DNA of 60,448 nt, from the IMG/VR virus record IMGVR_UViG_3300025099_000002, positions 1-60,448 of that record; one strand, given 5' to 3'. Shown here one piece after another: positions 1 to 60,448 of the stretch. The notes under the pieces were generated by a model. The model worked only from the letters and a program-made list of their open reading frames with translations. It made no database searches and was not told the origin of the DNA. Positions within the stretch are counted from its first letter, which is position 1. Every line of letters starts with the position of its first letter. Made by a program: the position numbers and the translations under genes. Source of the stretch: a virus (taxonomy: Duplodnaviria; Caudoviricetes).

Positions 1-127
1 CGTTACCTGTCGTAACATTAACACCAACATCCGCTCCCACAAAAGTATTATCTCCACCTGTTGTAATACCTGTTCCTGTGTTGTACCCAAACATTGTATT
101 TTTACTAGCAGTTGTAACAGCATCACC
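1..127. repeat. 127-bp exact terminal duplication (identical to 60322-60448); circular-assembly overlap
   Basis: Both ends match exactly (cgttacctgt...gcatcacc). 127 is a common assembler k-mer length, and a reading frame runs straight through the junction. Confidence 0.95.
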
Positions 128-1036
128 GGCCGCAAACCCCATAAGTGTATTTTTTGCACCAGTTGTAATTGCTCCACCTGCGGATTGTCCTATGCCAACA
201 TTATAAGATGCTGTCGTAACAGACCCTAAAGCATTAAGACCCATAGCTATATTAGATGAACCAGTTGTTATAGCGTCACCAGCTAGACCTCCGATGAGGA
301 CGTTTTCAATGCCTGTGGTTATTGCTCCACCTGCGGTATAACCAACTGCTGTGTTATACATATCAGTATTACTGTCAGGATTCATAGCTCCTAAAGCATC
401 TGCACCTACAGCAACATTTCTGTCTCCAGTAACATTAGCATCCATTGCTTTTACACCAATGGCTGTGTTACCATCTCCTGCTGCATTTAATTTTAATGCT
501 TGATAACCAAAAGCCGTGTTTTCAGAAGAGGTTGATACTGTTTTTCCTGCTTCAAAACCAACAAAAGTATTTGCATCACCAGTAGTAATCGCAGTACCTG
601 CTTCGTCACCCACAGCCACGTTGTAGTTACCGCCAGATGTTATTGAGTTACCTGCGTTGACACCTGCTCTGAAGTTAGATGTACCTAATGTACTACTAGA
701 TATGTCTGCACCAAAACTTACGTTACTTACAAATGCACCACCGTCTACTGCTGACACAGTATCAGCTACACTAAATGCATCATAGACTACTACCTCAAGT
801 ATATCATCTACTGCAGCACCAGATACCAATACAATAGATGTACCTGTAGTTGATGCGTAGTCAGTGACAGCCTTAAGCATTACACCATTTAGATATACGT
901 CAGTGTAGTTCGTATCTGTATATGTTAGCGTTACGTTACTATTGTCTGCACCACTAAAGCTAGTCTGACCTGCAGTAGCTGTGTAGTTGTACCGTGTACG
1001 TAGTCCAACACTAGGTGATTTTCCTATGTATGGCAT
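1..1036 (-). CDS. Tail fibre/receptor-binding protein, N-terminal part; continues across the circular junction into 59402-60448 (about 651 aa in total)
   Basis: Translated by hand from the ATG at 1036, which has GGAG upstream: MPYIGKSPSVGLRTRYNYTATAGQTSFSG...GTSNFRAGVNAGNSITSGG.... It is in frame with the ATG at 94 (=60415) of the 337-aa track ORF. It carries 14-aa TTGxxNTxVGxxAG repeats. Confidence 0.85.
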   Translation of the reverse strand, partial: MPYIGKSPSVGLRTRYNYTATAGQTSFSGADNSNVTLTYTDTNYTDVYLNGVMLKAVTDYASTTGTSIVLVSGAAVDDILEVVVYDAFSVADTVSAVDGGAFVSNVSFGADISSSTLGTSNFRAGVNAGNSITSGGNYNVAVGDEAGTAITTGDANTFVGFEAGKTVSTSSENTAFGYQALKLNAAGDGNTAIGVKAMDANVTGDRNVAVGADALGAMNPDSNTDMYNTAVGYTAGGAITTGIENVLIGGLAGDAITTGSSNIAMGLNALGSVTTASYNVGIGQSAGGAITTGAKNTLMGFAAGDAVTTASKNTMFGYNTGTGITTGGDNTFVGADVGVNVTTGN

Positions 1037-1048
1037 TTAGTTATTCTC

Positions 1049-2089
1049 CTATTCTAACGCTGTTATTCTAGCTTCTAATTCTTGTATCGTTTTTACGAGC
1101 AATGGTACGAGTTTACTATAATCCAGACCTTGTGGATCTATCTCACCAGCTTCGTGATGTCCGTCAGGATGTACTGCGTCTTTCTCACCAGCAACCGCTT
1201 CAGGTACTATACTTGATACTTCGTGAGCTAAAAATCCATCAATCAGCGTATTAGTGTCGTCAGCTATCCAGTTAAATCGTTTTGGTTTTAGTTGTTTTAA
1301 CCTTGTAGTAGCACCTGTCATATCTACTACGTTTTCTTTAAGACGGTAATCCGAAGATGTATGATAAGCTGTAGAAGATGCACTTGTAGTAATACGACCA
1401 ACAAGTGAGCCAGTAGCGTTATCAAACTCTATAGCATTGAATCCGTTTGTACCTATTTTAATACCCATTGCTGTAGAATCAGCTTGACCTGTAATGTAAA
1501 ATAAATCTGTTGGATCGCAATTTATACCAACCTTGCCAGAACCAGCACCAGCATCAACCTTAAATAAATTTACAAGACCTGAACCTTCAACTCTAAAGTT
1601 TATATCGTGACCATCTTGATTAAACACTGTTTCAGTGGGAAGTATATCTAAACGGTTTCTATATGTTGCATTAGTTACAGTACCAAATCTTAAAATACCA
1701 TCTTCTGAGCCAGAAGTTACATCATCAATAAAGCATTGTATGCCAGCATATAGCTCAGCGTTACCAGCACTATCCCTACCCATAAAATCTAGTTGTACTA
1801 TTTCGTCATTATTTGCTGGACTAGCACTAGCTTTTTCAAATGTTATTCTCATACCATTTGCATCAGCGTTAGAATTCCTAAATCTTGAGTTTACAACATT
1901 TGCTCCAGATCCTAAGACTTCAAAAGTATCAGCAGCTTCTGCAGTTGTACCACCTATACTTACTACGTCATTCCCACCATCCACAAACAACATATTAGCA
2001 TTACCGTTAGACTCAATACGGAAGTCTACATCAGTTGAGCCTTCATTTATTACGACACCTTGTTCTTGTCTAATTGTAGTTAATGCCAT
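1049..2089 (-). CDS. Tail fibre protein with C-terminal intramolecular chaperone (peptidase S74-like) domain
   Basis: C-terminal SDYRLKENV...LKPKRFNW...GFLAHEV...DYSKLVPLLVKTIQEL signature; N-terminal MALTTI. Confidence 0.8.
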   Translation of the reverse strand: MALTTIRQEQGVVINEGSTDVDFRIESNGNANMLFVDGGNDVVSIGGTTAEAADTFEVLGSGANVVNSRFRNSNADANGMRITFEKASASPANNDEIVQLDFMGRDSAGNAELYAGIQCFIDDVTSGSEDGILRFGTVTNATYRNRLDILPTETVFNQDGHDINFRVEGSGLVNLFKVDAGAGSGKVGINCDPTDLFYITGQADSTAMGIKIGTNGFNAIEFDNATGSLVGRITTSASSTAYHTSSDYRLKENVVDMTGATTRLKQLKPKRFNWIADDTNTLIDGFLAHEVSSIVPEAVAGEKDAVHPDGHHEAGEIDPQGLDYSKLVPLLVKTIQELEARITALE

Positions 2090-2104
2090 TGTGCGTTTCC
2101 TTTA

Positions 2105-2389
2105 TTATGCATCATCTCGCTGTTTACGAGTTTTATAGTCTGACCTAGCTGTTACAAGTGCTACAAAGTCTGCTTGGTTACTAGGTATGCTATCCGTAAA
2201 GCTCTCATCATTCATGAGCTTAGTAGTCCACTCAGACTGCATACGTTTCCAGCAGTTGTTAAGTTTGCCAGTAACTGCACCGTCAATCCAAGCATCTAAG
2301 CCTGAGTTATCTGCTGCTGTGTATAGATCATTAGCGAGTATCTTTTGCTGTAAATCTGTAAGTGTTATTGTTTTAGTGTGGTTTGCCAT
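2105..2389 (-). CDS. Small phage protein, probable tail-fibre assembly or accessory protein
   Basis: 94 aa with AAGGAG RBS, lying between two fibre genes. Confidence 0.5.
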   Translation of the reverse strand: MANHTKTITLTDLQQKILANDLYTAADNSGLDAWIDGAVTGKLNNCWKRMQSEWTTKLMNDESFTDSIPSNQADFVALVTARSDYKTRKQRDDA

Positions 2390-2429
2390 TGTTATGTCTC
2401 CTTTATGACAGGGTTATTTCACCCGATGG

Positions 2430-3446
2430 TTAGCAAGCTAAATAGCCTGAGAAAAAAGTAGCTGTCTGAATATCTGTTTGTGCAGTACCTGAATGGTGTA
2501 CTACATTTAAAATAACAGTATCGTTAGCATCCATATCAGCAAGCATAGCCCCAGAAATAGACCAATAACCTGCATCTTGCCCAAAGTCTGGGTCTATAAT
2601 AAAATTATACGTTCTGTTACTAGTTACTAATTTTGCTTCATAATACAAAGAAGCAGAGTCTACATTTAGTAAGGTTAATTGAAAGTTTAGTTGATACTTA
2701 CCTGTAACTGGGGCAGTAAATGTGTTAGACGCAAAGTTAGAACCTACATCATATACTTCTGTACCAAAAACAACTGTAACTTGAGTACCAGTAGCAATAT
2801 TATTTTGATTGCTTGCAGGATTTACAAGAAACGCTGGTTGTTTAGGCATAGTAACATGACCATTACCATCAATAAGCATTGCATCACTAGCATTAGTCCT
2901 AAAGCTCATAGAATTAGTGCTATGAAAATATTCAATCCTACCTACATCTGGGTCTTCGTTATCACCAAACATAATAGATGTTTCATTTTCACCAAGTATC
3001 GTGATGCCTGAATAGTCTGAATTTTCTACAACTAATTCATTAGCATTACCATTTACAGATGAAGCTGCACTATCCCCAGACTTAACGTGCAATTTTCCTA
3101 ATGGAGAAGTTTCTCCAATACCTACAGCATCACTAAAAGTACCTGTAGTAGCAGCAAGTGCTGAACTAGCTGGGTGTACAACTGAGCCTATGGTTACACC
3201 TAAATAGTTAACGAAGATGTTTGCTGTACCTGTAGAGGGTGCTGCACTAAATGTAAGTGTAGTACCATTAGATACTGCGTAAGCTGCAGTGTCTTGGATA
3301 ACGCCATCTACAGATACCAATAAGTCTTGGTCTGTGCCTACTGGTCTACTTAATGTAAAGGCAGTTGTACTACCATCGCCATTAAACTGTTGTACAGTAG
3401 GTATGCTAGTAAATCTATCTGCTGGTGCGTTACCAATGTATGCCAT
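2430..3446 (-). CDS. Tail fibre/receptor-binding protein with C-terminal C1q-like domain (start revised to 3446)
   Basis: MAYIGNAPA start with GGAG RBS overlapping the upstream stop. C-terminal PAF...VVFGTEVYDVGSNF...FTAPVTGKYQLNF...FFSGYL is a C1q/TNF-like pattern. Confidence 0.75.
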   Translation of the reverse strand: MAYIGNAPADRFTSIPTVQQFNGDGSTTAFTLSRPVGTDQDLLVSVDGVIQDTAAYAVSNGTTLTFSAAPSTGTANIFVNYLGVTIGSVVHPASSALAATTGTFSDAVGIGETSPLGKLHVKSGDSAASSVNGNANELVVENSDYSGITILGENETSIMFGDNEDPDVGRIEYFHSTNSMSFRTNASDAMLIDGNGHVTMPKQPAFLVNPASNQNNIATGTQVTVVFGTEVYDVGSNFASNTFTAPVTGKYQLNFQLTLLNVDSASLYYEAKLVTSNRTYNFIIDPDFGQDAGYWSISGAMLADMDANDTVILNVVHHSGTAQTDIQTATFFSGYLAC

Positions 3447-3811
3447 TAGGTGATCTCCATTATACTCAATGTTCCGCTTAGTTTGTCTGCTACAGAACAA
3501 TCAATCGTAATTTGATCTGTAGTTTCTAGTACCACTTTGTTACCAGACATAAGCTCTAATGCACTACTAGCAGGTATAGGTGCATCTTGAACTATAATGC
3601 TTGTACCGTTAGCGGTGTTATTAGTTACTGCTCTGTTTGCTGTATCACTTACTAGTCTAACTGTAGCTGTAACTTGAGATGTGTGTATATTAGATAATAT
3701 CAACCCCAAAACAACTGTAGTTGTACCAGAAGCAGCAGTGTACATTACATACGGTGTACCTGCACTCGCAGGTTCTGCTGCAAAGTTTACAACCTTAAAC
3801 GTGTTTGCCAT
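3446..3811 (-). CDS. Small virion structural protein, probable fibre hub or connector
   Basis: 121-aa beta-rich protein (MANTFK...YTA...GLILSN...KVVLETTD) between the main fibre and the accessory fibres. Confidence 0.55.
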   Translation of the reverse strand: MANTFKVVNFAAEPASAGTPYVMYTAASGTTTVVLGLILSNIHTSQVTATVRLVSDTANRAVTNNTANGTSIIVQDAPIPASSALELMSGNKVVLETTDQITIDCSVADKLSGTLSIMEIT

Positions 3812-3826
3812 GATTTAGTTCCTTTC

Positions 3827-6724
3827 TTATCCTAGTGCAATGGCTAGGGCTGTTGCATCATCTGCTGCCGAAGTAGTGGTGGCTATGGTTCCAGCTACAC
3901 TAGGCAAGGTTAATGTTATATCAGCCGTTGATGCTGGACCGATTAATGTTACTTTATTTGTTCCGTTATCTGAGTCCTCAAAGAACTCTACAAAACCTGC
4001 TGATGTAGCTCCATTCTTAAGTGACATACCTGCATTAAATATATCTTTAGCTGTTGATGTTGATATACCTACCTGGGCAGTAGTTCCACTTATTTCTACG
4101 TTACCATTGATATCTATTAATGTAGAGTTAAGCTCAATCTCATCGTCTGCATTAATGTCTAAATCACCGTCAGCAGGTGAACCAATGTTAATGGCACTGT
4201 CACGAAACTGAACCACCATAGCTGCATTAAGAAGTATACCTGTATCTGCAACGTGTGTCAACGTTACATCTTTATCTGCACCGAACCCTAATACTGCAGC
4301 ATCGCTGTCTAATGTTAAATCATCACCTACAAGAAGATCACCGTCTATATCTACGTCACTAGAGAAGTCACCTGTAGCTGCGTCTAGTTCACCAGTAACA
4401 GTAAAGTTACGTAAACCTGTGTAGTCTTTGTTAGCGTCTAATACAACTGCCTTAGATGCAATCGCTGTACCTATTGCAGTACTACCTAAGTCTAGTGCGT
4501 TGATCTCACCTACAACTACAGTAGCTCCATCTAGTATGTTTAACTCTTCTGGTGTAGAGCTAACTTGAGTATTACTTGCTGCAGCTAGAACGGGTAGTGT
4601 ACCTGATTGGTTAGGTAAGTTAATTGTTCTGTCTGCTGTAGGATCTACAACTGTAAGTGTAGTTTCGTGGTCATCTGCAGTAGCACCTTCAAACACTACA
4701 GCGTTAGCTGCTTCCATAGTAACTGTGTCAACTTGTGTAGTTGTACCTGTTACAGTTAAGTCACCCGATATAGTTACATTGTCTGTAAATACTACATCGT
4801 CTGTTCCTGTAGGAACTCGCATAACAATAGTATCAGCATCGTTTTTAATTGTTACATCATTTGTTGAACCTTGACCTGTAAGGATAAGACCTTCAACAGA
4901 TGTGTAACCTATAGCTGCGTTATCTCCTGCTGCTGTGTCACCTGCTGGCTCTACTGTACCTGAAGTAGTAATGTTACCTGCTGCAACTACTGTACCTGAT
5001 ACATCTAAGTTACCATTTAGATCTACTGTAGTAGCAGCTAATTGTATCTCTGTATCAGCAACAATGTCTAGTTGACCATCTGTGCTAGAGTTTAAGTATA
5101 GCCCTGTATCACGGAACTGTATCTTATTGTCTGTAGCTATAGTTGTAGCAGCAGCTATGTTAACCGCACCATCAATATCAACTATGTCTAAGTTAGCTGT
5201 ACCGTCTATATCTATATCACCAGATATATCTAGTGCTGTACCTATCAGTGTCTGTGTCAGTGTTACCTGACCATTAGAAGCAATAGTTATAGCGTCTACA
5301 TCTGATGCAGATCCTATAGTCTTACCGTCACCTATGATTATGTCATCAGCAAATGTAGCAATACCAGTTACACCTAATGTGCCACTAACATCCATTGTAC
5401 CGTTAACGTCAATAGCTGTAGCGTTAAGCTCAATCTCATCTGTTGCGTTAATGTCTAAGACTGTAGCACTAGGAGCGTTAATAAACTGTGACGCATCGTT
5501 AAACTGCAGTGCCATTGTGCTGTTAAGTAACAAGCCTGTGTCAGCTACGTGTGTCAGTGTGACATCTGTATCAGCACCAAAACCTAGTACTGCAGCATCA
5601 GATAAAAGTGTAAGATCATCACCTACTGTAGCATCAGCAGACATAGTAACATTACCACTAACACTAGCAGTACCGTTTATGTCTATTGTAGTAGCTGTAA
5701 GGTCTATCTCATCTGTAGCACCTAGCGATAATACAGTAGCACTTGAGCCATGTATAAACTGTGATGCATCATTAAATTCTATTTTTCTAGTGCTGTTTAC
5801 TCTTACACCTGTGTCTGGAATATGTGTAAGTGATACGTCTTGGTCAGCACCTAAGTAGATAACTCCTGAGTCACCTAAGTAAAGATCACCGAACTCTAAG
5901 CTAGATGTACCTAGTGTAGCACCGTCAGCTACTGTAGGAACAAACGCTGTACTTGCTGATATAGTAGTACCAACTATTGTACTAGAGCCAGTTATAGCTC
6001 CAGTTACACCTAGTGTACCAGCTACAGTAGCATTAACGTCAACGTCAAGTGTATCAATGTGAGCTGTGCCATCTATAAAAATGTCACGCCATTCTTGACT
6101 GGAGCTACCTAAATCATACGTATTGTCATCGTCAGGTATAATGTGTGAGTCTACATCTGCACCAAACACAACATTGTCTGACGCACTGTCGCCTAACGTA
6201 AGTGTGCCACCATTAAATGTGGTAGTACCTGTAACTGTCGCATTACCTGCTACTGTTAAGTTACCACCTACTGCTAGGTTGCCAGATATATCAGCAGCAC
6301 CATTCATGTCTATAGTAGTAGCTGCTATCTGTATTTCTGTGTCAGCTACAAGATCTAGCTGCCCATCTGCTGAAGAGTTAATGTATATTGCTGTATCACG
6401 AAACTGTAGTTTTTCTGTAGAAGCTACGAGTATGTCATCAGAGAACTCAAAGTAGTCTTCGTCTTCCATCCACGACATTACACCGTCATTAGATTCACCG
6501 TCATACGTTACTACAATGTTTTGTCCTGATGTTCCATCACCTATAGTAATAGTTGTACCTAATAACTTAGTTATAGGACCGCCTTCTGCGGTTGTACCAT
6601 CGTGTGTGTGTCCTGAGCTTGCAGCAAAAGCAGCTAGTAGCTGGTCAAACTCGTTATTAGTGTGGTCTGCGGTAATCGTATCTCCGTCAGTGTAAGACGA
6701 TTGCCTTGTGTAAGTAGCACCCAT
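3827..6724 (-). CDS. Main long tail fibre
   Basis: 965 aa immediately after the nozzle gene. N-terminal anchor (NNEFDQL...GHTHDG); repeated modules (QFRD...ADTEI, QFNDASQFI...ATDEI, SDAAVLGFGAD.DVTLTHVADTG); C-terminal ATALAIALG. Confidence 0.8.
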   Translation of the reverse strand: MGATYTRQSSYTDGDTITADHTNNEFDQLLAAFAASSGHTHDGTTAEGGPITKLLGTTITIGDGTSGQNIVVTYDGESNDGVMSWMEDEDYFEFSDDILVASTEKLQFRDTAIYINSSADGQLDLVADTEIQIAATTIDMNGAADISGNLAVGGNLTVAGNATVTGTTTFNGGTLTLGDSASDNVVFGADVDSHIIPDDDNTYDLGSSSQEWRDIFIDGTAHIDTLDVDVNATVAGTLGVTGAITGSSTIVGTTISASTAFVPTVADGATLGTSSLEFGDLYLGDSGVIYLGADQDVSLTHIPDTGVRVNSTRKIEFNDASQFIHGSSATVLSLGATDEIDLTATTIDINGTASVSGNVTMSADATVGDDLTLLSDAAVLGFGADTDVTLTHVADTGLLLNSTMALQFNDASQFINAPSATVLDINATDEIELNATAIDVNGTMDVSGTLGVTGIATFADDIIIGDGKTIGSASDVDAITIASNGQVTLTQTLIGTALDISGDIDIDGTANLDIVDIDGAVNIAAATTIATDNKIQFRDTGLYLNSSTDGQLDIVADTEIQLAATTVDLNGNLDVSGTVVAAGNITTSGTVEPAGDTAAGDNAAIGYTSVEGLILTGQGSTNDVTIKNDADTIVMRVPTGTDDVVFTDNVTISGDLTVTGTTTQVDTVTMEAANAVVFEGATADDHETTLTVVDPTADRTINLPNQSGTLPVLAAASNTQVSSTPEELNILDGATVVVGEINALDLGSTAIGTAIASKAVVLDANKDYTGLRNFTVTGELDAATGDFSSDVDIDGDLLVGDDLTLDSDAAVLGFGADKDVTLTHVADTGILLNAAMVVQFRDSAINIGSPADGDLDINADDEIELNSTLIDINGNVEISGTTAQVGISTSTAKDIFNAGMSLKNGATSAGFVEFFEDSDNGTNKVTLIGPASTADITLTLPSVAGTIATTTSAADDATALAIALG

Positions 6725-8446
6725 TTATCTTCTTGCTCCTGTTTGATACTCTAATTGAAATCCTTTAAGTGAATAAGGGGCTGTATTACCGCCATCATTA
6801 ACACGTAAAGCTACAGCAAACCCTGAACCCTCAACGGATTGCCTAACTAGAGGTTGTGATACACCACCGTAAGTAGGTGCGCCATAAGATGAAGTTCCGT
6901 ATATAGCAACAACATCAGTCGAATCTAAAGGATATGCTGCAGGTCTAGCTGACTCTGGGTCTTCGTAGTCATATCTTATAAAGAGATCAGCATCTATTGC
7001 TGCTTCGGGTTTATAGTTAACAATAACTCGTTGCATATGTTTTCTAATACCTGGATCTTGAAACGTTAAGTCTGGACTACGATACTTACCAAATATAGTA
7101 GTACCGTCAAAGTCATTCCCTAGTTCTTGTCTGTATACGTAACCGTTAAACCCACCATGAAGAACTTTTACATCACCTGTAGTAATTAAGTCATCTGTTG
7201 CAGAAGGTTTTAAACCTCTTATTTCAGAAAACTCGTATTTGTTATCTCTTTTAACACAGATTATACCTTTAGTAGCTGATTCTGTTCTTCCGTCTTTAGT
7301 AAAGAATATTCTGTATTGTGTTTTGTCTGCTACAACTACACTGTCAAATAAAGTTGAGTCAGCTATATTCTCGTCAAACAAAGACTGTACGTTTGTACTT
7401 ATTGTACCTAAGTCAACGTCACCAATGTTAGCAGTACCAGCTACTGTTCGTAATCCGTCAGGACCAAGAAATATTAAGTTACCAGCAAACTCTTGTATTG
7501 TGTCACCGTTTATGCAACCAATGTTACGTGTAACTGGAGTTACAGCAAAATTAGCTGACGATGTTCCAGTCAATGCGAAGATCCTGTTTTCACAGAATAT
7601 ATACAATGCATCACGGAAAGATTTTATACCTGTTATAGTATCATCTATTTTAATGCTACCTGCACCGCTACCACTGTTAAAGGCATCCTCATCAAAAGGT
7701 TGACTAAATACTAGTTCTTGTGGTGTAGCTGACATACCAGCGTAAAACATATGTTGCTTAAAAGATATGACAAACTTAGCATTAGATACAGAACTCTCAC
7801 TTATATCTGTTGCAGCTAAAGAAGTATTAAATACTGTTGGAGGGTTGTCACCATCAACTACAACTATTTTATCGTTGCCATCAAAGTTAAAACGCTCAAA
7901 CTTATACTTACCTGCGTTTGTTCTTCCTGTATCTCTTACAGTCCAGTCTTCGGAAATTATATCACTTTTAGCGTGTGCTGCTGCTGTAGTAGAAGATGTA
8001 GCGCGAGTTACTCCCGTAAATGTAGTAGCTGTAATACCTGTATAAGTAAAAAACTCACTGTTAACCTGTAGTGTACCACTAGAACTAAACCCTGTAGTAG
8101 AATCTACATTAATAGTACCTGAACCTGTCATCGCTGTATTAGCAGCTATACTTGATCCTAATACATTACTAGCGGAACTCCATATCTTTTCACCGCGAGC
8201 AGCTAATACATTATCACTAAAAGCAGCTACCATTAACACTTTTTCTGAGTTAGCTGTTGTAAAAGGTACAACTTGATTAACGAACTTTTTAAAACCACTA
8301 ATACGTCTGTAGCCACCCTGAATGTCTGGTTCAAAGTTCTCTAGTTCTAATGCCTCTCCTGGTTGCATCATAAACGTAGAACGATTTAGTATAAGACCAC
8401 CCTCACAGTTAAAGGAGGCTGGTTCTACCTGTGAACTATCTGGCAT
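6725..8446 (-). CDS. Tail tubular protein B / nozzle (beta-propeller type)
   Basis: 573 aa following the adaptor. GGL...ENFEP...GGYRRI N-terminus and IGCI...IQEF.G.LIFL..DG motif. Confidence 0.7.
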   Translation of the reverse strand: MPDSSQVEPASFNCEGGLILNRSTFMMQPGEALELENFEPDIQGGYRRISGFKKFVNQVVPFTTANSEKVLMVAAFSDNVLAARGEKIWSSASNVLGSSIAANTAMTGSGTINVDSTTGFSSSGTLQVNSEFFTYTGITATTFTGVTRATSSTTAAAHAKSDIISEDWTVRDTGRTNAGKYKFERFNFDGNDKIVVVDGDNPPTVFNTSLAATDISESSVSNAKFVISFKQHMFYAGMSATPQELVFSQPFDEDAFNSGSGAGSIKIDDTITGIKSFRDALYIFCENRIFALTGTSSANFAVTPVTRNIGCINGDTIQEFAGNLIFLGPDGLRTVAGTANIGDVDLGTISTNVQSLFDENIADSTLFDSVVVADKTQYRIFFTKDGRTESATKGIICVKRDNKYEFSEIRGLKPSATDDLITTGDVKVLHGGFNGYVYRQELGNDFDGTTIFGKYRSPDLTFQDPGIRKHMQRVIVNYKPEAAIDADLFIRYDYEDPESARPAAYPLDSTDVVAIYGTSSYGAPTYGGVSQPLVRQSVEGSGFAVALRVNDGGNTAPYSLKGFQLEYQTGARR

Positions 8447-8447
8447 A

Positions 8448-9386
8448 TTAAGATACTCTTAAAGCGTTAGGTCTTGCAACTGAAGACGTTCCTAATGGGT
8501 ATGTTGAGCGTAAATACTCAAATCTATTAACTAGTAGTGATTGCATACTTTTAATACCATCGTTAAACAACTCCATGTTTAATTGGTATTGAGCAACCTC
8601 ACCTCTGTATTGATAAACGAAAGCTGTAGCTCCTGCAACAATAACGTAAGAAAACCTATCGGGTATAGTAGTAGTGTCACTGTGAGCCGCTAGATCTGCA
8701 GGAAAAGTAAAATAGTCGAACTTTATTTGATATGACTTTGTAGGGTGTGGATATAATAAGTAATTATTGTCTGGCTTTCTAACTACGTACTGAGGTAAAC
8801 CACCACCGTCAAACTGAGCTACAGTAACACCACTATCGTGAGCAGCCGCTGTAGTAGCAGACGTAGCACGGGTTACACCTGTAAACGTAGTAGACGAACC
8901 TATAGCTGTATAAGATACAATCTCGTTACCTATATACAAACTACCCGATGCTGAAAAACCTGATGTACTAGCTACGGTGATAGTAGTTACAGAGTCAGTG
9001 TGCGATGTACTTAACGTAGTAGTTTCTATTTCATCTTCTTGTGAGATATACTTATCAATGTAATCATTATAGTTTAGTATCTTTAGTTTACCACCTGAGC
9101 TACCTAAGTCTGAGTCTTTAGCTACTCTAAATGTATTGTAGTCTACTGTCTTAGTAGAAGTAGGTAGTGCGTAAGATACTACACCTGCTGTTAGTGTCTG
9201 TGTGGCAAGTGCATGATTAAATGGATAATTATATTCTCTTTGATTTATGTAGCGTATAGCTTCATTAACAGCATTCTGAGCTTGTACTTGCATACCTCTA
9301 GCTGAGGTAAAGTTAGAAGAAGTTAATACAACTTCATTTAATTTAGTTATAACTTTATTAGTTAGTGTGAGATATGTCTCAGCCAT
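8448..9386 (-). CDS. Tail tubular protein A / head-tail adaptor
   Basis: YL.LTNKV...LNEV N-terminus and YPHP.K.Y...FDY...IPDRF motif; lies after the capsid genes. Confidence 0.7.
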   Translation of the reverse strand: MAETYLTLTNKVITKLNEVVLTSSNFTSARGMQVQAQNAVNEAIRYINQREYNYPFNHALATQTLTAGVVSYALPTSTKTVDYNTFRVAKDSDLGSSGGKLKILNYNDYIDKYISQEDEIETTTLSTSHTDSVTTITVASTSGFSASGSLYIGNEIVSYTAIGSSTTFTGVTRATSATTAAAHDSGVTVAQFDGGGLPQYVVRKPDNNYLLYPHPTKSYQIKFDYFTFPADLAAHSDTTTIPDRFSYVIVAGATAFVYQYRGEVAQYQLNMELFNDGIKSMQSLLVNRFEYLRSTYPLGTSSVARPNALRVS

Positions 9387-9404
9387 AATAGCTCCTATGT
9401 AGTA

Positions 9405-9430
9405 GAAGGGGCAAGTTGCCCTGCCCCCTC
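9405..9430 (-). terminator. GC-rich hairpin with GCAA tetraloop after the capsid operon (probable terminator or stabiliser)
   Basis: Minus strand reads GAGGGGGCAGG-GCAA-CTTGCCCCTTC; the U-tail is weak. Confidence 0.6.
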
Positions 9431-9441
9431 ATTATAGTAAT

Positions 9442-9954
9442 TTAAGCTAATAGATCTCTATCAACTTCATTAGCATCGTAATCTCCAGGATTATCTATGT
9501 TCATAAGAACCATCCATACCCGAATCTTACCACCTGTCGGTGCTGTAGTTGCTGCTTGAAGTTCTAGATCCATTGTTGTTGCCGTGGAACCAGTGAGGTT
9601 CGGGAACACACCAGGAATCATAGTAGCATAGGAACCAACCGCCATAGCGTCTGTGTCCATTGCTGCAACGAACTCATCAACATCAGCAGCAATACCACCT
9701 GTAGAGGCAGTAGTAATACCTAAGTTGAATGTTGTGTCGTTTGATTCTCCAGTCAATAGAGCCTCAATTTCGTAACCTGCAGCCATAATAAGAGTATCTG
9801 TTGGTATTGTGAAGATTTGCAAAATATCGTCTGCAGCTAATGCCGCAGCGTTATTTGTGTTTTCTACAGCAATATCAATAGTATTACTTACTAAGTATGG
9901 AGCAGGAGCAGAAGGTCTGTGAACCGCTTGTAAACTTGATGAATATGTAGCCAT
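9442..9954 (-). CDS. Capsid decoration or minor capsid protein
   Basis: 170-aa beta-rich protein with strong GGAGG RBS, directly after the major capsid gene and before the hairpin. Confidence 0.6.
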   Translation of the reverse strand: MATYSSSLQAVHRPSAPAPYLVSNTIDIAVENTNNAAALAADDILQIFTIPTDTLIMAAGYEIEALLTGESNDTTFNLGITTASTGGIAADVDEFVAAMDTDAMAVGSYATMIPGVFPNLTGSTATTMDLELQAATTAPTGGKIRVWMVLMNIDNPGDYDANEVDRDLLA

Positions 9955-9968
9955 TTGTCAGTCCTCCC

Positions 9969-11042
9969 TTACGCTGCGTTGTACTGTGCAACAGTGATAG
10001 CTTCAGGACGAAGTATCTTTCTGCCGTACAAATGCATCCCACGAACAATATCAGCAAAACTATCAGGATCTCGATAGGTTTCTGTTTTATTGATCTGTTC
10101 TGCGGTTGCTATAGCTGAGTCGTGTCCAGCTACGATTACACCAAAGTTAGCGAGTTGGTTTGCAGTACCTGTAGTACCTGGACCTGTGCCAACGGATGGT
10201 AGGTTACTAGAAACATATACACGGAAGCCGCCTAAATTGCTGACTGCTAAACCATTACGTATACTTCCTGACGCACCGAAATCAGCGTTATGAAGACGTG
10301 AATCCTCATCTCGTAAGATTTCCATGAATACTGGGTCAATGACTAACCAACGACCTGCTGTATCAACTTGTTGTTGATCAAGCAAACGAGCCATACGAGC
10401 TATTACCATAAGAGGTGAAGCAGTCGCTGTTGGTAGTGCAGTTGCACCAGGTAGACGAGCAGCAATCGGAATAGAGTGCGACCCTGCGGAACTTGTAGTA
10501 ATGTTACCAAAAGAACCTTTATTTAGCTTCATACTGGACAACAATTCGTCTGTGCCAGCAGTAGCTACTGCAACAGTACCATTAGTAGTTGCATTTACCG
10601 CATCGGCAGATGAACTAAGTGATGACTGTTTGTAACCTGCCAAATAACCAAGTACTTCTTGGTCGTATTGATCAGATAAACGATATGCAGCACGATCTGT
10701 TGCAAGTTGCATGAAGTTAATGTGTGAATGTGCTTCTTCAATGTCGTCCATTTTAAATGCAAAGTAATTTGCTTTATCGACTACAAGTGAGAAGTCTTCA
10801 TCATCAAGATCTTGCGCTTGAACAGTTGTGCCACGGGCATAAGAACTAACCGAAATTTCTGGCTCCTTAATGATCTTGACTGTGTCGCCCTGACCACTAA
10901 TTTCTCCAAAATAATCTGAGTTAGTTATATCGCCCACAACAGTACTCTTGCGGAATGCAAGCTGTACTTTTTTTGAATAGATTATAGCACTAAAATTACC
11001 ATTCGGTAAGTTGCCATAACCTGCTGCGGTTGTGAAAGCCAT
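9969..11042 (-). CDS. Major capsid protein (start revised to 11042)
   Basis: MAFTTAAGYGNLPNGNF...DYFGEI..QGDTVKIIKEP...FADIVRGMHLYGRKILRPEA is an HK97-fold coat pattern; GGAGG RBS; follows the scaffold gene. Confidence 0.9.
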   Translation of the reverse strand: MAFTTAAGYGNLPNGNFSAIIYSKKVQLAFRKSTVVGDITNSDYFGEISGQGDTVKIIKEPEISVSSYARGTTVQAQDLDDEDFSLVVDKANYFAFKMDDIEEAHSHINFMQLATDRAAYRLSDQYDQEVLGYLAGYKQSSLSSSADAVNATTNGTVAVATAGTDELLSSMKLNKGSFGNITTSSAGSHSIPIAARLPGATALPTATASPLMVIARMARLLDQQQVDTAGRWLVIDPVFMEILRDEDSRLHNADFGASGSIRNGLAVSNLGGFRVYVSSNLPSVGTGPGTTGTANQLANFGVIVAGHDSAIATAEQINKTETYRDPDSFADIVRGMHLYGRKILRPEAITVAQYNAA

Positions 11043-11270
11043 AATAAAATCCTCCATTAAGATGTTTGGCTTGAGTTAAAAGCGTAACACTTAGCGAAGA
11101 GGCTGATGTTTTCTAAGGTGCATTAACTGTAACTATGCCTAGCTAAAATTAACGGGCTTATACTTATCAGGTAGTCTTAGTAAGTAGTATAGGCTTGGGG
11201 TTTATAAATAACCTAACTTTAAGAGTAGCTACATATCTGAAGGGTCTTAAAGTTATTGGTTACTTATCTC
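11043..11270 (-). ncRNA. Long structured 5' leader of the capsid mRNA (putative cis-regulatory RNA)
   Basis: About 230 nt with no coding capacity, between promoter and RBS. It folds by inspection into a ~21-bp stem (11204-11267) and a nested multi-stem (11097-11178). Confidence 0.6.
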
Positions 11271-11275
11271 GTATA

Positions 11276-11303
11276 GTTATATACAAATAAAACACAATGT
11301 CAA
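11276..11303 (-). promoter_or_regulatory. Sigma70-type promoter for the capsid operon
   Basis: TTGACA-N16-TATAAC on the minus strand. Confidence 0.7.
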
Positions 11304-11316
11304 TAACTAAATTAAT

Positions 11317-12195
11317 TTAACGGGCTGCTCCCGTAATATCGTAAAAGTTAGGGTTATCTCTAGACGCTTGAAGTATAGCATCCTGATGCTTTTCGTATTC
11401 TTCCATAGACATTTTGTCAACCATAGATTCTGTGTACTTAGGTTTAGATGAGTCTTGATCAGGATTAGCTGAATTACGTTTAGGTACTACTACAGACGCT
11501 GCTTCTTTAGTTGATGCTTTTTTACCTTTAGTGTCTATGCCGTTATCTACTTTATACAAATCTATTACTCTTACTACAGACATTGCATCGTCTGAGTTTT
11601 TGTATAAGGCATCTTTAACCCATTTAGGTTGTACGTCTGCCCAATCATGAAACGCATCACTGTCTTTTAGTTCATCAAAATCAGAATGAGACTTACGTAT
11701 TTCATTTTCAGCTTTAGTTCTTTGAGCTTCAGCGTTTATCTCGTCTATACGTTGTAGTCTATCTTCTGCTTGACTAAACTTTTCTTGCGCTTTCTTTTCA
11801 GCTATAGTTTCAACTATTGCAGCTACATCGGGGTACTTCTCTGCCCATGCACCTATATCTTCGTCTGACTTAGGTGGTCTAATATCTGCTGCTAGGTCAG
11901 GGTTATTGAGGCGTTCTTCTAGAGCTTTTATCTTAGCGTCTTGTTCGTTTATATACTTACGAGCATCTGTGTGTCTTTTCTTGTAAGTTTTTTCTTCTGG
12001 GCTAAGGTTTTCTTCCTTTTTAACTTCTACTTTTTCTTCTACGGGTTCTTCTGTAGAAGCTTCTTCTTCTGGTGCTGCTGTAAGTTTATCTAATTCAGCT
12101 TGCTCTTCTTCGATGCGTCTCTTATTAGCGTTATTGTGTTTGCTATCTACGAAACCTGCTGTTTTAGGTTTTACTACTGCTTCTGGCTCTGGCAT
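11317..12195 (-). CDS. Capsid scaffolding protein
   Basis: Acidic coiled-coil protein (EEKTYKKRH.D...HSDFDEL..SDAFHDW) directly upstream of the major capsid gene. Confidence 0.75.
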   Translation of the reverse strand: MPEPEAVVKPKTAGFVDSKHNNANKRRIEEEQAELDKLTAAPEEEASTEEPVEEKVEVKKEENLSPEEKTYKKRHTDARKYINEQDAKIKALEERLNNPDLAADIRPPKSDEDIGAWAEKYPDVAAIVETIAEKKAQEKFSQAEDRLQRIDEINAEAQRTKAENEIRKSHSDFDELKDSDAFHDWADVQPKWVKDALYKNSDDAMSVVRVIDLYKVDNGIDTKGKKASTKEAASVVVPKRNSANPDQDSSKPKYTESMVDKMSMEEYEKHQDAILQASRDNPNFYDITGAAR

Positions 12196-12252
12196 AATTG
12201 TATTTCCTTTTGTTATATGGGGTCCGTAATTTTACGGAGTAGCCTAGTTGTT

Positions 12253-12281
12253 ATTTTGCCTTATTTGTATTACTGTGTCAA
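12253..12281 (-). promoter_or_regulatory. Sigma70-type promoter for the scaffold gene
   Basis: TTGACA-N17-CAAAAT on the minus strand, followed by a leader hairpin at 12219-12244. Confidence 0.55.
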
Positions 12282-12283
12282 TA

Positions 12284-13483
12284 TTATGTTTTCTTTCTGC
12301 GTGAGATAAAACCACCTTTATTCATAGGCCCCGTGAAACCTGAACCCTCCGTACCATCATCTATACCTGCGGCTGCAGCGTTTGCTGCACCTTGAGCAGA
12401 TCCATAACCAGGAGTGCCATCAAGTGAATAGCCATCCCCTGTATATTGACTATCAGGGTCTGCTTTTGCTTTAGCTATTGTAGCTTGTTGATATGCTTTT
12501 GTTTTTTCATTATGTTTATCAGCGTGTTGTTTATTAAATCTTCCTAATGCATTAACAGCCCAAGAAAAAGGACCTGTATAATTAATCATATCATTAGCTT
12601 TACTCATGTAATCTTGTTGTTGCTCTAATGACATTTTACTAAAAGTAGGTGTCATTGGAACATCATCTGGTCCATCGGGTTGTTCTTTTGGTATTTTCTT
12701 TTTTACTGCTTCTGTAGGTGCAGCTCCTTTTTGTATAGTATCCGCTGTTTTAAAAGACGAACTACCGTAGCCTCCTCCTGTTCCTGGAGTTAAGAAAGCA
12801 TAAGGATTAAAAGCCTCGTTTAGCTGTTGTTGTTGCATCATAGATAACCAATCATCAGCACTATAATTATCTTTAGAGTGATCTCCTCCGTGAGCGTATC
12901 CTTGAACTACGCCACCTTCCATAAATCCTACACCTTTATCGGCTAACTTTTGTTGTAAGGAAGGATTCTTCTGCACTGCACCCATGATACGATCTATTAG
13001 TTGATCTGTTTTAGCGTCATCTTCCATATTCATAGAGGCCTTCTGTGTTACTGCACCGCCTTGCTCACTTTGATCTAAACCTTGTTCTAGACCACCTACG
13101 TTAAAACCTACTGCACCACCCTCACTAGCTTGTAGCACAGATTCTAACTGCTGCATATCATCTGGTGATAGATCTAAACCATTAGGTTGATCTGGGGTTG
13201 GTGCAGTAGGGCCAGGTCCAGCAACAGGTTCTCCACCTATGCGACCTTCATCTGCCATTTTAGCTATTTCCATCTTAGCGTTCTCTCTAAGATCTTCAAA
13301 AAACTTTAACCCGTAGAATCGTAATACATCAGCAGGTACTACATATTCTCCTTCACTCAGCATAGCTGGTACATCATCTCTTACTTCTTCTGGCAGAGAT
13401 CCCATTGGTACATCATTACCGCTTACTGGGTCTTGTCTTCCTGACTCAGATAGAGCCATCTCCATTTGATCATTTACTGCCAT
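12284..13483 (-). CDS. Head-module protein with DDVPAMLSEGEYVVPA domain and xxGG repeats
   Basis: The motif resembles the D.IPA.LS.GE(F/Y)V domain seen in phage tape-measure and virion proteins. It has six xxGG motifs. Confidence 0.55.
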   Translation of the reverse strand: MAVNDQMEMALSESGRQDPVSGNDVPMGSLPEEVRDDVPAMLSEGEYVVPADVLRFYGLKFFEDLRENAKMEIAKMADEGRIGGEPVAGPGPTAPTPDQPNGLDLSPDDMQQLESVLQASEGGAVGFNVGGLEQGLDQSEQGGAVTQKASMNMEDDAKTDQLIDRIMGAVQKNPSLQQKLADKGVGFMEGGVVQGYAHGGDHSKDNYSADDWLSMMQQQQLNEAFNPYAFLTPGTGGGYGSSSFKTADTIQKGAAPTEAVKKKIPKEQPDGPDDVPMTPTFSKMSLEQQQDYMSKANDMINYTGPFSWAVNALGRFNKQHADKHNEKTKAYQQATIAKAKADPDSQYTGDGYSLDGTPGYGSAQGAANAAAAGIDDGTEGSGFTGPMNKGGFISRRKKT

Positions 13484-13691
13484 TTATCTCATCCCTTAAA
13501 TATTTTAATTTACGTAAAGCTGTTACCTCACCTTGACACCTATAGATATCTGCTTCACCTTGCACTTGCTCCATTTTAACGTGTACTTGATTTATTTTTT
13601 CATCTAATACTTTACAAAAAGCATCCCATACGGTTTTATCGTTAGTTATTTTTTTAATTGATATTATATGTTCCACATAACTTCCTGTCAT
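13470..13691 (-). CDS. Small conserved head-module protein
   Basis: 73 aa with an IYRCQGEV.ALRKL motif, resembling the small proteins that often follow portal genes. Confidence 0.55.
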   Translation of the reverse strand: MTGSYVEHIISIKKITNDKTVWDAFCKVLDEKINQVHVKMEQVQGEADIYRCQGEVTALRKLKYLRDEINGSK

Positions 13692-16327
13692 TACCTACTC
13701 ATTAATCCGTTGTTGGGTGCTGTAACTAAACCACCCTTAGCGTACCTACCTTTTAAACCTTCTATATTATCTAACTTTAAACCTTTAATGTCTATAGTTA
13801 TTATTTCTTTAAATCTAGGTTTTGAAGCATCCCATATTTCTTCTTCTGGTCCTGGTTTATATTGACCTATACGAGTTACATTACCAGTAGCTAAATCTAC
13901 TGTTTCTCTATCTGCATCTTGAAAGATACCTGCTCCTGCAAGATCATCTGCATTTTCAACATTAGGAATAAAATCTTCATCAAGAGGACCTTCATCATCA
14001 AGAAGGATATCAGCAAAATCTACTTCAACTTCTTGATCATTTTCCCAGTCTTCACGTCTTCCTTTATAGGGATTTTCTCTTTGTGTACGTTTTACTTTTA
14101 TTTTAGGTTCTTCTGTAGTTATATTTTTTAATGCTCTATCCATACTTATTATATAGTTATCTTTAAGAACTGAACCTTTTAAGAAATCTATCCCTCTTTC
14201 TTTACCTATGTCAAAAGGTGCAGGAATACGTATAGTGTCTATGCCTTCTCGTTTTGCATATACAATTATAGATTGTAGAAGTTTTTCTAAGTACCTTTCA
14301 GGTGCAGAATATCTACCTGTAGGTATAGGTAATTTTCTTTCTACAAAACCAGGGTTTTTTACTTTAACGTTCTTTAATAGTTGTCTTTTATCAAGCGGTC
14401 CTTGTTTTTGTCCTTTTATAGGCTCTAAAGAAATAGTTTTTATTTTTCTAGTGTGTTTATACTTAGGGTCTGCAGCTTTAAGTAAATATTTAAAGGGAAA
14501 GTCTTTACTCATATTAAACGAAGTATTTTTATCAAATTCAAAGAAAGAAATCTCAATGTTTTTAGTAAGTTCTTCATCTACTATTTTGTCTAATTGTTTT
14601 GTTGAAACTGCATCACCTTTATATGCAAAAATAGATCCATCCTTGTATTTAATATCTTTTGCAAACTTAGGAGTGGTCTTATATAAAAAATTATTTATAG
14701 TATCTAATTGTTCGTCTCGAAGATCGGGTTTATCCACAAGCATAAATTGTCCAGATATTGAATCATTTGCTTGATCAATTAATTCAAACCCTCTATCAGA
14801 TCTTGTGTTTCCATATGGACCTTTTAATCCTATCTCGTTCATCCAATTTTGTTCTGACAGATATAAATACTCTATTTTTACTGCATCTTTAGGGCTTTCA
14901 TTTCTTAAAAACAAAACCTCTGACGGTGTTAAATCACTGTATTCTCCGTAATAAGGTTGCTTAACCATAAAAGAAGTTCGAGTGTCAAGTTCAGCTTGTT
15001 CTTCAGGACTTATTCTACCTCTTCTTGACTGTTCAGCATAATTTCTATCTAAAGCGTCTAGTGCGCTTTCAGCTTTATTTCTTTTATTAAAATTAGATAG
15101 CATAAGAGCATCACTAAGTATCTCTCCTTCTCTAACTGAATGAGCTTCTTTCTCAAAGTATTCATCTGAGTAGTTAGGTTTTTTAGGTCTATTATTATAA
15201 CCTAATGCATTAGGACCTTTTAAGTCACGCATAGCATCAGTTTGAAACTCTGACATGAGAATTTCTTTAATACCATCATGTGTAGTGTAAACATCTCCTC
15301 TAGCGTGAGCTAAAGTCGGACCTGCTTCTTTATTTATAGAATGAGTTAGTCCTATATTTTTATCTATAAAATTAGCTCTTCCCTCATACGTATCGCTACC
15401 CTTAACAAAAACAGGATTAACATTTATAGATAATTCAAAACTATCAGAAGGGTTATCAGGATATTTTTGTGCTAAGTCTTCATCATTTATAACATTTTTA
15501 ATGTTTTGTCGTTGTGTTTGAGAATACGACCAATCCTTATCTTTATCATAAATAGTATTAACAGAAGCATTTTCTTTTTTTAATCTGTTTAAAGTGTCAG
15601 ATTTAGTTTTAATATTAGCTGTAACTATAATACCTTTATCTTCTAATAATTTATTAAGGTCTTTATTAGTATATGTAGTGTTGTCATCTAAGTTAAAACC
15701 TATAAACGCTGCTTCTTCTTCGTTATAATTTTTTACTTTGTTTAATTTTTGTTTAATTTGTTTACCTAACATTCCTGTATTTTTTATATTTAAGGAACGT
15801 AAAGAAGACTCTATAGTACTATAAAAAGGCATCAACTCTGTAGATGCAGATTCAGGGATGGCAGTCTCAGACCTACGTATAGTAAGATCATCTCCTCTTG
15901 GTCCTGTTCTAGGATTATTTACAACAGGTTTAAAATAAGGATTATCTGCTTCGGGTTCAAATCTCTGAAAGTCGTAAGTAATGTCTCCTGTACTTTCTGA
16001 AAAAACTTCTTCTTTAGTTTGTATTTCACTTTTAGAACCACTATAAAACCTAGGTTCAAAATTACTGTCAAAATTATATTCATCTTTAACAGGAAAACCT
16101 TCAGCTATAGGATATCGCATTCTATCTTCAGCAGTATAGGGATCTAGTATCTGCCCTTCTTTAATAAGTCTATCTTCTCCTTCTGAAGAAACTGTAGTTT
16201 TAAATAAAGGATTAACTTCTCCAAAATCAATAGGAGCATCTAAGTCATTTTTACCTATATCCTTACCCTTAACGCCTAATAGTATATCTCTAAAACCATT
16301 AGCGAATTGTCTAGCTAGTTGACCCAT
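13691..16327 (-). CDS. Large hypothetical protein, possibly virion-packaged and polyvalent-protein-like
   Basis: 878 aa, AT-rich. FYS, LAHARG...SEFQTD and YAKREGIDTI motifs; C-terminal YAKGGLV...GLMSR. Confidence 0.5.
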   Translation of the reverse strand: MGQLARQFANGFRDILLGVKGKDIGKNDLDAPIDFGEVNPLFKTTVSSEGEDRLIKEGQILDPYTAEDRMRYPIAEGFPVKDEYNFDSNFEPRFYSGSKSEIQTKEEVFSESTGDITYDFQRFEPEADNPYFKPVVNNPRTGPRGDDLTIRRSETAIPESASTELMPFYSTIESSLRSLNIKNTGMLGKQIKQKLNKVKNYNEEEAAFIGFNLDDNTTYTNKDLNKLLEDKGIIVTANIKTKSDTLNRLKKENASVNTIYDKDKDWSYSQTQRQNIKNVINDEDLAQKYPDNPSDSFELSINVNPVFVKGSDTYEGRANFIDKNIGLTHSINKEAGPTLAHARGDVYTTHDGIKEILMSEFQTDAMRDLKGPNALGYNNRPKKPNYSDEYFEKEAHSVREGEILSDALMLSNFNKRNKAESALDALDRNYAEQSRRGRISPEEQAELDTRTSFMVKQPYYGEYSDLTPSEVLFLRNESPKDAVKIEYLYLSEQNWMNEIGLKGPYGNTRSDRGFELIDQANDSISGQFMLVDKPDLRDEQLDTINNFLYKTTPKFAKDIKYKDGSIFAYKGDAVSTKQLDKIVDEELTKNIEISFFEFDKNTSFNMSKDFPFKYLLKAADPKYKHTRKIKTISLEPIKGQKQGPLDKRQLLKNVKVKNPGFVERKLPIPTGRYSAPERYLEKLLQSIIVYAKREGIDTIRIPAPFDIGKERGIDFLKGSVLKDNYIISMDRALKNITTEEPKIKVKRTQRENPYKGRREDWENDQEVEVDFADILLDDEGPLDEDFIPNVENADDLAGAGIFQDADRETVDLATGNVTRIGQYKPGPEEEIWDASKPRFKEIITIDIKGLKLDNIEGLKGRYAKGGLVTAPNNGLMSR

Positions 16328-18474
16328 TATTGTACGTTCCCACTAAAGCCTTGTTCACCTGGTGCTGCTGCACTTCCTATTCCTATATTAGAACCTCCAC
16401 CGCCTGTCATATCAGTAGTAGCTTGAGGAGCAGGACCTGCAGCAGGTGCGCTTCCACCAGCAGGATTAGGAGTAGGAGGTACTCCTGCTTGAGGAGGTAC
16501 TCCAGCAGGTTCTGGAGGTGCTTGAAAGCCTTTAAGTATTTCAGCTTGTATAGCTGCGTCTTGTAAAGAGTTAGTTACTTTATCTGGATCTAAGTCCATA
16601 CTAACAGCTATTTCACGTATAATGTAATCCATCTTAGCGAAAGGAGCTAGTATCGGGTTCTGTGCTACCTGTAAGAACTGCATCAATCGTTGACTACGTA
16701 CTTCGTTAGCCATCAATGATTCAGTACCTTGCGCTTTAACGTCTAAGTCACCCTTTATTTCTGGATCATAATCGAACTGCATATTAAAGTTAAAGAATGC
16801 TTTACCTAATGGGTTAATCAAGTAGTCATCTACGTTCTTTATAACAGTTCGTATAGAACCATTAGCTGCAGACATAAGCATAGAAATCCCAGAAGCAGTT
16901 CTCCCCACTCCAGAGACACCTGTTTGCCCATGCGCGAAAGACGGGAACCCTGTACTTTCATCGGCTAACACCCTTGCTTTATCAAATAGTTGCATATTTT
17001 CTTGGGCTACATTAGGGAACTTAGTGCCGAAGATGGCTTGTCCTGGCGCACCACCTTGCCTACGAAACGTCTTTCCTGGATACACACTTAGGTCTTGCCC
17101 AGGTACTAAGTTAGTCTCGTCTACTTCTATAATTAAGTTACCTGACAACGCAGCATTATCAATAGCCATACGCATGAAGCCATTCATCAAGGTCTGTGTG
17201 TCATCCATGTTTTCAGCTATGCCTACACCGAAGAAACTATAAGGTGATACTTCATACGGCACAGCGTAGTACGGAATATAGGAAGGCTTGAATGGGTTCA
17301 TAACTAAACGCAGTACTTCGTTGTTACATATCCATATGTTTACGTTTAGTTGCTCTGCGTCTTTTAGCTCTTTAGGTATATCTATTTCGTGTTCTTCTAA
17401 TATCTCTCTATCTACAAAACCCCAGAACTCTAGTACTTCGTAGCGTTCAGCTTGTGAGCCGTGTTCTGCTTCTTCCATAGTTTGTTCCCACCACTTTTTA
17501 GTGTAGGACTCACCCATGTTTAAAGACATATCTATAGCGTTTTTACGGAAGAAGGGTCTATCTTTTAATGCTCTCATCTGTGATCGAGACATCTTATGTC
17601 GTTCTACTACATATTCAGCTTCATCCATGTTAGCTGCATCAGGATCAGGGTAGAAGTTCCATATAGATACGTTGCTAGTTGAAGGTACAGTTTTAATTGT
17701 AGGATTATATTCACCACCTTCATCCCAGTTAGCGTATTCTTTAGATACAGCAAACGGACCTTTCATTATACCCGTACCAAATAGAGCTAACTCAAATGCT
17801 GCTAACCTTAATTGTTTGTTAGCACCAGACTCTTCTAGCTGGTCGTGTATTTTTTTCTGCATTTTCTTAGCTGCAACTAACGCAGGATGAAAAGTAATAC
17901 TTGTAGGTGTAGTACCTGGACCTTCAACAAGTTTTTCTTCTACGGGTTCTAACTTATTTTGTAATGCACCTAATCTGTCTTTAATAGAATTAATTGTGTC
18001 ACCTGGTTCTAGTGTATTATCAGGCGAGAAAGTAGGTCTATTAAATGCTTCTTTTATCTCCTCTATGCCTTGTTCTGCTTTAGGATCTGCATCAAAATGC
18101 ACTGTATCAGCTACACCTTCAGGTAAGGTAGTAGGGTCTACACTAAGAGGAAATTTATTATTACCGAACAACACGTCAATGACTTGCCCGTATGCTGCAA
18201 GTGTTTTAGTTTTAGTTACTTTAACGAATACACGAGAACGTTCTGTGTCAGTAAACTGTACATCAGGGCCATACAAACCTCTGTAGTTTCTGTAAGCTTG
18301 TAACCAACGTGTCTCATCATTTTGTCTAGCGTCTTCTGCTTTACTAAACTTACCCTCAACAAAATTAGCTATTCTACCTACTGACGGGTCTACATTATCT
18401 TCCGTTTTTTTAGCGTCATCTATAAAGGAAGACTCGTCAGATTCAATGTTGTATTCTAGATCATCTTCAGCCAT
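16327..18474 (-). CDS. Portal protein
   Basis: 715 aa after the large terminase. YRNYRG, VSIWNFYPDP and GVGIAE motifs; Pro/Gly-rich tail. Confidence 0.85.
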   Translation of the reverse strand: MAEDDLEYNIESDESSFIDDAKKTEDNVDPSVGRIANFVEGKFSKAEDARQNDETRWLQAYRNYRGLYGPDVQFTDTERSRVFVKVTKTKTLAAYGQVIDVLFGNNKFPLSVDPTTLPEGVADTVHFDADPKAEQGIEEIKEAFNRPTFSPDNTLEPGDTINSIKDRLGALQNKLEPVEEKLVEGPGTTPTSITFHPALVAAKKMQKKIHDQLEESGANKQLRLAAFELALFGTGIMKGPFAVSKEYANWDEGGEYNPTIKTVPSTSNVSIWNFYPDPDAANMDEAEYVVERHKMSRSQMRALKDRPFFRKNAIDMSLNMGESYTKKWWEQTMEEAEHGSQAERYEVLEFWGFVDREILEEHEIDIPKELKDAEQLNVNIWICNNEVLRLVMNPFKPSYIPYYAVPYEVSPYSFFGVGIAENMDDTQTLMNGFMRMAIDNAALSGNLIIEVDETNLVPGQDLSVYPGKTFRRQGGAPGQAIFGTKFPNVAQENMQLFDKARVLADESTGFPSFAHGQTGVSGVGRTASGISMLMSAANGSIRTVIKNVDDYLINPLGKAFFNFNMQFDYDPEIKGDLDVKAQGTESLMANEVRSQRLMQFLQVAQNPILAPFAKMDYIIREIAVSMDLDPDKVTNSLQDAAIQAEILKGFQAPPEPAGVPPQAGVPPTPNPAGGSAPAAGPAPQATTDMTGGGGSNIGIGSAAAPGEQGFSGNVQ

Positions 18475-18477
18475 ATG

Positions 18478-20055
18478 TTAATATCCAAATGTTGTATCTG
18501 ACGCTTGAAAGCCAGAGCGTTGTGTAGCAGGATTAAAATCCCATAATGAACTTCTTGGTCTTGTCATAACACCATATCGTAAGGCATCGTATAAGTGGTC
18601 TTCTGCGTGTGTATCTACATCTTCAGGATTACGTTTGTCTAAAGGTAAACTAGGTACTTGCGCTATTGTATTAGTACAACTAGAAAAAAACACTAACCTT
18701 GGTTCTTCTGTAAACTCGTCTACCTGTAGCCTTCTATGTATTTCGTTTTTACCTGATACACGAGAGCCTTTACTTCTGTCGGATGGTCGCCATCTGCAAC
18801 CCTTCATGTTCATCTGTTCAGCTAAACTAGGTCCTGTGTCGCCTCTGTTGTGCCACAGTGAAGAGTCTAACACACCATATCTAATTGTACCATCTTCTTG
18901 TTCTACGTCAAGTATCATGTCAGCTAAATCTGTAGCTGTAACTTTAGTAACATACATTTCTCTGTATACTACTAACTGTTCTGCTGGAGTTACAGCTATC
19001 CATACTACACCAGTCCAGCTACCGTATCCGTAGTCACACGCTCTAAATCTAGTCCAACTCTTAGGTATAGTGTACGGATCTACTACGTGTATGTTACGGT
19101 TAAACTCAGGGAATGCTGCACCTTCGTTTACATCCCAGTTACCTTCTAGTAGTTGCTTACGTTGATGTTCAGGTAGAGATAGAAGCATCGCTTCGTAGTC
19201 ACCACCCTCTGACAAGTAAGGATTATCAAACAAACTAGCAGGTATAAACCTACGTTTAAATAAAGGCTGTCCTTCGCGGCTGTGACCTTTAGGGTATATT
19301 AATGTATCGCCTGACTCTATGTTTGTAGCCCAGAAAGGATCTTTAGCTGGACTAGGGTCGATAAACATCTTCTTAACCCACTGATGTCCTGCACCTCCTG
19401 GGTTGGTAGTTGCTCTCATATACAAACCTAACTCGTCAGAGTGTGCGCTCCTGAGTCTTGATCTCATATAATTCCAAGCGTAAGGAGTACTCCATTGTGT
19501 AAGTTCGTCAAAACCAATCCAATTGAAAGCCTGACCTTGATAACGCATGACATCCATGTCTTTATCGAGGTAAGACATCCAGAGTCTACCACCTCTAGGG
19601 GAAATCCATTGGCTTTTTCGTTCAGACCACTTAATTCCTGGTATTGCTTTAGGATATAGCTCTTGGCTTTTCTGTATAAGCTCACGTAGTTCCTCTGTCG
19701 TGTGTCGGACTAATAAACCACTAAAATTAGGGTTATTTAAGCCGTGTAAGGGGTCAGCAAGCATCGCAAAACTTTTTCCACCACCTGCTGCGCCCCCAAA
19801 TAGTACTTCTCGCTCTGAAGAAGATAAGAAATCTGTTTGTGGTCCTGCGTTAGGAGAAAACACTACGTTTTGTAGCTCTTCTACAGGTATTTCTGATGGT
19901 ATAGGCGTAGCTGCTACTGTTTTAGGCTGTTTCTTCTCTGTAGGAGTAGCTGCCGATACCTTTTTCTTCGAGTTTTTGGATTTCTTCAAGCGTTTCTTTG
20001 AGCCTTCTGGCAAGTTCGCGTTTAATTTTAGCTGATCTCTTACGTTTTTGCTCAA
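18478..20055 (-). CDS. terL: Terminase large subunit (start codon uncertain)
   Basis: Walker A GGAAGGGKS, Walker B IGFDE, coupling motif ATTNPGG, RNase-H-like nuclease with DYG...DHLYDALRY. Confidence 0.93.
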   Translation of the reverse strand: MSKNVRDQLKLNANLPEGSKKRLKKSKNSKKKVSAATPTEKKQPKTVAATPIPSEIPVEELQNVVFSPNAGPQTDFLSSSEREVLFGGAAGGGKSFAMLADPLHGLNNPNFSGLLVRHTTEELRELIQKSQELYPKAIPGIKWSERKSQWISPRGGRLWMSYLDKDMDVMRYQGQAFNWIGFDELTQWSTPYAWNYMRSRLRSAHSDELGLYMRATTNPGGAGHQWVKKMFIDPSPAKDPFWATNIESGDTLIYPKGHSREGQPLFKRRFIPASLFDNPYLSEGGDYEAMLLSLPEHQRKQLLEGNWDVNEGAAFPEFNRNIHVVDPYTIPKSWTRFRACDYGYGSWTGVVWIAVTPAEQLVVYREMYVTKVTATDLADMILDVEQEDGTIRYGVLDSSLWHNRGDTGPSLAEQMNMKGCRWRPSDRSKGSRVSGKNEIHRRLQVDEFTEEPRLVFFSSCTNTIAQVPSLPLDKRNPEDVDTHAEDHLYDALRYGVMTRPRSSLWDFNPATQRSGFQASDTTFGY

Positions 20056-20341
20056 CTTTTATTCGCTTTCTTAAACCTTCACCAGAAATATAACGATTAG
20101 TTTGTTTAGTTAACCAAATAGCTACATCTTTGTAAGCATACTGCTTTAAATGTCGTTTAGCAAGTTCTAATGCTTCTAGTTCTATAAATACAGGTTGTAA
20201 AAGTTTATCGTTAGCTTCATCTATTGTGTAACCGAAAGGTATGGTACGACTTACACGCGCTATAGTGTGCCATTCTTTCTCTTTACCTTTATTAGGTTTA
20301 GGTAATTCCCAGTACCCTAACCCTGTATATCTTGTACGCAT
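19922..20341 (-). CDS. Packaging-module DNA-binding protein
   Basis: IPFGY motif, HTH-like helix and basic coiled coil; overlaps the terL frame. Confidence 0.5.
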   Translation of the reverse strand: MRTRYTGLGYWELPKPNKGKEKEWHTIARVSRTIPFGYTIDEANDKLLQPVFIELEALELAKRHLKQYAYKDVAIWLTKQTNRYISGEGLRKRIKVEQKRKRSAKIKRELARRLKETLEEIQKLEEKGIGSYSYREETA

Positions 20342-20356
20342 AGTATAGTACTGTAT

Positions 20357-20602
20357 TTATCTTCTTTTAGCTGTTTTTGTTCTAGGAAAAGACCTATTTG
20401 ATGCTTTAGTAGACATCTTAAGGTTCTTACGGCTATTGTTTAGTGGGTTATTGTTTTTATGAGCTACATCTCTGCCGTCATTCTTCTTAGCTACACCACC
20501 AGCTACCATTTTAGCTCTTGCAGTGTTGCGAGATGCACGTTTCTTTATCTGTGCAGGTTTACCTTGGTAGTTTTTGTATTCACTCTTATAGTTTCTATTC
20601 AT
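20357..20602 (-). CDS. HNH-type endonuclease-like protein associated with terminase (start revised to 20602)
   Basis: RNYKSEY...DGRDVAHKNNNPLNNSRKNL...NRS. Confidence 0.6.
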   Translation of the reverse strand: MNRNYKSEYKNYQGKPAQIKKRASRNTARAKMVAGGVAKKNDGRDVAHKNNNPLNNSRKNLKMSTKASNRSFPRTKTAKRR

Positions 20603-20963
20603 TATTACCCTCTTTAGGTGGTAAATAAAATACACTACTAGATGCTTGTATGTCTACTTTATCAGTCTTAATCAAACCAGCCCTATCTAACACATCTTTA
20701 GCTGCAACCATCTTCTCTTTTATACCTAGCTCTGTAGGGTCGTTCACAGCGTTACCTAGCGCAAAAGCTGCACGAGGCGCAGTTCTAGCAAAATATGAGC
20801 GTGTAGCGTCTAGTATCTCTTCTTTGAGCGACTCAACTATAATACGTGTAGGTGTATTATCGCTGTAGCCTGATAGCTTCTTAGCTAGGACTACATCACC
20901 TGCTGCTTGATCGAACAGTACCTCTAAGAAGTTCTGTTGGTTTTCCGTTAATTGTCTAGCCAT
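20595..20963 (-). CDS. Terminase small subunit (probable)
   Basis: LTENQQNFL...AKKLSGYS HTH-like N-terminus and AAKDVLDRAG motif; upstream of terL. Confidence 0.65.
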   Translation of the reverse strand: MARQLTENQQNFLEVLFDQAAGDVVLAKKLSGYSDNTPTRIIVESLKEEILDATRSYFARTAPRAAFALGNAVNDPTELGIKEKMVAAKDVLDRAGLIKTDKVDIQASSSVFYLPPKEGNNE

Positions 20964-20965
20964 AA

Positions 20966-21232
20966 CTACGCTGTTACCTTTTTTCTTCTTCTACCTGATG
21001 CTGTCACTGACCAGTTTACTCTTTTAGATGACGTTTTTTTAGCTGCTTCTTTTTTAGTTATTCGTGAAGCTACGTTAGCAGGTCTACAAGCAGGGTATGG
21101 TCTGCCTTTATCTTTTTTACCACTACGACCACAGGGTTTACCTGTTTTTACGTCACGCCAATCTTCTTTAAACCATTTGCGTAAACCACCCTTATAAGAA
21201 CTAGTTTTTGGTTTTGTTTTTCTAGGGGCCAT
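20966..21232 (-). CDS. Small basic protein
   Basis: K/R-rich; GLRKWFKEDW.D...KPCGR...YPACRP. Confidence 0.6.
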   Translation of the reverse strand: MAPRKTKPKTSSYKGGLRKWFKEDWRDVKTGKPCGRSGKKDKGRPYPACRPANVASRITKKEAAKKTSSKRVNWSVTASGRRRKKVTA

Positions 21233-21396
21233 TACGCATACCCACCACCACGTTTTTTATATGTTCTAACTAACCAAGCATTAGCGTAAGCAGAAGGATA
21301 GACTTTAAATTTACTTTTAGCTTCTGATTTTACTGCATTGTATAGTTTTTTATTACTAGGGGTAGGTGAACTTGTTTTTTTAGATTTTGCTGCCAT
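21232..21396 (-). CDS. Small basic protein, 54 aa (not in ORF track)
   Basis: MAAKSKKTSSPTPSNKKLYNAVKSEAKSKFKVYPSAYANAWLVRTYKKRGGGYA; its stop overlaps the next ATG. Confidence 0.7.
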   Translation of the reverse strand: MAAKSKKTSSPTPSNKKLYNAVKSEAKSKFKVYPSAYANAWLVRTYKKRGGGYA

Positions 21397-21398
21397 AG

Positions 21399-21575
21399 TT
21401 ATGATTTCTTTTTTCTAAGTTTTTTTTGTACTGTTTTAGATAACTCACTAAGGTGGTATAACTTTTTACTATTCTTATTGTGTGTTTTACCTGTATGCAA
21501 TACACCGTTAGACATTTTATGCATACCACCTGTATGAACTGTACCGTCACGAAGATAATGTTTTACGCCTTTCAT
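21399..21575 (-). CDS. Small basic His-rich protein (start revised to 21575)
   Basis: MKGVKHYLRDGTVHTGGMHKM...LHTGKTH. Confidence 0.6.
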   Translation of the reverse strand: MKGVKHYLRDGTVHTGGMHKMSNGVLHTGKTHNKNSKKLYHLSELSKTVQKKLRKKKS

Positions 21576-21576
21576 G

Positions 21577-21657
21577 TCAGCTACCACACTGACATTTATC
21601 GCAACAACTACAAGGCATATTAAGTAAGGATCTTATTAATCGTTTAATGTAAGCCAT
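21577..21657 (-). CDS. 26-aa Cys-rich micropeptide (not in ORF track)
   Basis: MAYIKRLIRSLLNMPCSCCDKCQCGS; fills the gap between its neighbours with 1-nt spacing on each side. Confidence 0.55.
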   Translation of the reverse strand: MAYIKRLIRSLLNMPCSCCDKCQCGS

Positions 21658-21658
21658 G

Positions 21659-21823
21659 TTACTCTGCCCCACCTTTTTCTTTTAGCACTAAGCCAAATAT
21701 ACCACAGATAATACCTGCCCAAGTAAATACAGGGTTACTAAATAATATACCTAAACCAACACCAGCTACAGCAACTGCTAGGTAGCTTGAAGGTTCTTTT
21801 AGTCTTCCTTTAATCCAATCCAT
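21659..21823 (-). CDS. Two-TM small membrane protein, holin candidate (54 aa, not in ORF track)
   Basis: MDWIKGRLKEPSSYLAVAVAGVGLGILFSNPVFTWAGIICGIFGLVLKEKGGAE; AGGAG RBS. Confidence 0.6.
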   Translation of the reverse strand: MDWIKGRLKEPSSYLAVAVAGVGLGILFSNPVFTWAGIICGIFGLVLKEKGGAE

Positions 21824-21828
21824 AGTTG

Positions 21829-21972
21829 TTATTCTCCTATTGTTAATCTTTTAATGTCACCACGACAGATACCTAAATCGTTTAGTTCTCTTTCTGTCAT
21901 ATTCATTAGCTGCCAGTATGCTGTTTTGTTTTCTGTGTATGTTTTATATATGTTAATTAATCGTCTGATCAT
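21829..21972 (-). CDS. DUF1127/YjiS-like small protein (47 aa, not in ORF track)
   Basis: MIRRLINIYKTYTENKTAYWQLMNMTERELNDLGICRGDIKRLTIGE matches the L..(L/M)(S/T)(D/E)R.L.D(I/L)G..R.DI pattern; GAGGAG RBS. Confidence 0.75.
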   Translation of the reverse strand: MIRRLINIYKTYTENKTAYWQLMNMTERELNDLGICRGDIKRLTIGE

Positions 21973-22018
21973 TTTGTATAACTCCTCTTTAATGACTAAG
22001 GAAGTTATACCATATTTA

Positions 22019-22047
22019 GTTATATCATAAAAATGCTATTATTGCAA
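22019..22047 (-). promoter_or_regulatory. Promoter for the DUF1127-like gene, with overlapping LysR-type T-N11-A box
   Basis: TTGCAA-N17-TATAAC; TGC-N7-GCA at 22034-22046. Confidence 0.55.
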
Positions 22048-22059
22048 CCCCGATATGAT

Positions 22060-22257
22060 CTAAGCTGTTTTACCTAATGACTTTAACTTAAAACAGTGTG
22101 TTGCTACATACACTTTATTCTTACTTAGTGCCTTACCCATTTTAGTTACACTGTCTGAACACGCAGGTTTGTCTTGAAACAAACCTCCCGTTCTAACCAT
22201 TATATCGCAGGTGTCAGCTTCTAGTGTAATACAGTGAAGTATGACAGCTAACCACAT
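22060..22257 (-). CDS. Small hypothetical protein with four Cys
   Basis: 65 aa, hydrophobic N-terminus, translationally coupled to the upstream gene. Confidence 0.5.
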   Translation of the reverse strand: MWLAVILHCITLEADTCDIMVRTGGLFQDKPACSDSVTKMGKALSKNKVYVATHCFKLKSLGKTA

Positions 22258-22832
22258 TACTTTTTCTTTTTACTGTTGTAGAACATACCGCCACCACGAT
22301 AGTCCGACATACCTTTTTTAGACATACCACCACGGTTCATCATTTTAAAGTCTGAACCAGATATTTTACCATCTTTGTTTTTATCTAATTTAGATTGACC
22401 GCCTGACATATAACCCATTTTCTTTTTACCGTACATTATACCACCTTTGTTTTTACCTAGTGCTTTTCGAGTAGCCATTATTAAGTCATACTCTTTCTTA
22501 GGTATCATTTTACCATTAAACATTTTTAATTCTGTTACTTTATCTGCTTTCTTATTTTTCTTACCGAACATTGAAACTTTTTCTAGTTTATCTAGGCTAG
22601 ATCTATTTCTAGTTTTACTAAGCTTTTCGTTTTCTTTAGCTATACTCTTTTTTTGTTTTTTATCTTTATACTCTTTACGTAAACGCTCTAGCTCTTCCAT
22701 TCTACGTTTTTCTACGGACTCTCTGTCCATCTTCAATGGTTTAGCTTTATTAGTTTTCTTTTTCTTCTTAGCTTCTTTTCTAAGTTTCTCTAGTCTTTTT
22801 TGACGTTTAGCTTCTTCTTCTTCTCTACCCAT
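22257..22832 (-). CDS. Highly basic protein with EF-hand-like loop and xxGG repeats
   Basis: K-rich; DKNKDGKISGSDF; NKGG, MSGG, NRGG and RGGG. Confidence 0.55.
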   Translation of the reverse strand: MGREEEEAKRQKRLEKLRKEAKKKKKTNKAKPLKMDRESVEKRRMEELERLRKEYKDKKQKKSIAKENEKLSKTRNRSSLDKLEKVSMFGKKNKKADKVTELKMFNGKMIPKKEYDLIMATRKALGKNKGGIMYGKKKMGYMSGGQSKLDKNKDGKISGSDFKMMNRGGMSKKGMSDYRGGGMFYNSKKKK

Positions 22833-22844
22833 AGTACTTACCCT

Positions 22845-23171
22845 TTATTTAGACTTTGTTTTACTTATTGCTGTAGCACCCATGAATCCTACAACTACTC
22901 CTAACTGAGCTACTATAAAAGTATTTAAAAAACTAGCAGCGGATTCCATTTTTTCTGCACTTACAATAGGTGTAAACAATATTATAACTGCTACTATAGT
23001 TACAGACATTGCCAGCCACGCCATTATACGCTGTGTGTCCATTAGCTTATCTTCGTTCTCTAGGCGTATCCACCTTTCGTGGCGATCCATTTCTTCGTCA
23101 GTAATAATGCCGTCACCATCAGTGTCAGCCATAGCGTACTTACTGTCTACTTGTAGCTTCTTAGGTGACAC
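22845..23171 (-). CDS. Two-TM membrane protein with EF-hand-like N-terminus (holin candidate)
   Basis: DTDGDGIITDEE followed by two hydrophobic helices. Confidence 0.55.
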   Translation of the reverse strand: MSPKKLQVDSKYAMADTDGDGIITDEEMDRHERWIRLENEDKLMDTQRIMAWLAMSVTIVAVIILFTPIVSAEKMESAASFLNTFIVAQLGVVVGFMGATAISKTKSK

Positions 23172-23521
23172 TACTTAGTCTTTTTCTTTTTCTTATTAGG
23201 TTTTATCTTTTTAATTACCTTAGTAGTCCACGCTTCGTTGACTTCTGTATCTGGGTCATCTTTAATGTAGTGGCCTTTATCGTTTCTAGCTCGTACTAGT
23301 TCTGTCTCAACTGGGTCAGCAGCTACAAGGGCTTCTTCGGGTGTAGCTTCTTCCTCTACTTTATTACATATAGCTTCTATCTCTTCGTCTTTAAACCATA
23401 CCTGTCCGTAGGCATCCATACCTGCTTCGGGTTGACCGTTAAGTCCTAAGACTGTGTTGTCATCTTGTACTACAAAGCCTTTAGCTTCTAGGTTGCTCTT
23501 CTTGTCTGTGAATATACTCAT
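23171..23521 (-). CDS. Hypothetical phage protein
   Basis: 116 aa; RARNDKGHYIKDDPDT..NEAW motif and basic tail. Confidence 0.55.
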   Translation of the reverse strand: MSIFTDKKSNLEAKGFVVQDDNTVLGLNGQPEAGMDAYGQVWFKDEEIEAICNKVEEEATPEEALVAADPVETELVRARNDKGHYIKDDPDTEVNEAWTTKVIKKIKPNKKKKKTK

Positions 23522-23539
23522 CTTACTTCCTTATGTGTG

Positions 23540-23836
23540 TTAACACTTCCACCGTCTTCTAGCTTGTCTTATTCTAGAGTTAGGATCATTCCTAGTCTTA
23601 GCTGAACTTTTCTTTAGTTGACCTAAAGATCTAGCGCAGTACGACTTTCGTCTGGCTGCTAGTTTACCACCCTTTTTAACTTTACCTGTAACAGCAGTCT
23701 TTAAATTACTACCTGGGTTTTTAGCTCGATACGCTGCAACACCTTTAGCGGTCATACCTGCACCGTCTCTAGTCTTACGGTAATTAGCGTTCTTACCTGT
23801 AGTAGTTTTTGGTATAGCTTTTTTATTATCACCCAC
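23540..23836 (-). CDS. Small basic protein
   Basis: AGMTAKG...NPGSNLK...RRKSYCARS...ARRRWKC. Confidence 0.6.
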   Translation of the reverse strand: MGDNKKAIPKTTTGKNANYRKTRDGAGMTAKGVAAYRAKNPGSNLKTAVTGKVKKGGKLAARRKSYCARSLGQLKKSSAKTRNDPNSRIRQARRRWKC

Positions 23837-24224
23837 GGTATCTACCTAACGTAATAGTCTTGAGGAATCCTCTCCATATTTCTATAGGAGAAGGTAGTAC
23901 CCAACCCAGTACAAGTAACAAGATCATCCACAAGGGTATGTCTTGGTTCATAACGTTTATGCTATCTACGTTACCTTGTGGTGCTAGTTGGCTTTCAACT
24001 TTAGTGTTTGTTATGGTAGCGTTGTCGCCAGCTTTAGTTTCAGTTGACTCTGAGTTAGATACAAGGGCTTTAGTGTTGTTCTTACCTGCTTGTACATCAG
24101 CGTTAACTGTAGGACCGCTGGACTTACCGCCTCCTATCAGTTTGCTAACTACAAAGCCTGTACCTAAACATCCGCTGAGTGGCATTATGCATAACAATAA
24201 TATTACAATGTGTTTAATCCGCAT
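23829..24224 (-). CDS. Unimolecular spanin candidate
   Basis: N-terminal lipoprotein signal with lipobox LSGC, a beta/low-complexity periplasmic segment and a C-terminal TM helix (IPLWMILLLVLGWVLP). This is the T1 gp11 architecture. Confidence 0.65.
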   Translation of the reverse strand: MRIKHIVILLLCIMPLSGCLGTGFVVSKLIGGGKSSGPTVNADVQAGKNNTKALVSNSESTETKAGDNATITNTKVESQLAPQGNVDSINVMNQDIPLWMILLLVLGWVLPSPIEIWRGFLKTITLGRYRG

Positions 24225-24492
24225 ACGGTCTTATCCTATCTGGGTCTAACACATCTTTACGGTCTAAGTGACCCTCAAGATACATAGCTCTCTCTACGTG
24301 ATCTAAAGAATACAAAGTTCCTGTGTCATTATATATTGCTTGTCTTACGTAAAATACATCAGATCTAGGAATGTGTATGTTCTTTAACGCATTAGAATTG
24401 TTAGAAGCTAAAGCTCTGTAAAAGTTACCTAACACATCATCTGTGTTATTACTAGTATTACATAGTTTTACTTGCTTTAACATATAAGTCAA
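24214..24492 (-). CDS. Hypothetical protein, first gene of the late minus-strand block
   Basis: HIPRSDVFYVR...LDHVERAMYLEG. Confidence 0.55.
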   Translation of the reverse strand: MTYMLKQVKLCNTSNNTDDVLGNFYRALASNNSNALKNIHIPRSDVFYVRQAIYNDTGTLYSLDHVERAMYLEGHLDRKDVLDPDRIRPYAD

Positions 24493-24640
24493 GCCTTTAT
24501 TTTATTAATTACATATTAGGGGGGAATAGTTAATACTAACACAACAAAAAGATTACGTCAATGGTAAGTATAACTTTTTATGTTACGTACTTTTTTTATT
24601 ATTTAACTTTAAAGTATTACTTACCTACTACTACTACGTA

Positions 24641-24668
24641 GTTATACTTAAAGTTCGTGCTGTGTCAA
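24641..24668 (-). promoter_or_regulatory. Sigma70-type promoter for the late/lysis block
   Basis: TTGACA-N16-TATAAC, in the same TATTGACA...TATAACTA context as the capsid promoter. Confidence 0.65.
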
Positions 24669-25057
24669 TACCCTAAATCAAGTATATTACATATTGTAAC
24701 AAATCTTGATACTAATAGTTATACTAGTTGTAACACTTTGTAACATTTCTTGTAGTGGTTGTGCTTGTATACAACAATAAAAGGGCGTTTCAAAAATCAC
24801 TTCTGTGTATTTGTACATATATACGTAACGGGTATGGTGGGGGTGGCACTCGCAGGGGTCAATATTGTGTTTGGTTTTTGCTAGGATACACATACTATCA
24901 TATAAACTATTGATATCATTATATATTTATACGGATTAGTTATTCTTTAAGGTATAAAAAACAAGTGTTTGCTAGGCCTACAAAAAAAGAGGTGTTTTTA
25001 TTGTTTTGATGCATGACTATATATATGCAAAAAAAAGTTTTACTCATCACTAACCAG

Positions 25058-25083
25058 AAAACCATATCCCAAAACCATATCCC
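25058..25083. repeat. Tandem 13-bp repeat (AAAACCATATCCC x2) in the divergent intergenic region
   Basis: Read directly from the sequence. Confidence 0.8.
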
Positions 25084-25128
25084 CCTCTAAAAGTTTTTCT
25101 AAATGGTATACCCATATCTATAGCAGTT

Positions 25129-25144
25129 CGAGGTCGTTACCTCG
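25129..25144. repeat. Early-region palindrome copy 1, CGAGGT-CGTT-ACCTCG
   Basis: Read directly; context agttCGAGGT...ACCTCGcactaa. Confidence 0.85.
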
Positions 25145-25246
25145 CACTAAATAAATTATTTTACTTAGGGTCGCTTGACTTATGTTACTCAATTTGTAAT
25201 AAGAGTTGTACTACTAAAACTTAATCTTAATTTACGGAGAATAAAA

Positions 25247-25873
25247 ATGACACAAGTACAACTAAAGATCGCTACACCTTCAACTCTAAAGTGCGTTATG
25301 GATAGCTCAGGCGTTTTCACAATAGGTCGAGGCAAAGAGGCTGTGGCCTATCAACCAAACGAATTATTAGACTATTGCGCGGATTTAATGGATCAAGCGA
25401 AACTAAATGGTGTATCTCAAATTGAAACTTATATCACTGTGGGTAATGCTATTGAGCAATACAAATTACTATATCCAACTAATAACCAAAAATTTAAAGC
25501 TTCAGTAGATAAATCTAGGTTTGGCATGGAATATAACTCTAAGTCTAGAACGGCTCTAATGAATATCGCTACCAACGCGGATAACATTCGCAAGGCCTTC
25601 GTTAAAGATCCGTCAATTGCTTTCCAAGGCCTAGACAGCCTAGCCAAAAAAGCGCGCGGCTATACTCGACCTACTGCAACCACTAAGCCTAAGAAAACGT
25701 CTAAGTCTAAGTCTAAATCAAACGTAGCATTTAAGGCTCAAAATAAATCGGAGAACGGTTTAGATGCCATTGTCGATATGTCACTTGAACTAGTCACATT
25801 AGCTCTATCACTAGGTCAAACTGAAGCTCAGGTTGTTGCTTTAATTCAGGACAACTTTAAAGACCTATCTTAA
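25247..25873 (+). CDS. First early protein, DUF3102-like DNA-binding candidate (start revised to 25247)
   Basis: GGAG RBS before ATG 25247. VGNAIEQYK...KFK...F...RTALMNIA resembles the DUF3102 pattern; K-rich linker. Confidence 0.5.
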   Translation: MTQVQLKIATPSTLKCVMDSSGVFTIGRGKEAVAYQPNELLDYCADLMDQAKLNGVSQIETYITVGNAIEQYKLLYPTNNQKFKASVDKSRFGMEYNSKSRTALMNIATNADNIRKAFVKDPSIAFQGLDSLAKKARGYTRPTATTKPKKTSKSKSKSNVAFKAQNKSENGLDAIVDMSLELVTLALSLGQTEAQVVALIQDNFKDLS

Positions 25874-25899
25874 ACTAAACTATTACAATTTAATATTTC

Positions 25900-25927
25900 G
25901 CCTAGCGTGTTTAATTATGCGCTAGGC
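25900..25927 (+). terminator. Hairpin after the first early gene (terminator or processing site)
   Basis: GCCTAGCG...CGCTAGGC perfect 8-bp stem, extended by G-U pairs. Confidence 0.55.
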
Positions 25928-26011
25928 TTAAGCTTGTCTTATGCTATGCATACTGTAAATCATGATAGTATGTATTGCATGGGGCGCGTTAGGCGTTTCA
26001 TATTAACCGTT

Positions 26012-26027
26012 CGAGGTAGCTACCTTG
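26012..26027. repeat. Early-region palindrome copy 2, CGAGGT-AGCT-ACCTTG
   Basis: Read directly; one C>T change, which would be a G-U pair in RNA. Confidence 0.8.
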
Positions 26028-26056
26028 GACTAAACTTTAAAGTAAAGGATATATAA

Positions 26057-26293
26057 ATGGATAAAGATTTTAAATTTCAGTGTACTACAGGTGCATTAAA
26101 TACACCGCATATTACTATAGGTAATGTAAGTATCGTTAAGTTTGATAATCACTGTGAGGTAGCTATTATAACAAATAATGGTGATTTAGTGCATGGGCGT
26201 AGCGTAAAGTTTGAGACAGCTAGGCAATTAGCTAACGCTATCTTAGCTATACTTGATGGGGCTATGTATGATGAGGATGCCTACGATGCATGA
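26057..26293 (+). CDS. Early hypothetical protein
   Basis: 78 aa with AAGGA RBS. Confidence 0.6.
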   Translation: MDKDFKFQCTTGALNTPHITIGNVSIVKFDNHCEVAIITNNGDLVHGRSVKFETARQLANAILAILDGAMYDEDAYDA

Positions 26294-26393
26294 TGACATA
26301 ATGCTTATGGCACTAACAGCAATCATAGCTACGCCTATTGTAGCATTTATAGTTTATATATTGTGGGAGCAGTGGCTGTGGAGGGATAGATAA
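26286..26393 (+). CDS. 35-aa single-pass membrane micro-protein A (not in ORF track)
   Basis: MHDDIMLMALTAIIATPIVAFIVYILWEQWLWRDR; GAGGA upstream; its stop overlaps the next ATG. Confidence 0.55.
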   Translation: MHDDIMLMALTAIIATPIVAFIVYILWEQWLWRDR

Positions 26394-26491
26394 TGAATAC
26401 TGATATTACTATATTGATTGGCCTTTATGTATTTATATTTGTGCCATTCATAGCGTTTGCATTGTATATGCTGTGGGATGATTGGCGGTGA
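26393..26491 (+). CDS. 32-aa single-pass membrane micro-protein B, similar to A (not in ORF track)
   Basis: MNTDITILIGLYVFIFVPFIAFALYMLWDDWR; GGAGG RBS. Confidence 0.6.
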   Translation: MNTDITILIGLYVFIFVPFIAFALYMLWDDWR

Positions 26492-26492
26492 T

Positions 26493-26521
26493 TTGACATC
26501 CCCTTTATCTTTAGTTATACA
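26493..26521 (+). promoter_or_regulatory. Early sigma70-type promoter
   Basis: TTGACA-N17-TATACA, followed 11 nt later by palindrome copy 3. Confidence 0.6.
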
Positions 26522-26532
26522 AGTAAACAGTT

Positions 26533-26548
26533 CGAGGTAACGACCTCG
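26533..26548. repeat. Early-region palindrome copy 3, CGAGGT-AACG-ACCTCG
   Basis: Read directly; the core is the exact reverse complement of copy 1. Confidence 0.85.
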
Positions 26549-26584
26549 CACTACAATTTAATCTTAAACAACATGGAGAATAAT

Positions 26585-27178
26585 ATGTATAAACGTGACA
26601 ACAAAAAAATAGCTAAGTTCATACTGAAGAACCCCGACAACACTGTAATAGGTATAACGTTTGTGCTTGGCACTATTCAGAATGCATTGTCTAACGTAGG
26701 CAAGTTTATGGATGGTGTAGCTAATGAGGGTGCAACCAGTATAGCAATGACTATGAAACGTAATGGTTACTTGTACGCTGTAGAACACAAGCACGTATTG
26801 CATCAAGCACTCAAGGTAGCAGTCAAACATAACGACCCAGTTGGTGCTATAGATGTACTCACTAACGTACCCAACTTAGGCATAGTCAAGGCGGCATTTG
26901 TGGCTCAGTTAGTAGGGTTAGATGTAGCGTGTCTCGATAGTCATAACCTCGATAGGTTAGGCCTAGATCGTGCTGCACTAAAGTTCGCTAAGACTGTTAA
27001 GCCAGAGACTAAGCTTAAGAAGATACAGAAATACGTACTCTTAACTCAGGAAACTGGTGGCTCTGAGTATTGGTGGAATACTTGGTGCGACTACGTAGCT
27101 GGTAACAGAGCTAACAAGAAATTAACTACAGGTGATGCGGTATCTGCGTATCACGCAACTTGCATAATAGGAGGATAA
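26585..27178 (+). CDS. HhH-GPD DNA glycosylase-like protein (start revised to 26585)
   Basis: VPNLGIVKAAFVAQLVG.DVACLDSH resembles the HhH-K...D motif of Ogg2-type glycosylases (GIG.K.A..F...G...A.LD.H); GGAG RBS. Confidence 0.55.
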   Translation: MYKRDNKKIAKFILKNPDNTVIGITFVLGTIQNALSNVGKFMDGVANEGATSIAMTMKRNGYLYAVEHKHVLHQALKVAVKHNDPVGAIDVLTNVPNLGIVKAAFVAQLVGLDVACLDSHNLDRLGLDRAALKFAKTVKPETKLKKIQKYVLLTQETGGSEYWWNTWCDYVAGNRANKKLTTGDAVSAYHATCIIGG

Positions 27179-27197
27179 TCAAGTAACGATAACCATT

Positions 27198-27213
27198 CGA
27201 GGTAGCTACCTCG
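27198..27213. repeat. Early-region palindrome copy 4, CGAGGT-AGCT-ACCTCG
   Basis: Read directly; followed by ACTAAACTTTAA, as is copy 2. Confidence 0.85.
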
Positions 27214-27243
27214 TACTAAACTTTAACTTATGGAGGACATAGA

Positions 27244-27639
27244 ATGTCACTTAACTGGAACTGCGAAGCAGTAGAAGACTTCGATAATGTATGTATGAAA
27301 GAAGATAATACCTTATCTAACTTAACCGAAACACTAATATGGGCTGGAGCTAGTGTAGGCTACGGAGAGATCACTAAAAAGAATTACGTTAATTACCACA
27401 AACGTATGGCTTTCATTGAAGCTATGCGAGGTGTTTACTTACGTACAGAGGTACGAGGTAAGGTTGTAGATAGACCTATCACTATAAATGACATCAAAAA
27501 GCATATAGGTTTACACACTAACTGGGATAACAAGTCAGATAGCCAATGGCTTAAAGACTTCTATAAAAATGAGTTAGGTTACGTTAGATGGCGTAACCTA
27601 GATCTATTCACTGAAACACAAAACAAGGAGATAAAATAA
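27244..27639 (+). CDS. Early hypothetical protein
   Basis: 131 aa with GGAGG RBS; MSLNWN...LIW...VG.GEIT..N...HIGL.TN. Confidence 0.7.
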   Translation: MSLNWNCEAVEDFDNVCMKEDNTLSNLTETLIWAGASVGYGEITKKNYVNYHKRMAFIEAMRGVYLRTEVRGKVVDRPITINDIKKHIGLHTNWDNKSDSQWLKDFYKNELGYVRWRNLDLFTETQNKEIK

Positions 27640-27857
27640 TGCACAATATGATTAAAGAAATAAAATTTGTTACTGATGCAAACCTAAAGTTCTTAACTAA
27701 AAAACTAAAAACACATAAAATGTACTTAGAGTACATACGATCTACTTTGTTGGAACAAACTAGAATAAGACAAGCTAGAGGTAAAAGTGCATTGGCTATG
27801 GCTAGAATTGAGAAGGCTTTAGAGTATGTAGAAAAACTATTAGAGGAGGTAAAATAA
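27639..27857 (+). CDS. Early hypothetical protein
   Basis: 72 aa, AAGGAG RBS, coupled to the upstream stop. Confidence 0.6.
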   Translation: MHNMIKEIKFVTDANLKFLTKKLKTHKMYLEYIRSTLLEQTRIRQARGKSALAMARIEKALEYVEKLLEEVK

Positions 27858-27859
27858 AA

Positions 27860-28117
27860 ATGCTTATAGGATTAACTTATATACAAGACATACCCGAAAG
27901 CCTTAACAGCTTTCCTATAATAGCGTGGCGACCCATACCACTACGAGACTTCAAGAATGCGTACTGGTGTGGTGTATGTTACAGGCACAATCATAAGCTA
28001 CACCCTTACGTATGCTTCACTGCTTACCGTCACAATATAGATGACAACTCTTGGGCTGAGGGTAGCTACTACGCCACTATGGAGGAGGCACTATATTGTT
28101 TTGCAAAAAGAACCTAA
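27860..28117 (+). CDS. Early hypothetical protein
   Basis: 85 aa with GGAGG RBS. Confidence 0.6.
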   Translation: MLIGLTYIQDIPESLNSFPIIAWRPIPLRDFKNAYWCGVCYRHNHKLHPYVCFTAYRHNIDDNSWAEGSYYATMEEALYCFAKRT

Positions 28118-28222
28118 GAAAAACTACGGTGTGCAAACGTACACGTAAGGCACTACGCGCAGATAAGTGGTGGAGTAGTGCCTACTTAAAACAAATGTTA
28201 TCTAAAAACAGAGGAGATACTA

Positions 28223-28474
28223 ATGAAACAGATAATAAAACAATCCGTAATGCATCACGGAAAGAAAATTAAGATGAATAGGGAGTACGGTGATCCCAAG
28301 AATAATAATCTATGGAGTTACCCTGATGATGAAACAATAGAATACGATAATGTATTAGATCTGCGTTTATGGAAAGATAATAAAGGACGCAAAGTTTTTT
28401 CTATTTATGTAGCAGGTAACACTGATGATCCAGTTGAACACTATCGTTTAATAGATTTGTATCGAGATGAATAA
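28223..28474 (+). CDS. Early hypothetical protein
   Basis: 83 aa with GAGGAG RBS. Confidence 0.6.
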   Translation: MKQIIKQSVMHHGKKIKMNREYGDPKNNNLWSYPDDETIEYDNVLDLRLWKDNKGRKVFSIYVAGNTDDPVEHYRLIDLYRDE

Positions 28475-28718
28475 TAAACTTCGTATAACTAAACGTCTTT
28501 ATGATTGGTGCGTTTTAAATAAAGAACCAGTACCTCGCATCTTCAAAAAATCTCATATGTATTATTGGATAGACGTAGATGATAAACCCAAGATGGATTC
28601 CATACTGTTGTGGGCTGACTGTTTGTTTTATCAATCTAGCGACAGAAAAGTAAAAGGATCAGCATCATCACTTAAAAAAGCATACGGTAAATATATAAGT
28701 ATGCAGAACCTCATTTGA
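28467..28718 (+). CDS. Early hypothetical protein
   Basis: 83 aa, overlapping the upstream stop. Confidence 0.5.
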   Translation: MNNKLRITKRLYDWCVLNKEPVPRIFKKSHMYYWIDVDDKPKMDSILLWADCLFYQSSDRKVKGSASSLKKAYGKYISMQNLI

Positions 28719-28743
28719 CAACAGGATTACTATATGATATCTC
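28715..28743 (+). promoter_or_regulatory. Probable early promoter
   Basis: TTGACA-N17-TATCTC with TG extension, followed by GTTGTACAACTAAA (near copy GTTGTACTACTAAA at about 25205) and palindrome copy 5. Confidence 0.45.
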
Positions 28744-28763
28744 TGTTGTACAACTAAAGTGTT

Positions 28764-28779
28764 CGAGGTCATTACCTCG
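28764..28779. repeat. Early-region palindrome copy 5, CGAGGT-CATT-ACCTCG
   Basis: Read directly; extends to a 12-bp stem if G-U pairs are allowed. Confidence 0.85.
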
Positions 28780-28814
28780 GACGCTCAACTCACTAAGCTA
28801 TGAAAGGAAAACAA

Positions 28815-29696
28815 ATGGCTTTAGATACAACAAACTACCAAAAAGAATACTTCAACTTAACTACAGACTTCGAAGTGCCTCAGCACCTAGACTTCCCTAT
28901 TAGATACGAAGACACACGCTTCAAGGGTAAGAAGTATGTCATCAACGGCAATACTGATGAGGTCTTGGGTATTGTGGGTGCAGGGTTTCCGTCTGTACCT
29001 CACGGTGACTTCTTCAGGAACATCGTCAATGCAATCGTAGAGAACTTCGGTTCAGAGGATACGTCAGAGGTTATACCTAGGTTTAGTTCAGCACATAATG
29101 GTGCAGTAGCATTACTAGACATAGTGTTCCCTAACATATCTTACACTATCCGTACTGATAAGCATACAACTGAGGTATCTCAACGAGCTATCTTGTGGCA
29201 CGGTATAGACGGCACTAAGAGTAACTTGGGTGTGTTCGGTGCAGTCGATAACTTTTGTACTAACGGTATTATTACTGGTACATACGAGCAAGTACGTAAG
29301 AAGAATACATCAGGCTTTAGTCTTAGTAACTTCGTTGATGAGATAAAGCAGTCACACAATAACTTCATAGAACACGCTAAGTACCTACAGCGTATGGCTG
29401 ACACAAACTTCGGTGCGTCTCAAATGGACAACTTAAAAGAATTGTTAGAGCCTATGGGTATGTCTAAGCGTATGGCTAGTAATATGTATGACTTGTTTAT
29501 AGATGAAGCTTCTGTTAGAGGTAAGAACCTCTGGGCTTTGTATAGTGCCATGACTAACTACAGTAGTCACACTGATAACGGCTTTAAGTTAAAAGATATG
29601 GGTAACGATACTCGTGCTACATCAATGTGGGAACGTGAACAGAAGGTAGTCAAGTGGACTAACTCAACAACATTTAAGGAGCTACTAGCGGCATGA
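28815..29696 (+). CDS. DUF932/LGT_TIGR03299-like protein (start revised to 28815)
   Basis: LGIVG...H..FF, HGIDG..S...G...FCTNGII, NLWALYSAMTNYSSH; AAAGGA RBS. Confidence 0.7.
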   Translation: MALDTTNYQKEYFNLTTDFEVPQHLDFPIRYEDTRFKGKKYVINGNTDEVLGIVGAGFPSVPHGDFFRNIVNAIVENFGSEDTSEVIPRFSSAHNGAVALLDIVFPNISYTIRTDKHTTEVSQRAILWHGIDGTKSNLGVFGAVDNFCTNGIITGTYEQVRKKNTSGFSLSNFVDEIKQSHNNFIEHAKYLQRMADTNFGASQMDNLKELLEPMGMSKRMASNMYDLFIDEASVRGKNLWALYSAMTNYSSHTDNGFKLKDMGNDTRATSMWEREQKVVKWTNSTTFKELLAA

Positions 29697-30004
29697 GTAA
29701 TAAATCATTCAATATAATTATGGAGACACAACAAGATATACATTTTGTTCCTTTATCTCACGAGCAAAACAGGTATTTTGTTATGTCCTTTTTAAGGAAA
29801 GATAATGCCTTGCAGAAATGCAAGGTGTTAAAACATAAGTTTCCTGAGTACAGTTTTTCTGTAGAAAAGAGATCACCTAGTCAGCATATGGGAAATGCTT
29901 TTCCTGAGATGTTTAGGGAGGCGGTAAACATTATGTTACAAGATCATCCAGATTACCTTAGTCTTAAAAAGAAAACACCACATCTAACCTTAGTGAAAGG
30001 ATAA
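29693..30004 (+). CDS. Early hypothetical protein
   Basis: 103 aa with ATGA overlap and AAGGAG RBS. Confidence 0.55.
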   Translation: MSNKSFNIIMETQQDIHFVPLSHEQNRYFVMSFLRKDNALQKCKVLKHKFPEYSFSVEKRSPSQHMGNAFPEMFREAVNIMLQDHPDYLSLKKKTPHLTLVKG

Positions 30005-30143
30005 CTAATGACTGAACATTTAGATACGATATGGGAAGTATTACACGCCTATCGGGAAGACAACATTCCAGAGGGTATTGATAACAACGATGAGACGTGG
30101 GATGATATCTGCTACGCTATGGCTATAATAAAGGAGAAGATTA

Positions 30144-30347
30144 ATGCCTAAAGTATGGATTAGCGCAACAATGGAAACCTATCTGAAATGGGAGGGAGAC
30201 GTACCCGATGACGTACCCGAAGATGAACGGCGTACATGGATCAAACGCAACGTGGACGGTGGTGAGTTCATACAGCATGACGGCATAATGGATGGCGGTT
30301 GGTATTTGAGCGACGACGTACACTTAGTAGATGAAGGAGATAACTAA
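30144..30347 (+). CDS. Small acidic hypothetical protein
   Basis: 67 aa, AAGGAG RBS, visibly more GC-rich than its neighbours. Confidence 0.6.
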   Translation: MPKVWISATMETYLKWEGDVPDDVPEDERRTWIKRNVDGGEFIQHDGIMDGGWYLSDDVHLVDEGDN

Positions 30348-30610
30348 TGAAACCTATAATTAAATTCGAAGACGATGAACTAAATTGTATAAACGTATGC
30401 CTCGATCATTTCATAGAAGACAACGCAGATGCTTTTAAATTTGATTTCTATCCTTGTTTCCCTTTTAAACAAGAAGAATTACATCAAGGAAAAAAATCTG
30501 TTTCTGTTCAACTAAAAACTTACTCTGATTTTCTAAAGAAAATAAGTGTAGCTGTTAGAACTTTAAATAAAATTAAAAAACTAACTGAAATACAAGAGAA
30601 GGAAGAATAA
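30347..30610 (+). CDS. Hypothetical protein
   Basis: 87 aa, AAGGAG RBS, coupled to the upstream gene. Confidence 0.55.
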   Translation: MKPIIKFEDDELNCINVCLDHFIEDNADAFKFDFYPCFPFKQEELHQGKKSVSVQLKTYSDFLKKISVAVRTLNKIKKLTEIQEKEE

Positions 30611-31235
30611 TATGATGAAGAAATATAAAGTAGCGTTTACATATGAAGAAGAAGTAGAAGCTACTGATCGTTGGGAAGCACTACTAACAGTTGCAGAAAA
30701 AGGTGAAACAATACTTGAAAACTTTTCATCAGATGCAACAGTGGAGGAAATAATATGATGAATAAGGAACTATTAGAAGAAGTACGTAAAGCAAACAGCT
30801 TAGTTGCGTGTCTGTTAGATGATACAGATAGAACAGTATCTGATTATTTAAATGATATAAAACAAATACAAAACCAGTTAAATTTTGTAGAGAATTACAT
30901 TTCAGAAAGAAAGGAAATAAAATGAATGATAGCCAAATAAATGCACTAGCAAAAGCTATAGCCAATCAAGATGCTAAAACAGGTTACATAACAGATTGGC
31001 ATCACGCATATGAAAACGCCTTTCATGCTATAGAACAAAACCCAGATTTATTTACATATAAAAAAACTATTCAAGAAAGGGGGAAAATAATATGAGTATA
31101 TTTAGTGGTCTAATAGCAGTAATGCTATTGATAGCTTTTACAGCTCCGTCTACAACAGTAGATGATGCTGTCAATAAAGATGATAGTACTACAACTACTA
31201 CTACAACTGACGAGTAACATTAGTTGTATAACAAC

Positions 31236-31268
31236 AAGGTATCCCTGCTTCTGGGGGTACTTTAATTT
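31236..31268 (+). terminator. Probable intrinsic terminator
   Basis: GGTATCCCT-loop-GGGGGTAC stem with G-U pairs, followed by TTTAATTT. Confidence 0.5.
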
Positions 31269-31288
31269 AACTTAGAAGGAATTAATAA

Positions 31289-31537
31289 ATGAATTGTTAT
31301 GGAACAGTAAGAATCTATGAAGTTGATAAGTCATACAAAGTAAAAGTTAAAGGTTTTCCAAGGCGTTATGAAATTAAAAGACATAAAGACGAAAAAAAGT
31401 GGAAGTATAAACTAGTTGGCACAGATAAATATATAAACGACATAGAAGACTTAGTCGTAATGCAAAGAGAATGGCTAAGAAAATTTATGTATGCTGATGG
31501 TTTAAAGTTTGAGTATGTCTTAGAGGAGATACATTGA
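31289..31537 (+). CDS. Hypothetical protein
   Basis: 82 aa with AAGGA RBS. Confidence 0.55.
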   Translation: MNCYGTVRIYEVDKSYKVKVKGFPRRYEIKRHKDEKKWKYKLVGTDKYINDIEDLVVMQREWLRKFMYADGLKFEYVLEEIH

Positions 31538-31538
31538 T

Positions 31539-31892
31539 ATGAGACTATACACAGATCAGAAAGGCAATTGGAGAGGCACTCAAGCTGACGCTAAAAAAGA
31601 TTTAGACCAATGGGATACTACAGATGTACCCACAAGTAAGGCTGAGTTACTTGAGTTTCTCAATGTACATAAAGTTGGTGCGGCTAATGTTATAAAGCCA
31701 GTTAAATATGTAACGCCAACAAGTTCACATGAGTTTGTCCATGATGATGAGGGTGAGGTAGTCGCTATCAAGCCTAGAGTTTCACCTATAGATAAAAGCA
31801 ACCTAAAGAATGCATTCGAACAGGCAGGAGCAGCAAGAGAGTCTCTTAAACGTGTCTTCGAAAAACTAAAAGAGTTAGAGGAGATACACTGA
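31539..31892 (+). CDS. Hypothetical protein
   Basis: MRLYT...W.GTQADAKK...DVPTSKAELLEFLN; GAGGAG RBS. Confidence 0.65.
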   Translation: MRLYTDQKGNWRGTQADAKKDLDQWDTTDVPTSKAELLEFLNVHKVGAANVIKPVKYVTPTSSHEFVHDDEGEVVAIKPRVSPIDKSNLKNAFEQAGAARESLKRVFEKLKELEEIH

Positions 31893-31894
31893 CA

Positions 31895-32101
31895 ATGAGA
31901 AAAGTTATACTTAGTAGTACCCACCCAGTAAAATCGCTACACGGTCACACGCAAGCTGAGTGGGATCTCTTGTCAGAGGAAGAGAAGTTACACGCTTGGT
32001 TAAAGACGTGTCCGTTTGATTACCTGATGGTAGGCATCGAGGAAGGACTAAGAACTGTAAACTTTGTTGTAGAGGAAACTATAGATGATGAAGATAGTTA
32101 A
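31895..32101 (+). CDS. Hypothetical protein
   Basis: 68 aa, WLKTCP motif, GAGGAG RBS. Confidence 0.55.
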   Translation: MRKVILSSTHPVKSLHGHTQAEWDLLSEEEKLHAWLKTCPFDYLMVGIEEGLRTVNFVVEETIDDEDS

Positions 32102-32428
32102 GTCTGTTATAAACAGTATACTATATTTTATGTTTTTATGTTTTGTTACATACGTTTTTTATGGTGTAGCATTTAGTTTTATTTCATGAGTGTTGATGGT
32201 GAGGAGGATGACCCAGTTGATGATTGGGCATCCACCGACTTAACTAAATTAGAGGATAAAGGAGAAGATAATGTTCCTATCAAAAAAGATGAGGGAGAAG
32301 ATAAATCAGTACGCAGTAGCACAACACAAACTAAGAAGAAAAAGAATGAGAAATAAATGTAGACTTATTGATGCATTTATGGGAAAAGACTTTTGTTCTC
32401 ACGCTTGGTCATACTGGGTTACAAATAA

Positions 32429-33358
32429 ATGAAACGAAAGAAGTTAGTTATATCAGAAAGTTCAACAGTTAGACAGGCGTGTGAGTTTTACTTTAGCACC
32501 CCTGCCTATCTTAAAATATCAGGTAGAAGCCAAAAAGATTATTACAACACTATGATTAAAGCGTGTAACACACCCGTGCAAAACAATAAGTTGTTCGGTG
32601 GCATACGATTAAAAGACGTTAGGTTTAAACACGCTACTCATTTATATGATACTTGGTTAGCTAACATAGGTGTCAGACAAGCTAACTTTCATCGTACTTG
32701 TATGAGTATTGTTTTTAATACTGCTATACGTAATGAAGCTATTGTATCTAATCCAATGTCTTTAGTTAAAGGCACACCAGATACGGCTCGTAAAGTTAAA
32801 TGGACAGAGAACCAAGTAAAACTATTTTTAGCTACTGCCTTTAGTGAATACAGGTGGAAAGCAATAGGCTTGATAGCTTATATGGCATATGAATGGGGTC
32901 AAAGACCTGGAGATATGCGTAATTTAAAGTGGGATACATTAAACTTAAATGAGAAAAGACTAGACTTAGAACAAAGTAAAAGAAGAGCTAATGTACACTT
33001 ACCAATTAGTGATGATCTTATAAAAATACTTAAGAAGCAGTATGAATACGTTAAAGATATTTCTGAATACGTTGCACCTCGTGTGTATCCTAGAAATGGT
33101 GGCTACTCACCGTATAATATGTCAGAGATATCTACTTTAGCTAATGAAGTTAAAGAAGAGGCAGGTCTACCTAAAGAGTTATGGATTATGGACTTAAGAC
33201 GTACAGTTATAACTGAAATGGTTGAAGCAGGAGTTGACGTTACAGGTATCATGCAAGTTAGTGGACACAGTAGTCCTGATAGCGTCACGCCTTATCTAGT
33301 TAATACTTTTCGTGGGGCATCAACAGCATTAAATAAAAGAAAGGCTAATAAAGAATGA
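32429..33358 (+). CDS. int: Tyrosine recombinase/integrase
   Basis: Catalytic set GQRPGD (R), QSK (K), MDLRRT (HxxR-like, H replaced), SGHS (H) and PYL (Y). Its position upstream of primase is typical of HMO-2011-type phages. Confidence 0.85.
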   Translation: MKRKKLVISESSTVRQACEFYFSTPAYLKISGRSQKDYYNTMIKACNTPVQNNKLFGGIRLKDVRFKHATHLYDTWLANIGVRQANFHRTCMSIVFNTAIRNEAIVSNPMSLVKGTPDTARKVKWTENQVKLFLATAFSEYRWKAIGLIAYMAYEWGQRPGDMRNLKWDTLNLNEKRLDLEQSKRRANVHLPISDDLIKILKKQYEYVKDISEYVAPRVYPRNGGYSPYNMSEISTLANEVKEEAGLPKELWIMDLRRTVITEMVEAGVDVTGIMQVSGHSSPDSVTPYLVNTFRGASTALNKRKANKE

Positions 33359-34143
33359 ATGTTAAGTCTCACCTAGATACTTTAACGATAGCTGAGGGTC
33401 AGCGTTTAAGAATGGATTGCCCACAGTGCAGAGCTAAAAATACATTTACTGTATGGAAGGATGACGGTGTATTAGTTTACCACTGCTTCAAACTTAGTTG
33501 TACAGTTAGGGGTGCATACGGAATAGGCATGACTGCTGATGAGATTAAAGTTAAGATGCAGGGTCACTCTACCGATAAGCCTATTGATACAGAGCGTATG
33601 GTAGTGCCAGAGTACTTAGTTAAACCATCACATCAACACACAGAAATGCAAAAGTTTATAAGGAAATGGAACCTTTATACAGAAGACTTAATGTATGACG
33701 TTAAGGATAGTCGTGCAGTATTTCTGATAAAAGAAAACAACAGGTTGCTAGATGCCACTGGTAGATCTTTAAATGGGTCTAAACCTAAGTGGTTTAGGTA
33801 TACAGGAGAAGCTACTGTTTTTACAAGAGTGTTAGGTAACTCAAACGATACAGTAGTAATAGTTGAGGATGTCATTAGTGCTATAACTATTGCACATCTT
33901 TTTCCTAGAACAACGGGGTTAGCTATCTTAGGTACTTCACTAGGTGAGGCTCAAATGCAACACATACAAAACTATTCTAAGGTAGTTGTAGCGTTAGACC
34001 CTGATGCCGCACACAAGACCTTGACATACAAACGAGAGATAGAGGCTTGGACAGGATTAAACACTATAGCCATGCGGCTAGAAGATGATATAAAATATAA
34101 AATAGAGGACGACATAGCTAAGTTAGAAAGGATATTACAATGA
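33355..34143 (+). CDS. DNA primase (zinc finger + TOPRIM)
   Basis: CPQC...HCFKLSC zinc finger; VIVEDVISA and ALDPDA TOPRIM motifs. Confidence 0.85.
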   Translation: MNVKSHLDTLTIAEGQRLRMDCPQCRAKNTFTVWKDDGVLVYHCFKLSCTVRGAYGIGMTADEIKVKMQGHSTDKPIDTERMVVPEYLVKPSHQHTEMQKFIRKWNLYTEDLMYDVKDSRAVFLIKENNRLLDATGRSLNGSKPKWFRYTGEATVFTRVLGNSNDTVVIVEDVISAITIAHLFPRTTGLAILGTSLGEAQMQHIQNYSKVVVALDPDAAHKTLTYKREIEAWTGLNTIAMRLEDDIKYKIEDDIAKLERILQ

Positions 34144-34309
34144 GTATATGTGGTGAGATAGAGAATGTTAAAGTAGAGATAGAGACACTAGAAGAGTTAA
34201 TTAAAAATGAACCTAAAGATGGGTTTAATGCTTGTAGTAATATATCCGTTATGGTTTTAGATTCTATTAGATCAGCTAAGAAAAGACTAAAAGAACTGGA
34301 AGCCGCTCA

Positions 34310-35536
34310 ATGATGGAACTGGCTCTCATCAAAACGATGATGAATAAAGAGTTCTATGAAAGACATAAAGGTATACGTTGCCCAGATAAAATCTTTACTA
34401 AAGACACTCGTAAAATTAAACAATCACTAGATGTCGCTATGAAAGAATACGACACTGACTTATCAGCATCAGACTTAGAAGCTCTATTCTTTTCTACTAA
34501 TCAGACTATGACTACATCAAACAAAGAGATGTATAAAATACTTTTTAGTAAGCTAACTAAAGAACAACCCATGAATGATAGCATAGCTGAAGAGGTGCTA
34601 TCTAAATTGTTTCAACAAGTTGTAGGCGAAGAGGTAGCTAACTTAGGTTTTGATTACGTTAATGGTACAACCAATTCGCTAGAGCCTCTGCGTAACATCT
34701 TAGAAAAATATCAGGATGACTTTACGCCTAACCTCAAGATTGAGTACGGTGACATATCTTTTGAAACAATACTTAAATCTTCGAAGATACAATCACAATG
34801 GAAGTTTAACATACCTAGCTTAAAGCGTAAGGTAGAAGGTATCTCTGGTGGTCACTTTATAATTGTAGGAGCTAGACCTAATACAGGTAAGACTTCTTTC
34901 CATGCTTCCTCTATAGCTGCACCTAATGGTTTTGCTCACCAAGGTGCTAAATGTATGGTGCTGTGCAACGAAGAAGACTACATTAGAGTAGCCGCTAGGT
35001 ACTTATGTGCAGCTTCTAGTATGTCTCTAGAAGAGATTAATACTAATCAATCTTTAGCTATGTCACGATACAGTAAAGTCCGTAAAAACATAACAATTAT
35101 AGATAGTACATCTAAAGACTTAGCGTGGGTTGAATCTATTATAAAACAAGATGAGCCAGACATAGTTATCATAGATATCGGAGATAAGTTTGCACCTAAG
35201 ACAAGTGATAAGTCTGATGTATACCTAAAAGATGCCGCTATATACGCACGTAACATAGCTAAACAGTACAACTGTGCAGTGATATGGATGTCACAGCTCA
35301 ATGCTGAAGCTGAAGGTAGGGTGCGTGTAGATCAATCTATGCTTGAAGGTAGCCGAACAGGTAAAGCCGCTGAAGCGGATCTTATATTACTTGTAGCTCG
35401 TAACCCTATAACGGATGAGAGCGAAGAAGAAGACAGACAGAGGCACTTAGTAATAGCTAAGAATAAGTTAACAGGAGGCTGGCACGGTACTATTCATTGT
35501 AACTTAGACGGTGAACGCAGTCAGTACTTGGTGTAG
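34310..35536 (+). CDS. Replicative DnaB-like (SF4) helicase
   Basis: Walker A GARPNTGKTS, IVIID, MSQLN, AEADLIL and AKNK motifs. Confidence 0.9.
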   Translation: MMELALIKTMMNKEFYERHKGIRCPDKIFTKDTRKIKQSLDVAMKEYDTDLSASDLEALFFSTNQTMTTSNKEMYKILFSKLTKEQPMNDSIAEEVLSKLFQQVVGEEVANLGFDYVNGTTNSLEPLRNILEKYQDDFTPNLKIEYGDISFETILKSSKIQSQWKFNIPSLKRKVEGISGGHFIIVGARPNTGKTSFHASSIAAPNGFAHQGAKCMVLCNEEDYIRVAARYLCAASSMSLEEINTNQSLAMSRYSKVRKNITIIDSTSKDLAWVESIIKQDEPDIVIIDIGDKFAPKTSDKSDVYLKDAAIYARNIAKQYNCAVIWMSQLNAEAEGRVRVDQSMLEGSRTGKAAEADLILLVARNPITDESEEEDRQRHLVIAKNKLTGGWHGTIHCNLDGERSQYLV

Positions 35537-35538
35537 CT

Positions 35539-37587
35539 ATGAGACTAGTATTAGATGTAGAGAATACAGTAACTAAACGAGGTGGTAAGAAACATCTAGA
35601 TCCCTTTGAGCCAACAAACTCTCTAGTACAGGTAGGGTTTAAGAACGTAGACATACCAACAGAGAGATATATGCTTACGTTTGATCACACTGAATATAAG
35701 GATACTAGTGGTGCTAACTATAAGTTAGTACAGCAAGCATTAGACGAGACTACACTACTCATCATGCACAATGCTCAGTACGACTTGATGTGGCTCTGGG
35801 CGAGTGGCTTCAAGTATGATGGGGCGGTGTGGGATACGATGCTGGCGGCATACATACTCATACGAGGACAAAAGTTTCCGCTGTCCTTAGAGCAATGTGC
35901 TATCAGAGCAAACTTACCTTTTCAGAAAGATGATACACTCAAGGCTTACTTTAAGAAAGGTTACAACACAGATGAGATACCTCTTGATGAGTTAACTTAT
36001 TACTTAGGGTGTGACTTAGATACTACGTGTGCCTTGTATGAACACCAACTCAAGAGTTATTCTTTAGATGAATCATTAGGCATGGTTACTGTAAGAGATC
36101 TAACATTTAAAGTTTGTCAGACGCTTACTCGTATGTATATGTCAGGCTTTAAGGTAGACAGAGCCGCATTAGTAAAAGTGCGTACTGAGTTTGAGAATGA
36201 GAAAGCAATACTAGAAGATAGGTTGCACGATCAAGTCAAGCTATTAATGGGTGACACTCCTATTAATTTAAACTCCCCAGAACAAATGTCACAAGTTATA
36301 TTTAGCCGTAAGGTAGATAATAAGAAAGAGTGGGCTGATTTATTTGAGCATACTAGGACACCTGCTGAGTACAAAGATGCCGTAGAAGCTAACAGTAAAT
36401 TAATTAGGCGTACAACTGCTTACACTTGCCCTGTATGTTTAGGTGAAGGTAAGACCTATAAAACTAAGAAAGATGGCACTCGTTTCGCTAAACCTAATAG
36501 GTGTGTGGGGTGTGATACTCGTGGCTATCAACTGAAGCAATTAAATCAGTTAGCTGGGCTAGGACTTATTGCACCCTCGAAGAAGTGGGTTAGTGCTAAT
36601 GGTTTTAGTACGAGTAAACAGAACTTAGATACACTAATAGCTACAGCTAAGAATAATAATATGGATGAAGCTATAAAGTTCTTGACTGATTTAAAAAGAC
36701 TATCTGCTGTATCGTCTTACTTATCTTCTTTCGTTGAAGGTATAGATATATTTACTAAACCAGATAACTTCTTACACGTAAGTCTTACACAACACGTAAC
36801 ATCTACAGGTAGGTTCTCAGGTCGTAATCCTAATATGCAGAATATGCCCCGTGGAAATACGTTCCCAGTTAAGAAAGTGTTTATATCTAGATGGGATGGC
36901 GGTCAGATCCTGGAGGCAGACTTCGCTCAACTAGAGTTCCGTGTAGCTGCATTTCTCTCACAAGACCCTGTAGCTATCACAGAGATCAACCAAGGGTTTG
37001 ATGTACATAGCTACACAGCTAAAGTTATTAGTGATGCAGGGCAGCCTATTTCTCGTACTACCGCAAAATCTCATACATTTGCCCCTCTTTTTGGTGCGAG
37101 TTCATATGGTAAATCAAAAGCAGAGGGTGCATACTACGATCACTTTAACGAGAAGTACCAAGGCATAGCTGCTTGGCATCAGAGTTTAGCTGAAGAGGCG
37201 TTACGCTTCGAGAAGATTACTACACCCAGCGGAAGGCAGTACGCTTTTCCTAAAGTAGTACGTAGGCAAAATGGTGGAGTGTCTAGCTTCACTATGATTA
37301 AGAATTACCCTGTGCAAGGGTTTAGTACTGGAGATATAGTACCCCTTGTATTGGTAGAACTAGAGGAGAGACTAAGTAAACTGCAGTCTTGTCTAGTTAA
37401 TACGGTGCATGACTCAACAGTAGTTGACGTACACCCTACAGAGATACCTTACGTCATATCTATAATAGATACACTTAACAAAGATCTTAATGTTATCATA
37501 GAAGAAACGTATGGTGTGACCATGAACGTTCCACTACTTTTAGAAGCTAAAATAGGAGCTAATTGGCTTGACACAAAAGACGTTTGA
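35539..37587 (+). CDS. polA: Family A DNA polymerase with inserted DnaJ-like zinc domain
   Basis: Exonuclease DVE, HNAQYD and YLGCD; TGRFSG..PNMQN; motif A DFAQLEFR, motif B RTTAKSHTF, motif C VHDS; CPVCLGEG...CVGCDTRG insertion. Confidence 0.95.
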   Translation: MRLVLDVENTVTKRGGKKHLDPFEPTNSLVQVGFKNVDIPTERYMLTFDHTEYKDTSGANYKLVQQALDETTLLIMHNAQYDLMWLWASGFKYDGAVWDTMLAAYILIRGQKFPLSLEQCAIRANLPFQKDDTLKAYFKKGYNTDEIPLDELTYYLGCDLDTTCALYEHQLKSYSLDESLGMVTVRDLTFKVCQTLTRMYMSGFKVDRAALVKVRTEFENEKAILEDRLHDQVKLLMGDTPINLNSPEQMSQVIFSRKVDNKKEWADLFEHTRTPAEYKDAVEANSKLIRRTTAYTCPVCLGEGKTYKTKKDGTRFAKPNRCVGCDTRGYQLKQLNQLAGLGLIAPSKKWVSANGFSTSKQNLDTLIATAKNNNMDEAIKFLTDLKRLSAVSSYLSSFVEGIDIFTKPDNFLHVSLTQHVTSTGRFSGRNPNMQNMPRGNTFPVKKVFISRWDGGQILEADFAQLEFRVAAFLSQDPVAITEINQGFDVHSYTAKVISDAGQPISRTTAKSHTFAPLFGASSYGKSKAEGAYYDHFNEKYQGIAAWHQSLAEEALRFEKITTPSGRQYAFPKVVRRQNGGVSSFTMIKNYPVQGFSTGDIVPLVLVELEERLSKLQSCLVNTVHDSTVVDVHPTEIPYVISIIDTLNKDLNVIIEETYGVTMNVPLLLEAKIGANWLDTKDV

Positions 37588-37596
37588 TGGTATAAC
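37568..37596 (+). promoter_or_regulatory. Sigma70-type promoter for the ssb-nuclease-nrdJ block
   Basis: TTGACA-N17-TATAAC with an extended -10 TG. Confidence 0.7.
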
Positions 37597-37629
37597 TTAA
37601 CTTCATTTTTTGACAACAAAGGATACAAA

Positions 37630-38523
37630 ATGTCAGATATAGCATTAGTACCTCAAGAGGGTACATCAATTAAGGAAATGATGGGTATACCCGTCTACAC
37701 AAATACAGTTTCTCAGTCTTCTTTAGCTCAACTTAGTCTTTTAAATAAGTCTATTATGGGTGAAGTAGAAGTGAATGGTAAGAAAGTTAAAACTGAAATA
37801 GTACCGCCTACATCTTTTAAGCTTAGTTTAAGTAAAGAAGAGAATTTATATAGTGATGGTGTAGAAATACGAACTTTCTCTGTAAGAGAGAGATGGAGTA
37901 AGTGGTTAGCTGAAGACAATAACTTCTTAAAAAGTGTCACAATAAGTCCTGCTCAAGGTAGTATATTTAGTATGGATCTTAAAGATACACAGGGTGGCTT
38001 TAATGGTAACAGGCATATGGGTTACGTTGAAGACTTCTATACTCTTACGCCTGATCAACAGCAATCTATACGTAATGTGAAAAGAACTGTTCTTGTCTTA
38101 GGTGAAGTTAAACTTAATAATCCTGTCGATGAAGAAGGTGTTATTAAAGAGGATTACATAGATAAGTGGACACCTTGCGTATTTGAGTTCAAGAATATGC
38201 CTTCTTATAATAAACTTAAAAAGGTATACACTGCATTACAAAGTAAAAGTGGAGAGACAGGTACTATAGTATATTCTCAAAAACTTAATGGTGTAGAAGC
38301 TACGATGGCTAACGGTAACACTTATGCTGTTTTTGAATCTGAGGTAGGAGATAAGATAGGTCACTTAGAGGATGACTCTGATAAACTTATTATCTTTTCT
38401 GATTGGATAACTAAGCACGATAAGTATGTAAATGATGAATGGGATAGAGCTAATGTAAGTTCGTTTAGTGCTACTGATGCTGACCTAGTAGCTTCAATGG
38501 TTAATGTTGAGGAATCCAATTAA
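37630..38523 (+). CDS. Probable single-stranded DNA-binding/annealing protein
   Basis: Lies between polymerase and exonuclease, has its own promoter and an acidic C-terminus; call rests mainly on gene order. Confidence 0.5.
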   Translation: MSDIALVPQEGTSIKEMMGIPVYTNTVSQSSLAQLSLLNKSIMGEVEVNGKKVKTEIVPPTSFKLSLSKEENLYSDGVEIRTFSVRERWSKWLAEDNNFLKSVTISPAQGSIFSMDLKDTQGGFNGNRHMGYVEDFYTLTPDQQQSIRNVKRTVLVLGEVKLNNPVDEEGVIKEDYIDKWTPCVFEFKNMPSYNKLKKVYTALQSKSGETGTIVYSQKLNGVEATMANGNTYAVFESEVGDKIGHLEDDSDKLIIFSDWITKHDKYVNDEWDRANVSSFSATDADLVASMVNVEESN

Positions 38524-39386
38524 TGCATCCTACCGAGCTTAAAGTTAATCTGTTTTTACAGAACGCTCTTGAGGGTAAGACGACTATAACTGAGGAGGTG
38601 GCTGATAAGGTTGCCTCTGACGTTAGGTCAGCAATGCTTAAGCAATTCTCTGGTGGTCCAAGAGATGATTTTCGTTTACGTATGAGTAACATAGGTAAGC
38701 CTACGTGTCAGTTGTGGCATCAAAAGAATAAAGCTGAAAGTAAAGCACCCTACGAACCTCACTTTTTAATTAACATGATTATAGGTGACATCGTTGAGGC
38801 AGTGTTTAAAGGGTTACTTACATCTGCAGGGATTGTGTTTGACGACAACGATACAGTATCTTTAGATTTAGGGGAGTTAGGTCATATAAAAGGTGAGTAT
38901 GATATGATACTAGATGGTGCTGTTGATGATGTTAAGTCAGCTAGTAACTACTCATTTAACACACGCTTTTCTTCTTTTGAGAAACTAATAGAGAAAGATA
39001 CTTTTGGTTATATACCACAGTTAGTAGGGTATGGTGTAGCCGCTGATAAAAATATAGGAGGTTTCTGGGTAATTAATAAAGAGAACGGTTCTTTTAAATA
39101 CGTTAACATTAATGCAGTAGATAAAGAATCCGTACTAGAAAAAATAAAAGAAACGGTGTCGTATATACAAGAGGATAAACCTTTTGAACGCTGTTTCGAA
39201 CCTGTACCTGAGTATCACAACAGACAACCTTCAGGCAATATGAAATTAGGTGAGACGTGTAGATGGTGCAACTTTAAGAGTGTTTGTTGGGAGAACCTAC
39301 AGACCTTACCTTCCAGGGTATCAAAAGCAAGAGTGTTACCTATGGTAGATTACGTATTAATAAATGACAATAAGGAAGCAGTTTAA
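38523..39386 (+). CDS. PD-(D/E)XK / Cas4-like exonuclease
   Basis: LRMSNIGKPTCQLW, GEYD...DDVKS, QLVGY, C-terminal C..C....C. Confidence 0.8.
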   Translation: MHPTELKVNLFLQNALEGKTTITEEVADKVASDVRSAMLKQFSGGPRDDFRLRMSNIGKPTCQLWHQKNKAESKAPYEPHFLINMIIGDIVEAVFKGLLTSAGIVFDDNDTVSLDLGELGHIKGEYDMILDGAVDDVKSASNYSFNTRFSSFEKLIEKDTFGYIPQLVGYGVAADKNIGGFWVINKENGSFKYVNINAVDKESVLEKIKETVSYIQEDKPFERCFEPVPEYHNRQPSGNMKLGETCRWCNFKSVCWENLQTLPSRVSKARVLPMVDYVLINDNKEAV

Positions 39387-39601
39387 TGAACAGGACGTTT
39401 ACAATAGACGATAAATCTTACGCAGAAGAAGATATGAATGAAGATCAAAAACGATTATTTAACACCATATTAAACATACAAAATGAAATAGGGTCAGTTA
39501 AATTAAAGTTTGATAGCTACGACACTTACGCTAAAGTCCTTAGCCAACAATTAGCACATTCTTTAACTTCAGAGAGTGCTGATAAGCCAAGTGAAACGTA
39601 G
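39386..39601 (+). CDS. Small coiled-coil protein
   Basis: TFTIDDKSY..EDMNEDQK; AAGGA RBS. Confidence 0.55.
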   Translation: MNRTFTIDDKSYAEEDMNEDQKRLFNTILNIQNEIGSVKLKFDSYDTYAKVLSQQLAHSLTSESADKPSET

Positions 39602-40037
39602 ATACAATCCTAAATGGAATACCTATCGTAGTGGCTTAGAAGACAGATTAGTAGAGAGTCTATCTAAAATACAAAAAGAAGTCAGGTATGAGCAGTTAAA
39701 GATAGAGTGGGAAGACTTACGCTATCGTACTTACACGCCTGACTTTTTATTAGACAACGGTATTATAGTTGAAGCTAAAGGTATGTTTGACTCTGAAGAT
39801 AGGCATAAACACAAGTGTGTTAGAAAACAACATCCTGAATTAGATATACGTTTTGTGTTTAGTAACGCTAAAGCTAAGTTGTATAAGGGTGCTAAGAGTA
39901 CTTATTCAGATTGGTGTGATAAGAATAAATTTAAGTGGTCACACAGAATAATACCTGAAGTTTGGTTAAAAGAAAAAGGCAGACGTACAACGAAGAAGGT
40001 AGTTAAGCTTAAACAAAAAAGAAGGAAAGCAATATGA
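39576..40037 (+). CDS. T7 gp3-like endonuclease I (Holliday junction resolvase)
   Basis: YRSGLE...YTPDF.L.NGIIVEAKG...QHPELDIRFVF. Confidence 0.9.
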   Translation: MLISQVKRRYNPKWNTYRSGLEDRLVESLSKIQKEVRYEQLKIEWEDLRYRTYTPDFLLDNGIIVEAKGMFDSEDRHKHKCVRKQHPELDIRFVFSNAKAKLYKGAKSTYSDWCDKNKFKWSHRIIPEVWLKEKGRRTTKKVVKLKQKRRKAI

Positions 40038-40339
40038 CAGATGGTATAAAGAGTGACCATACTTATTTGTTAGCTTTTATTGCATCTGATCACGATACGT
40101 TTGAGGAGTGGGATGATCAATTTGAAATGAACGCAGTAATAAGTCCTAACAACAGAGACACCAAAGAAACAAAGAGTTACTTCTTAACACTTATACGACT
40201 ACTACAGCATTGTACGTTTCTGTTGAATGAAGATGATACCTTCCGTGAATTTGTACAAAACGATCTTATAGATTTAGAACAAAAAGAAAGAGGCAGTAAC
40301 GTGATTAGTTTATTCAGTCCTACGAAGGGGTCAGCATAA
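40034..40339 (+). CDS. Hypothetical protein
   Basis: 101 aa; C-terminal NVISLF...TKGSA. Confidence 0.55.
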   Translation: MTDGIKSDHTYLLAFIASDHDTFEEWDDQFEMNAVISPNNRDTKETKSYFLTLIRLLQHCTFLLNEDDTFREFVQNDLIDLEQKERGSNVISLFSPTKGSA

Positions 40340-40645
40340 ATGGCTAAATGGTCAACAGAAGAATGGAAACCAGCAAAAGATAAGCATGGTTATTACACAG
40401 AAACAGTTGAAAAAGATATTGATGTAGTCAATAAACCTATACACTATAATCAAAATGGTAGTATGGAATGTATACAAGCTATTGAAGCATTAATAACTAC
40501 TATGGATCAGAAGTATGCTTATCACGCAGGAGCTATACTTAAGTACCTGTGGCGGTTCGAGTATAAGAATGGCCTAGAAGACTTAGAAAAAGCTGAGTGG
40601 TATCTACAAAGATTAATTAAAAAGTACAAAGAGGTACACAAATGA
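40340..40645 (+). CDS. DUF3310 / T7 gp1.7-like protein (nucleotide-kinase family)
   Basis: VNKPIHY...ECIQAI...KYLWRF..KNGLEDLEKAEWYL. Confidence 0.8.
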   Translation: MAKWSTEEWKPAKDKHGYYTETVEKDIDVVNKPIHYNQNGSMECIQAIEALITTMDQKYAYHAGAILKYLWRFEYKNGLEDLEKAEWYLQRLIKKYKEVHK

Positions 40646-40953
40646 AGACCTTTAGTGTCACCTTAGTTGTAGAGGTAGACGAGCCTAACAATCTTTTAAG
40701 TGCTACAGAAGATTTACACACAGAAGATATCTACGATATGTTTCATAACATGATTCACGATATTGATGACGTAAAATTATCTAATGTATTAGTTAGGCAT
40801 AGAAAATGAATTGTTGGCACTGCAAAACCCAGCTTATATGGGGTGGAGATCACGACATAGATCATGAAGACGATACGTGGTCTATGGTAACTAACCTAAG
40901 TTGTCCTGAGTGTAACTGCCACGTAGACGTATATTATCCGAAAGAAGGTACTA

Positions 40954-41430
40954 ATGACTGAATACGAAATAAGAATAACCCCTGAAGAACAAATGCTTAA
41001 AGAGTTTATACAGACGTTTAAGGGTTCTTTAGATCTACGTCTGTGGATGAACCTAATAGAAGAAGAACTAGTAGAGTTACGTGCAGAAGACTACGGTACA
41101 GCAGGACACCTAAAAGAACTGTGTGACGTTATGTATGTATACAATGGTATGATGTTAACTACACCTAAGTTTGCAGGTGATCTTATATCTGAAGAAGAGT
41201 TAGCTGAAATAAATGAAGGCATAGATAAAGCTAGAGAAAGTATTACTATGTACTTTAATTTGTATACTGCTGAAGTAGTAGGTGAAGCTTTTACTAGAGT
41301 ACACAAAAGTAATATGAGTAAGTTAGGGCGTGATGGTAAGCCTATCTTTAGAGAAGATGGTAAGGTTCTTAAAGGACCAGACTACAAAGAACCAGACCTA
41401 TCCGATTTAATTATAACAAAGAAAGACTGA
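40954..41430 (+). CDS. MazG-like NTP pyrophosphohydrolase
   Basis: LIEEELVEL...KELCDVMYV...VHKSNMSKLG.DGKPIFREDGKVLKG. Confidence 0.8.
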   Translation: MTEYEIRITPEEQMLKEFIQTFKGSLDLRLWMNLIEEELVELRAEDYGTAGHLKELCDVMYVYNGMMLTTPKFAGDLISEEELAEINEGIDKARESITMYFNLYTAEVVGEAFTRVHKSNMSKLGRDGKPIFREDGKVLKGPDYKEPDLSDLIITKKD

Positions 41431-41432
41431 TT

Positions 41433-43334
41433 ATGAACAATTACTTACCTACAGACTACCAAGCCTTTATTCATACGTCACGTTATGCTCGTTGGTTAGA
41501 GACAGAGAACAGAAGAGAGACGTGGGCTGAAACAGTAGATCGTTATATGACTAACATTATTAAGCCATACATAATGGATGATAGTACATACAACATGATA
41601 CAAGAATCTATACTAGACCTTAGTGTTATGCCTAGTATGAGATCTATGATGACTGCAGGACCTGCTGCAGCTAGAGACAATACTTGTATGTACAACTGTA
41701 GTTATTTACCCGTAGACACTGTACAATCCTTCGATGAGGCTATGTACATCCTCTTGTGTGGCACTGGTGTCGGATTCAGTGTCGAGAGGCAGTTCGTTCA
41801 ACGGCTTCCTGATGTTCCTGACCTCGTTGACAGTGACACTACTATTGTCGTCAAGGACAGTAAGGAGGGGTGGGCTAAGGCTCTTCGTCAAGTTATTGTA
41901 CTCCTATACGCTGGTGAAATACCTAAGTGGGATGTGTCTGCAGTTAGACCTGCTGGTGCTAGGCTGAAGACGTTTGGTGGTAGAGCATCTGGACCAGCTC
42001 CACTGATAGATTTGTTTAACTTTACTGTATCTATATTTAAAGGAGCGCAAGGTAGAAGGTTAGCCTCCATAGAGTGCCACGATCTAATGTGTAAAATAGG
42101 GGAGGTTGTCGTTGTAGGTGGTGTACGTAGGTCAGCTATGATATCTTTGTCTAACTTATCTGATGATAGAATGAGACACGCTAAGTCAGGTATGTGGTGG
42201 GAGAGTAGTCCACACAGAGCATTAGCTAATAACTCAGTTTGTTATACTGATAAACCTGATATGGAAACATTCATGCGTGAGTGGGTAGCTTTAGTTGAAA
42301 GTAAATCAGGTGAGCGTGGTGTGTTTAACAGACAGGCGTGTAAAGACTTAGCTATAAGGAGTGGTAGGCGTGATCCTAACTTTGAGTTTGGCACAAATCC
42401 CTGCAGTGAGATCAGCTTAAGGCCACAGGAATTTTGTAACCTTAGTGAGGTAGTAGTGCGTTCTACAGATGATGTACACACTATTATGCAGAAGGTTAGA
42501 GTCGCTACTATTATAGGTACGATACAATCTAACTACACTAAGTTTCCTTACCTTCGTAAGGCTTGGCAGAATAACTGTGAAGAAGAAAGACTATTAGGTG
42601 TTAGTCTTACAGGTATAATGGATAATCCTTTAATGACATTAGCTAATAAAGGTTTAAATAAAACCCTGGAGTCACTTAAAAACATAGCTATTGAAACTAA
42701 CAAAGAATGGGCTGGTCTTCTAGGTATACCACAGAGTACAGCTATTACTTGTTGTAAACCATCAGGCACAGTATCTCAGTTAGTAGATAGTGCGTCAGGT
42801 ATTCACGCTAGGCATTCACTGTATTATGTACGTACAGTTCGTGGAGATAACAAAGATCCACTAACTAAGTTCATGATAGAGCAAGGTATACCAGCAGAAC
42901 CATGTGTCATGAAACCAGACAATACTACAGTGTTTAGCTTTCCTGTTATGTCACCTAATAAGTCTGTAACACGTAACGATATGACAGCTTTAGAGCAATT
43001 AAATTTATGGTTAATCTATCAAAGACACTGGACTGAACACAAACCTTCTGTTACTATAACAGTACGAGACGAGGAATGGCTAGACGTAGGAGCATTTGTA
43101 TACAGGAACTTCAATGAGATGAGTGGCGTATCGTTTTTACCTCACTCAGATCATACTTACCAACAAGCACCGTATCAAGAGTGTGGTAAAGAAGAATACA
43201 AAGCGTTAAAAGGTATCATGCCCAAGAAGATTGACTGGGCTAAACTATCTGAGTTTGAGGCAGAAGATACTACTAAGTCTAGCCAGACCTTCGCCTGTAC
43301 GGGTGAAGTATGTGAGATAGTGGATATAAATTAA
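41433..43334 (+). CDS. nrdJ: Class II (adenosylcobalamin-dependent) ribonucleotide reductase
   Basis: YNCS, GTGVGFS, VVVGGVRRSA, TNPCSEI, KPSGTVSQL and a C-terminal CxxxxC; no nrdB partner gene. Confidence 0.9.
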   Translation: MNNYLPTDYQAFIHTSRYARWLETENRRETWAETVDRYMTNIIKPYIMDDSTYNMIQESILDLSVMPSMRSMMTAGPAAARDNTCMYNCSYLPVDTVQSFDEAMYILLCGTGVGFSVERQFVQRLPDVPDLVDSDTTIVVKDSKEGWAKALRQVIVLLYAGEIPKWDVSAVRPAGARLKTFGGRASGPAPLIDLFNFTVSIFKGAQGRRLASIECHDLMCKIGEVVVVGGVRRSAMISLSNLSDDRMRHAKSGMWWESSPHRALANNSVCYTDKPDMETFMREWVALVESKSGERGVFNRQACKDLAIRSGRRDPNFEFGTNPCSEISLRPQEFCNLSEVVVRSTDDVHTIMQKVRVATIIGTIQSNYTKFPYLRKAWQNNCEEERLLGVSLTGIMDNPLMTLANKGLNKTLESLKNIAIETNKEWAGLLGIPQSTAITCCKPSGTVSQLVDSASGIHARHSLYYVRTVRGDNKDPLTKFMIEQGIPAEPCVMKPDNTTVFSFPVMSPNKSVTRNDMTALEQLNLWLIYQRHWTEHKPSVTITVRDEEWLDVGAFVYRNFNEMSGVSFLPHSDHTYQQAPYQECGKEEYKALKGIMPKKIDWAKLSEFEAEDTTKSSQTFACTGEVCEIVDIN

Positions 43335-43744
43335 TGAAACAATTGGAGTTGTTTGATTTACCAGATAAAAAATCTATATCTAAAACTACTAGAGAATGCA
43401 ATAATTGTGGTGTAGTATTACCTTTAGAAGAATTTCCAATAGCCATGAAAAGTGAAAACAAAACTTGGTACAAAAAACACTGCAATGAATGTAAAAAGAA
43501 ATTTGTACGGGATTCTGCTTCAATTAAAAAACAAAATCTTAGTTCCTATCCTAGTGATAACGTTTGTCAATTGTGCAATAAAGAATCTGTCTACACTCTT
43601 AATTGTGATCATTGTCACAATACAAATATATTTAGAGGTTGGTTATGTAGGGATTGCAATCTTGGGTTGGGTCTTTTAGGAGACGACAAAGAGGGTGTAA
43701 AGAATGCTTTACATTATTTAGAAAGAAATAAACATGAATATTGA
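43334..43744 (+). CDS. Endonuclease VII/HNH-family endonuclease (possible homing endonuclease)
   Basis: CQLC...DHCH.T..FRGWLCRDCN.GLG with extra N-terminal CxxC pairs. Confidence 0.8.
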   Translation: MKQLELFDLPDKKSISKTTRECNNCGVVLPLEEFPIAMKSENKTWYKKHCNECKKKFVRDSASIKKQNLSSYPSDNVCQLCNKESVYTLNCDHCHNTNIFRGWLCRDCNLGLGLLGDDKEGVKNALHYLERNKHEY

Positions 43745-43937
43745 GCAAGAAGCAAAAACATACAGGCAAGATATAGGAAAAGAGTTTGATAATAACTTAA
43801 GTAAAGCATTTAAAGAGACAGAGCAGTTTATAATAAAAAACCTACACAACTCTGATGAACGGGATAGTTCGTTGCGTAGGCTTGAGGAGGCACGTTCTTG
43901 GTGTGTACTCTGTAAAGATAGGCACGGTGTCAGGTAA
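43734..43937 (+). CDS. Hypothetical protein, last plus-strand gene
   Basis: 67 aa; its stop abuts the convergent minus-strand stop. Confidence 0.55.
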   Translation: MNIEQEAKTYRQDIGKEFDNNLSKAFKETEQFIIKNLHNSDERDSSLRRLEEARSWCVLCKDRHGVR

Positions 43938-46900
43938 TTATCTACCTGCTCGTGCTTCTTTAGCTTGTGATTCTTGAAGAAATTTATTTGTCTTATATGC
44001 ACTAATAACTTTTTCTATTTGATTAGTAGTTAATTCTTCTGGTCTTTTATTTGGAAACCCAGCTATTTGCATATAAGAATCTAATTCACTTAATGGTATA
44101 CCACTTGACTTAGTTAATTTATAAAGAGCAGCAGTTTTAATATCCATATCACTGCTATCTGTTTTTTCTAAAAATTCTAATGCACTTTTTTTTGCTGCTG
44201 TAATTGTTGCATTAGTCATATTTACCCAGTCTTCTTGTTTATTTTTAGGGTCATTCCAGGAAGGACTATTATAAACTACTTTAGCTTCTTTTTCTAAAAA
44301 ATCATAAATTACTTCATTCATTCTATTGTTTACAGCAGGAAGATACGATTTTATTCCTCCCTTCCAATCAGGTCTACCTATTTTAGCAAACATCTTTTCA
44401 ATATTAGTTTGTTTATTAAGATACCTAGCACCAAACAAACGATTAAAAGGTATTCTTCCATTTTCTCTAGTTAAAGGCTTAAACTTTCTTTTAGCAAAAT
44501 CTTCTCCTCCAGCTATATCATTAATAGCTGCAAACATCTGATCTACATAACGTATACCATTTAAGAAAGATTGATTTGTTACATCAGCGTTTCTTCTATC
44601 GTATTCTACGTAATCCTCTCCTCTCAAAAGAGCTAAAGGCATATTAACCATATCAGCAGATCTTGTACCTGCTGAAGTAAATCTTCCTGCTAATTCTAAT
44701 AATGTAGATTGTAAAAATCCTTCAGGGTACTTTCTATTCTCTCCTCCAAATTCTTTATCGTCTTCAAGCATTCCTATAACGCCACCCCAAAACTGAGCTT
44801 GTGATTTACCTAACTCTCTAGTTAAGTTCTCAACACCATACTGTCTAATTATTGTGTCTTTAAATTCATCAGGTATCTCTAAACCCTGCGCTCTATAATT
44901 AAATACTCTACCCATTGTTCTGTAGAAGTTTAACGGGAACATATAAGTAAAGTCTCTTATTTGACCGTCCTTACCTCTATCTGCGTTAATAGGTAAATCT
45001 TCTTCCATGTTTCTTGCTTCATCATACATTAACGCTGTTGCTAATACCCAACCAGCAGAAGTCTTAGCCACTAAATCACCGTAGTCTTGTTGACTATTAA
45101 ATACTTTTTTACTTACTTTTTGTTTTCCACCAGTCTGACTAACTAAATCTATTCCATCTGACATAGCTTTTAATAAAAGGCTGCCTCCTGTATGATCTGC
45201 CATATGAGCTATTGTATTATTAAAGAATTGACCAAAAGGTATAAACAAACCCACCACAGGAACCTTATGAAAATCTTCTACAATATTAGCTGCTTGTTGT
45301 ACTAAATCACCTTGTGCATCACCATACTTTTTACTGAATACAGTTCTTAATGTATCTTCTACTGCTTTACTTTGCATCTCAATGTAAGATCTACCGTTTG
45401 AACCTATGCCCTCTACATTTTTCCATAAGTTATCATCTTGAAAAAACTCTGTTAGAGTAACTTTATGGTTTAGCCTTATTTGTTTATCAAATTGATATAT
45501 AAACTCTTGTGTTTTACTTAACATATCTTGGTGTTTAACGCCTGAAACTGTTTGCATTAAATTTATGTACTTATCATAAAAATTTGTTTTAGGTTTTTGG
45601 CCTAGTATTTCAGCCATAAGTTCGTCAGTTATATTAAATTCTTTTAAAAAAGCCTCATCTATGTCTAATCCTTTAATCATAGTATCTGTTTCAATACCAC
45701 CAGAAAGAAATCTAAATAATGCTTCTTTTGCTTCAGGGTTAGCTGCTAAAAAATTCATGGTAGCTTCTTGTGTGCCACCAGGATCAGCTAAGTTACGTAC
45801 TTTTTGTACTTGTAATTTAAATAACAAACCAGACTTAGTTAACATATCTTGACTCATTTCTTTACTGCCAACCCTTGCAGCTATTCCTGCACCCCCATAC
45901 AAAACTGCTCTAGTAGTATCACTTATAGTATTCATTGCTGACGCTGTTGTCCAACCTGATAAGTTTAAAGATGTAGTTCCTGGATGTGCAACCATAGATT
46001 TAATTAAGTTAGCTTGAAATCTTGACATAGTACCTGCTGCATTTCTTATAGGATGAGGTACTTTTTCTTTTATGTAATCTAAAAAAGCATTTCTTGAACC
46101 TAATTCTTCAGCGTCTACTCCTACCTCGTTCTTAATTGCATTTAAAACTTTCTCTTTAGGTGTGCGTCCTGCAGCTTTTCTGAGAGCATCTTGTGCTTGT
46201 TTTAATGTATTTAATGCAAAACCTTGTTCGGCTGCTTGTGCAGCTAATACATTCATTCCTTCATCTAAATTAGTACCCTCTAGACCTCTAATCTTAGAAG
46301 AAACAGATGATTTCCATACTTCATTAACTTCTTTTTTAATAGGATCAGGAAGAGATTTAACAGTCGTAGTTAACCAGTCTGTAAAGTGTTTGTAACCTTC
46401 TTGCCTATAGTTTTCAGGAACTACAATTCCCATTTCATCTAACTCTTTTATTAAACCGCGTACACCTGAATCTGCATCACCCATGAGAAAGCCTTTAAAT
46501 AAAACACCTGCTCTATCGTTCATTAAGTTACTGCCTTCAGCATCAAAACTTTTTATTGTGCCATCCATAACTTTTTTAGACCATCCGTCAGATCTAGTTT
46601 TCCAGTCCTTAAGACGTTCAGTTATTTGTTCAATAAATTCTGAGCCATTAACTTTTTCTATAGCTAACCTGTTTTGTTCTGCTACTGCTTTAGTTCTGTT
46701 AGCTGGTATAGAATCAATAGCGTGTAAAGTTAAAGGTAGAGAACCCCCCGATACTTTTTTAACTGGTCCAATAGGTATAGGATTTCCGTCTGCATCTAAC
46801 TTTCTTAATCCTTTACTTCTTTCTCCTCTTAGTAATTGATGAGGTAACAGTTCATACTCTACTACTTTATCACCTCTTTTAGCGGCTCTTTTCTGTGCGT

Positions 46901-48077
46901 GTCTAGTTATTCCGTACCCTATACCAAAACCTAGAACACTACTACCTCCAGCTATAGAACCCTGTAAGAGGCTATACCCTTCAGGCTGTCTTCCAGCTAA
47001 TATTTGCGCTTTTTGATAAGCAGCATCCGTACCCACTCCTATTGACATATCGTATGTACCCCAAACAGCAGCAGCTTTTAGTGCTTTCTTTTTAGTTGTA
47101 TCAACTACGGTATTTACAGCAAACCGTTCCACTTCTTTAGCTGTTTCTCTTTTCATAACTACTTGACCTGCTCTAGTAGCTAACCATTGTTTGCCTTTTT
47201 TCTTTAGGTACTTTTCCGTCACAGTTTGACGAACTAATTTACTAATCTGTGTAGAGGTTAATTTTGTACCTACTTTAGCTAATACACCTCCTATGGGAGT
47301 AGTTGCTAAAAACATAGGTATATTAATAGGGTCCAATATCATGTCTCCCATAAAATCTTTTAAGGCATCACCTCTTTCACCTAATGTAGAACCACTTCTA
47401 AATGTAGCATTAGACATATTTTCGTATAAAGTATAAGCATCTGCTACGTTTTGAAGTTTTTTTACTTGATGTTCAGGTACATTATTAATGCCACTAGATA
47501 TAGCTCCTGTTAGTTCTGTTGGAGAAGTTAAATCAATAGAAGTATCGTCCCTTCCTGAGCTAACTATATGATAGAGGTTTACTAACTCACTTACTGTAGT
47601 ATAACTCTCTCCGTTTGCAAACCCTCTCATACGGTTCATATATTTATCTACTACGTTTTTTCTAGTGTATATAGGGTTCCCTTTTGAATCTAAAGTATTT
47701 TCATTTATACCAAAAGTATCATCCATATACCTTTCAACTATGTAATAGTTATTATCATCCAATAAGTCTGAAGCAAAACGAGCATCTGTTTCTTCTATAG
47801 TAAACTTATCAGCAGGATTTATAGTAGACCTTAAGTAATCAATATCAGGGTTTGAAAAACGATTTAAGTCTGCATCACCAGTATCACTAAAAGTGTAACC
47901 TTGTCCTGCATCTGTTCTAGGAACTACGTGTGTAGAAGTATCAGCTACTTGATAACTAAGATCATCTAAAAAAGAATTAGTAGAAGAAACAGGTTCAACA
48001 CTGAGTTCTTTTTTTTCTTCTACTTCTTTTTCGGGTCGTTTAAGTAAACCAAGAGGAGGTATTCCAACAAAAGCCAT
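43938..48077 (-). CDS. Large internal virion (ejection) protein
   Basis: 1379 aa, helical, last gene of the ejection block (T7 gp16-like position). Confidence 0.65.
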   Translation of the reverse strand: MAFVGIPPLGLLKRPEKEVEEKKELSVEPVSSTNSFLDDLSYQVADTSTHVVPRTDAGQGYTFSDTGDADLNRFSNPDIDYLRSTINPADKFTIEETDARFASDLLDDNNYYIVERYMDDTFGINENTLDSKGNPIYTRKNVVDKYMNRMRGFANGESYTTVSELVNLYHIVSSGRDDTSIDLTSPTELTGAISSGINNVPEHQVKKLQNVADAYTLYENMSNATFRSGSTLGERGDALKDFMGDMILDPINIPMFLATTPIGGVLAKVGTKLTSTQISKLVRQTVTEKYLKKKGKQWLATRAGQVVMKRETAKEVERFAVNTVVDTTKKKALKAAAVWGTYDMSIGVGTDAAYQKAQILAGRQPEGYSLLQGSIAGGSSVLGFGIGYGITRHAQKRAAKRGDKVVEYELLPHQLLRGERSKGLRKLDADGNPIPIGPVKKVSGGSLPLTLHAIDSIPANRTKAVAEQNRLAIEKVNGSEFIEQITERLKDWKTRSDGWSKKVMDGTIKSFDAEGSNLMNDRAGVLFKGFLMGDADSGVRGLIKELDEMGIVVPENYRQEGYKHFTDWLTTTVKSLPDPIKKEVNEVWKSSVSSKIRGLEGTNLDEGMNVLAAQAAEQGFALNTLKQAQDALRKAAGRTPKEKVLNAIKNEVGVDAEELGSRNAFLDYIKEKVPHPIRNAAGTMSRFQANLIKSMVAHPGTTSLNLSGWTTASAMNTISDTTRAVLYGGAGIAARVGSKEMSQDMLTKSGLLFKLQVQKVRNLADPGGTQEATMNFLAANPEAKEALFRFLSGGIETDTMIKGLDIDEAFLKEFNITDELMAEILGQKPKTNFYDKYINLMQTVSGVKHQDMLSKTQEFIYQFDKQIRLNHKVTLTEFFQDDNLWKNVEGIGSNGRSYIEMQSKAVEDTLRTVFSKKYGDAQGDLVQQAANIVEDFHKVPVVGLFIPFGQFFNNTIAHMADHTGGSLLLKAMSDGIDLVSQTGGKQKVSKKVFNSQQDYGDLVAKTSAGWVLATALMYDEARNMEEDLPINADRGKDGQIRDFTYMFPLNFYRTMGRVFNYRAQGLEIPDEFKDTIIRQYGVENLTRELGKSQAQFWGGVIGMLEDDKEFGGENRKYPEGFLQSTLLELAGRFTSAGTRSADMVNMPLALLRGEDYVEYDRRNADVTNQSFLNGIRYVDQMFAAINDIAGGEDFAKRKFKPLTRENGRIPFNRLFGARYLNKQTNIEKMFAKIGRPDWKGGIKSYLPAVNNRMNEVIYDFLEKEAKVVYNSPSWNDPKNKQEDWVNMTNATITAAKKSALEFLEKTDSSDMDIKTAALYKLTKSSGIPLSELDSYMQIAGFPNKRPEELTTNQIEKVISAYKTNKFLQESQAKEARAGR

Positions 48078-48085
48078 TATTTATC

Positions 48086-49282
48086 CTATCTGTTACCTTT
48101 TATTAATTTACCATTTATAAATGCGTAAGGCACTGAGTAAGTGTTACCTCTATACATTGTACTTAATTGTTTTTCGCTATTAAAAACCCCTATTTGACTA
48201 AAAGGAGGTATGTTTGGATCGTTTTGTTTAGCTATATCGTATTGCCTACGTAACTCTGCATCATACTTAGATCTTTCAGATTTATATATAGCTACTAGCT
48301 CAGGTGCATTTTCATTATTTGAAATAACACCTGGATTAGATATTTCGTCTATTACTAATGATCTAAAAGAATTTGTAAAAGGTACATCAGGTTGATATTT
48401 AGCAAACCAAGCTTCTCGTTTTTGTTCTGCTAAATACATATCTGTAATATCATCACTTATATATGCTTTATTTAGGTCATCTCCCCATTCCGCAAAAGCC
48501 ACAAACCCAGCATCACCTTCTTTCAAACCCTTTACAGAAGGTCCTCTATTATCATAAATACGTTTTACGTTTGCTTTAACACTTGCTCTAAAAGCTGATG
48601 CATTACGAATTTTTTGATCGGGTGTATACTGTGTTGGAAATACGTTTGGATTAAATGTAAATGCATTGGTAGTTTGATCATCATAACTAGCTGTTATCGT
48701 AGGATCAGTAGAAGCTATACGTCTAATATCTCTGCCTGTGAACTCTCCTGAACCAGCAAATGGTCTGTTTAACAAGGCCTCTACGTCATATCTATTCTCT
48801 CGTTTAAAGGGTGATTTAATACCAAAAATACTAGCCAGCCTACTGTTTTCTTTATCTTCTACAGGATCAACAGGGTTGCCTCTGTACAAACCAAAATACT
48901 TATCAATAGCACTCGTAAAGTTTAAGTTTGATTCTGATGCGTCTTCTGCTATAGCATAATTTATAGAATCATTAAATGCTTCAGGTGTTATGTCGTCTCT
49001 TTTATCCACAGTTGCATATACACTAGCTAAACCGTCTAACTTACCGTGATTAAGTATGTGCATAATACTTCCAGGAGTAGCTATGCCCTTTTGAATCATT
49101 CTGGTTGCCATTTGTTTATATGCACCTGCATCCTTTTTATTTCTCTGTAAAGCAGCAAGACCATCTCCACTCAACCACGAATCTGTCTCCTTGTAATACT
49201 CTTTCATCCAATCACGATCTTCTTTTTTTATAGCAGTGTATTGTCTTGCTGCACCGCCTAAACCTGCTAAAAACAACGACAT
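48086..49282 (-). CDS. Internal virion protein
   Basis: 398 aa, N-terminal FLAGLGGA, within the ejection block. Confidence 0.5.
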   Translation of the reverse strand: MSLFLAGLGGAARQYTAIKKEDRDWMKEYYKETDSWLSGDGLAALQRNKKDAGAYKQMATRMIQKGIATPGSIMHILNHGKLDGLASVYATVDKRDDITPEAFNDSINYAIAEDASESNLNFTSAIDKYFGLYRGNPVDPVEDKENSRLASIFGIKSPFKRENRYDVEALLNRPFAGSGEFTGRDIRRIASTDPTITASYDDQTTNAFTFNPNVFPTQYTPDQKIRNASAFRASVKANVKRIYDNRGPSVKGLKEGDAGFVAFAEWGDDLNKAYISDDITDMYLAEQKREAWFAKYQPDVPFTNSFRSLVIDEISNPGVISNNENAPELVAIYKSERSKYDAELRRQYDIAKQNDPNIPPFSQIGVFNSEKQLSTMYRGNTYSVPYAFINGKLIKGNR

Positions 49283-49283
49283 A

Positions 49284-49976
49284 TTACATTACCCCTCTAC
49301 TCATTAAACCCATATTTCTGGGGTCTTCTCTTGTTTCATTTAATGTTTCTTGTGCCATTGAGGATTCTTTAATACTAGCTACAGCCTCTGCTGCTGCAGG
49401 ATCTGTATTTTGTTCTACTGTAGGTTGTTCTTCCATCGGCATACTTCTTGGGTCGTTCATATTCATTTCTCGTTGAAAAGAGTCTACTTCTTCTGAAGCT
49501 AAAGCAGAAGTAGTTTCATCAATCATACCTGTACTCATTTCAGGATTATCTTCTAAGTCTAACTTAATAGCCCTCATTATAGCTTGCTCTTGTCTTTCTT
49601 CGCTACTAGTGTCTTCGTCTTCTCCGAAGTCTTCTTTATATTCTATACCAGCTTTATCAGCTAAACCCTTTACTTCAACAAAAATAGATGGAGATATTAT
49701 TAAACCTAAATCTATACTATGTATACCTGACGCAGTGGCTGTAGTCATCATAGTTGAAACAAGAGTTTTTACAGGTATGCCTTCTTCCAGTAAGTATAAA
49801 ACAGATTCCATAGATTTAGGTTTAGCTAACTTAGATAAATGATGTTTAACACCTTCTACGGGATTAGATATTTCGTATGGATTTTCCCATGGGAAGTTTT
49901 TTGGTGTATCAGTAAGGCTATGACCTGCTGGTGCAGCATGATCAATAGGCGTTACTTCAGTTAATTTATCAACCAT
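49284..49976 (-). CDS. Virion-module protein
   Basis: APAGHSLTDTPKNFPWENP motif; acidic; C-terminal GLMSR. Confidence 0.5.
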   Translation of the reverse strand: MVDKLTEVTPIDHAAPAGHSLTDTPKNFPWENPYEISNPVEGVKHHLSKLAKPKSMESVLYLLEEGIPVKTLVSTMMTTATASGIHSIDLGLIISPSIFVEVKGLADKAGIEYKEDFGEDEDTSSEERQEQAIMRAIKLDLEDNPEMSTGMIDETTSALASEEVDSFQREMNMNDPRSMPMEEQPTVEQNTDPAAAEAVASIKESSMAQETLNETREDPRNMGLMSRGVM

Positions 49977-50783
49977 TTATTGTGTTCCTTTAACATTAAA
50001 AAAGATAGAATCATAATCAGAAAGTTTACTTTTAAACTTATCAGATGGATCATATTTATTAGGATTATTAGGAGATAATGATTTTGTTTTAGCATATTTT
50101 AATGCTCCATTAATTCCTCCTAAATGGGCTACTGCTCTAAAAGAATTAAGTTGCATATTTTTTGTTATGTCTGGGTACTTGTAGTATGCTCTGTCTATAT
50201 CTTTTATGTGCCACTCATTTACTTTATCTTGTATAGAGTCACTATTTAAGTATTGTTTTGTAGTAATTTTAGTATCATTATTTTTATTGTAGTCGGTAAT
50301 TCTGTCTTGTCCTAATTGTATTAAACCAAAATAACCTTTTTTATTATCTGCCCTATAGTTATTACTGCTTTCTTTCATAGCTAGTTTTTTAAGAAAGTCA
50401 GTTTGATCTAAGTTTCTAGGTCTTGGTGTTATACTTTTAGTAACTTCTGTATTGTTTTCTCCAAAAGAATCTTTATTATAATTGTGATGTGTTACTTGCT
50501 GTTTTAATAATTGATGTATTTCAGGTATTAAACTTTTTAAAGGTGCATTAGAGGCTACTTGAACATCTTTCTTTTTTGTTCGTGAACCCAGTCCTTCTTT
50601 AAAGCTTTTTTGAAAGTCGCTTTCTTCTGGTATATTTTCAACAGCTCTCATAGCTCTACCACCTACTTGACTATCTATTTGTGCTGCAGTAGGTTGCGTG
50701 TTCTCTGTAGAGTCTAATGTTGCGTCTATCTGTTCTAATATATTACCAACAGTACCTACGTTTTCATTATTTTGATAAGACAT
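49977..50783 (-). CDS. Virion-associated lytic transglycosylase / lysozyme-fold protein
   Basis: LAMKESSNNY.A.N..GY.GLIQ catalytic Glu-Ser and GLxQ motifs, plus AHLGG. Confidence 0.75.
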   Translation of the reverse strand: MSYQNNENVGTVGNILEQIDATLDSTENTQPTAAQIDSQVGGRAMRAVENIPEESDFQKSFKEGLGSRTKKKDVQVASNAPLKSLIPEIHQLLKQQVTHHNYNKDSFGENNTEVTKSITPRPRNLDQTDFLKKLAMKESSNNYRADNKKGYFGLIQLGQDRITDYNKNNDTKITTKQYLNSDSIQDKVNEWHIKDIDRAYYKYPDITKNMQLNSFRAVAHLGGINGALKYAKTKSLSPNNPNKYDPSDKFKSKLSDYDSIFFNVKGTQ

Positions 50784-50810
50784 GATTTATCTACAATCCT
50801 TTTATAGTAA

Positions 50811-53207
50811 TTAACCTAACAGCCAACCAAGTAAAGCACCACCTATATCACCTGCATTAGACATATTATTTTGTAACTTAACAGCTTCTACAGTTGCTTC
50901 TTTACTCATTTGAGCTAACAAAATAGCATTAATACGATCTGCGTTACTCTCACTTGATTTCCAAGCCATAGACATTACATCTCTTTCTCTCTGCCATATC
51001 TGATCCATAGTACTTTGTGTAAACGCATTCTGTGTTTTAGCTAAAGTCATGTTAGCTTCGTTTTGAGCTGCTTGATCTAGTGTAGCAATATTCTGCCTCC
51101 ATTGAGCATTAGCTTGTGCTATAACTAAAGCATTTTTACTATTAAATTCTGTTCGTTGATTTTCAGCTTGAGCATTAAATTTTGCTATTGCATTAGTTTC
51201 GCCCACATTAAACTGTTTAAGAGCATTACTTTGCGCTACATTAAATTGAGCTGTCTGTGATGTTAAACTAGCCATAAATTGATTAGTTTGATTCTCTGAT
51301 GTTGCATTAAATTGTAGTGCTGCATTCTGTGCTGCTTGATCTGATAATATAGATTGTTGCATAGCTTGAGCTTTAAACATAGAGGCTTGTTGTGTATTAG
51401 ATAAGTTAGCCATATCCATTTGCAAGAAAGCGTCAGCATTTTTAATAGCAGCTTGCTGTTGATTAGATAAGTTAGCCATATCCATAGATGCCGCAGCAGC
51501 AGCGTTTTGTAGGGTAGTAGCTTGTTTAGAGTTTAACTCTGCTAAACCTATAGTCTTCATTAACTCAGAGTTGTTTATCTTAGCTTGTTCTTGTGCTGAA
51601 AATGTCAGGTTGTTAGCTTCAGCAAACTTAGCTGCATTAAAGATAGCTGTCTGTTGTCTGTTATCTATTTGCTTTCCTTGTAATGCTGCTTCTAATTGTG
51701 CATTAACTACATAGGCTTGTTGTTTAGCGGAAAGGTTAGCTACCTCTACTTGTAGAGCATTAGAGTTATCCTGTAGTATACCTTGCTGTTTATTATTTAA
51801 GTTAATATTAGCTACCTCAGCGTAACGTGCAGCTTGTACTAAGTTAGCTTGCTGTTGGTTAGATAGGTTCTGGCCTTGTAGTGACGCTTTAATCTGTGCG
51901 TTAGCTAACATAGTTTGTTGCATATTAGTTAAGTTCTGAGACTGTAATGAAAAACTATTACTACTATTCTGTAAGGCAGCTTGTTGTTCATTATTAAGGT
52001 TCTGTAGTTGTAAACCTTGTTGTGCTGCAGCATTAGATAAAGCAACCTGTTGACGATTGTTTAAGTTCTGCAGGTTCATGTTATTAAATATCTGTGCGTC
52101 CTGTGCTGCTATGGGTAATGCTGACTCCATAGCTGCTTGGTATATAGCTGCACCAGCCATAGAACTACCGCCTAATCCACGAGCTAACATAGCTGAGTTA
52201 GCTGCTCTTATAGCTCCAGCAGCCCACGCTGGTGTGCCATCATTAAAGTCTTGCATTAGGGATGATAGTTGTCCTTGCACTGTATCTTGTGCAGTTATGC
52301 TACCTTGTGCAGCTTCAGCTAGTGTCTCATTACTAACACTAAACTTTTCTAACTTAGCTGCTACCATAGTAGAGTCTGTGCTTAGACCTGCAGAAGTAAT
52401 AGCTGAAGCCTGTGCCATATCAGCGTCAGCTATCTGAGCGGCCTGGGGTAATTCTTCTGGTTTAACTGCAGTTGACGCTGCTACTATATTATCTGGAACT
52501 TGTGCATTAGCTATGTTAGCTTGAACAGCTTTATCGTCCATGCCTTGCGCTGTAGCTAATTCATCGGAGCTGGGTTGTCTAGTACCAGCTATAACTTCTT
52601 GTATATATTGAGGATCAACATTAACTGCATCAGCTTTAGCGTCACTAGATAAAACACCAGTAGGAGCAGTTACCTGAGCTGCTTCTGAAACAGTTCCTGT
52701 AGCTCCAGCACCAGACATAGCTGCATCTGTTTTTGCTGTAGCATCAGCAACGGGTGTCATTATAGTAGCAGCTATGTTAGCTGGTGTAGCTGCAGTATCA
52801 GCAGCACCCGTAGTAGCGGCTGTAGCAGTAGAAGCAGCACCTGCTTGTCCTGTACCTTCAGCTATAAATTGATCACTGCCTGTAGCAACTTTAGCTACGT
52901 CTGCCTTAGTAGCTAACTGCGTAGGATCAGTCATAGCTTTTTCTACAAGAACATTTTTACCTTCAGTTAACTTTTTATTATATGCATCTTGTCTTGCTTT
53001 AGCTGCAGCCTGTCTTTCTGCTTCAACTCTTTTTGCTTCTTCTGCTTTTCTTTTAGCTTCTTCTTCAGCCGCTTTCTTAGCAGCAGCAGCCTCCCTAGCT
53101 TTAGTTACTTCAGCTTCTGCAGCAGTAACTGCTTCTTGAGAGTCATATTCCTTGCCTTTTAATTCAGGAAAAGTAGATGTAAATTTTTCTGGAGATGATC
53201 CACCCAT
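50811..53207 (-). CDS. A/Q/N-rich internal virion (DNA ejection/pilot) protein
   Basis: 798 aa with repeated NL(S/N)N.QQ units, a GG-rich hydrophobic segment and an N-terminal MGGSS. Confidence 0.65.
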   Translation of the reverse strand: MGGSSPEKFTSTFPELKGKEYDSQEAVTAAEAEVTKAREAAAAKKAAEEEAKRKAEEAKRVEAERQAAAKARQDAYNKKLTEGKNVLVEKAMTDPTQLATKADVAKVATGSDQFIAEGTGQAGAASTATAATTGAADTAATPANIAATIMTPVADATAKTDAAMSGAGATGTVSEAAQVTAPTGVLSSDAKADAVNVDPQYIQEVIAGTRQPSSDELATAQGMDDKAVQANIANAQVPDNIVAASTAVKPEELPQAAQIADADMAQASAITSAGLSTDSTMVAAKLEKFSVSNETLAEAAQGSITAQDTVQGQLSSLMQDFNDGTPAWAAGAIRAANSAMLARGLGGSSMAGAAIYQAAMESALPIAAQDAQIFNNMNLQNLNNRQQVALSNAAAQQGLQLQNLNNEQQAALQNSSNSFSLQSQNLTNMQQTMLANAQIKASLQGQNLSNQQQANLVQAARYAEVANINLNNKQQGILQDNSNALQVEVANLSAKQQAYVVNAQLEAALQGKQIDNRQQTAIFNAAKFAEANNLTFSAQEQAKINNSELMKTIGLAELNSKQATTLQNAAAAASMDMANLSNQQQAAIKNADAFLQMDMANLSNTQQASMFKAQAMQQSILSDQAAQNAALQFNATSENQTNQFMASLTSQTAQFNVAQSNALKQFNVGETNAIAKFNAQAENQRTEFNSKNALVIAQANAQWRQNIATLDQAAQNEANMTLAKTQNAFTQSTMDQIWQRERDVMSMAWKSSESNADRINAILLAQMSKEATVEAVKLQNNMSNAGDIGGALLGWLLG

Positions 53208-53209
53208 AA

Positions 53210-53662
53210 TTAAAAGTCCTTCTTATGTAGTCTGGCTGGTTGTTTAAATCTACGCCAGTGTACTTTAGTTTGTTTTCCGTAAAGATCCTGTTTACGTTTT
53301 CTAATGGTTTTCATCATGTGCCTCGTGTCTCCTTGCGTAGATATAAACTCGATACCCCATAATTGTTTATCTGGTGGGTTTTCAGTTTGATAGTCTACTT
53401 CCTGTAGTTCATACTTACTATTTAAAAACTTATCTGCTGTCTCTTCGTCTAACCAAGCCCAAGTAATTAATCCTACAGGTTGTTCTCCTCTATAAAAGAA
53501 CCATATTCTGTGGTACATACATGGGTACAACAAGTAGCTCTGTATTAAAGGTACGTTATACCTACGATGGTCTTTACTGTGGTTAAATAAAAACAACCCG
53601 TCTTCTATAGCTTTATGGAAATTCATTAACTGTGTTATATCATACACAGGTGTAATTGTCAA
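53210..53662 (-). CDS. RTX toxin-activating lysine acyltransferase-like protein (HlyC family)
   Basis: SKDH (HlyC SxxH), PVGLITWAWLDEE, LWGIEFISTQG (compare LWFIDWIAPFG) and WRR. Confidence 0.7.
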   Translation of the reverse strand: MTITPVYDITQLMNFHKAIEDGLFLFNHSKDHRRYNVPLIQSYLLYPCMYHRIWFFYRGEQPVGLITWAWLDEETADKFLNSKYELQEVDYQTENPPDKQLWGIEFISTQGDTRHMMKTIRKRKQDLYGKQTKVHWRRFKQPARLHKKDF

Positions 53663-53668
53663 TAAAAC

Positions 53669-54226
53669 TTAGTTGCCAACTAACGGATTATCAAGGGCTT
53701 CTTGCAATCTTCTACTTAACTTTTCTTCTAATTTAATCATACTTTCATCAATACGTTTCTCTGTATCTCGCATTGTGTCTCGTACATCTTTTTCTGTTTC
53801 TCTGTTTAGTGACTCAGTTTCTCTTATAGAGGCTGTTGTGTCTTTCTGAAGAGTATTCATAGCAGACAACATATTCTCTAGAGACGCATCAATAAGTTCT
53901 TTAGTCTTTTTAACTCGTTCTTCTGACTTCTCTACCTTATTGTCTATCTTATCTACGTAAGACTCTATGCTTAGTATGTCTTCTCTAAGGTCGTCTTTAA
54001 TGTCGCGTGTGTAATCTATAGCGTCATCCAGTTTAGACTCTATTAGTGTGTTCTTAGCTTGTATAGCGTCTGTGTCTATATTCTGTATAATCTCTTTCAT
54101 ATCCATGTAGTCTTTGTAAAACTCAAAACCACCCCATAGACCACCGCCTAATGAGCCTAGCAGAGGCAGGATAAGAAGCATCTTACCACCTTTAATCTTA
54201 GCACCTGCTACTTCTACTTCTGCCAT
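53669..54226 (-). CDS. Membrane-anchored coiled-coil protein
   Basis: N-terminal TM LLILPLLGSLGGGLWGGF, a long coiled coil and C-terminal ALDNPL. Confidence 0.65.
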   Translation of the reverse strand: MAEVEVAGAKIKGGKMLLILPLLGSLGGGLWGGFEFYKDYMDMKEIIQNIDTDAIQAKNTLIESKLDDAIDYTRDIKDDLREDILSIESYVDKIDNKVEKSEERVKKTKELIDASLENMLSAMNTLQKDTTASIRETESLNRETEKDVRDTMRDTEKRIDESMIKLEEKLSRRLQEALDNPLVGN

Positions 54227-54235
54227 GTTATATCC

Positions 54236-54652
54236 TTAGTTCTCAAATGAAAGACTTCTTAACTGCTTAATCTCTTGTTGTAACTTCATTACTTCTAGTT
54301 CTTTTTTCTGTAACTCTAGTTCGTACAGTCTGTTACAATCTATTCTTGACTTAGCTCTCTTACCTAGTGGTATAATAATTCTACTGTATACACCTATGTC
54401 ACCAGTCTTTTTATTGTCAGTAGATATTGTTCCACCTTGTATTAAACCTGTAACGCCAAACTCTAATTGTGTTGCTGAACCTATAGCGTTACTACAATCT
54501 AGTTCCCCTGCTCTAAACTTATCTGACTGATAACCCATACTAGAGTTAGGTAGTGATAAGTTTAATGAGTTAGACGTAGAGTCTGCAAAAGCTGTTATGA
54601 TACTACACCCAGAAATAAGCACTACTAATAGTATTAATGCTAGTGTTTTCAT
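54236..54652 (-). CDS. Exported protein (signal peptide, possible lipobox ISGC) with C-terminal coiled coil
   Basis: MKTLALILLVVLISGC; two further Cys; ELQKKELEVMKLQQE. Confidence 0.6.
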   Translation of the reverse strand: MKTLALILLVVLISGCSIITAFADSTSNSLNLSLPNSSMGYQSDKFRAGELDCSNAIGSATQLEFGVTGLIQGGTISTDNKKTGDIGVYSRIIIPLGKRAKSRIDCNRLYELELQKKELEVMKLQQEIKQLRSLSFEN

Positions 54653-55035
54653 TTATCTTGTTTTATCTTAGAGCATATTCTAGATGATATTAGCGTAACT
54701 TGTTCTGTACTTTTAAATACTTTAGATTCTGTACATATGTAAACTGCTTTAGCTACATCTATTGCTCTTATATATACCTCAAATAGTTTTGTTTTATTGT
54801 AACCTATCTTAATTACCTTAGACGTAGAAGCAAAAGGTAAAGCTTTCCATTTATTAGTAAAGACACCTATCTCATAATACTCTACATCGTTACGTCTATT
54901 AAATAACTTCATCTTAGCTACAAACACATTGTCTACATATGAAGGCTTTAACTTAGGGTAGGTAGGTGTCATTTCGTGTGCATTTAAAGATGTACAAAAA
55001 ACTAGACCTACAAGTAATATTATTTTGCTATACAT
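54649..55035 (-). CDS. Exported protein, possible PapD-like Ig-fold chaperone
   Basis: Signal peptide ending LNA-; mature HEMTPTYPK...MKLFN...YYEI.VF, all-beta pattern. Confidence 0.45.
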   Translation of the reverse strand: MYSKIILLVGLVFCTSLNAHEMTPTYPKLKPSYVDNVFVAKMKLFNRRNDVEYYEIGVFTNKWKALPFASTSKVIKIGYNKTKLFEVYIRAIDVAKAVYICTESKVFKSTEQVTLISSRICSKIKQDK

Positions 55036-55517
55036 TCTGCTTTTATTATGGCTGTGTAGTTACCTGCTGGTAGTGACTTTGTACTACCGTACTGTGCAGT
55101 TGACTCTACAGTAAACCATGTGCTACCTGCAAGTGTTAAGTTAAACTCAGTTACGTTGTTATATGTAACCTTAGCTGCTTCATATGCTGACATAGCTGCT
55201 ACAGATACCTGTCCTACTGCTGTACTACCTGTCCAAGCAACTGAGTCATTAAGTGTTGGGCTTGATGAAAAGCTGTTAGGATGTGTAAACCTGGCTTTGT
55301 AGTAGTCTGCCTGTGCTACATCTATTCTAATAGAAGCCTTTACGCCACCGTCTGCTGGTGTTGTAGTTAGCTTATATGGTAACGGATGTCCGTAGACACC
55401 TGCTGTTTCAGTCCAGACAGAACACTTGCTTTGTACTTGACCTTGTATTGGTGAGTCCACTGCTAATGCAGAAGACCCTGACATTAACAGTGCTGCTATT
55501 GCTAATCTTTTTATCAT
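55020..55517 (-). CDS. Exported protein, fimbrial/pilin-subunit-like
   Basis: Signal peptide ending ALA-; I.GQVQSKCSV N-strand; C-terminal LPAGNYTA.I...C. Confidence 0.5.
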   Translation of the reverse strand: MIKRLAIAALLMSGSSALAVDSPIQGQVQSKCSVWTETAGVYGHPLPYKLTTTPADGGVKASIRIDVAQADYYKARFTHPNSFSSSPTLNDSVAWTGSTAVGQVSVAAMSAYEAAKVTYNNVTEFNLTLAGSTWFTVESTAQYGSTKSLPAGNYTAIIKAECIAK

Positions 55518-55529
55518 GATATCTCCATT

Positions 55530-56426
55530 TTATTTATCATACTGTGAACGAACTAATGTTCTGTGTAAATTATCTTGTGCTAAGTTTCTTAACGCTTTAC
55601 TATTATCTTCTATAACACCATCTTGTAGTGTAATTGTTTCTTCGTATTTACCACCTTCTATAACTGTACCGTAGTAACTATCTAGTGTACCTGTAGCAGC
55701 TAACTGTTGCATCATAGCGAGTTGTTGTGTTGGGTTAGCTATTTGTTCTGCTGCACCAGCTACAGACAGTGCTTTCTCTAGTTTTAACTCTTCCTGCTCT
55801 TCTTCTTCTTTAGCTTCTTGTTCTTTCTTTTCTTCTTCTTGTTCCTCTGTCTTACGGTCTAGTTGATATTTTACCCATTCATCGTAATAAGGATCAGTTA
55901 TATCTGGTTCATTGTCTAGTAATCCATTGTCTAGTAGATATTGATACAAAGCATCTTTAAAGTCTGGACAACTAGGATCAGCTAAAGGTATAAAACAAGG
56001 ATCAAACTTGTAGTTGTACGCTATTGTTACATCACTTAGTGTTGCGTCTCCTGTTACACCTACGTTACCTTCACCCCACGATGTACCTAAAGAAGGTGTA
56101 ACTAAATCAAAACCTATCTTAGTACTACTAGGTAACTTATCCCAGTTATCGTGTCTTTCGTATATATTACCTGAAGCCTTTAAGTTTTTATTTGTAATAG
56201 ATACTGTTGCGTTTGCATCTGTTTCTTTATTTATTGTGTACTGGTGATATACACCTTGTACTTTTAACCCAGCTTCAGGTGGCAGAACATCCGTCATATT
56301 CCATCTAAATGAGTTTTTAGCTACGTTATCTGTTCTACCGTATATTAAGTCAGAGTATGAATAAGAGGGCAAGCAACAACCCACCGATAGCACCAGCACC
56401 TGTAGCGGTACTCTTAGTGTCATCAT
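55530..56426 (-). CDS. Exported protein with acidic coiled segment (start revised to 56426/56423)
   Basis: AAGGAGG RBS before ATGATG; signal-like VLVLSVGCCLPSYSYS; DPC..PL.DPSCP motif. Confidence 0.6.
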   Translation of the reverse strand: MMTLRVPLQVLVLSVGCCLPSYSYSDLIYGRTDNVAKNSFRWNMTDVLPPEAGLKVQGVYHQYTINKETDANATVSITNKNLKASGNIYERHDNWDKLPSSTKIGFDLVTPSLGTSWGEGNVGVTGDATLSDVTIAYNYKFDPCFIPLADPSCPDFKDALYQYLLDNGLLDNEPDITDPYYDEWVKYQLDRKTEEQEEEKKEQEAKEEEEQEELKLEKALSVAGAAEQIANPTQQLAMMQQLAATGTLDSYYGTVIEGGKYEETITLQDGVIEDNSKALRNLAQDNLHRTLVRSQYDK

Positions 56427-56952
56427 CCCATTCCTCCTTCTTACCTGTTTTAGCACCAGGTATTAGATGTGCGTTATTATTCCACGCTTCTTTAGCTGGT
56501 TTACCTACAAGTCCATCGTATGGGCAAGGTGTACCTGCATTCATCATGGAATCAAATATTCTTTTGTCTTGACACATTACAGATACAGCAGCTACTTTCA
56601 TGCCCATATCGTAAAGAACCTTAGCATTCTTTAGTCTTTCACAGTTCATGTCTCTGACTGTAGCACCTGCACTTATACCTAATATCTGTGTTTGTACTGC
56701 TCCTGATACACCTACAGTACATAAGTCTGAGTTAGACATATTAATACTAGGTGACATAGCTGAAGGTGGCGGTGATTTAACTGTAGTCTCAGACTTTAAG
56801 TTAGAGTTAACTGTAGAGTTTGTGTTACTGTTTGTCTCTATACAGTTAGAATTAGTAGTGCTATCACATGGCTCACCGTATGCTTCTTTAGCCATTAATG
56901 CTATGACACCTATAAAAGCTGCCCAACATAGGTATATTAGTATTTTTCTCAC
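56350..56952 (-). CDS. Exported or membrane protein (signal peptide + C-terminal TM anchor)
   Basis: PPPSAMSP...DLC..GVSGAVQT...NCERLK...GMKVAAVSVMCQD...GTPCP; C-terminal GGLLLALLFIL. Confidence 0.65.
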   Translation of the reverse strand: MRKILIYLCWAAFIGVIALMAKEAYGEPCDSTTNSNCIETNSNTNSTVNSNLKSETTVKSPPPSAMSPSINMSNSDLCTVGVSGAVQTQILGISAGATVRDMNCERLKNAKVLYDMGMKVAAVSVMCQDKRIFDSMMNAGTPCPYDGLVGKPAKEAWNNNAHLIPGAKTGKKEEWDDDTKSTATGAGAIGGLLLALLFIL

Positions 56953-56955
56953 TAG

Positions 56956-57201
56956 TTATTCCCCATTAAATGTCATCCATACTGCACCAGCTATAAAGGT
57001 AAGAGTAGCAACAGTAAATATTTTAACTGTAGTATTCCATATAGACTTACGTGTATCTCTCCACGCATCCAGTAAAGATCTCATTTCTTGTATGTCTCTA
57101 GCTGCATTCTCATCAGTTAAACCTATGCTCTCTAAAGCACGTTTAGCTGATCTGTCTAGCATAGCCTCTAGTTCTTCTGGGCTTAACTTTAGTTCTGACA
57201 T
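56956..57201 (-). CDS. Small membrane protein (DUF6127-like, holin-type)
   Basis: AKRALESIGL.DE.A..D..E.RSLLDAWR plus a C-terminal TM. Confidence 0.55.
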   Translation of the reverse strand: MSELKLSPEELEAMLDRSAKRALESIGLTDENAARDIQEMRSLLDAWRDTRKSIWNTTVKIFTVATLTFIAGAVWMTFNGE

Positions 57202-57215
57202 AGTAAACCCTTATA

Positions 57216-57461
57216 TTAAGATGCAGTGTAACCTTTACCTGCTGTAATTGCATTGGTGGTTGCTGTCATAGACTCGCTACCCCAGTCTGACTTAGCTTTC
57301 ATTAGCTCAAGGTGTGCTACATTTCTGTCTACACAACCTTGTCTTGCTTCTTTTGCTTCATCAGCCATACTGTTACCAGCTATTACAGCAGTAATAAGGT
57401 CTATTGAGTGACCCATCGCTGCGTAATCTTGTGCTAGTTCTTCTGTTGTTCTGTCTGCCAT
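57216..57461 (-). CDS. Small protein after a fibre gene, probable assembly chaperone
   Basis: AQDYAAMGHS...RNVAHLELM. Confidence 0.5.
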   Translation of the reverse strand: MADRTTEELAQDYAAMGHSIDLITAVIAGNSMADEAKEARQGCVDRNVAHLELMKAKSDWGSESMTATTNAITAGKGYTAS

Positions 57462-57466
57462 TTTAT

Positions 57467-59398
57467 TTATCCTTCTAGTGTTGCCACTCTTGCAGTAAGT
57501 GCTTCAATTAATGCGTTCTGTTCTTGAATCGCTTTTACGAGGATTGGTACAAACTTGCTGTACTGTAGACCCATTTGTTTACCATCACCTGATGTAGATA
57601 CAGTAAGGTTTTTCTTAGCGGCAGTTGTATATCCTGCGGCTTCTTCAAGTGCTTGAACTTCTTGTGCCTTAAAGCCTATGTCCAACCAGTCTTCTTTATG
57701 TGTTCCGTCTGGAGACTGTGCGTTAAGGTCATAACCATCAGCAGTCTTATCACCATACTTGCTACGTTTATCCCACTTATATGTTACAGGTGCTAGTGCC
57801 TTAACAAAATTTAAACCTAAGTCTAAAGCTGTAAAGTCTGTCTTGTCACGTTGGTCAGAAGCTACAGTCCAGTCTACTTGGATGTGTGCGCCATCAACGT
57901 TTTCATCACCTATACATATTTTATGATTGTCATTATTTACTTCACCTCCAGGACTTCCTGACCTACCAGCATCATTTCCCAGCAAGGTATTATTACCGCC
58001 TGTAGTTAAACCTATTCCAGCAGCACTACCAACCGCAGTGTTATTATTACCAGTAGTGGCATCGTCACCAGCCTGTAATCCAATATAAGTATTTTCTGCC
58101 CCTGTGGTTACTGACGACCCTGCTTGGTCTCCAACTGCTGTGTTACTAGCAGAAGAAGTTAATGCTCCTAGTGCATTGTGACCAAGAGCCGTGTTGTTTG
58201 TTCCTGTCGTACAAGTAGTTAAAGCATTTTTCCCAAAAGCACAGTTTGTATCGCCTGTAGTAATAGCATCACCTGCTAATGCCCCAACAAGTGTGTTGTT
58301 ATCTCCTGTGGTAATTAACATTCCTGTTGTTCTACCAACGCAAGTGTTGTAACCAGCTGTGGTCATTGTTTTGCCAGCTTCTCTTCCAATGGCAACATTG
58401 TATTGACCTGTTGTAAGTGAGCCTAATGCGTTGTTACCCATTGCAACATTCTGACCGCCTGTAGTAATTGCGTCACCAGAACCTGCACCTACAAGAGTAT
58501 TTTCTGTACCTGTGGTTATAGATTTACCAGATTCTTGTCCTACAGCAGTATTATTTTCTGCGGTAGTTAAAGCGTCTAAAGCACTTTTCCCAACAGCAAC
58601 ATTGTAATTCCCAGTTGTACAGTAGTACATTGCCGCAGTTCCAACAGCAACATTATGTTGTCCAGTCGTGTTTGTAAATAAAGCATCTCTGCCGACTGCT
58701 GTGTTGTGGTCTGAAGTAGTGGTATTTCCTCCTGCTCTATTACCAATAAAAGTGTTGCTATCTCCTGTTGTCAAATCTTTACCAGCACTATGACCCACAG
58801 CGGTATTAAGTGTACCAGTCGTATTTGCGTACATTGCATCTCTACCAATAGCAGTATTACTACTTGCGGTAGTATTTGTGAATAACGCACCTTCTCCCAC
58901 CGCAGTATTTTGTGCGCCTGTTGTGGTACTAGAACCAGAGGCTTGCCCAACAAAAGTGTTTGAAGCTCCAGTTGTAACTGCATCACCAGATAAACCGCCA
59001 ACGAAGGTGTTGTTTGTCGCTGTGGTTACTTCAACCCCTGCTCTTGCTCCAACTGCTGTGTTATAAACATCTGTTGCAGATGTAAAGTTTTGATTTGCTA
59101 ATGCGGATCTACCAATTGCAACTGAATTACTACCAAGCGTATCAGCACTAAGAGATTCAGAGCCTAATGCTGTGTTTTTAGTTCCAGTAGTTATAGCATC
59201 ACCTGAGCGATAACCTAATACAGTATTCTCATCACCAGTAGTAATCGCAGTACCAGCTTCATCTCCTAATGTAACATTAAAATTACCACCACTAGCAATA
59301 CTATTTCCTGCGTTGACACCTGCCCTATAGTTGCTTGTACCCAGTGTAGTTGTAGCAGGTTGGGTACGTACTGCTGCTAAATCTCTTGACCTACTCAT
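57467..59398 (-). CDS. Tail fibre with 14-aa TTGxxNTxxG repeats and S74-like chaperone domain
   Basis: MSRSRDLA start, more than 30 repeats, SDQRDKTD...PVTYKW...GFKAQEV...YSKFVPILVKAIQE. Confidence 0.8.
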   Translation of the reverse strand: MSRSRDLAAVRTQPATTTLGTSNYRAGVNAGNSIASGGNFNVTLGDEAGTAITTGDENTVLGYRSGDAITTGTKNTALGSESLSADTLGSNSVAIGRSALANQNFTSATDVYNTAVGARAGVEVTTATNNTFVGGLSGDAVTTGASNTFVGQASGSSTTTGAQNTAVGEGALFTNTTASSNTAIGRDAMYANTTGTLNTAVGHSAGKDLTTGDSNTFIGNRAGGNTTTSDHNTAVGRDALFTNTTGQHNVAVGTAAMYYCTTGNYNVAVGKSALDALTTAENNTAVGQESGKSITTGTENTLVGAGSGDAITTGGQNVAMGNNALGSLTTGQYNVAIGREAGKTMTTAGYNTCVGRTTGMLITTGDNNTLVGALAGDAITTGDTNCAFGKNALTTCTTGTNNTALGHNALGALTSSASNTAVGDQAGSSVTTGAENTYIGLQAGDDATTGNNNTAVGSAAGIGLTTGGNNTLLGNDAGRSGSPGGEVNNDNHKICIGDENVDGAHIQVDWTVASDQRDKTDFTALDLGLNFVKALAPVTYKWDKRSKYGDKTADGYDLNAQSPDGTHKEDWLDIGFKAQEVQALEEAAGYTTAAKKNLTVSTSGDGKQMGLQYSKFVPILVKAIQEQNALIEALTARVATLEG

Positions 59399-59401
59399 CT
59401 A

Positions 59402-60448
59402 TTATGCTCCTTCTAGTGCTGCTAGTCTGTCAGCTAGTGCCTTATTCTCTGCGGATAGTTCTTGTACTGCTTTTACTAATACAGGTATTACTGCTGCTTC
59501 ACCAACTCTTTGTTGGCTAGTAGGGTCATCATCATCCCACATACTAAAACCATCTTTAATATCGCTGTGTTTATCAATAGCTGCTTTAACTTCTTGAGCT
59601 ATAAAGCCGTGTTGAGATTTAGAGTTTTTATAAACTTCTGTAGAACCTTCTTCATAACCTTTAAAGTTTTTAGGTAAATCACCTTTGTTTTTATAATTAA
59701 AAGTTACTGGCCTAAGATCGTTGATAAAGGCTAAACCTACAGTAGCATCTTCAATATCTTTTTTAACTCTTTCATCTGATACAGTTGCCCATGTTACGTT
59801 ACCGTGTGCAGCTCTAATGTCATCATTTACTTTTCCTAAAGTTGTATATCCTGCTTCTCCAGAAACAGAGTAACCTAAAACATTAGCAGCATCACCATCT
59901 GCTGCTGCTACATTAGCTAAAGCACCAATAATCACATTTTGTTCACCAGTGGTACAGCTTTCACCTGTACTTTTACCTACAAAAGTATTATTTGGACCTG
60001 TTGTAACTGAATCACCAGCCTCAGAGCCAACAAAAGTATTATCTGCTCCAGTAGTGACAGCAGTACCAGCTTTATTACCTAAAAAGGTGTTTTCATTTCC
60101 ACTTGTTGTAGCTTTCCCTGCACGTCTGCCAACAAAAGTATTGTCGTGACCTGTCATAGTAGCACCGCCACCAGCTTCATAGCCAATAAGCACACAATCA
60201 TCTATAGTAGTTGCTGCTTTTCCAGCAGCAGTTCCCATCATAACGTTTCTTGCACCTGTGGTTAATGCTTCTCCTGTTCCACCTACTACTCCAGACTCAC
60301 TACCACCGACTAATATATTGGCGTTACCTGTCGTAACATTAACACCAACATCCGCTCCCACAAAAGTATTATCTCCACCTGTTGTAATACCTGTTCCTGT
60401 GTTGTACCCAAACATTGTATTTTTACTAGCAGTTGTAACAGCATCACC
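59402..60448 (-). CDS. Tail fibre, C-terminal part (N-terminus at 1-1036), with S74-like chaperone domain
   Basis: SDERVKKDI...LRPVTFNYK...HGFIAQEV...VLVKAVQEL. Confidence 0.85.
   Translation of the reverse strand, partial: GDAVTTASKNTMFGYNTGTGITTGGDNTFVGADVGVNVTTGNANILVGGSESGVVGGTGEALTTGARNVMMGTAAGKAATTIDDCVLIGYEAGGGATMTGHDNTFVGRRAGKATTSGNENTFLGNKAGTAVTTGADNTFVGSEAGDSVTTGPNNTFVGKSTGESCTTGEQNVIIGALANVAAADGDAANVLGYSVSGEAGYTTLGKVNDDIRAAHGNVTWATVSDERVKKDIEDATVGLAFINDLRPVTFNYKNKGDLPKNFKGYEEGSTEVYKNSKSQHGFIAQEVKAAIDKHSDIKDGFSMWDDDDPTSQQRVGEAAVIPVLVKAVQELSAENKALADRLAALEGA
60322..60448. repeat. Copy of positions 1-127
   Basis: Exact identity. Confidence 0.95.

Follow-up and report, generated by a model that had tools for sequence, protein, structure and literature searches.

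How does a tailed phage match the output of its scaffold gene to that of its coat gene, and do the mRNA leaders of the two genes take part in it? The window analysed here, the whole stretch of 60,448 nt, is a complete genome of a marine podovirus of the HMO-2011 type. Its scaffold-like and major capsid genes follow each other on the minus strand, and the spacers in front of them are the only sizeable ones within a tightly packed structural gene block. According to the original prediction both spacers encode structured leaders that share an asymmetric internal loop, CUAC or CAC opposite CC, present four times and in both polarities; a protein-binding RNA element or a processed non-coding RNA had been proposed.

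The capsid protein matched phrog_267 (E 2e-61) and was assigned to the P22 coat family PF11651 (E 1.5e-7). Its open reading frame is listed from position 11057, an in-frame upstream ATG, and an aligned ATGGC is used as the start by the relatives. The scaffold-like protein matched phrog_13678, which is annotated as of unknown function, and a Pfam search with it found no family. Homologues of its gene were found before the coat gene in Vibrio phage CHOED (E 2e-14), Pelagibacter phage HTVC115P (E 4e-33) and Rhizobium phage RHph_N3_19 (E 3e-35). A pattern search for a host in one genome per prokaryote species returned a single MAG contig labelled Woesearchaeota, which gave no host information. The features of the locus are collected in Table 1.

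Table 1. Features of the capsid and scaffold leaders and of the two genes, in window coordinates.
Feature	Position	Strand	Description
Major capsid gene	9969..11042	minus	357 aa, P22 coat type
Capsid RBS and start codon	11040..11055	minus	GGAGG 11055-11051, start codon 11042-11040; read from the sequence
Segments 2 and 3	11064..11092	minus	segment 2 at about 11090-11080, 3' strand of P2; segment 3 CAAGCCAAAC 11073-11064
Rod	11097..11178	minus	AAGA:UCUU helix, module 2, CUGAU:AUCAG helix, purine-rich loop, AAG:CUU helix, module 3, inner helix, P5
Module 2, in rod	11174-11171 / 11102-11101	minus	CUAC / CC
Purine-rich loop, in rod	11164-11161 / 11113-11111	minus	AGUA / GAA
Module 3, in rod	11156-11155 / 11120-11118	minus	CC / CAC
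Apical hairpin P5 of rod	11145-11130	minus	
Segment 1	11184..11200	minus	contains CAAGCC; 5' strand of the long-range helix P2 closing the rod domain
P1, 5' hairpin with module 1	11204..11267	minus	short strand CC 11244-11243, long strand CUAC 11228-11225; in the MFE structure
Sigma-70-type promoter of the capsid transcript	11276..11303	minus	-35 TTGACA 11303-11298, 16-nt spacer, -10 TATAAC 11281-11276
Scaffold-like gene	11317..12195	minus	292 aa; named by position between portal region and coat gene
Scaffold RBS and start codon	12209-12205; 12195-12193	minus	AAGGA; downstream of the module 4 hairpin
Scaffold-leader hairpin with module 4	12219..12244	minus	GG, CUAC 12242-12239, 6-bp helix, loop, CC 12222-12221, CC
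Promoter-like site upstream of scaffold leader	12253..12281	minus	TTGACA, 17 nt, CAAAAT; 10/12 matches

Every predicted coordinate and string of the stems, loops and repeat matched the minus strand; P1, the rod and the scaffold hairpin lie where they had been placed, and the CAAGCC repeat was found at 11197-11192 and 11073-11068. Folding of the 275-nt scaffold-to-capsid spacer with RNAfold gave a minimum free energy (MFE) structure of -56.3 kcal/mol that contains P1 and the inner rod and lacks the outer AAGA:UCUU pairs. The folding energy of this spacer corresponded to a z of -2.43, with 3 of 200 shuffles folding as well. For the scaffold spacer alone the folding energy was not unusual (z -0.55, 44 of 200 shuffles as good). 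Two of the four modules in the window are closed by A-U, P1 being one of them, versus the G-C pair usual in the family.

Helix P2 can form from segments 1 and 2 in all sequence groups (-4.6 to -12.5 kcal/mol), also where the pairing of segments 2 and 3 fails, but its covariation is limited on the MAFFT columns. Segment 3 is able to replace segment 1 as the partner of segment 2 in most relatives; the duplex energies in the window are -6.6 kcal/mol for segments 1:2 and -8.6 kcal/mol for segments 2:3, and the MFE structures use 2:3. The apical loops of the rod are mostly palindromic (GGCC, GCGC, AGCU).

A loose descriptor of the loop (4 bp, CUAC/CC, 2 bp) matched the minus strand of the window 11 times against a shuffle mean of 5.3; with a G-C closing rule there were 4 minus-strand and 9 plus-strand matches, where 4.85 were expected. 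Such near-background counts mean that a single sequence proves little, and covariance models were used in place of descriptor scans.

Comparison of homologous leaders showed that the stems and loops are kept with covariation above shuffled controls, as the prediction required. In 62 distinct capsid leaders 88.5% of 1936 cells were paired, and the covariation score of 0.380 compared with 0.153 after shuffling (reached in 0 of 500) and with 0.05-0.10 when the partners were slid. P1 alone had compensatory changes at all 9 of its 9 pairs among 49 distinct sequences (score 0.758 against 0.216). In the scaffold hairpin all of 161 cells (100%) were paired, with a covariation score of 0.369 against 0.140. 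G-U pairs were frequent in the capsid-leader alignment, e.g. in 13 and 10 rows at two pairs, and the fold therefore belongs to the mRNA-sense strand.

While the helices covary strongly, the letters of the loop hardly change: the short strand is G-CC and the long strand is CUAC-C or CAC-C. Among 63 rows the short strand read GCC in 60, 63 and 63 at the three capsid-leader modules. The long strand of module 1 was CUACC in 49 rows, CCACC in 7, UUACC in 5 and CUACU in 2; module 3 read GCACC in 50 of the 63. Modules 1, 2 and 4 have a long strand of four bases (CUAC), to which a fifth is often added in module 2. The consensus is a short strand G-CC opposite a long strand (C/U/A)(U/C)AC-C between two helices, and the predicted fourfold occurrence in both polarities held, the capsid leader having three copies and the scaffold leader one. 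CRP-738 and CHOED carry AUAC/AC instead of CUAC/CC; this joint change of the first base of both strands fits a defined 3D contact, as judged from the letters. When we looked for concerted variation of the variable long-strand letters among the modules of one genome, no pattern was seen with a regex parse that was crude and noisy.

The position of the module before the scaffold gene is likewise conserved. A module flanked by no fewer than 4+2 pairs, ending at most 25 nt from the start codon, was present in 64 of 70 distinct scaffold leaders and in 34 of 1400 shuffles. Its 3' strand abuts GGAGG in the scaffold leaders of contigs L247 and L260. In 11 of the 70 leaders, and also in HMO-2011, RHph_N3_19 and the freshwater record MW202701, both strands read GG-CUAC-(5-6 nt)-CC-CC; this double module is predicted to form a two-fold symmetric duplex, the kind bound by dimeric proteins. 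Four loci (L069, L071, L072 and L073) have kept the capsid-leader modules and are missing the module of the scaffold leader.

Covariance models of the scaffold hairpin (R1; 39.7 bits, E 7e-8), the rod (R2; 69.8 bits, E 4e-18) and P1 (R3; 27.0 bits, E 1e-5) located elements in the window only at the capsid and scaffold leaders. The R2 match was the sole significant one for that model, and R2 gave one match per locus in 100 of 100 loci. Two further matches were judged to be due to chance: the next best R1 match in the window (12.4 bits, 18699-18733) falls within a coding region, and an R3 match on the plus strand (48067-48104; 18.4 bits, E 0.007) runs antisense to the start of a gene and lacks the inner helix.

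Overall the module is kept, with covariation, on both mRNAs in well over a hundred phage contigs from the environment, and it is present in the cultured phages CRP-9, CRP-603, CRP-3 and HMO-2011. It precedes homologous scaffold genes in the Rhizobium phage RHph_N3_19, the Pelagibacter phage HTVC115P and the Vibrio phage CHOED. Where the protein at the scaffold position is not detectably related, the module was looked for and was missing, in RHph_TM27A (E 0.06) and P22. It appears to travel with one scaffold gene family across hosts, in just a few phages, which are also related by descent.

The element did not match a known RNA family: in a cmscan against Rfam 15 (E<=10) of 9500-13500 and 11030-11330 no family reached its gathering threshold, and the best scores, 16-17 bits against thresholds of 40-75, all belonged to unrelated families. 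Membership in the S15 leader family (RF00114) was rejected at 10.6 bits versus a gathering score of 39.5. In the literature that was searched, no description of the element turned up, nor any defined RNA element that coordinates capsid and scaffold synthesis.

For the capsid leader to act it must be transcribed, and a start site close to the RBS would have spoken against the prediction. The near-consensus promoter TTGACA-N16-18-TATAAC was present in 62 of 63 distinct scaffold-to-capsid spacers, 3-18 nt past the scaffold stop codon, and in all 70 related contigs the spacer was 221-293 nt long. From this promoter the capsid transcript is predicted to start near 11269, which would give a leader of about 227 nt. 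Contigs from RNA libraries covered 10500-11251, i.e. the capsid gene with its leader, in 4 of 4 runs. Such contigs can neither show starts or ends nor prove transcription; together with the conserved promoter, the cover up to 11251 argues against a start site near the RBS. One contig piece (10852-11092) crosses the capsid start codon and joins leader and coding region.

The same piece bears on whether the leader gives rise to a small non-coding RNA of its own. The length and high degree of structure of the element and the strong promoter upstream of it would suit such a product, but no terminator-like site (a G+C-rich hairpin followed by a U run) was found on the minus strand of 11043-11316, so that none lies between rod and RBS, and in 115 of 117 loci a capsid homologue lies downstream of the element, at a median distance of 51 nt; contig ends truncate the remaining two. 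This part of the original prediction was unsupported and we regard a released RNA as highly improbable.

The element could alternatively direct RNA processing or elongation, as the cleavage or entry site of a host or phage ribonuclease by which the scaffold and capsid messages become separated, or as a put-like RNA that renders RNA polymerase termination-resistant across the long late operon. The put RNAs of phage HK022 act in cis in antitermination and consist of paired stem-loops with conserved irregularities just past phage promoters. Here, the capsid-leader element likewise sits directly after its promoter, where a long operon of co-directional genes begins, and the restriction of sizeable spacers to the two leaders would also suit a role of this kind. 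Most scaffold leaders, unlike put, lack a promoter of their own; the promoter-like site upstream of the scaffold leader was found only in the window and in its closest relative (L002), while other relatives have the stop codon of the upstream gene there. The helices are moreover too short for RNase III in most relatives (7+2 bp in P1, 2+5 bp in the scaffold hairpin). The RNA-library contigs left the scaffold gene uncovered in all four runs, a weak hint at processing; this missing cover was not counted as evidence. Taken together, we consider a processing or elongation signal improbable.

We then asked how the module relates to known 3D motifs. In a C-loop the long strand has three unpaired bases, the first often C, and the other strand has 0-2, as given in the accessible text of PMC4551918 and PMC9516175; the C-loop of PSTVd is 1x3 in the latter. 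All four modules are asymmetric internal loops between two Watson-Crick pairs with covarying flanking helices, which is the setting of a C-loop, a motif mostly found in hairpin stems. Module 3 (G-CAC-C opposite G-CC-C) has C-loop strand lengths, whereas the CUAC of modules 1, 2 and 4 is one base longer than the long strand described. For the two base triples of a C-loop, formed by crossing non-Watson-Crick pairs with the flanking pairs, the joint change to AUAC/AC in CRP-738 and CHOED is the sole hint. By its letters, membership in the C-loop class is plausible for the CAC copy only. The purine-rich rod loop, AGUA opposite GAA, stands in register with the adjoining helix and agrees, as a sequence match only, with the sarcin-ricin (bulged-G) motif; it equals an example sequence printed in the accessible part of PMC4551918.

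These likenesses feed the main rival of a regulatory function, namely that the leaders are intrinsic stabilisers or translation enhancers without a dedicated regulator. P1 and the scaffold hairpin would then shield the 5' or processed ends of the mRNAs, the rod would compact the leader and aid ribosome loading, and the module could be purely architectural, a C-loop-like motif that determines the twist of the helix or provides a docking contact to the 30S subunit. Stabilising hairpins usually sit near the mRNA 5' end, and P1 starts about 2-20 nt downstream of the predicted transcript start. The AGUA/GAA loop, present in the window and in 38 of 60 rod cores, suggests a self-organised fold, and the occurrence of the module in phages of Alpha- and Gammaproteobacteria is what a universal partner such as the ribosome would lead one to expect. 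C-loops are also described as architectural motifs in the accessible part of PMC4551918. However, fixed loop letters in four unrelated helical settings and both polarities, between covarying helices and with dyad double modules in addition, are more than a plain stabilising stem requires. Furthermore, close relatives with homologous coat genes manage without a long capsid leader, their spacers measuring 31 nt in HTVC033P, 58 nt in HTVC115P and 26 nt in CHOED. On balance an intrinsic role seems unlikely to us, although it deserves serious weight.

The pairing around the capsid RBS could also indicate a conformational switch or riboswitch-like sensor, in which a ligand, an ion or folding kinetics selects the state. 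In state A segments 1:2 and AAGA:UCUU would pair, with module 2 formed and the RBS free; in state B segments 2:3 would pair and CCUCU would pair with GGAGG and mask the RBS. Segments 1 and 3 resemble each other and are each complementary to segment 2, the RBS was fully paired in the MFE of 51 of 62 leaders, state B was a median of 4.6 kcal/mol below state A (n=57) and the CCUCU-GGAGG pairs were formed in 92.3% of cells. Opening the RBS cost a median of 3.75 kcal/mol compared with 3.19 kcal/mol in dinucleotide shuffles of the upstream part (62 versus 248 sequences; p 0.003, among related sequences). As this masking is just 0.56 kcal/mol above the shuffled controls, the switch was demoted to a rival. 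Both alternative pairings are missing in the L012, L038 and HMO-2011 groups, and the scaffold leader has none of this kind. The segment 2:3 and anti-RBS helices barely vary, so covariation cannot decide the matter; we strongly doubt that a switch is the function of the leader.

The most likely function of the module, in our reading, is that of a translation-controlling operator for a shared trans-acting factor. Both leaders would be cis-acting regulatory parts and the module the candidate docking site of that one factor, a reading that we hold tentatively and at somewhat less than even confidence. The capsid mRNA would start at the strong host-type promoter right after the scaffold stop codon, and its leader of about 227 nt would fold into P1 and the long irregular rod. 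The likeliest docking factor would be a head-assembly protein of the phage, and first among the candidates is the scaffold protein. Bound at the base of the scaffold hairpin, a few bases from the RBS, the factor would limit ribosome entry, much as happens at autogenous operators on the mRNAs of ribosomal proteins and threonyl-tRNA synthetase. Its binding to the capsid leader would make coat synthesis, or the lifetime of the mRNA, depend on that same free pool. An element that abuts the RBS region, as in autogenous operators, was found in the scaffold leader and not in the capsid leader, where the modules lie tens of bases 5' of the RBS; steric blocking can thus not explain these copies.

Structured mRNA leaders that respond to proteins are well known in bacteria. 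Autogenous ribosomal-protein leaders are structured 5' leaders bound by the encoded protein and often mimic rRNA modules. In E. coli, threonyl-tRNA synthetase autoregulation works through the thrS operator, where a dimeric protein occupies two related hairpins in competition with the ribosome. The scaffold leader likewise has a structured hairpin with an asymmetric internal loop just 5' of the RBS. It differs from thrS in having no tRNA-like anticodon loop and in a loop of 2x4, which is not C-loop size; the present elements are also phage-encoded, lie on two mRNAs and have a putative partner. A C-loop in a bacterial mRNA with a role in translational regulation (Torres-Larios 2002) is mentioned in the accessible part of PMC9516175.

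Two phage systems are closest in their logic. The N-terminus of the P22 scaffold has been implicated in translational autoregulation, and the accessible part of that source names no RNA operator for it (bioRxiv 10.1101/2022.12.13.520362). Both coat and scaffold assembly systems are P22-type (PF11651), and the logic of coupling synthesis to unassembled protein would be common to them; by analogy, scaffold autoregulation is the leading candidate for the shared control. P22 differs in its 13-nt spacer before gene 8 and in a scaffold not detectably related to that of the window. It is the sole phage with known scaffold autoregulation, and the missing module before its gene 8 counts against the operator, as do the four loci without the scaffold-leader module and the lack of concerted loop-letter variation under the crude parse. 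The gene 10 unit of T7 has its own strong promoter between the scaffold and capsid genes and a structured 5' leader. The window locus is a unit of this type, with a dedicated promoter after the scaffold gene and a 5'-terminal hairpin, but its promoter is of the host sigma-70 type, its leader of about 227 nt includes a 150-nt rod with repeated loop modules, and the same module stands on the scaffold leader.

These observations can be joined in a single and more specific reading, in which the free scaffold dimer senses its own unassembled pool via the G-CC / NNAC-C operator. The dyad double and the single modules at the scaffold RBS would throttle scaffold translation, the three capsid-leader modules would couple coat output to the same signal, and the palindromic apical loops of the rod would let two capsid leaders kiss. 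As a whole we consider this combination rather unlikely. If it were true, it would define, for the first time in a tailed phage, an RNA target through which the control of head proteins is coupled to assembly, and would do so in a marine phage group that ranks among the most abundant. Should a partner be found for the module, the matching of scaffold and coat output to assembly would become a tractable RNA-protein problem, and a compact recognition module would be added to the catalogue of recurrent RNA motifs. Even if there is no partner, the leaders would still constitute a new and widespread leader RNA family of abundant ocean viruses.

The virus record that makes up the window (60,448 bp) is complete and has direct terminal repeats. 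Its DNA is similar to that of Roseobacter phages in the CRP series and of Puniceispirillum phage HMO-2011. Its structural genes are tightly packed on the minus strand, in the order portal gene (PF23899), three unassigned genes, scaffold-like gene and coat gene. Only two sizeable spacers interrupt this block, one of 274 nt before the coat gene, whose true start is an ATG preceded by GGAGG, and one of 88 nt before the scaffold gene.

The original prediction had proposed that a C(U)AC/CC internal loop is shared by the capsid and scaffold leaders, and all of its stems and loops were found on the minus strand at the coordinates it gave. RNAfold placed P1, the 5' hairpin of the capsid leader, and the inner rod in the minimum free energy (MFE) structure of the 275-nt capsid spacer (z-score −2.43; 3 of 200 shuffles as stable). 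The energy of the scaffold spacer alone was unremarkable against shuffles (z −0.55) and loose descriptor scans of the window gave counts near background, thus the window sequence alone was suggestive, not decisive. No further copies were found in the window with the covariance models R1 (scaffold hairpin), R2 (rod) and R3 (P1).

Features of the capsid and scaffold leaders and their genes in the window.
Feature	Position	Strand	Description
Promoter of scaffold leader	12253–12281	minus	sigma-70-like
AUAAGG	12248–12243	minus	directly 5' of scaffold hairpin; its GG is the outer helix
Scaffold hairpin	12244–12219	minus	module 4
AUAA(A)GGA	12212–12205	minus	ribosome-binding site 3' of scaffold hairpin
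Scaffold-like gene	11317–12195	minus	292 aa; phrog_13678; no Pfam
P1	11267–11204	minus	module 1; 5' of P2
P2		minus	long-range helix, segment 1 with segment 2; closes one long rod
Rod	11178–11097	minus	parts 1 to 8
Rod part 1			AAGA:UCUU helix
Rod part 2			module 2, CUAC opposite CC
Rod part 3			helix, 3–5 bp
Rod part 4			purine-rich loop, AGUA opposite GAA; in the window and 38 of 60 rod cores
Rod part 5			helix, 3–4 bp
Rod part 6			module 3, CC opposite CAC
Rod part 7			inner helix
Rod part 8			variable apical hairpin P5; covariation at 8 of 8 pairs
P5 apical loop	11139–11136	minus	GGCA
P22-type coat gene	9969–11042	minus	phrog_267, PF11651

To follow the capsid leader across relatives, 80 IMG/VR loci (80–96% identity) were collected by a coat-protein search. 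The scaffold-to-coat spacer measured 221–293 nt in all 70 loci with enough upstream DNA; the remaining 10 had too little and were left out of this count. TTGACA-N16-18-TATAAC opened 62 of 63 distinct spacers, 3–18 nt after the scaffold stop, the last spacer being incompletely extracted. RNAalifold predicted 19 pairs for the 63 leaders, 16 of them with compensatory changes. Covariation of homologous leaders was borne out by a hand-drawn structure of 32 pairs, in which 88.5% of 1936 cells were paired and the score was 0.380, compared with 0.153 in column shuffles (0 of 500 reached 0.380) and 0.05–0.10 with slid partners. In P1 alone, each of the 9 pairs showed compensatory changes (49 distinct sequences), and the loop letters of the modules were almost invariant. 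As G-U pairs were common in the alignment, the fold can be assigned to the mRNA-sense strand. In one relative (L070) about 50 extra nt with their own predicted hairpin lie between segments 2 and 3 (alignment A1 columns 250–300).

The pairing of segments 1 and 2 was feasible in all sequence groups, including those where the alternative pairing of segment 2 with segment 3 fails. A conformational switch masking the ribosome-binding site (RBS) looked attractive: in 51 of 62 leaders the MFE structure pairs the RBS, and the masked state is favoured by a median of 4.6 kcal/mol. However, compared with shuffles, the cost of opening the RBS rises by only 0.56 kcal/mol, and the required pairings are absent in three sequence groups.

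Every module copy pairs the G that precedes CC with the C that follows the long strand; the module therefore has a single polarity and can be read either way along a hairpin. The C-loops described in excerpts of PMC4551918 and PMC9516175 have three unpaired bases, often C first, opposite zero to two, and crossing non-Watson-Crick pairs. The proposed C-loop type fits module 3 by size, but the CUAC copies have one base more than this; a 2x4 C-loop variant may already be on record. The AGUA/GAA loop of the rod aligns in register with the sarcin-ricin sequence given as an example in PMC4551918. That the element is an intrinsic stabiliser or enhancer made of architectural motifs is the main rival to recognition by a factor in trans, and we regard it as somewhat less likely than such recognition.

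Among 54 rod cores with P5, 42 have a self-complementary tetranucleotide at the centre of the apical loop (GGCC 28, GCGC 11, AGCU 3; alignment A3 columns 58–61), and none showed a one-step intermediate between GGCC and GCGC. Such loops would fit loop-loop kissing between two leaders.

At least 120 IMG/VR stretches contained an exact match to a pattern taken from the rod's 3' half. The R2 model of 60 rod cores matched once, and only once, in every one of 100 such loci, with 90.3% of alignment cells paired and a covariation score of 0.355 versus 0.137; because the loci were chosen by pattern and the alignment was fitted to the model, these counts and pairings lean towards structure. In 115 of 117 loci the rod was followed by a coat homologue on its own strand; the other two stop at a contig edge. 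Before the coat gene, R2 matched in CRP-9 (82 bits), HMO-2011 (55), freshwater podovirus MW202701 (47), CRP-603 (46) and CRP-3 (30). The match in Rhizobium phage RHph_N3_19 was weak (14.7 bits, E 0.11), with both modules visible by eye, and no rod was detected with R2 in the divergent CRP-738. In HTVC033P, HTVC115P, CHOED and RHph_TM27A the coat spacer is no longer than 26–58 nt. In MW202701 an HNH endonuclease gene (3689–4258) is annotated immediately upstream of the rod, in the interval from scaffold to coat gene; the rod match (3626–3712) overlaps the annotated end of this gene. With one genome per prokaryote species, the rod pattern matched once (6132–6158), in a 76-kb contig of an archaeal MAG labelled Candidatus Woesearchaeota, which may be a wrongly binned phage contig.

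For the scaffold leader, R1 was built from 23 hairpins and scored 39.7 bits at 12217–12246, with no other significant match in the window. All cells of its alignment were paired (100%), and 3 of 5 inner pairs showed compensatory changes. With an alignment of six scaffold homologues as query, a second set of 80 loci was collected, which yielded 70 distinct leaders. The module ended at most 25 nt from the start codon in 64 of these (CUAC/CC 58, CCAC/CC 5, CUAC/CU 1), versus 34 of 1400 shuffles; the other six leaders were near variants. The outer helix covaried as GG:CC, UAUAG:CUAUA, AG:CU, CUGG:CCAG and CUAG:CUAG. Eleven of the 70 leaders, plus HMO-2011, RHph_N3_19 and MW202701, had a double module, a two-fold symmetric arrangement of a central helix with GG-CUAC-(5–6 nt)-CC-CC on each strand. 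Loci L069 and L071–L073 of the first set lacked the scaffold module and kept the capsid-leader modules.

Among the scaffold leaders of loci L212–L291, 46 distinct ones have the form GG...CCCC, and 27 of them carry both AUAAGG and AUAA(A)GGA. Either GG might in principle serve as partner for the CC that follows the hairpin loop. Apart from the window, its closest relative (L002) has the promoter-like site in front of the scaffold leader. Other relatives are without it, and the stop codon of the upstream gene directly precedes the hairpin.

The module was also found before scaffold homologues of Pelagibacter phage HTVC115P (E 4e-33), RHph_N3_19 (E 3e-35) and Vibrio phage CHOED (E 2e-14), in the last as AUAC/AC, a variant common to CHOED and CRP-738. 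It was absent before the unrelated proteins at the scaffold position in RHph_TM27A (E 0.06) and P22. In a small sample of related phages, the module tracks the scaffold family, not the host lineage, because it is present before homologues and absent before unrelated proteins. A variant with CUAC opposite CA occurs in HTVC115P (1353–1414) and HTVC033P (3812–3845, minus strand). Both phages are without the long capsid leader, and HTVC115P has two tandem modules before its scaffold gene.

No Rfam family reached even half its threshold, and no terminator-like site was found in the capsid leader. Contigs from four RNA libraries of four studies covered the coat gene, with DNA carry-over possible, and gave no cover of the scaffold gene. 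In one RNA run the leader was covered to 11251, inside P1, and one contig piece spans the start codon. This cover is consistent with transcription starting close to the predicted promoter, although contigs cannot show ends and may stem from DNA.

It is quite possible, if short of probable, that a shared trans-acting factor recognises the module on the scaffold and capsid mRNAs; its binding would control translation initiation and perhaps mRNA life, with the scaffold-like protein as first candidate. This reading draws on the loop letters fixed in four settings, the placement of the module against the scaffold RBS, the dyad double modules, the co-occurrence with one scaffold family and the precedent of P22, where the N-terminus of the scaffold is implicated in translational autoregulation according to bioRxiv 10.1101/2022.12.13.520362. 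We concluded that the leader RNA family, of which full-text searches gave no description, is real and widespread, and that the shared module, whose function we infer, links the capsid and scaffold mRNAs.

Follow-up and report, generated by a model that had tools for sequence, protein, structure and literature searches.

The palindromes and the genes around them

The stretch of DNA analysed here (the window) is a 60,448-bp record and represents the complete 60.4-kb genome of a marine phage, an HMO-2011-type podovirus. This affiliation had been guessed correctly in the initial annotation, as a tblastn search with DnaB places HMO-2011 and the CRP roseophages nearest among isolates: CRP-603 and CRP-2 at about 71%, followed by CRP-207 and CRP-1 at about 60% and HMO-2011 at 56%.

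The early region carries five copies of the palindrome CGAGGT-N4-ACCTYG (Table 1). When the pattern was scanned with up to 1 mismatch, 10 strand-matches were obtained, which correspond to 5 sites (25129, 26012, 26533, 27198 and 28764) spanning 25129-28779; the chance expectation was 0.22 on average and 2 at most in 100 dinucleotide-preserving shuffles. As the initial annotation had claimed, there is no further copy in the entire record. A look-alike at 29515-29532, found by a 3-mismatch scan inside the 28800-29696 ORF, was rejected as a chance match, because in the relatives L116 and L115 it is kept as coding sequence whatever the arm type and is non-palindromic there.

Table 1 Features of the early region and the downstream integrase gene
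Feature	Position	Strand	Sequence or remark
GGTATACCC box immediately upstream of copy 1	25105..25113	+	read in sequence
Palindrome copy 1	25126..25147	+	GTT-CGAGGT-cgtt-ACCTCG-CAC
Promoter-like site before gene 1	25175..25202	+	TTGACT-N16-TAATAA; by eye, not listed by the scanner
Gene 1	25247..25873	+	208 aa; first early gene, candidate palindrome reader
Terminator-like hairpin after gene 1	25900..25927	+	GCCTAGCG-N12-CGCTAGGC; by eye
Palindrome copy 2	26009..26030	+	GTT-CGAGGT-agct-ACCTTG-GAC, one G-T pair; ATG at 26057
Promoter-like site upstream of copy 3	26493..26521	+	TTGACA-N17-TATACA; read in sequence
Palindrome copy 3	26530..26551	+	GTT-CGAGGT-aacg-ACCTCG-CAC; ATG at 26586
Palindrome copy 4	27195..27216	+	ATT-CGAGGT-agct-ACCTCG-TAC; intercistronic; ATG at 27244
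Promoter-like site upstream of copy 5	28715..28743	+	TTGACA-N17-TATCTC; conserved in L116 and L115
Palindrome copy 5	28758..28785	+	core GTT-CGAGGT-catt-ACCTCG-GAC; ATG at 28816
Tyrosine integrase gene, downstream of the array	32429..33358		

Copy 1 is located in a divergent intergenic region, upstream of the TTGACT promoter-like site, and ends 99 nt before the ATG of gene 1, to which its right arm has a distance of 102 nt. For copies 2 to 5, the distances from the right arm to an SD-preceded ATG are 29, 36, 30 and 35 nt, respectively, in line with the spacing described initially. Copy 3 begins 8 nt past the TATACA of its promoter-like site, copy 4 follows the stop codon of the gene at 26573-27178 at a distance of 17 nt and is spanned by an RNA-library contig (27094-27272, 100% identical), and in copy 5 G-U pairs lengthen the complementarity to 12 bp. 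The TTGACA-N17 sites previously said to precede copies 3 and 5 are both present; the consensus scanner missed them because the final T is absent from their second hexamers, and it did not list the hairpin after gene 1 because the loop is larger than 8. The GGTATACCC box stands directly 5' of the first palindrome in L116, L125 and the IMG/VR contig 3300021960_000353 too; this box could be a -10-like element or an additional binding site.

The arrays of related phages

What is newly found here is that relatives have a matching array in the corresponding positions, built from different arms. In a comparison across relatives, as had been proposed in the initial annotation, eight arm types were found, and they were mixed in none of the 12 distinct records with at least 3 copies. 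The numbers of copies are 5 in each of the window, L116 and L118, 3 in L125, 3-4 in roseophage CRP-1, 3 in HMO-2011, 8 in each of L184 and L200, 9 plus 1 in 3300021960_000353, 7 in each of 3300009467_000016 and 3300021197_000510, and 3 in 3300011128_000140; arrays are carried by isolates too (CRP-1 and HMO-2011). The palindromes are absent from CRP-2, CRP-603 and CRP-207, which retain the integrase. Of 102 matches in a metagenome scan, 71 carry precisely the arms GTCGGA/TCCGAC with varying loops and flanks, which argues for selection on the arm sequence and not on pairing alone.

The switches of arms between close relatives are abrupt and all-or-none. L200, with the arm GTCCTA, and a GTCGGA genome are 96.4% identical in DnaB DNA, and the identity among pairs of GTCGGA genomes is as low as 86.7%. 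Between the window and L116, the flanks of copies 4 and 5 are kept and the inner 15-16 bp are replaced; the arms differ at 5 of 6 positions. The constant 3' box of the palindromes has been lost from the L116 lineage.

The placement of the copies was compared in 10 sequences, where 34 of 43 copies lie 8-48 nt upstream of SD and ATG. Stems in the relatives have 6-9 bp and 3-nt loops, follow the gene orientation and lie 11-48 nt before start codons, in the early region only; promoter-proximal copies begin 8-20 nt past a -10-like hexamer, and copies of the GTCGGA lineage, like those of the GTCCTA lineage, have a common leader of about 45 nt, SD included. Two to three of the 4 copies in CRP-1 are away from gene starts, one of them inside gene 1.

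The arms show strict dyad symmetry. Eight loci supplied 26 distinct copies with 3-nt loops (156 cells); 98.7% of the core cells are Watson-Crick pairs and none is G-U, and both-sided changes are found at 5 of the 6 pairs (36 cells), values matched by 0 of 500 shuffles. The commonest imperfect pair is A-C, seen in 13 of 23 GTCCTA/GTCCTG copies. The centre of copy 1 (CGTT) is the reverse complement of that of copy 3 (AACG), as noted initially, and loop pairs of this kind recur within genomes (cgtt/aacg in the window, ctgt/acag in HMO-2011, and further taa/tta, caa/ttg, cag/ctg and aat/att). The suggested search for spacer inversions found the copy-1 loop flipped to AACG in contigs of two DNA runs (X4 and X8). 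The centre is 2, 3 or 4 bp long depending on the lineage, by which the phasing of the half-sites changes. As far as these sequences indicate, the centre of the palindrome is not read.

Folding bore out the G-U pair of copy 2 and the stem extension of copy 5, which forms a 12-bp stem of -18 kcal/mol (z -6.1). Stem energies lie between -7.8 and -19.9 kcal/mol, the lowest z being -6.1, and the stem of the GTCGGA lineage has just 6 bp (z -1.4). The outer stem extensions, that of copy 5 included, use G-U pairs valid on the + strand only, and the two outermost pairs of copy 5 show compensatory differences among the window, L116 and L115. No Rfam family matched the palindrome hairpins.

Gene 1 as the candidate reader

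Copies bracket gene 1 in the window, L116, L118 and L184. Gene 1 co-varies with the arms: its product is only 27.6% identical between the window and L116 (E 4e-5), against 83-90% for 8 neighbouring genes, and in L230, which has a GTCCTG copy, the gene behind the first palindrome is another one, even though the DNA upstream shows homology to that of a GTCGGA genome. Palindromes are present in all 4 distinct fetched contigs with a gene-1 homologue, as well as in the window, CRP-1 and three more contigs, and the array-less CRP-603, CRP-2 and CRP-207 lack gene 1 throughout their genomes, yet HMO-2011 has its 3 palindromes and no detectable homologue across its whole genome; these co-variation and co-occurrence counts come from few, related lineages.

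The gene 1 product consists of a helical core (residues 37-140), a disordered linker rich in Lys, Ser and Thr (142-170) and a C-terminal helix pair. Its earlier description as DUF3102-like was not confirmed, since the window protein has no Pfam match and the homologue of L125 reached DUF3102 only below threshold (E 0.021; 15.5 bits, cut-off 24.4); neither a Pfam or PHROG family nor a ParB N-terminal domain was found. The product is predicted to be a symmetric homodimer, with a score of 0.81 (best control 0.00), a mark reached by 20 of 30 solved same-chain pairs and 1 of 23 solved single chains; contact agreement between runs was at least 60% and the partner pLDDT at least 73. In a fold search of 48,161 chains, independent of Foldseek, ParB-family DNA-binding domains recurred as matches to residues about 20-162 of the model, namely KorB with operator (1r71, Z 5.6), Spo0J (1vz0, 5.1), SopB with DNA (3mkw/3mky, 5.0/4.8), ParB with parS (6s6h, 4.5), VirB with DNA (3vwb, 4.3) and KorB (8qa8, 4.3), and the C-terminal helices matched ParB-C (4rs7, Z 4.2); every match is below Z 8, which the tool classes as noise when the model is helical. 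The highest-ranking matches were unrelated Raf1 domains, and Foldseek gave no match with the model. The modelled likeness to ParB/KorB-type DNA-binding domains, the only recurring fold matches of gene 1, is a weak one.

Interpretation and comparison with known systems

Among the three options given initially, the one now supported best is an operator for a regulator of the phage, for which the first gene is the candidate; the RNA hairpin is a rival, and the part concerning the integrase is unsupported. The operator reading is favoured because the arms are dyad-symmetric and lineage-specific, the centre flips, and gene 1 changes together with the arms and encodes a predicted symmetric dimer; that the array consists of operators for a lineage-specific dimeric regulator, likeliest the gene 1 product, is a proposition to which we give an even chance. 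The five palindromes would be putative double-stranded DNA binding sites of this regulator, in which each arm would be read by one monomer and the 2-4 bp centre, being unread, would be free to flip. From sites just past early promoter-like sequences, within the short stretches separating early cassettes, and on both sides of the regulator's gene, the protein, once bound, would impede the host RNA polymerase in leaving the promoter or in elongation, and the early region would be shut off or silenced, with gene 1 itself regulated too. The same layout with lineage-specific palindromes suggests a private binding-site code, the reader of which is probably the phage's own first early protein. Close relatives would hold a different pair of protein and site, as heteroimmune phages or incompatible plasmids do, and we infer that immunity may have driven this diversification. 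The CRP-1 copies away from gene starts count for operators; the variable length of the centre, the lack of gene 1 in HMO-2011, the noise-level fold matches and the genome scan with no sign of lysogeny count against them, as does the G-U extension of copy 5 with its compensatory outer pairs, which a protein site does not predict.

The leader shared with SD and ATG would suit an RNA element, although short intergenic gaps could also explain it. A transcribed leader hairpin, with its A/U-rich tract and SD, at early 5' ends and between cistrons is doubtful in our judgement and remains the main rival, and a serious one. Such a hairpin could protect the downstream message, or the upstream 3' end, from RNases, mark where processing takes place, or keep upstream sequence away from the ribosome-binding site, and the uniformity within a genome would be due to gene conversion among copies or to a lineage-specific RNA-binding protein. 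It agrees with the leader position, with copies beginning so close past the -10-like hexamer that the hairpin would be at the transcript 5' end, with the stable stems, and with the G-U pairs of copies 2 and 5. Gene conversion between copies is also real: copies 4 and 5 of L116 have about 41 nt in common, a copy-2-type hairpin occupies the copy-5 site in a contig of run X10, and a closing-pair variant is found in 4 of the 8 copies of L200. The RNA-library contig bridging copy 4 fits as well, but it may derive from contaminating DNA, and contigs cannot reveal RNA ends. A core without G-U in which A-C is the commonest imperfection is unusual for a selected RNA stem, the invariant arms of the 71 metagenome copies point to selection of sequence rather than just pairing, and to our knowledge proteins that read an RNA stem but ignore its loop are rare; the CRP-1 copies outside leaders, the short GTCGGA stem and the Rfam result also speak against it.

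Two further readings are much less probable. The hairpins might be N4-type extruded-DNA promoters for an unrecognised, perhaps virion-borne, phage RNA polymerase, with transcription starting within the ACTAAA tract, as the stem and loop sizes, the orientation and the restriction to the early region would allow; the constant 3' box presumably resembles the T7-group promoter core, and four large virion-module ORFs match no known family. We regard this as very unlikely. N4 promoters require a defined loop, and the flipping loops mean that the central loop base is not conserved; the 3' box is missing in the L116 lineage; sigma-70-like sites already lie upstream of copies 3 and 5; and there is no RNA polymerase family among the 90 ORFs scanned with PHROGs or Pfam. 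The ORFs of 1379, 878, 965 and 798 aa have no sequence likeness to any solved structure, and by language-model features the 1379-aa ORF clusters with polyvalent-protein clusters. That the palindromes are core sites of the tyrosine integrase, for integron-like excision and insertion of cassettes, is unlikely to the point of being close to refuted. Inverted arms do flank a short centre that flips, and the integrase gene does lie downstream, but tyrosine recombinases exchange strands across 6-8 bp and the centre is just 2-4 bp; moreover, the integrase has been kept in the three isolates that have no palindromes, and it is 83% identical between the window and L116 despite their different arms.

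The other part of the initial recombination option has partial support: genes may be shuffled at the copies by homologous recombination, as at PeSL elements, and the copies serve also as gene-conversion and cassette-junction points. As the primary role this seems improbable to us; the copies would be portable junction modules at which homologous recombination or template switching shuffles, inserts and deletes early cassettes, and concerted evolution, without any reader protein, would account for their uniformity. Two cassettes with a copy at their head, MTLQEM and MYKRDV, have one order in 3300021960_000353 and the opposite order in L200; window gene 26057 stands behind copy 2, and its homologue in L116 is within the copy-4 cassette; L125 precisely lacks copy 4 and its 5' flank (a 38-nt indel between AC dinucleotides); the same cassettes bear different arms in different genomes; and the homology of the window with L116/L115 restarts 1-15 nt past copies 2, 4 and 5. 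The inter-site copy events in L116 and run X10 agree with this, and PeSL stem-loops likewise vary among T4-type lineages, as far as they are described in PMC4122927. Other indels of the region (27625/27639-27844 and 26259-26353) are not bounded by palindromes, and the cassette breakpoints of other phages are at the gene start rather than the hairpin (loose ends 26575-26585). Differing arms in close relatives would hinder interphage recombination at the sites, purifying selection on the arms within a lineage and all-or-none switches also count against this role, and unlike in PeSL there is no space for a promoter between hairpin and ATG in 4 of 5 copies.

Several known systems resemble the array in part. 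The phage-plasmid N15 has several dispersed inverted repeats, the SopB centromere sites, to which a ParB-family protein binds and which influence the expression of genes close by; N15 is a plasmid prophage with a full SopA/SopB partition system, whereas no ParA-like gene was seen among the window's genes. The boxB hairpins of lambda-type nut sites, read by N, and the early hairpin promoters of N4 are likewise short, early and phage-specific in sequence, but both are read through the loop, which here varies and flips, and neither an N-like protein nor a phage RNA polymerase was identified in the window.

Stoperators are many copies of a short repressor site in intergenic gaps that block transcription past the promoter, and their co-evolution with the immunity repressor makes relatives differ; the array shares the spread across short gaps and the differences between relatives. 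Each stoperator is an asymmetric, orientation-dependent site for a monomer, whereas the core here is dyad-symmetric and its candidate reader a predicted dimer. The phages that carry them are proven to be temperate, and the genome scan gave no sign of lysogeny for the window's group, returning just contigs of metagenome-assembled bins. The comparison is with the stoperators of Cluster A mycobacteriophages, to the extent covered by PMC6550527 and PMC9283540. PeSL (promoter-early stem-loop) cassettes of T4-type phages, going by what PMC4122927 describes (see also PMC2839356), are also repeated stem-loops between early genes in plastic regions, with lineage-specific stems, and are tied to indels and swaps between close relatives (PMC4122927). 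In PeSL a terminator stem-loop precedes a sigma-70 promoter, on the account of PMC4122927; here the palindrome follows a promoter-like site or has none and stands directly before the ribosome-binding site, and the arms are far more uniform and switch as a set.

The ParB-family global repressor KorB of plasmid RK2 and its OB operators, as far as PMC11790492 presents them, offer a further comparison. Gene 1 has no sequence homology to KorB and a fold match at noise level, and since the 208-aa protein is without the N-terminal CTP-binding domain of ParB (Pfam), sliding-clamp spreading is not expected; the sites here stand before almost all early cassettes and are exchanged as a whole from one close relative to another. 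Like OB in that account, the array is a short palindrome repeated on a mobile genome, near promoters and away from them; OB is read for gene silencing by a dimeric ParB-fold domain, and gene 1 is predicted to be dimeric.

The palindrome array and its setting in the window

The window is a complete virus record of 60,448 bp with terminal repeats. Its early and replication genes run rightward in one block, which is flanked on both sides by structural and lysis genes in the leftward direction (see the table). Comparison of DnaB showed that the closest cultured phages are CRP-603 and CRP-2 (about 71%), CRP-207 and CRP-1 (about 60%) and HMO-2011 (56%); because these roseophage isolates and HMO-2011 are its nearest relatives in culture, the HMO-2011 type guessed in the initial annotation is right. 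HMO-2011-type podoviruses, whose hosts are SAR116 and Roseobacter, are very common in seawater and among the most abundant marine phages, and to our knowledge nothing is known of their early-gene control; they are not known to encode an RNA polymerase. No RNA polymerase family was detected among the 90 ORFs by a PHROG/Pfam-type family search, and a tRNA scan found none. The palindrome region gave no blastn match to cultured phages, and a prophage search of 185,579 species genomes returned only 5 contigs, from metagenome bins, with no integrated copy seen. At the end of the structural operon lies a 1379-aa ORF for which Pfam, PHROGs and PDB sequences gave no match. Its language-model features place it among viral clusters; the nearest of those with a Pfam family carry LPD38/LPD3/MuF_C (polyvalent virion protein) domains, neighbours of a kind that the tool flags as often chance.

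The motif CGAGGT-N4-ACCTYG was found at exactly five sites in the window, against a chance expectation of 0.22, with no sixth copy in the rest of the genome, and all five copies are intergenic, as had been described. In copies 2-5 the right arm is followed after 29-36 nt by an ATG that has a ribosome-binding motif, in agreement with the earlier estimate of about 30-36 nt; in copy 1 it ends 102 nt before gene 1. The TTGACA promoters noted before copies 3 and 5 are also present, as promoter-like sites read by eye (TTGACA-N17-TATACA and TTGACA-N17-TATCTC, respectively); a consensus promoter scanner lists neither, owing to the second hexamer of each. The predicted RNA folds of the window copies range from -7.8 to -18 kcal/mol. 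A look-alike at 29515 was dropped as a chance match, being conserved coding sequence that is non-palindromic in relatives.

Several other elements were observed around the palindromes of the window and of related loci or contigs (L-numbers). TATACCC/ATATCCC repeats occur upstream of the first palindrome, and directly 5' of it a GGTATACCC(CT) box is conserved in three lineages; this box may serve as the -10 of the leftmost early promoter or as another protein site. In HMO-2011, L118 and CRP-1, palindromes are preceded at a distance of 15-20 nt by a conserved promoter-like block, CTTGATA..ACTTTAGTGAAAGT..TACTTA, which contains a small inverted repeat of its own (ACTTT-N4-AAAGT) and may be a second, separate operator. 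Where the leftward operon of relatives begins, a long non-coding stretch contains several copies of the palindrome AACATTAATGTT, which the window lacks. Several relatives also have a conserved G-rich tract (GGGTGGGG...GGTGG) in their divergent intergenic region, within a gene-free stretch of 0.5-0.8 kb; the shorter intergenic region of the window has no such tract.

Coordinates of features in the window and in related loci
Feature	Location	Direction	Remarks
Early and replication genes	window 25247-43937	rightward	small early genes, integrase, primase, DnaB, PolA, ribonucleotide reductase
Integrase	window 32429-33358		within rightward early/replication block
Palindrome copies 1-5	window 25129, 26012, 26533, 27198, 28764		
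Gene 1	window 25247-25873	+	208 aa, first early gene
93-nt stretch	window 26259-26353		strain-level indel or replacement
201-aa early gene (MYKRD...)	window 26573-27178		loose ends 26575-26585
72-aa gene	window 27639-27857		joints 27625/27639 to 27844
1379-aa ORF	window 43938-48077	-	end of structural operon
TATACCC/ATATCCC repeats	window 25062-25113; L116 ~1090-1118; L125 ~3880-3905; L286 ~960-975		upstream of first palindrome
CTTGATA..ACTTTAGTGAAAGT..TACTTA block	L295 (HMO-2011) 14-47, 1216-1250; L118 1600-1640, 2618-2660; L296 (CRP-1) 1005-1030		
AACATTAATGTT palindrome copies	L116 480-700; L160 853-1360; L145 1726-1880		
GGGTGGGG G-rich tract	L116 860-900; L125 3650-3680; L286 ~500-540; L118 90-125 (complement); L160 ~1290-1330 (complement)		

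Arms and loops in related phages

The neighbouring genes of L116 are 83-90% identical to those of the window, yet the window motif is absent from it, and each of the five corresponding positions has GTT-TGCGGA-N3-TCCGCA-GAC instead. The arms of L125 match those of L116, and the arms of L115 and L123 (TACGGA/TCCGTA) have one base pair altered on both sides. A sister clade (67% DnaB identity) carries TTAAC-GTCGGA-N3-TCCGAC-ACTAA in 6-10 copies per genome, or further arms GTCCTA, GTCCTG or GTCGTA; GTCCAA-N2-TTGGAC occurs in L118 and the isolate CRP-1, and HMO-2011 has three copies of (A)GTCCG-N4-CGGAC(T). The arm types total eight, and they are never mixed in any of the 12 distinct records that have at least three copies. 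Relatives carry 3-10 copies, which in the fully searched records lie in the early region only. No repeated palindrome was found in the more distant relatives L152, L160, L163, L511-L515, CRP-2, CRP-603 or CRP-207, and the early regions of these three isolates and of several uncultured relatives are tightly packed without such repeats. L514, a metagenome-bin contig of 12088 bp in this set, has two GTCCAA-type palindromes like L118 and CRP-1 and is probably a further member of their lineage. Across HMO-2011-type genomes, where the initial annotation proposed a search, the array recurs at equivalent places, its arms differ by lineage, and some relatives lack it.

An exact scan of viral contigs for the window motif gave 109 single matches and no multi-copy contig, so the matches were taken as chance; the scan is uninformative because relatives have other arms. 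A scan for GACACTAA-N2-14-GGAGAC gave at least 118 matches, none palindromic among the matches listed. No description of the element was found in the openly searchable full-text literature on HMO-2011.

A set of 26 distinct copies with 3-nt loops, taken from 8 loci, gives 156 cells, of which 98.7% are Watson-Crick paired and none is G-U; five of the six arm pairs have changed on both sides, and the shuffle and slid controls did not come close. Across 71 metagenome copies of the GTCGGA lineage the arms never differ, although the loops and flanks do, which argues that the arm sequence itself is selected and not pairing alone. The innermost pair is loose, with an A-C closing pair in 13 of 23 GTCCTA or GTCCTG copies; the outer GT...AC is constant across all lineages, and the positions that define lineages are inner ones.

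A single genome can have loops that are reverse complements of each other (cgtt/aacg, ctgt/acag, taa/tta, caa/ttg, cag/ctg and aat/att), and the loop of copy 1 is AACG in contigs of the two DNA runs covering it versus CGTT in the window. The inverted spacer noticed at the outset is on these grounds a general, recurrent flip of the centre, seen in several genomes and, at copy 1, between strains; the population data are assembled contigs only. Minute inversions are known at hairpin-forming inverted repeats. Since the centre flips, it is not read strand-specifically, and this counts against systems in which the loop is recognised, for example boxB with N or N4 promoters.

The arms change abruptly and completely rather than by gradual drift, because L200 (GTCCTA) and a GTCGGA genome have 96.4% DnaB DNA identity, whereas pairs within GTCGGA go down to 86.7%. 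Between the window and L116, the inner part was replaced at all five sites, and copies 4 and 5 keep their flanks, with only the inner 15-16 bp replaced. Such replacement at every site requires copying between sites, of which direct traces were found: about 41 nt common to L116 copies 4 and 5, about 28 nt with two mismatches common to window copies 2 and 4, a contig of run X10 in which the copy-5 site has a hairpin of the copy-2 type, and a closing-pair variant in 4 of 8 L200 copies.

Strain-level indels or replacements were also seen in contigs of runs X4, X8 and X10. A 72-aa gene and a 93-nt stretch are lost or replaced, neither with a palindrome at its ends. For the 201-aa early gene, contig depth is much above that of its neighbours in three marine runs, and there the sequence in front of the gene is unrelated, with the join precisely at the gene start; we therefore regard it as a cassette widely common to other phages.

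Gene 1, a candidate reader of the palindromes

Gene 1 has its own promoter-like site and terminator-like hairpin and is bracketed by palindromes in the window, L116, L118 and L184; in contig 3300021960_000353 two tandem palindromes lie upstream of it. The gene-1 products of the window and L116 are 27.6% identical, against 83-90% for 8 neighbouring genes, and identity is 15-28% between arm groups and near-complete inside them. L230, with a GTCCTG copy, has a different gene after the first palindrome, even though the DNA upstream shows homology with a GTCGGA genome. The apparent co-variation of site and gene 1 consists of these two cases (window versus L116, L230 versus GTCGGA genomes) plus co-occurrence, in few and related lineages. 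A family profile found gene 1 in every fetched palindrome-bearing contig covering that region and in CRP-1, and not in the whole genomes of CRP-2, CRP-603 and CRP-207; its absence from the whole HMO-2011 genome, where palindromes are present, is the exception. The gene-1 protein as query for related loci returned 0 loci. The family has 263 members in a large protein collection, with no name or Pfam domain among the 120 listed. Small first-cassette proteins (MTEFGK..., MFSVG...) were rejected as the arm-specific factor, the MTEFGK gene also following a GTCCTA palindrome in L484.

In two AlphaFold models (pLDDT 67 and 69), a basic and disordered linker joins a helical core to a pair of C-terminal helices. 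Foldseek found no match in PDB at E up to 0.001, and the profile matched nothing relevant among PDB sequences, only designed repeat proteins. In a wide structural search with VIA-align, 8 of the best 50 entries were DNA-binding or dimerisation domains of the ParB family (KorB, Spo0J, SopB, ParB, VirB), with scores in the noise range (1r71 Z 5.6, 1vz0 5.1, 3mkw 5.0, 6s6h 4.5, 3vwb 4.3 and 8qa8 4.3, all under the noise mark of 8). Homodimer prediction gave 0.81 versus 0.00 for the best control; among proteins of solved structure, 20 of 30 pairs of one chain attain this mark, as does 1 of 23 single chains. Agreement between the runs covers at least 60% of contacts, with pLDDT of at least 73. No Pfam family for an N-terminal ParB/Srx (CTP-binding) domain was detected (E up to 0.01-0.1) in the proteins of the window, L184, L116, L118 and L125, and with only 208 aa the gene-1 protein has no room for one. 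The only family signal among these five was a weak DUF3102 match in L125 (15.5 bits versus a Pfam cut-off of 24.4); the window protein, earlier called DUF3102-like, has none. On these models and co-occurrences, the product of gene 1 is a candidate reader of the palindromes.

Alternative readings and known systems

The best-supported reading of the sequences and models is that the array comprises operator sites of a lineage-specific predicted dimer. This would explain the strict dyad symmetry without G-U, the flipping and unread centre, and why each genome has a single arm type. It would also account for the way in which arms and gene 1 appear to change together and abruptly, for the copies on either side of gene 1, and for the CRP-1 copies that are not in front of genes. 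The initial annotation had offered a repressor operator, with the first gene as its partner, as one option; symmetry, arm uniformity and joint change speak for it, the reader role is drawn from models and likeness, and the DUF3102 label falls. Its second option, a hairpin acting in the transcript, we consider less likely, though a serious rival that suits several facts better: 34 of 43 copies stand at a constant position 8-48 nt before SD (Shine-Dalgarno motif) and ATG, the copies have a common leader, copy 5 has a 12-bp extension with G-U pairs and compensatory outer pairs, and, as weak evidence, an RNA-library contig spans copy 4 (RNA run X20, only 3 short contigs); the 156 core cells hold no G-U, and no Rfam family matches the palindromes. 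The operator and RNA readings are not mutually exclusive, since a palindrome in the leader also folds in the message.

A role at cassette junctions, like that of the promoter-early stem-loops (PeSL) of T4-type phages, appears real as a side effect: cassette order swaps, one precise loss and inter-site copies point to it, but it leaves the selection on arm sequence and the all-or-none switches unexplained, and other nearby indels lack palindromes. The proposed coincidence of breakpoints with copies holds for some indel or replacement boundaries and not for others. Sites for the tyrosine recombinase itself, also suggested earlier, are unlikely, the centre being 2-4 bp against an overlap region of 6-8 bp, and CRP-2, CRP-603 and CRP-207 keeping an integrase where palindromes are absent. 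Hairpin promoters of the N4 type are likewise improbable, for the loops flip and vary, leaving no conserved loop base, and no polymerase was detected, the large virion ORFs having been compared by sequence only. A sigma-70 promoter with the palindrome as spacer (TTAACG-N16-TAAAT...) was rejected by eye: transcription would then start within the SD or beyond it, and the window lineage does not keep the required spacing.

Extending the operator reading, we tentatively raise a possibility that we hold to be somewhat doubtful, an "address code" of HMO-2011-type phages. The first early gene would encode a small dimer of ParB/KorB fold, a matching palindrome would precede every early cassette, and close relatives would swap the whole code and so become heteroimmune or mutually non-interfering; the constant flanks would be a universal cassette junction, at which cassettes of foreign code are re-addressed by gene conversion from resident copies. 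For these phages the palindrome is a concrete, testable cis element with a candidate trans factor, the former present in two cultured phages, CRP-1 and HMO-2011, and gene 1 in CRP-1 and not HMO-2011. If genomes with 96% identity in a replication gene switch their palindromes in an all-or-none way, this would count as evidence for immunity-like diversification, in phages that are generally regarded as purely lytic. The element also illustrates how early "ORFan" cassettes can pass from one genome to another yet keep local control.

Among known systems, the PeSL (PMC4122927) precedes a sigma-70 early promoter; copies 2-5 do not, having no room for one because the ATG follows 29-36 nt after the arm, and only copy 1 has a promoter-like site downstream. 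Integron attC and tyrosine-recombinase cores have the 6-8 bp overlap and depend on the integrase, and the palindromes have neither feature. In lambda nut/boxB a conserved loop is read by an N-type antiterminator, whereas here loop sequence and orientation vary within a genome. Stoperators (PMC6550527 and PMC9283540) are a precedent for operator arrays. The palindromes, as in such arrays, form many copies of one site in the intergenic gaps of one transcription unit. Stoperators proper are asymmetric sites in a single orientation, whereas here the core is a perfect inverted repeat and asymmetry is confined to the flanks. KorB and the OB sites that it binds (PMC11790492) are a further precedent for an array read by a dimer.
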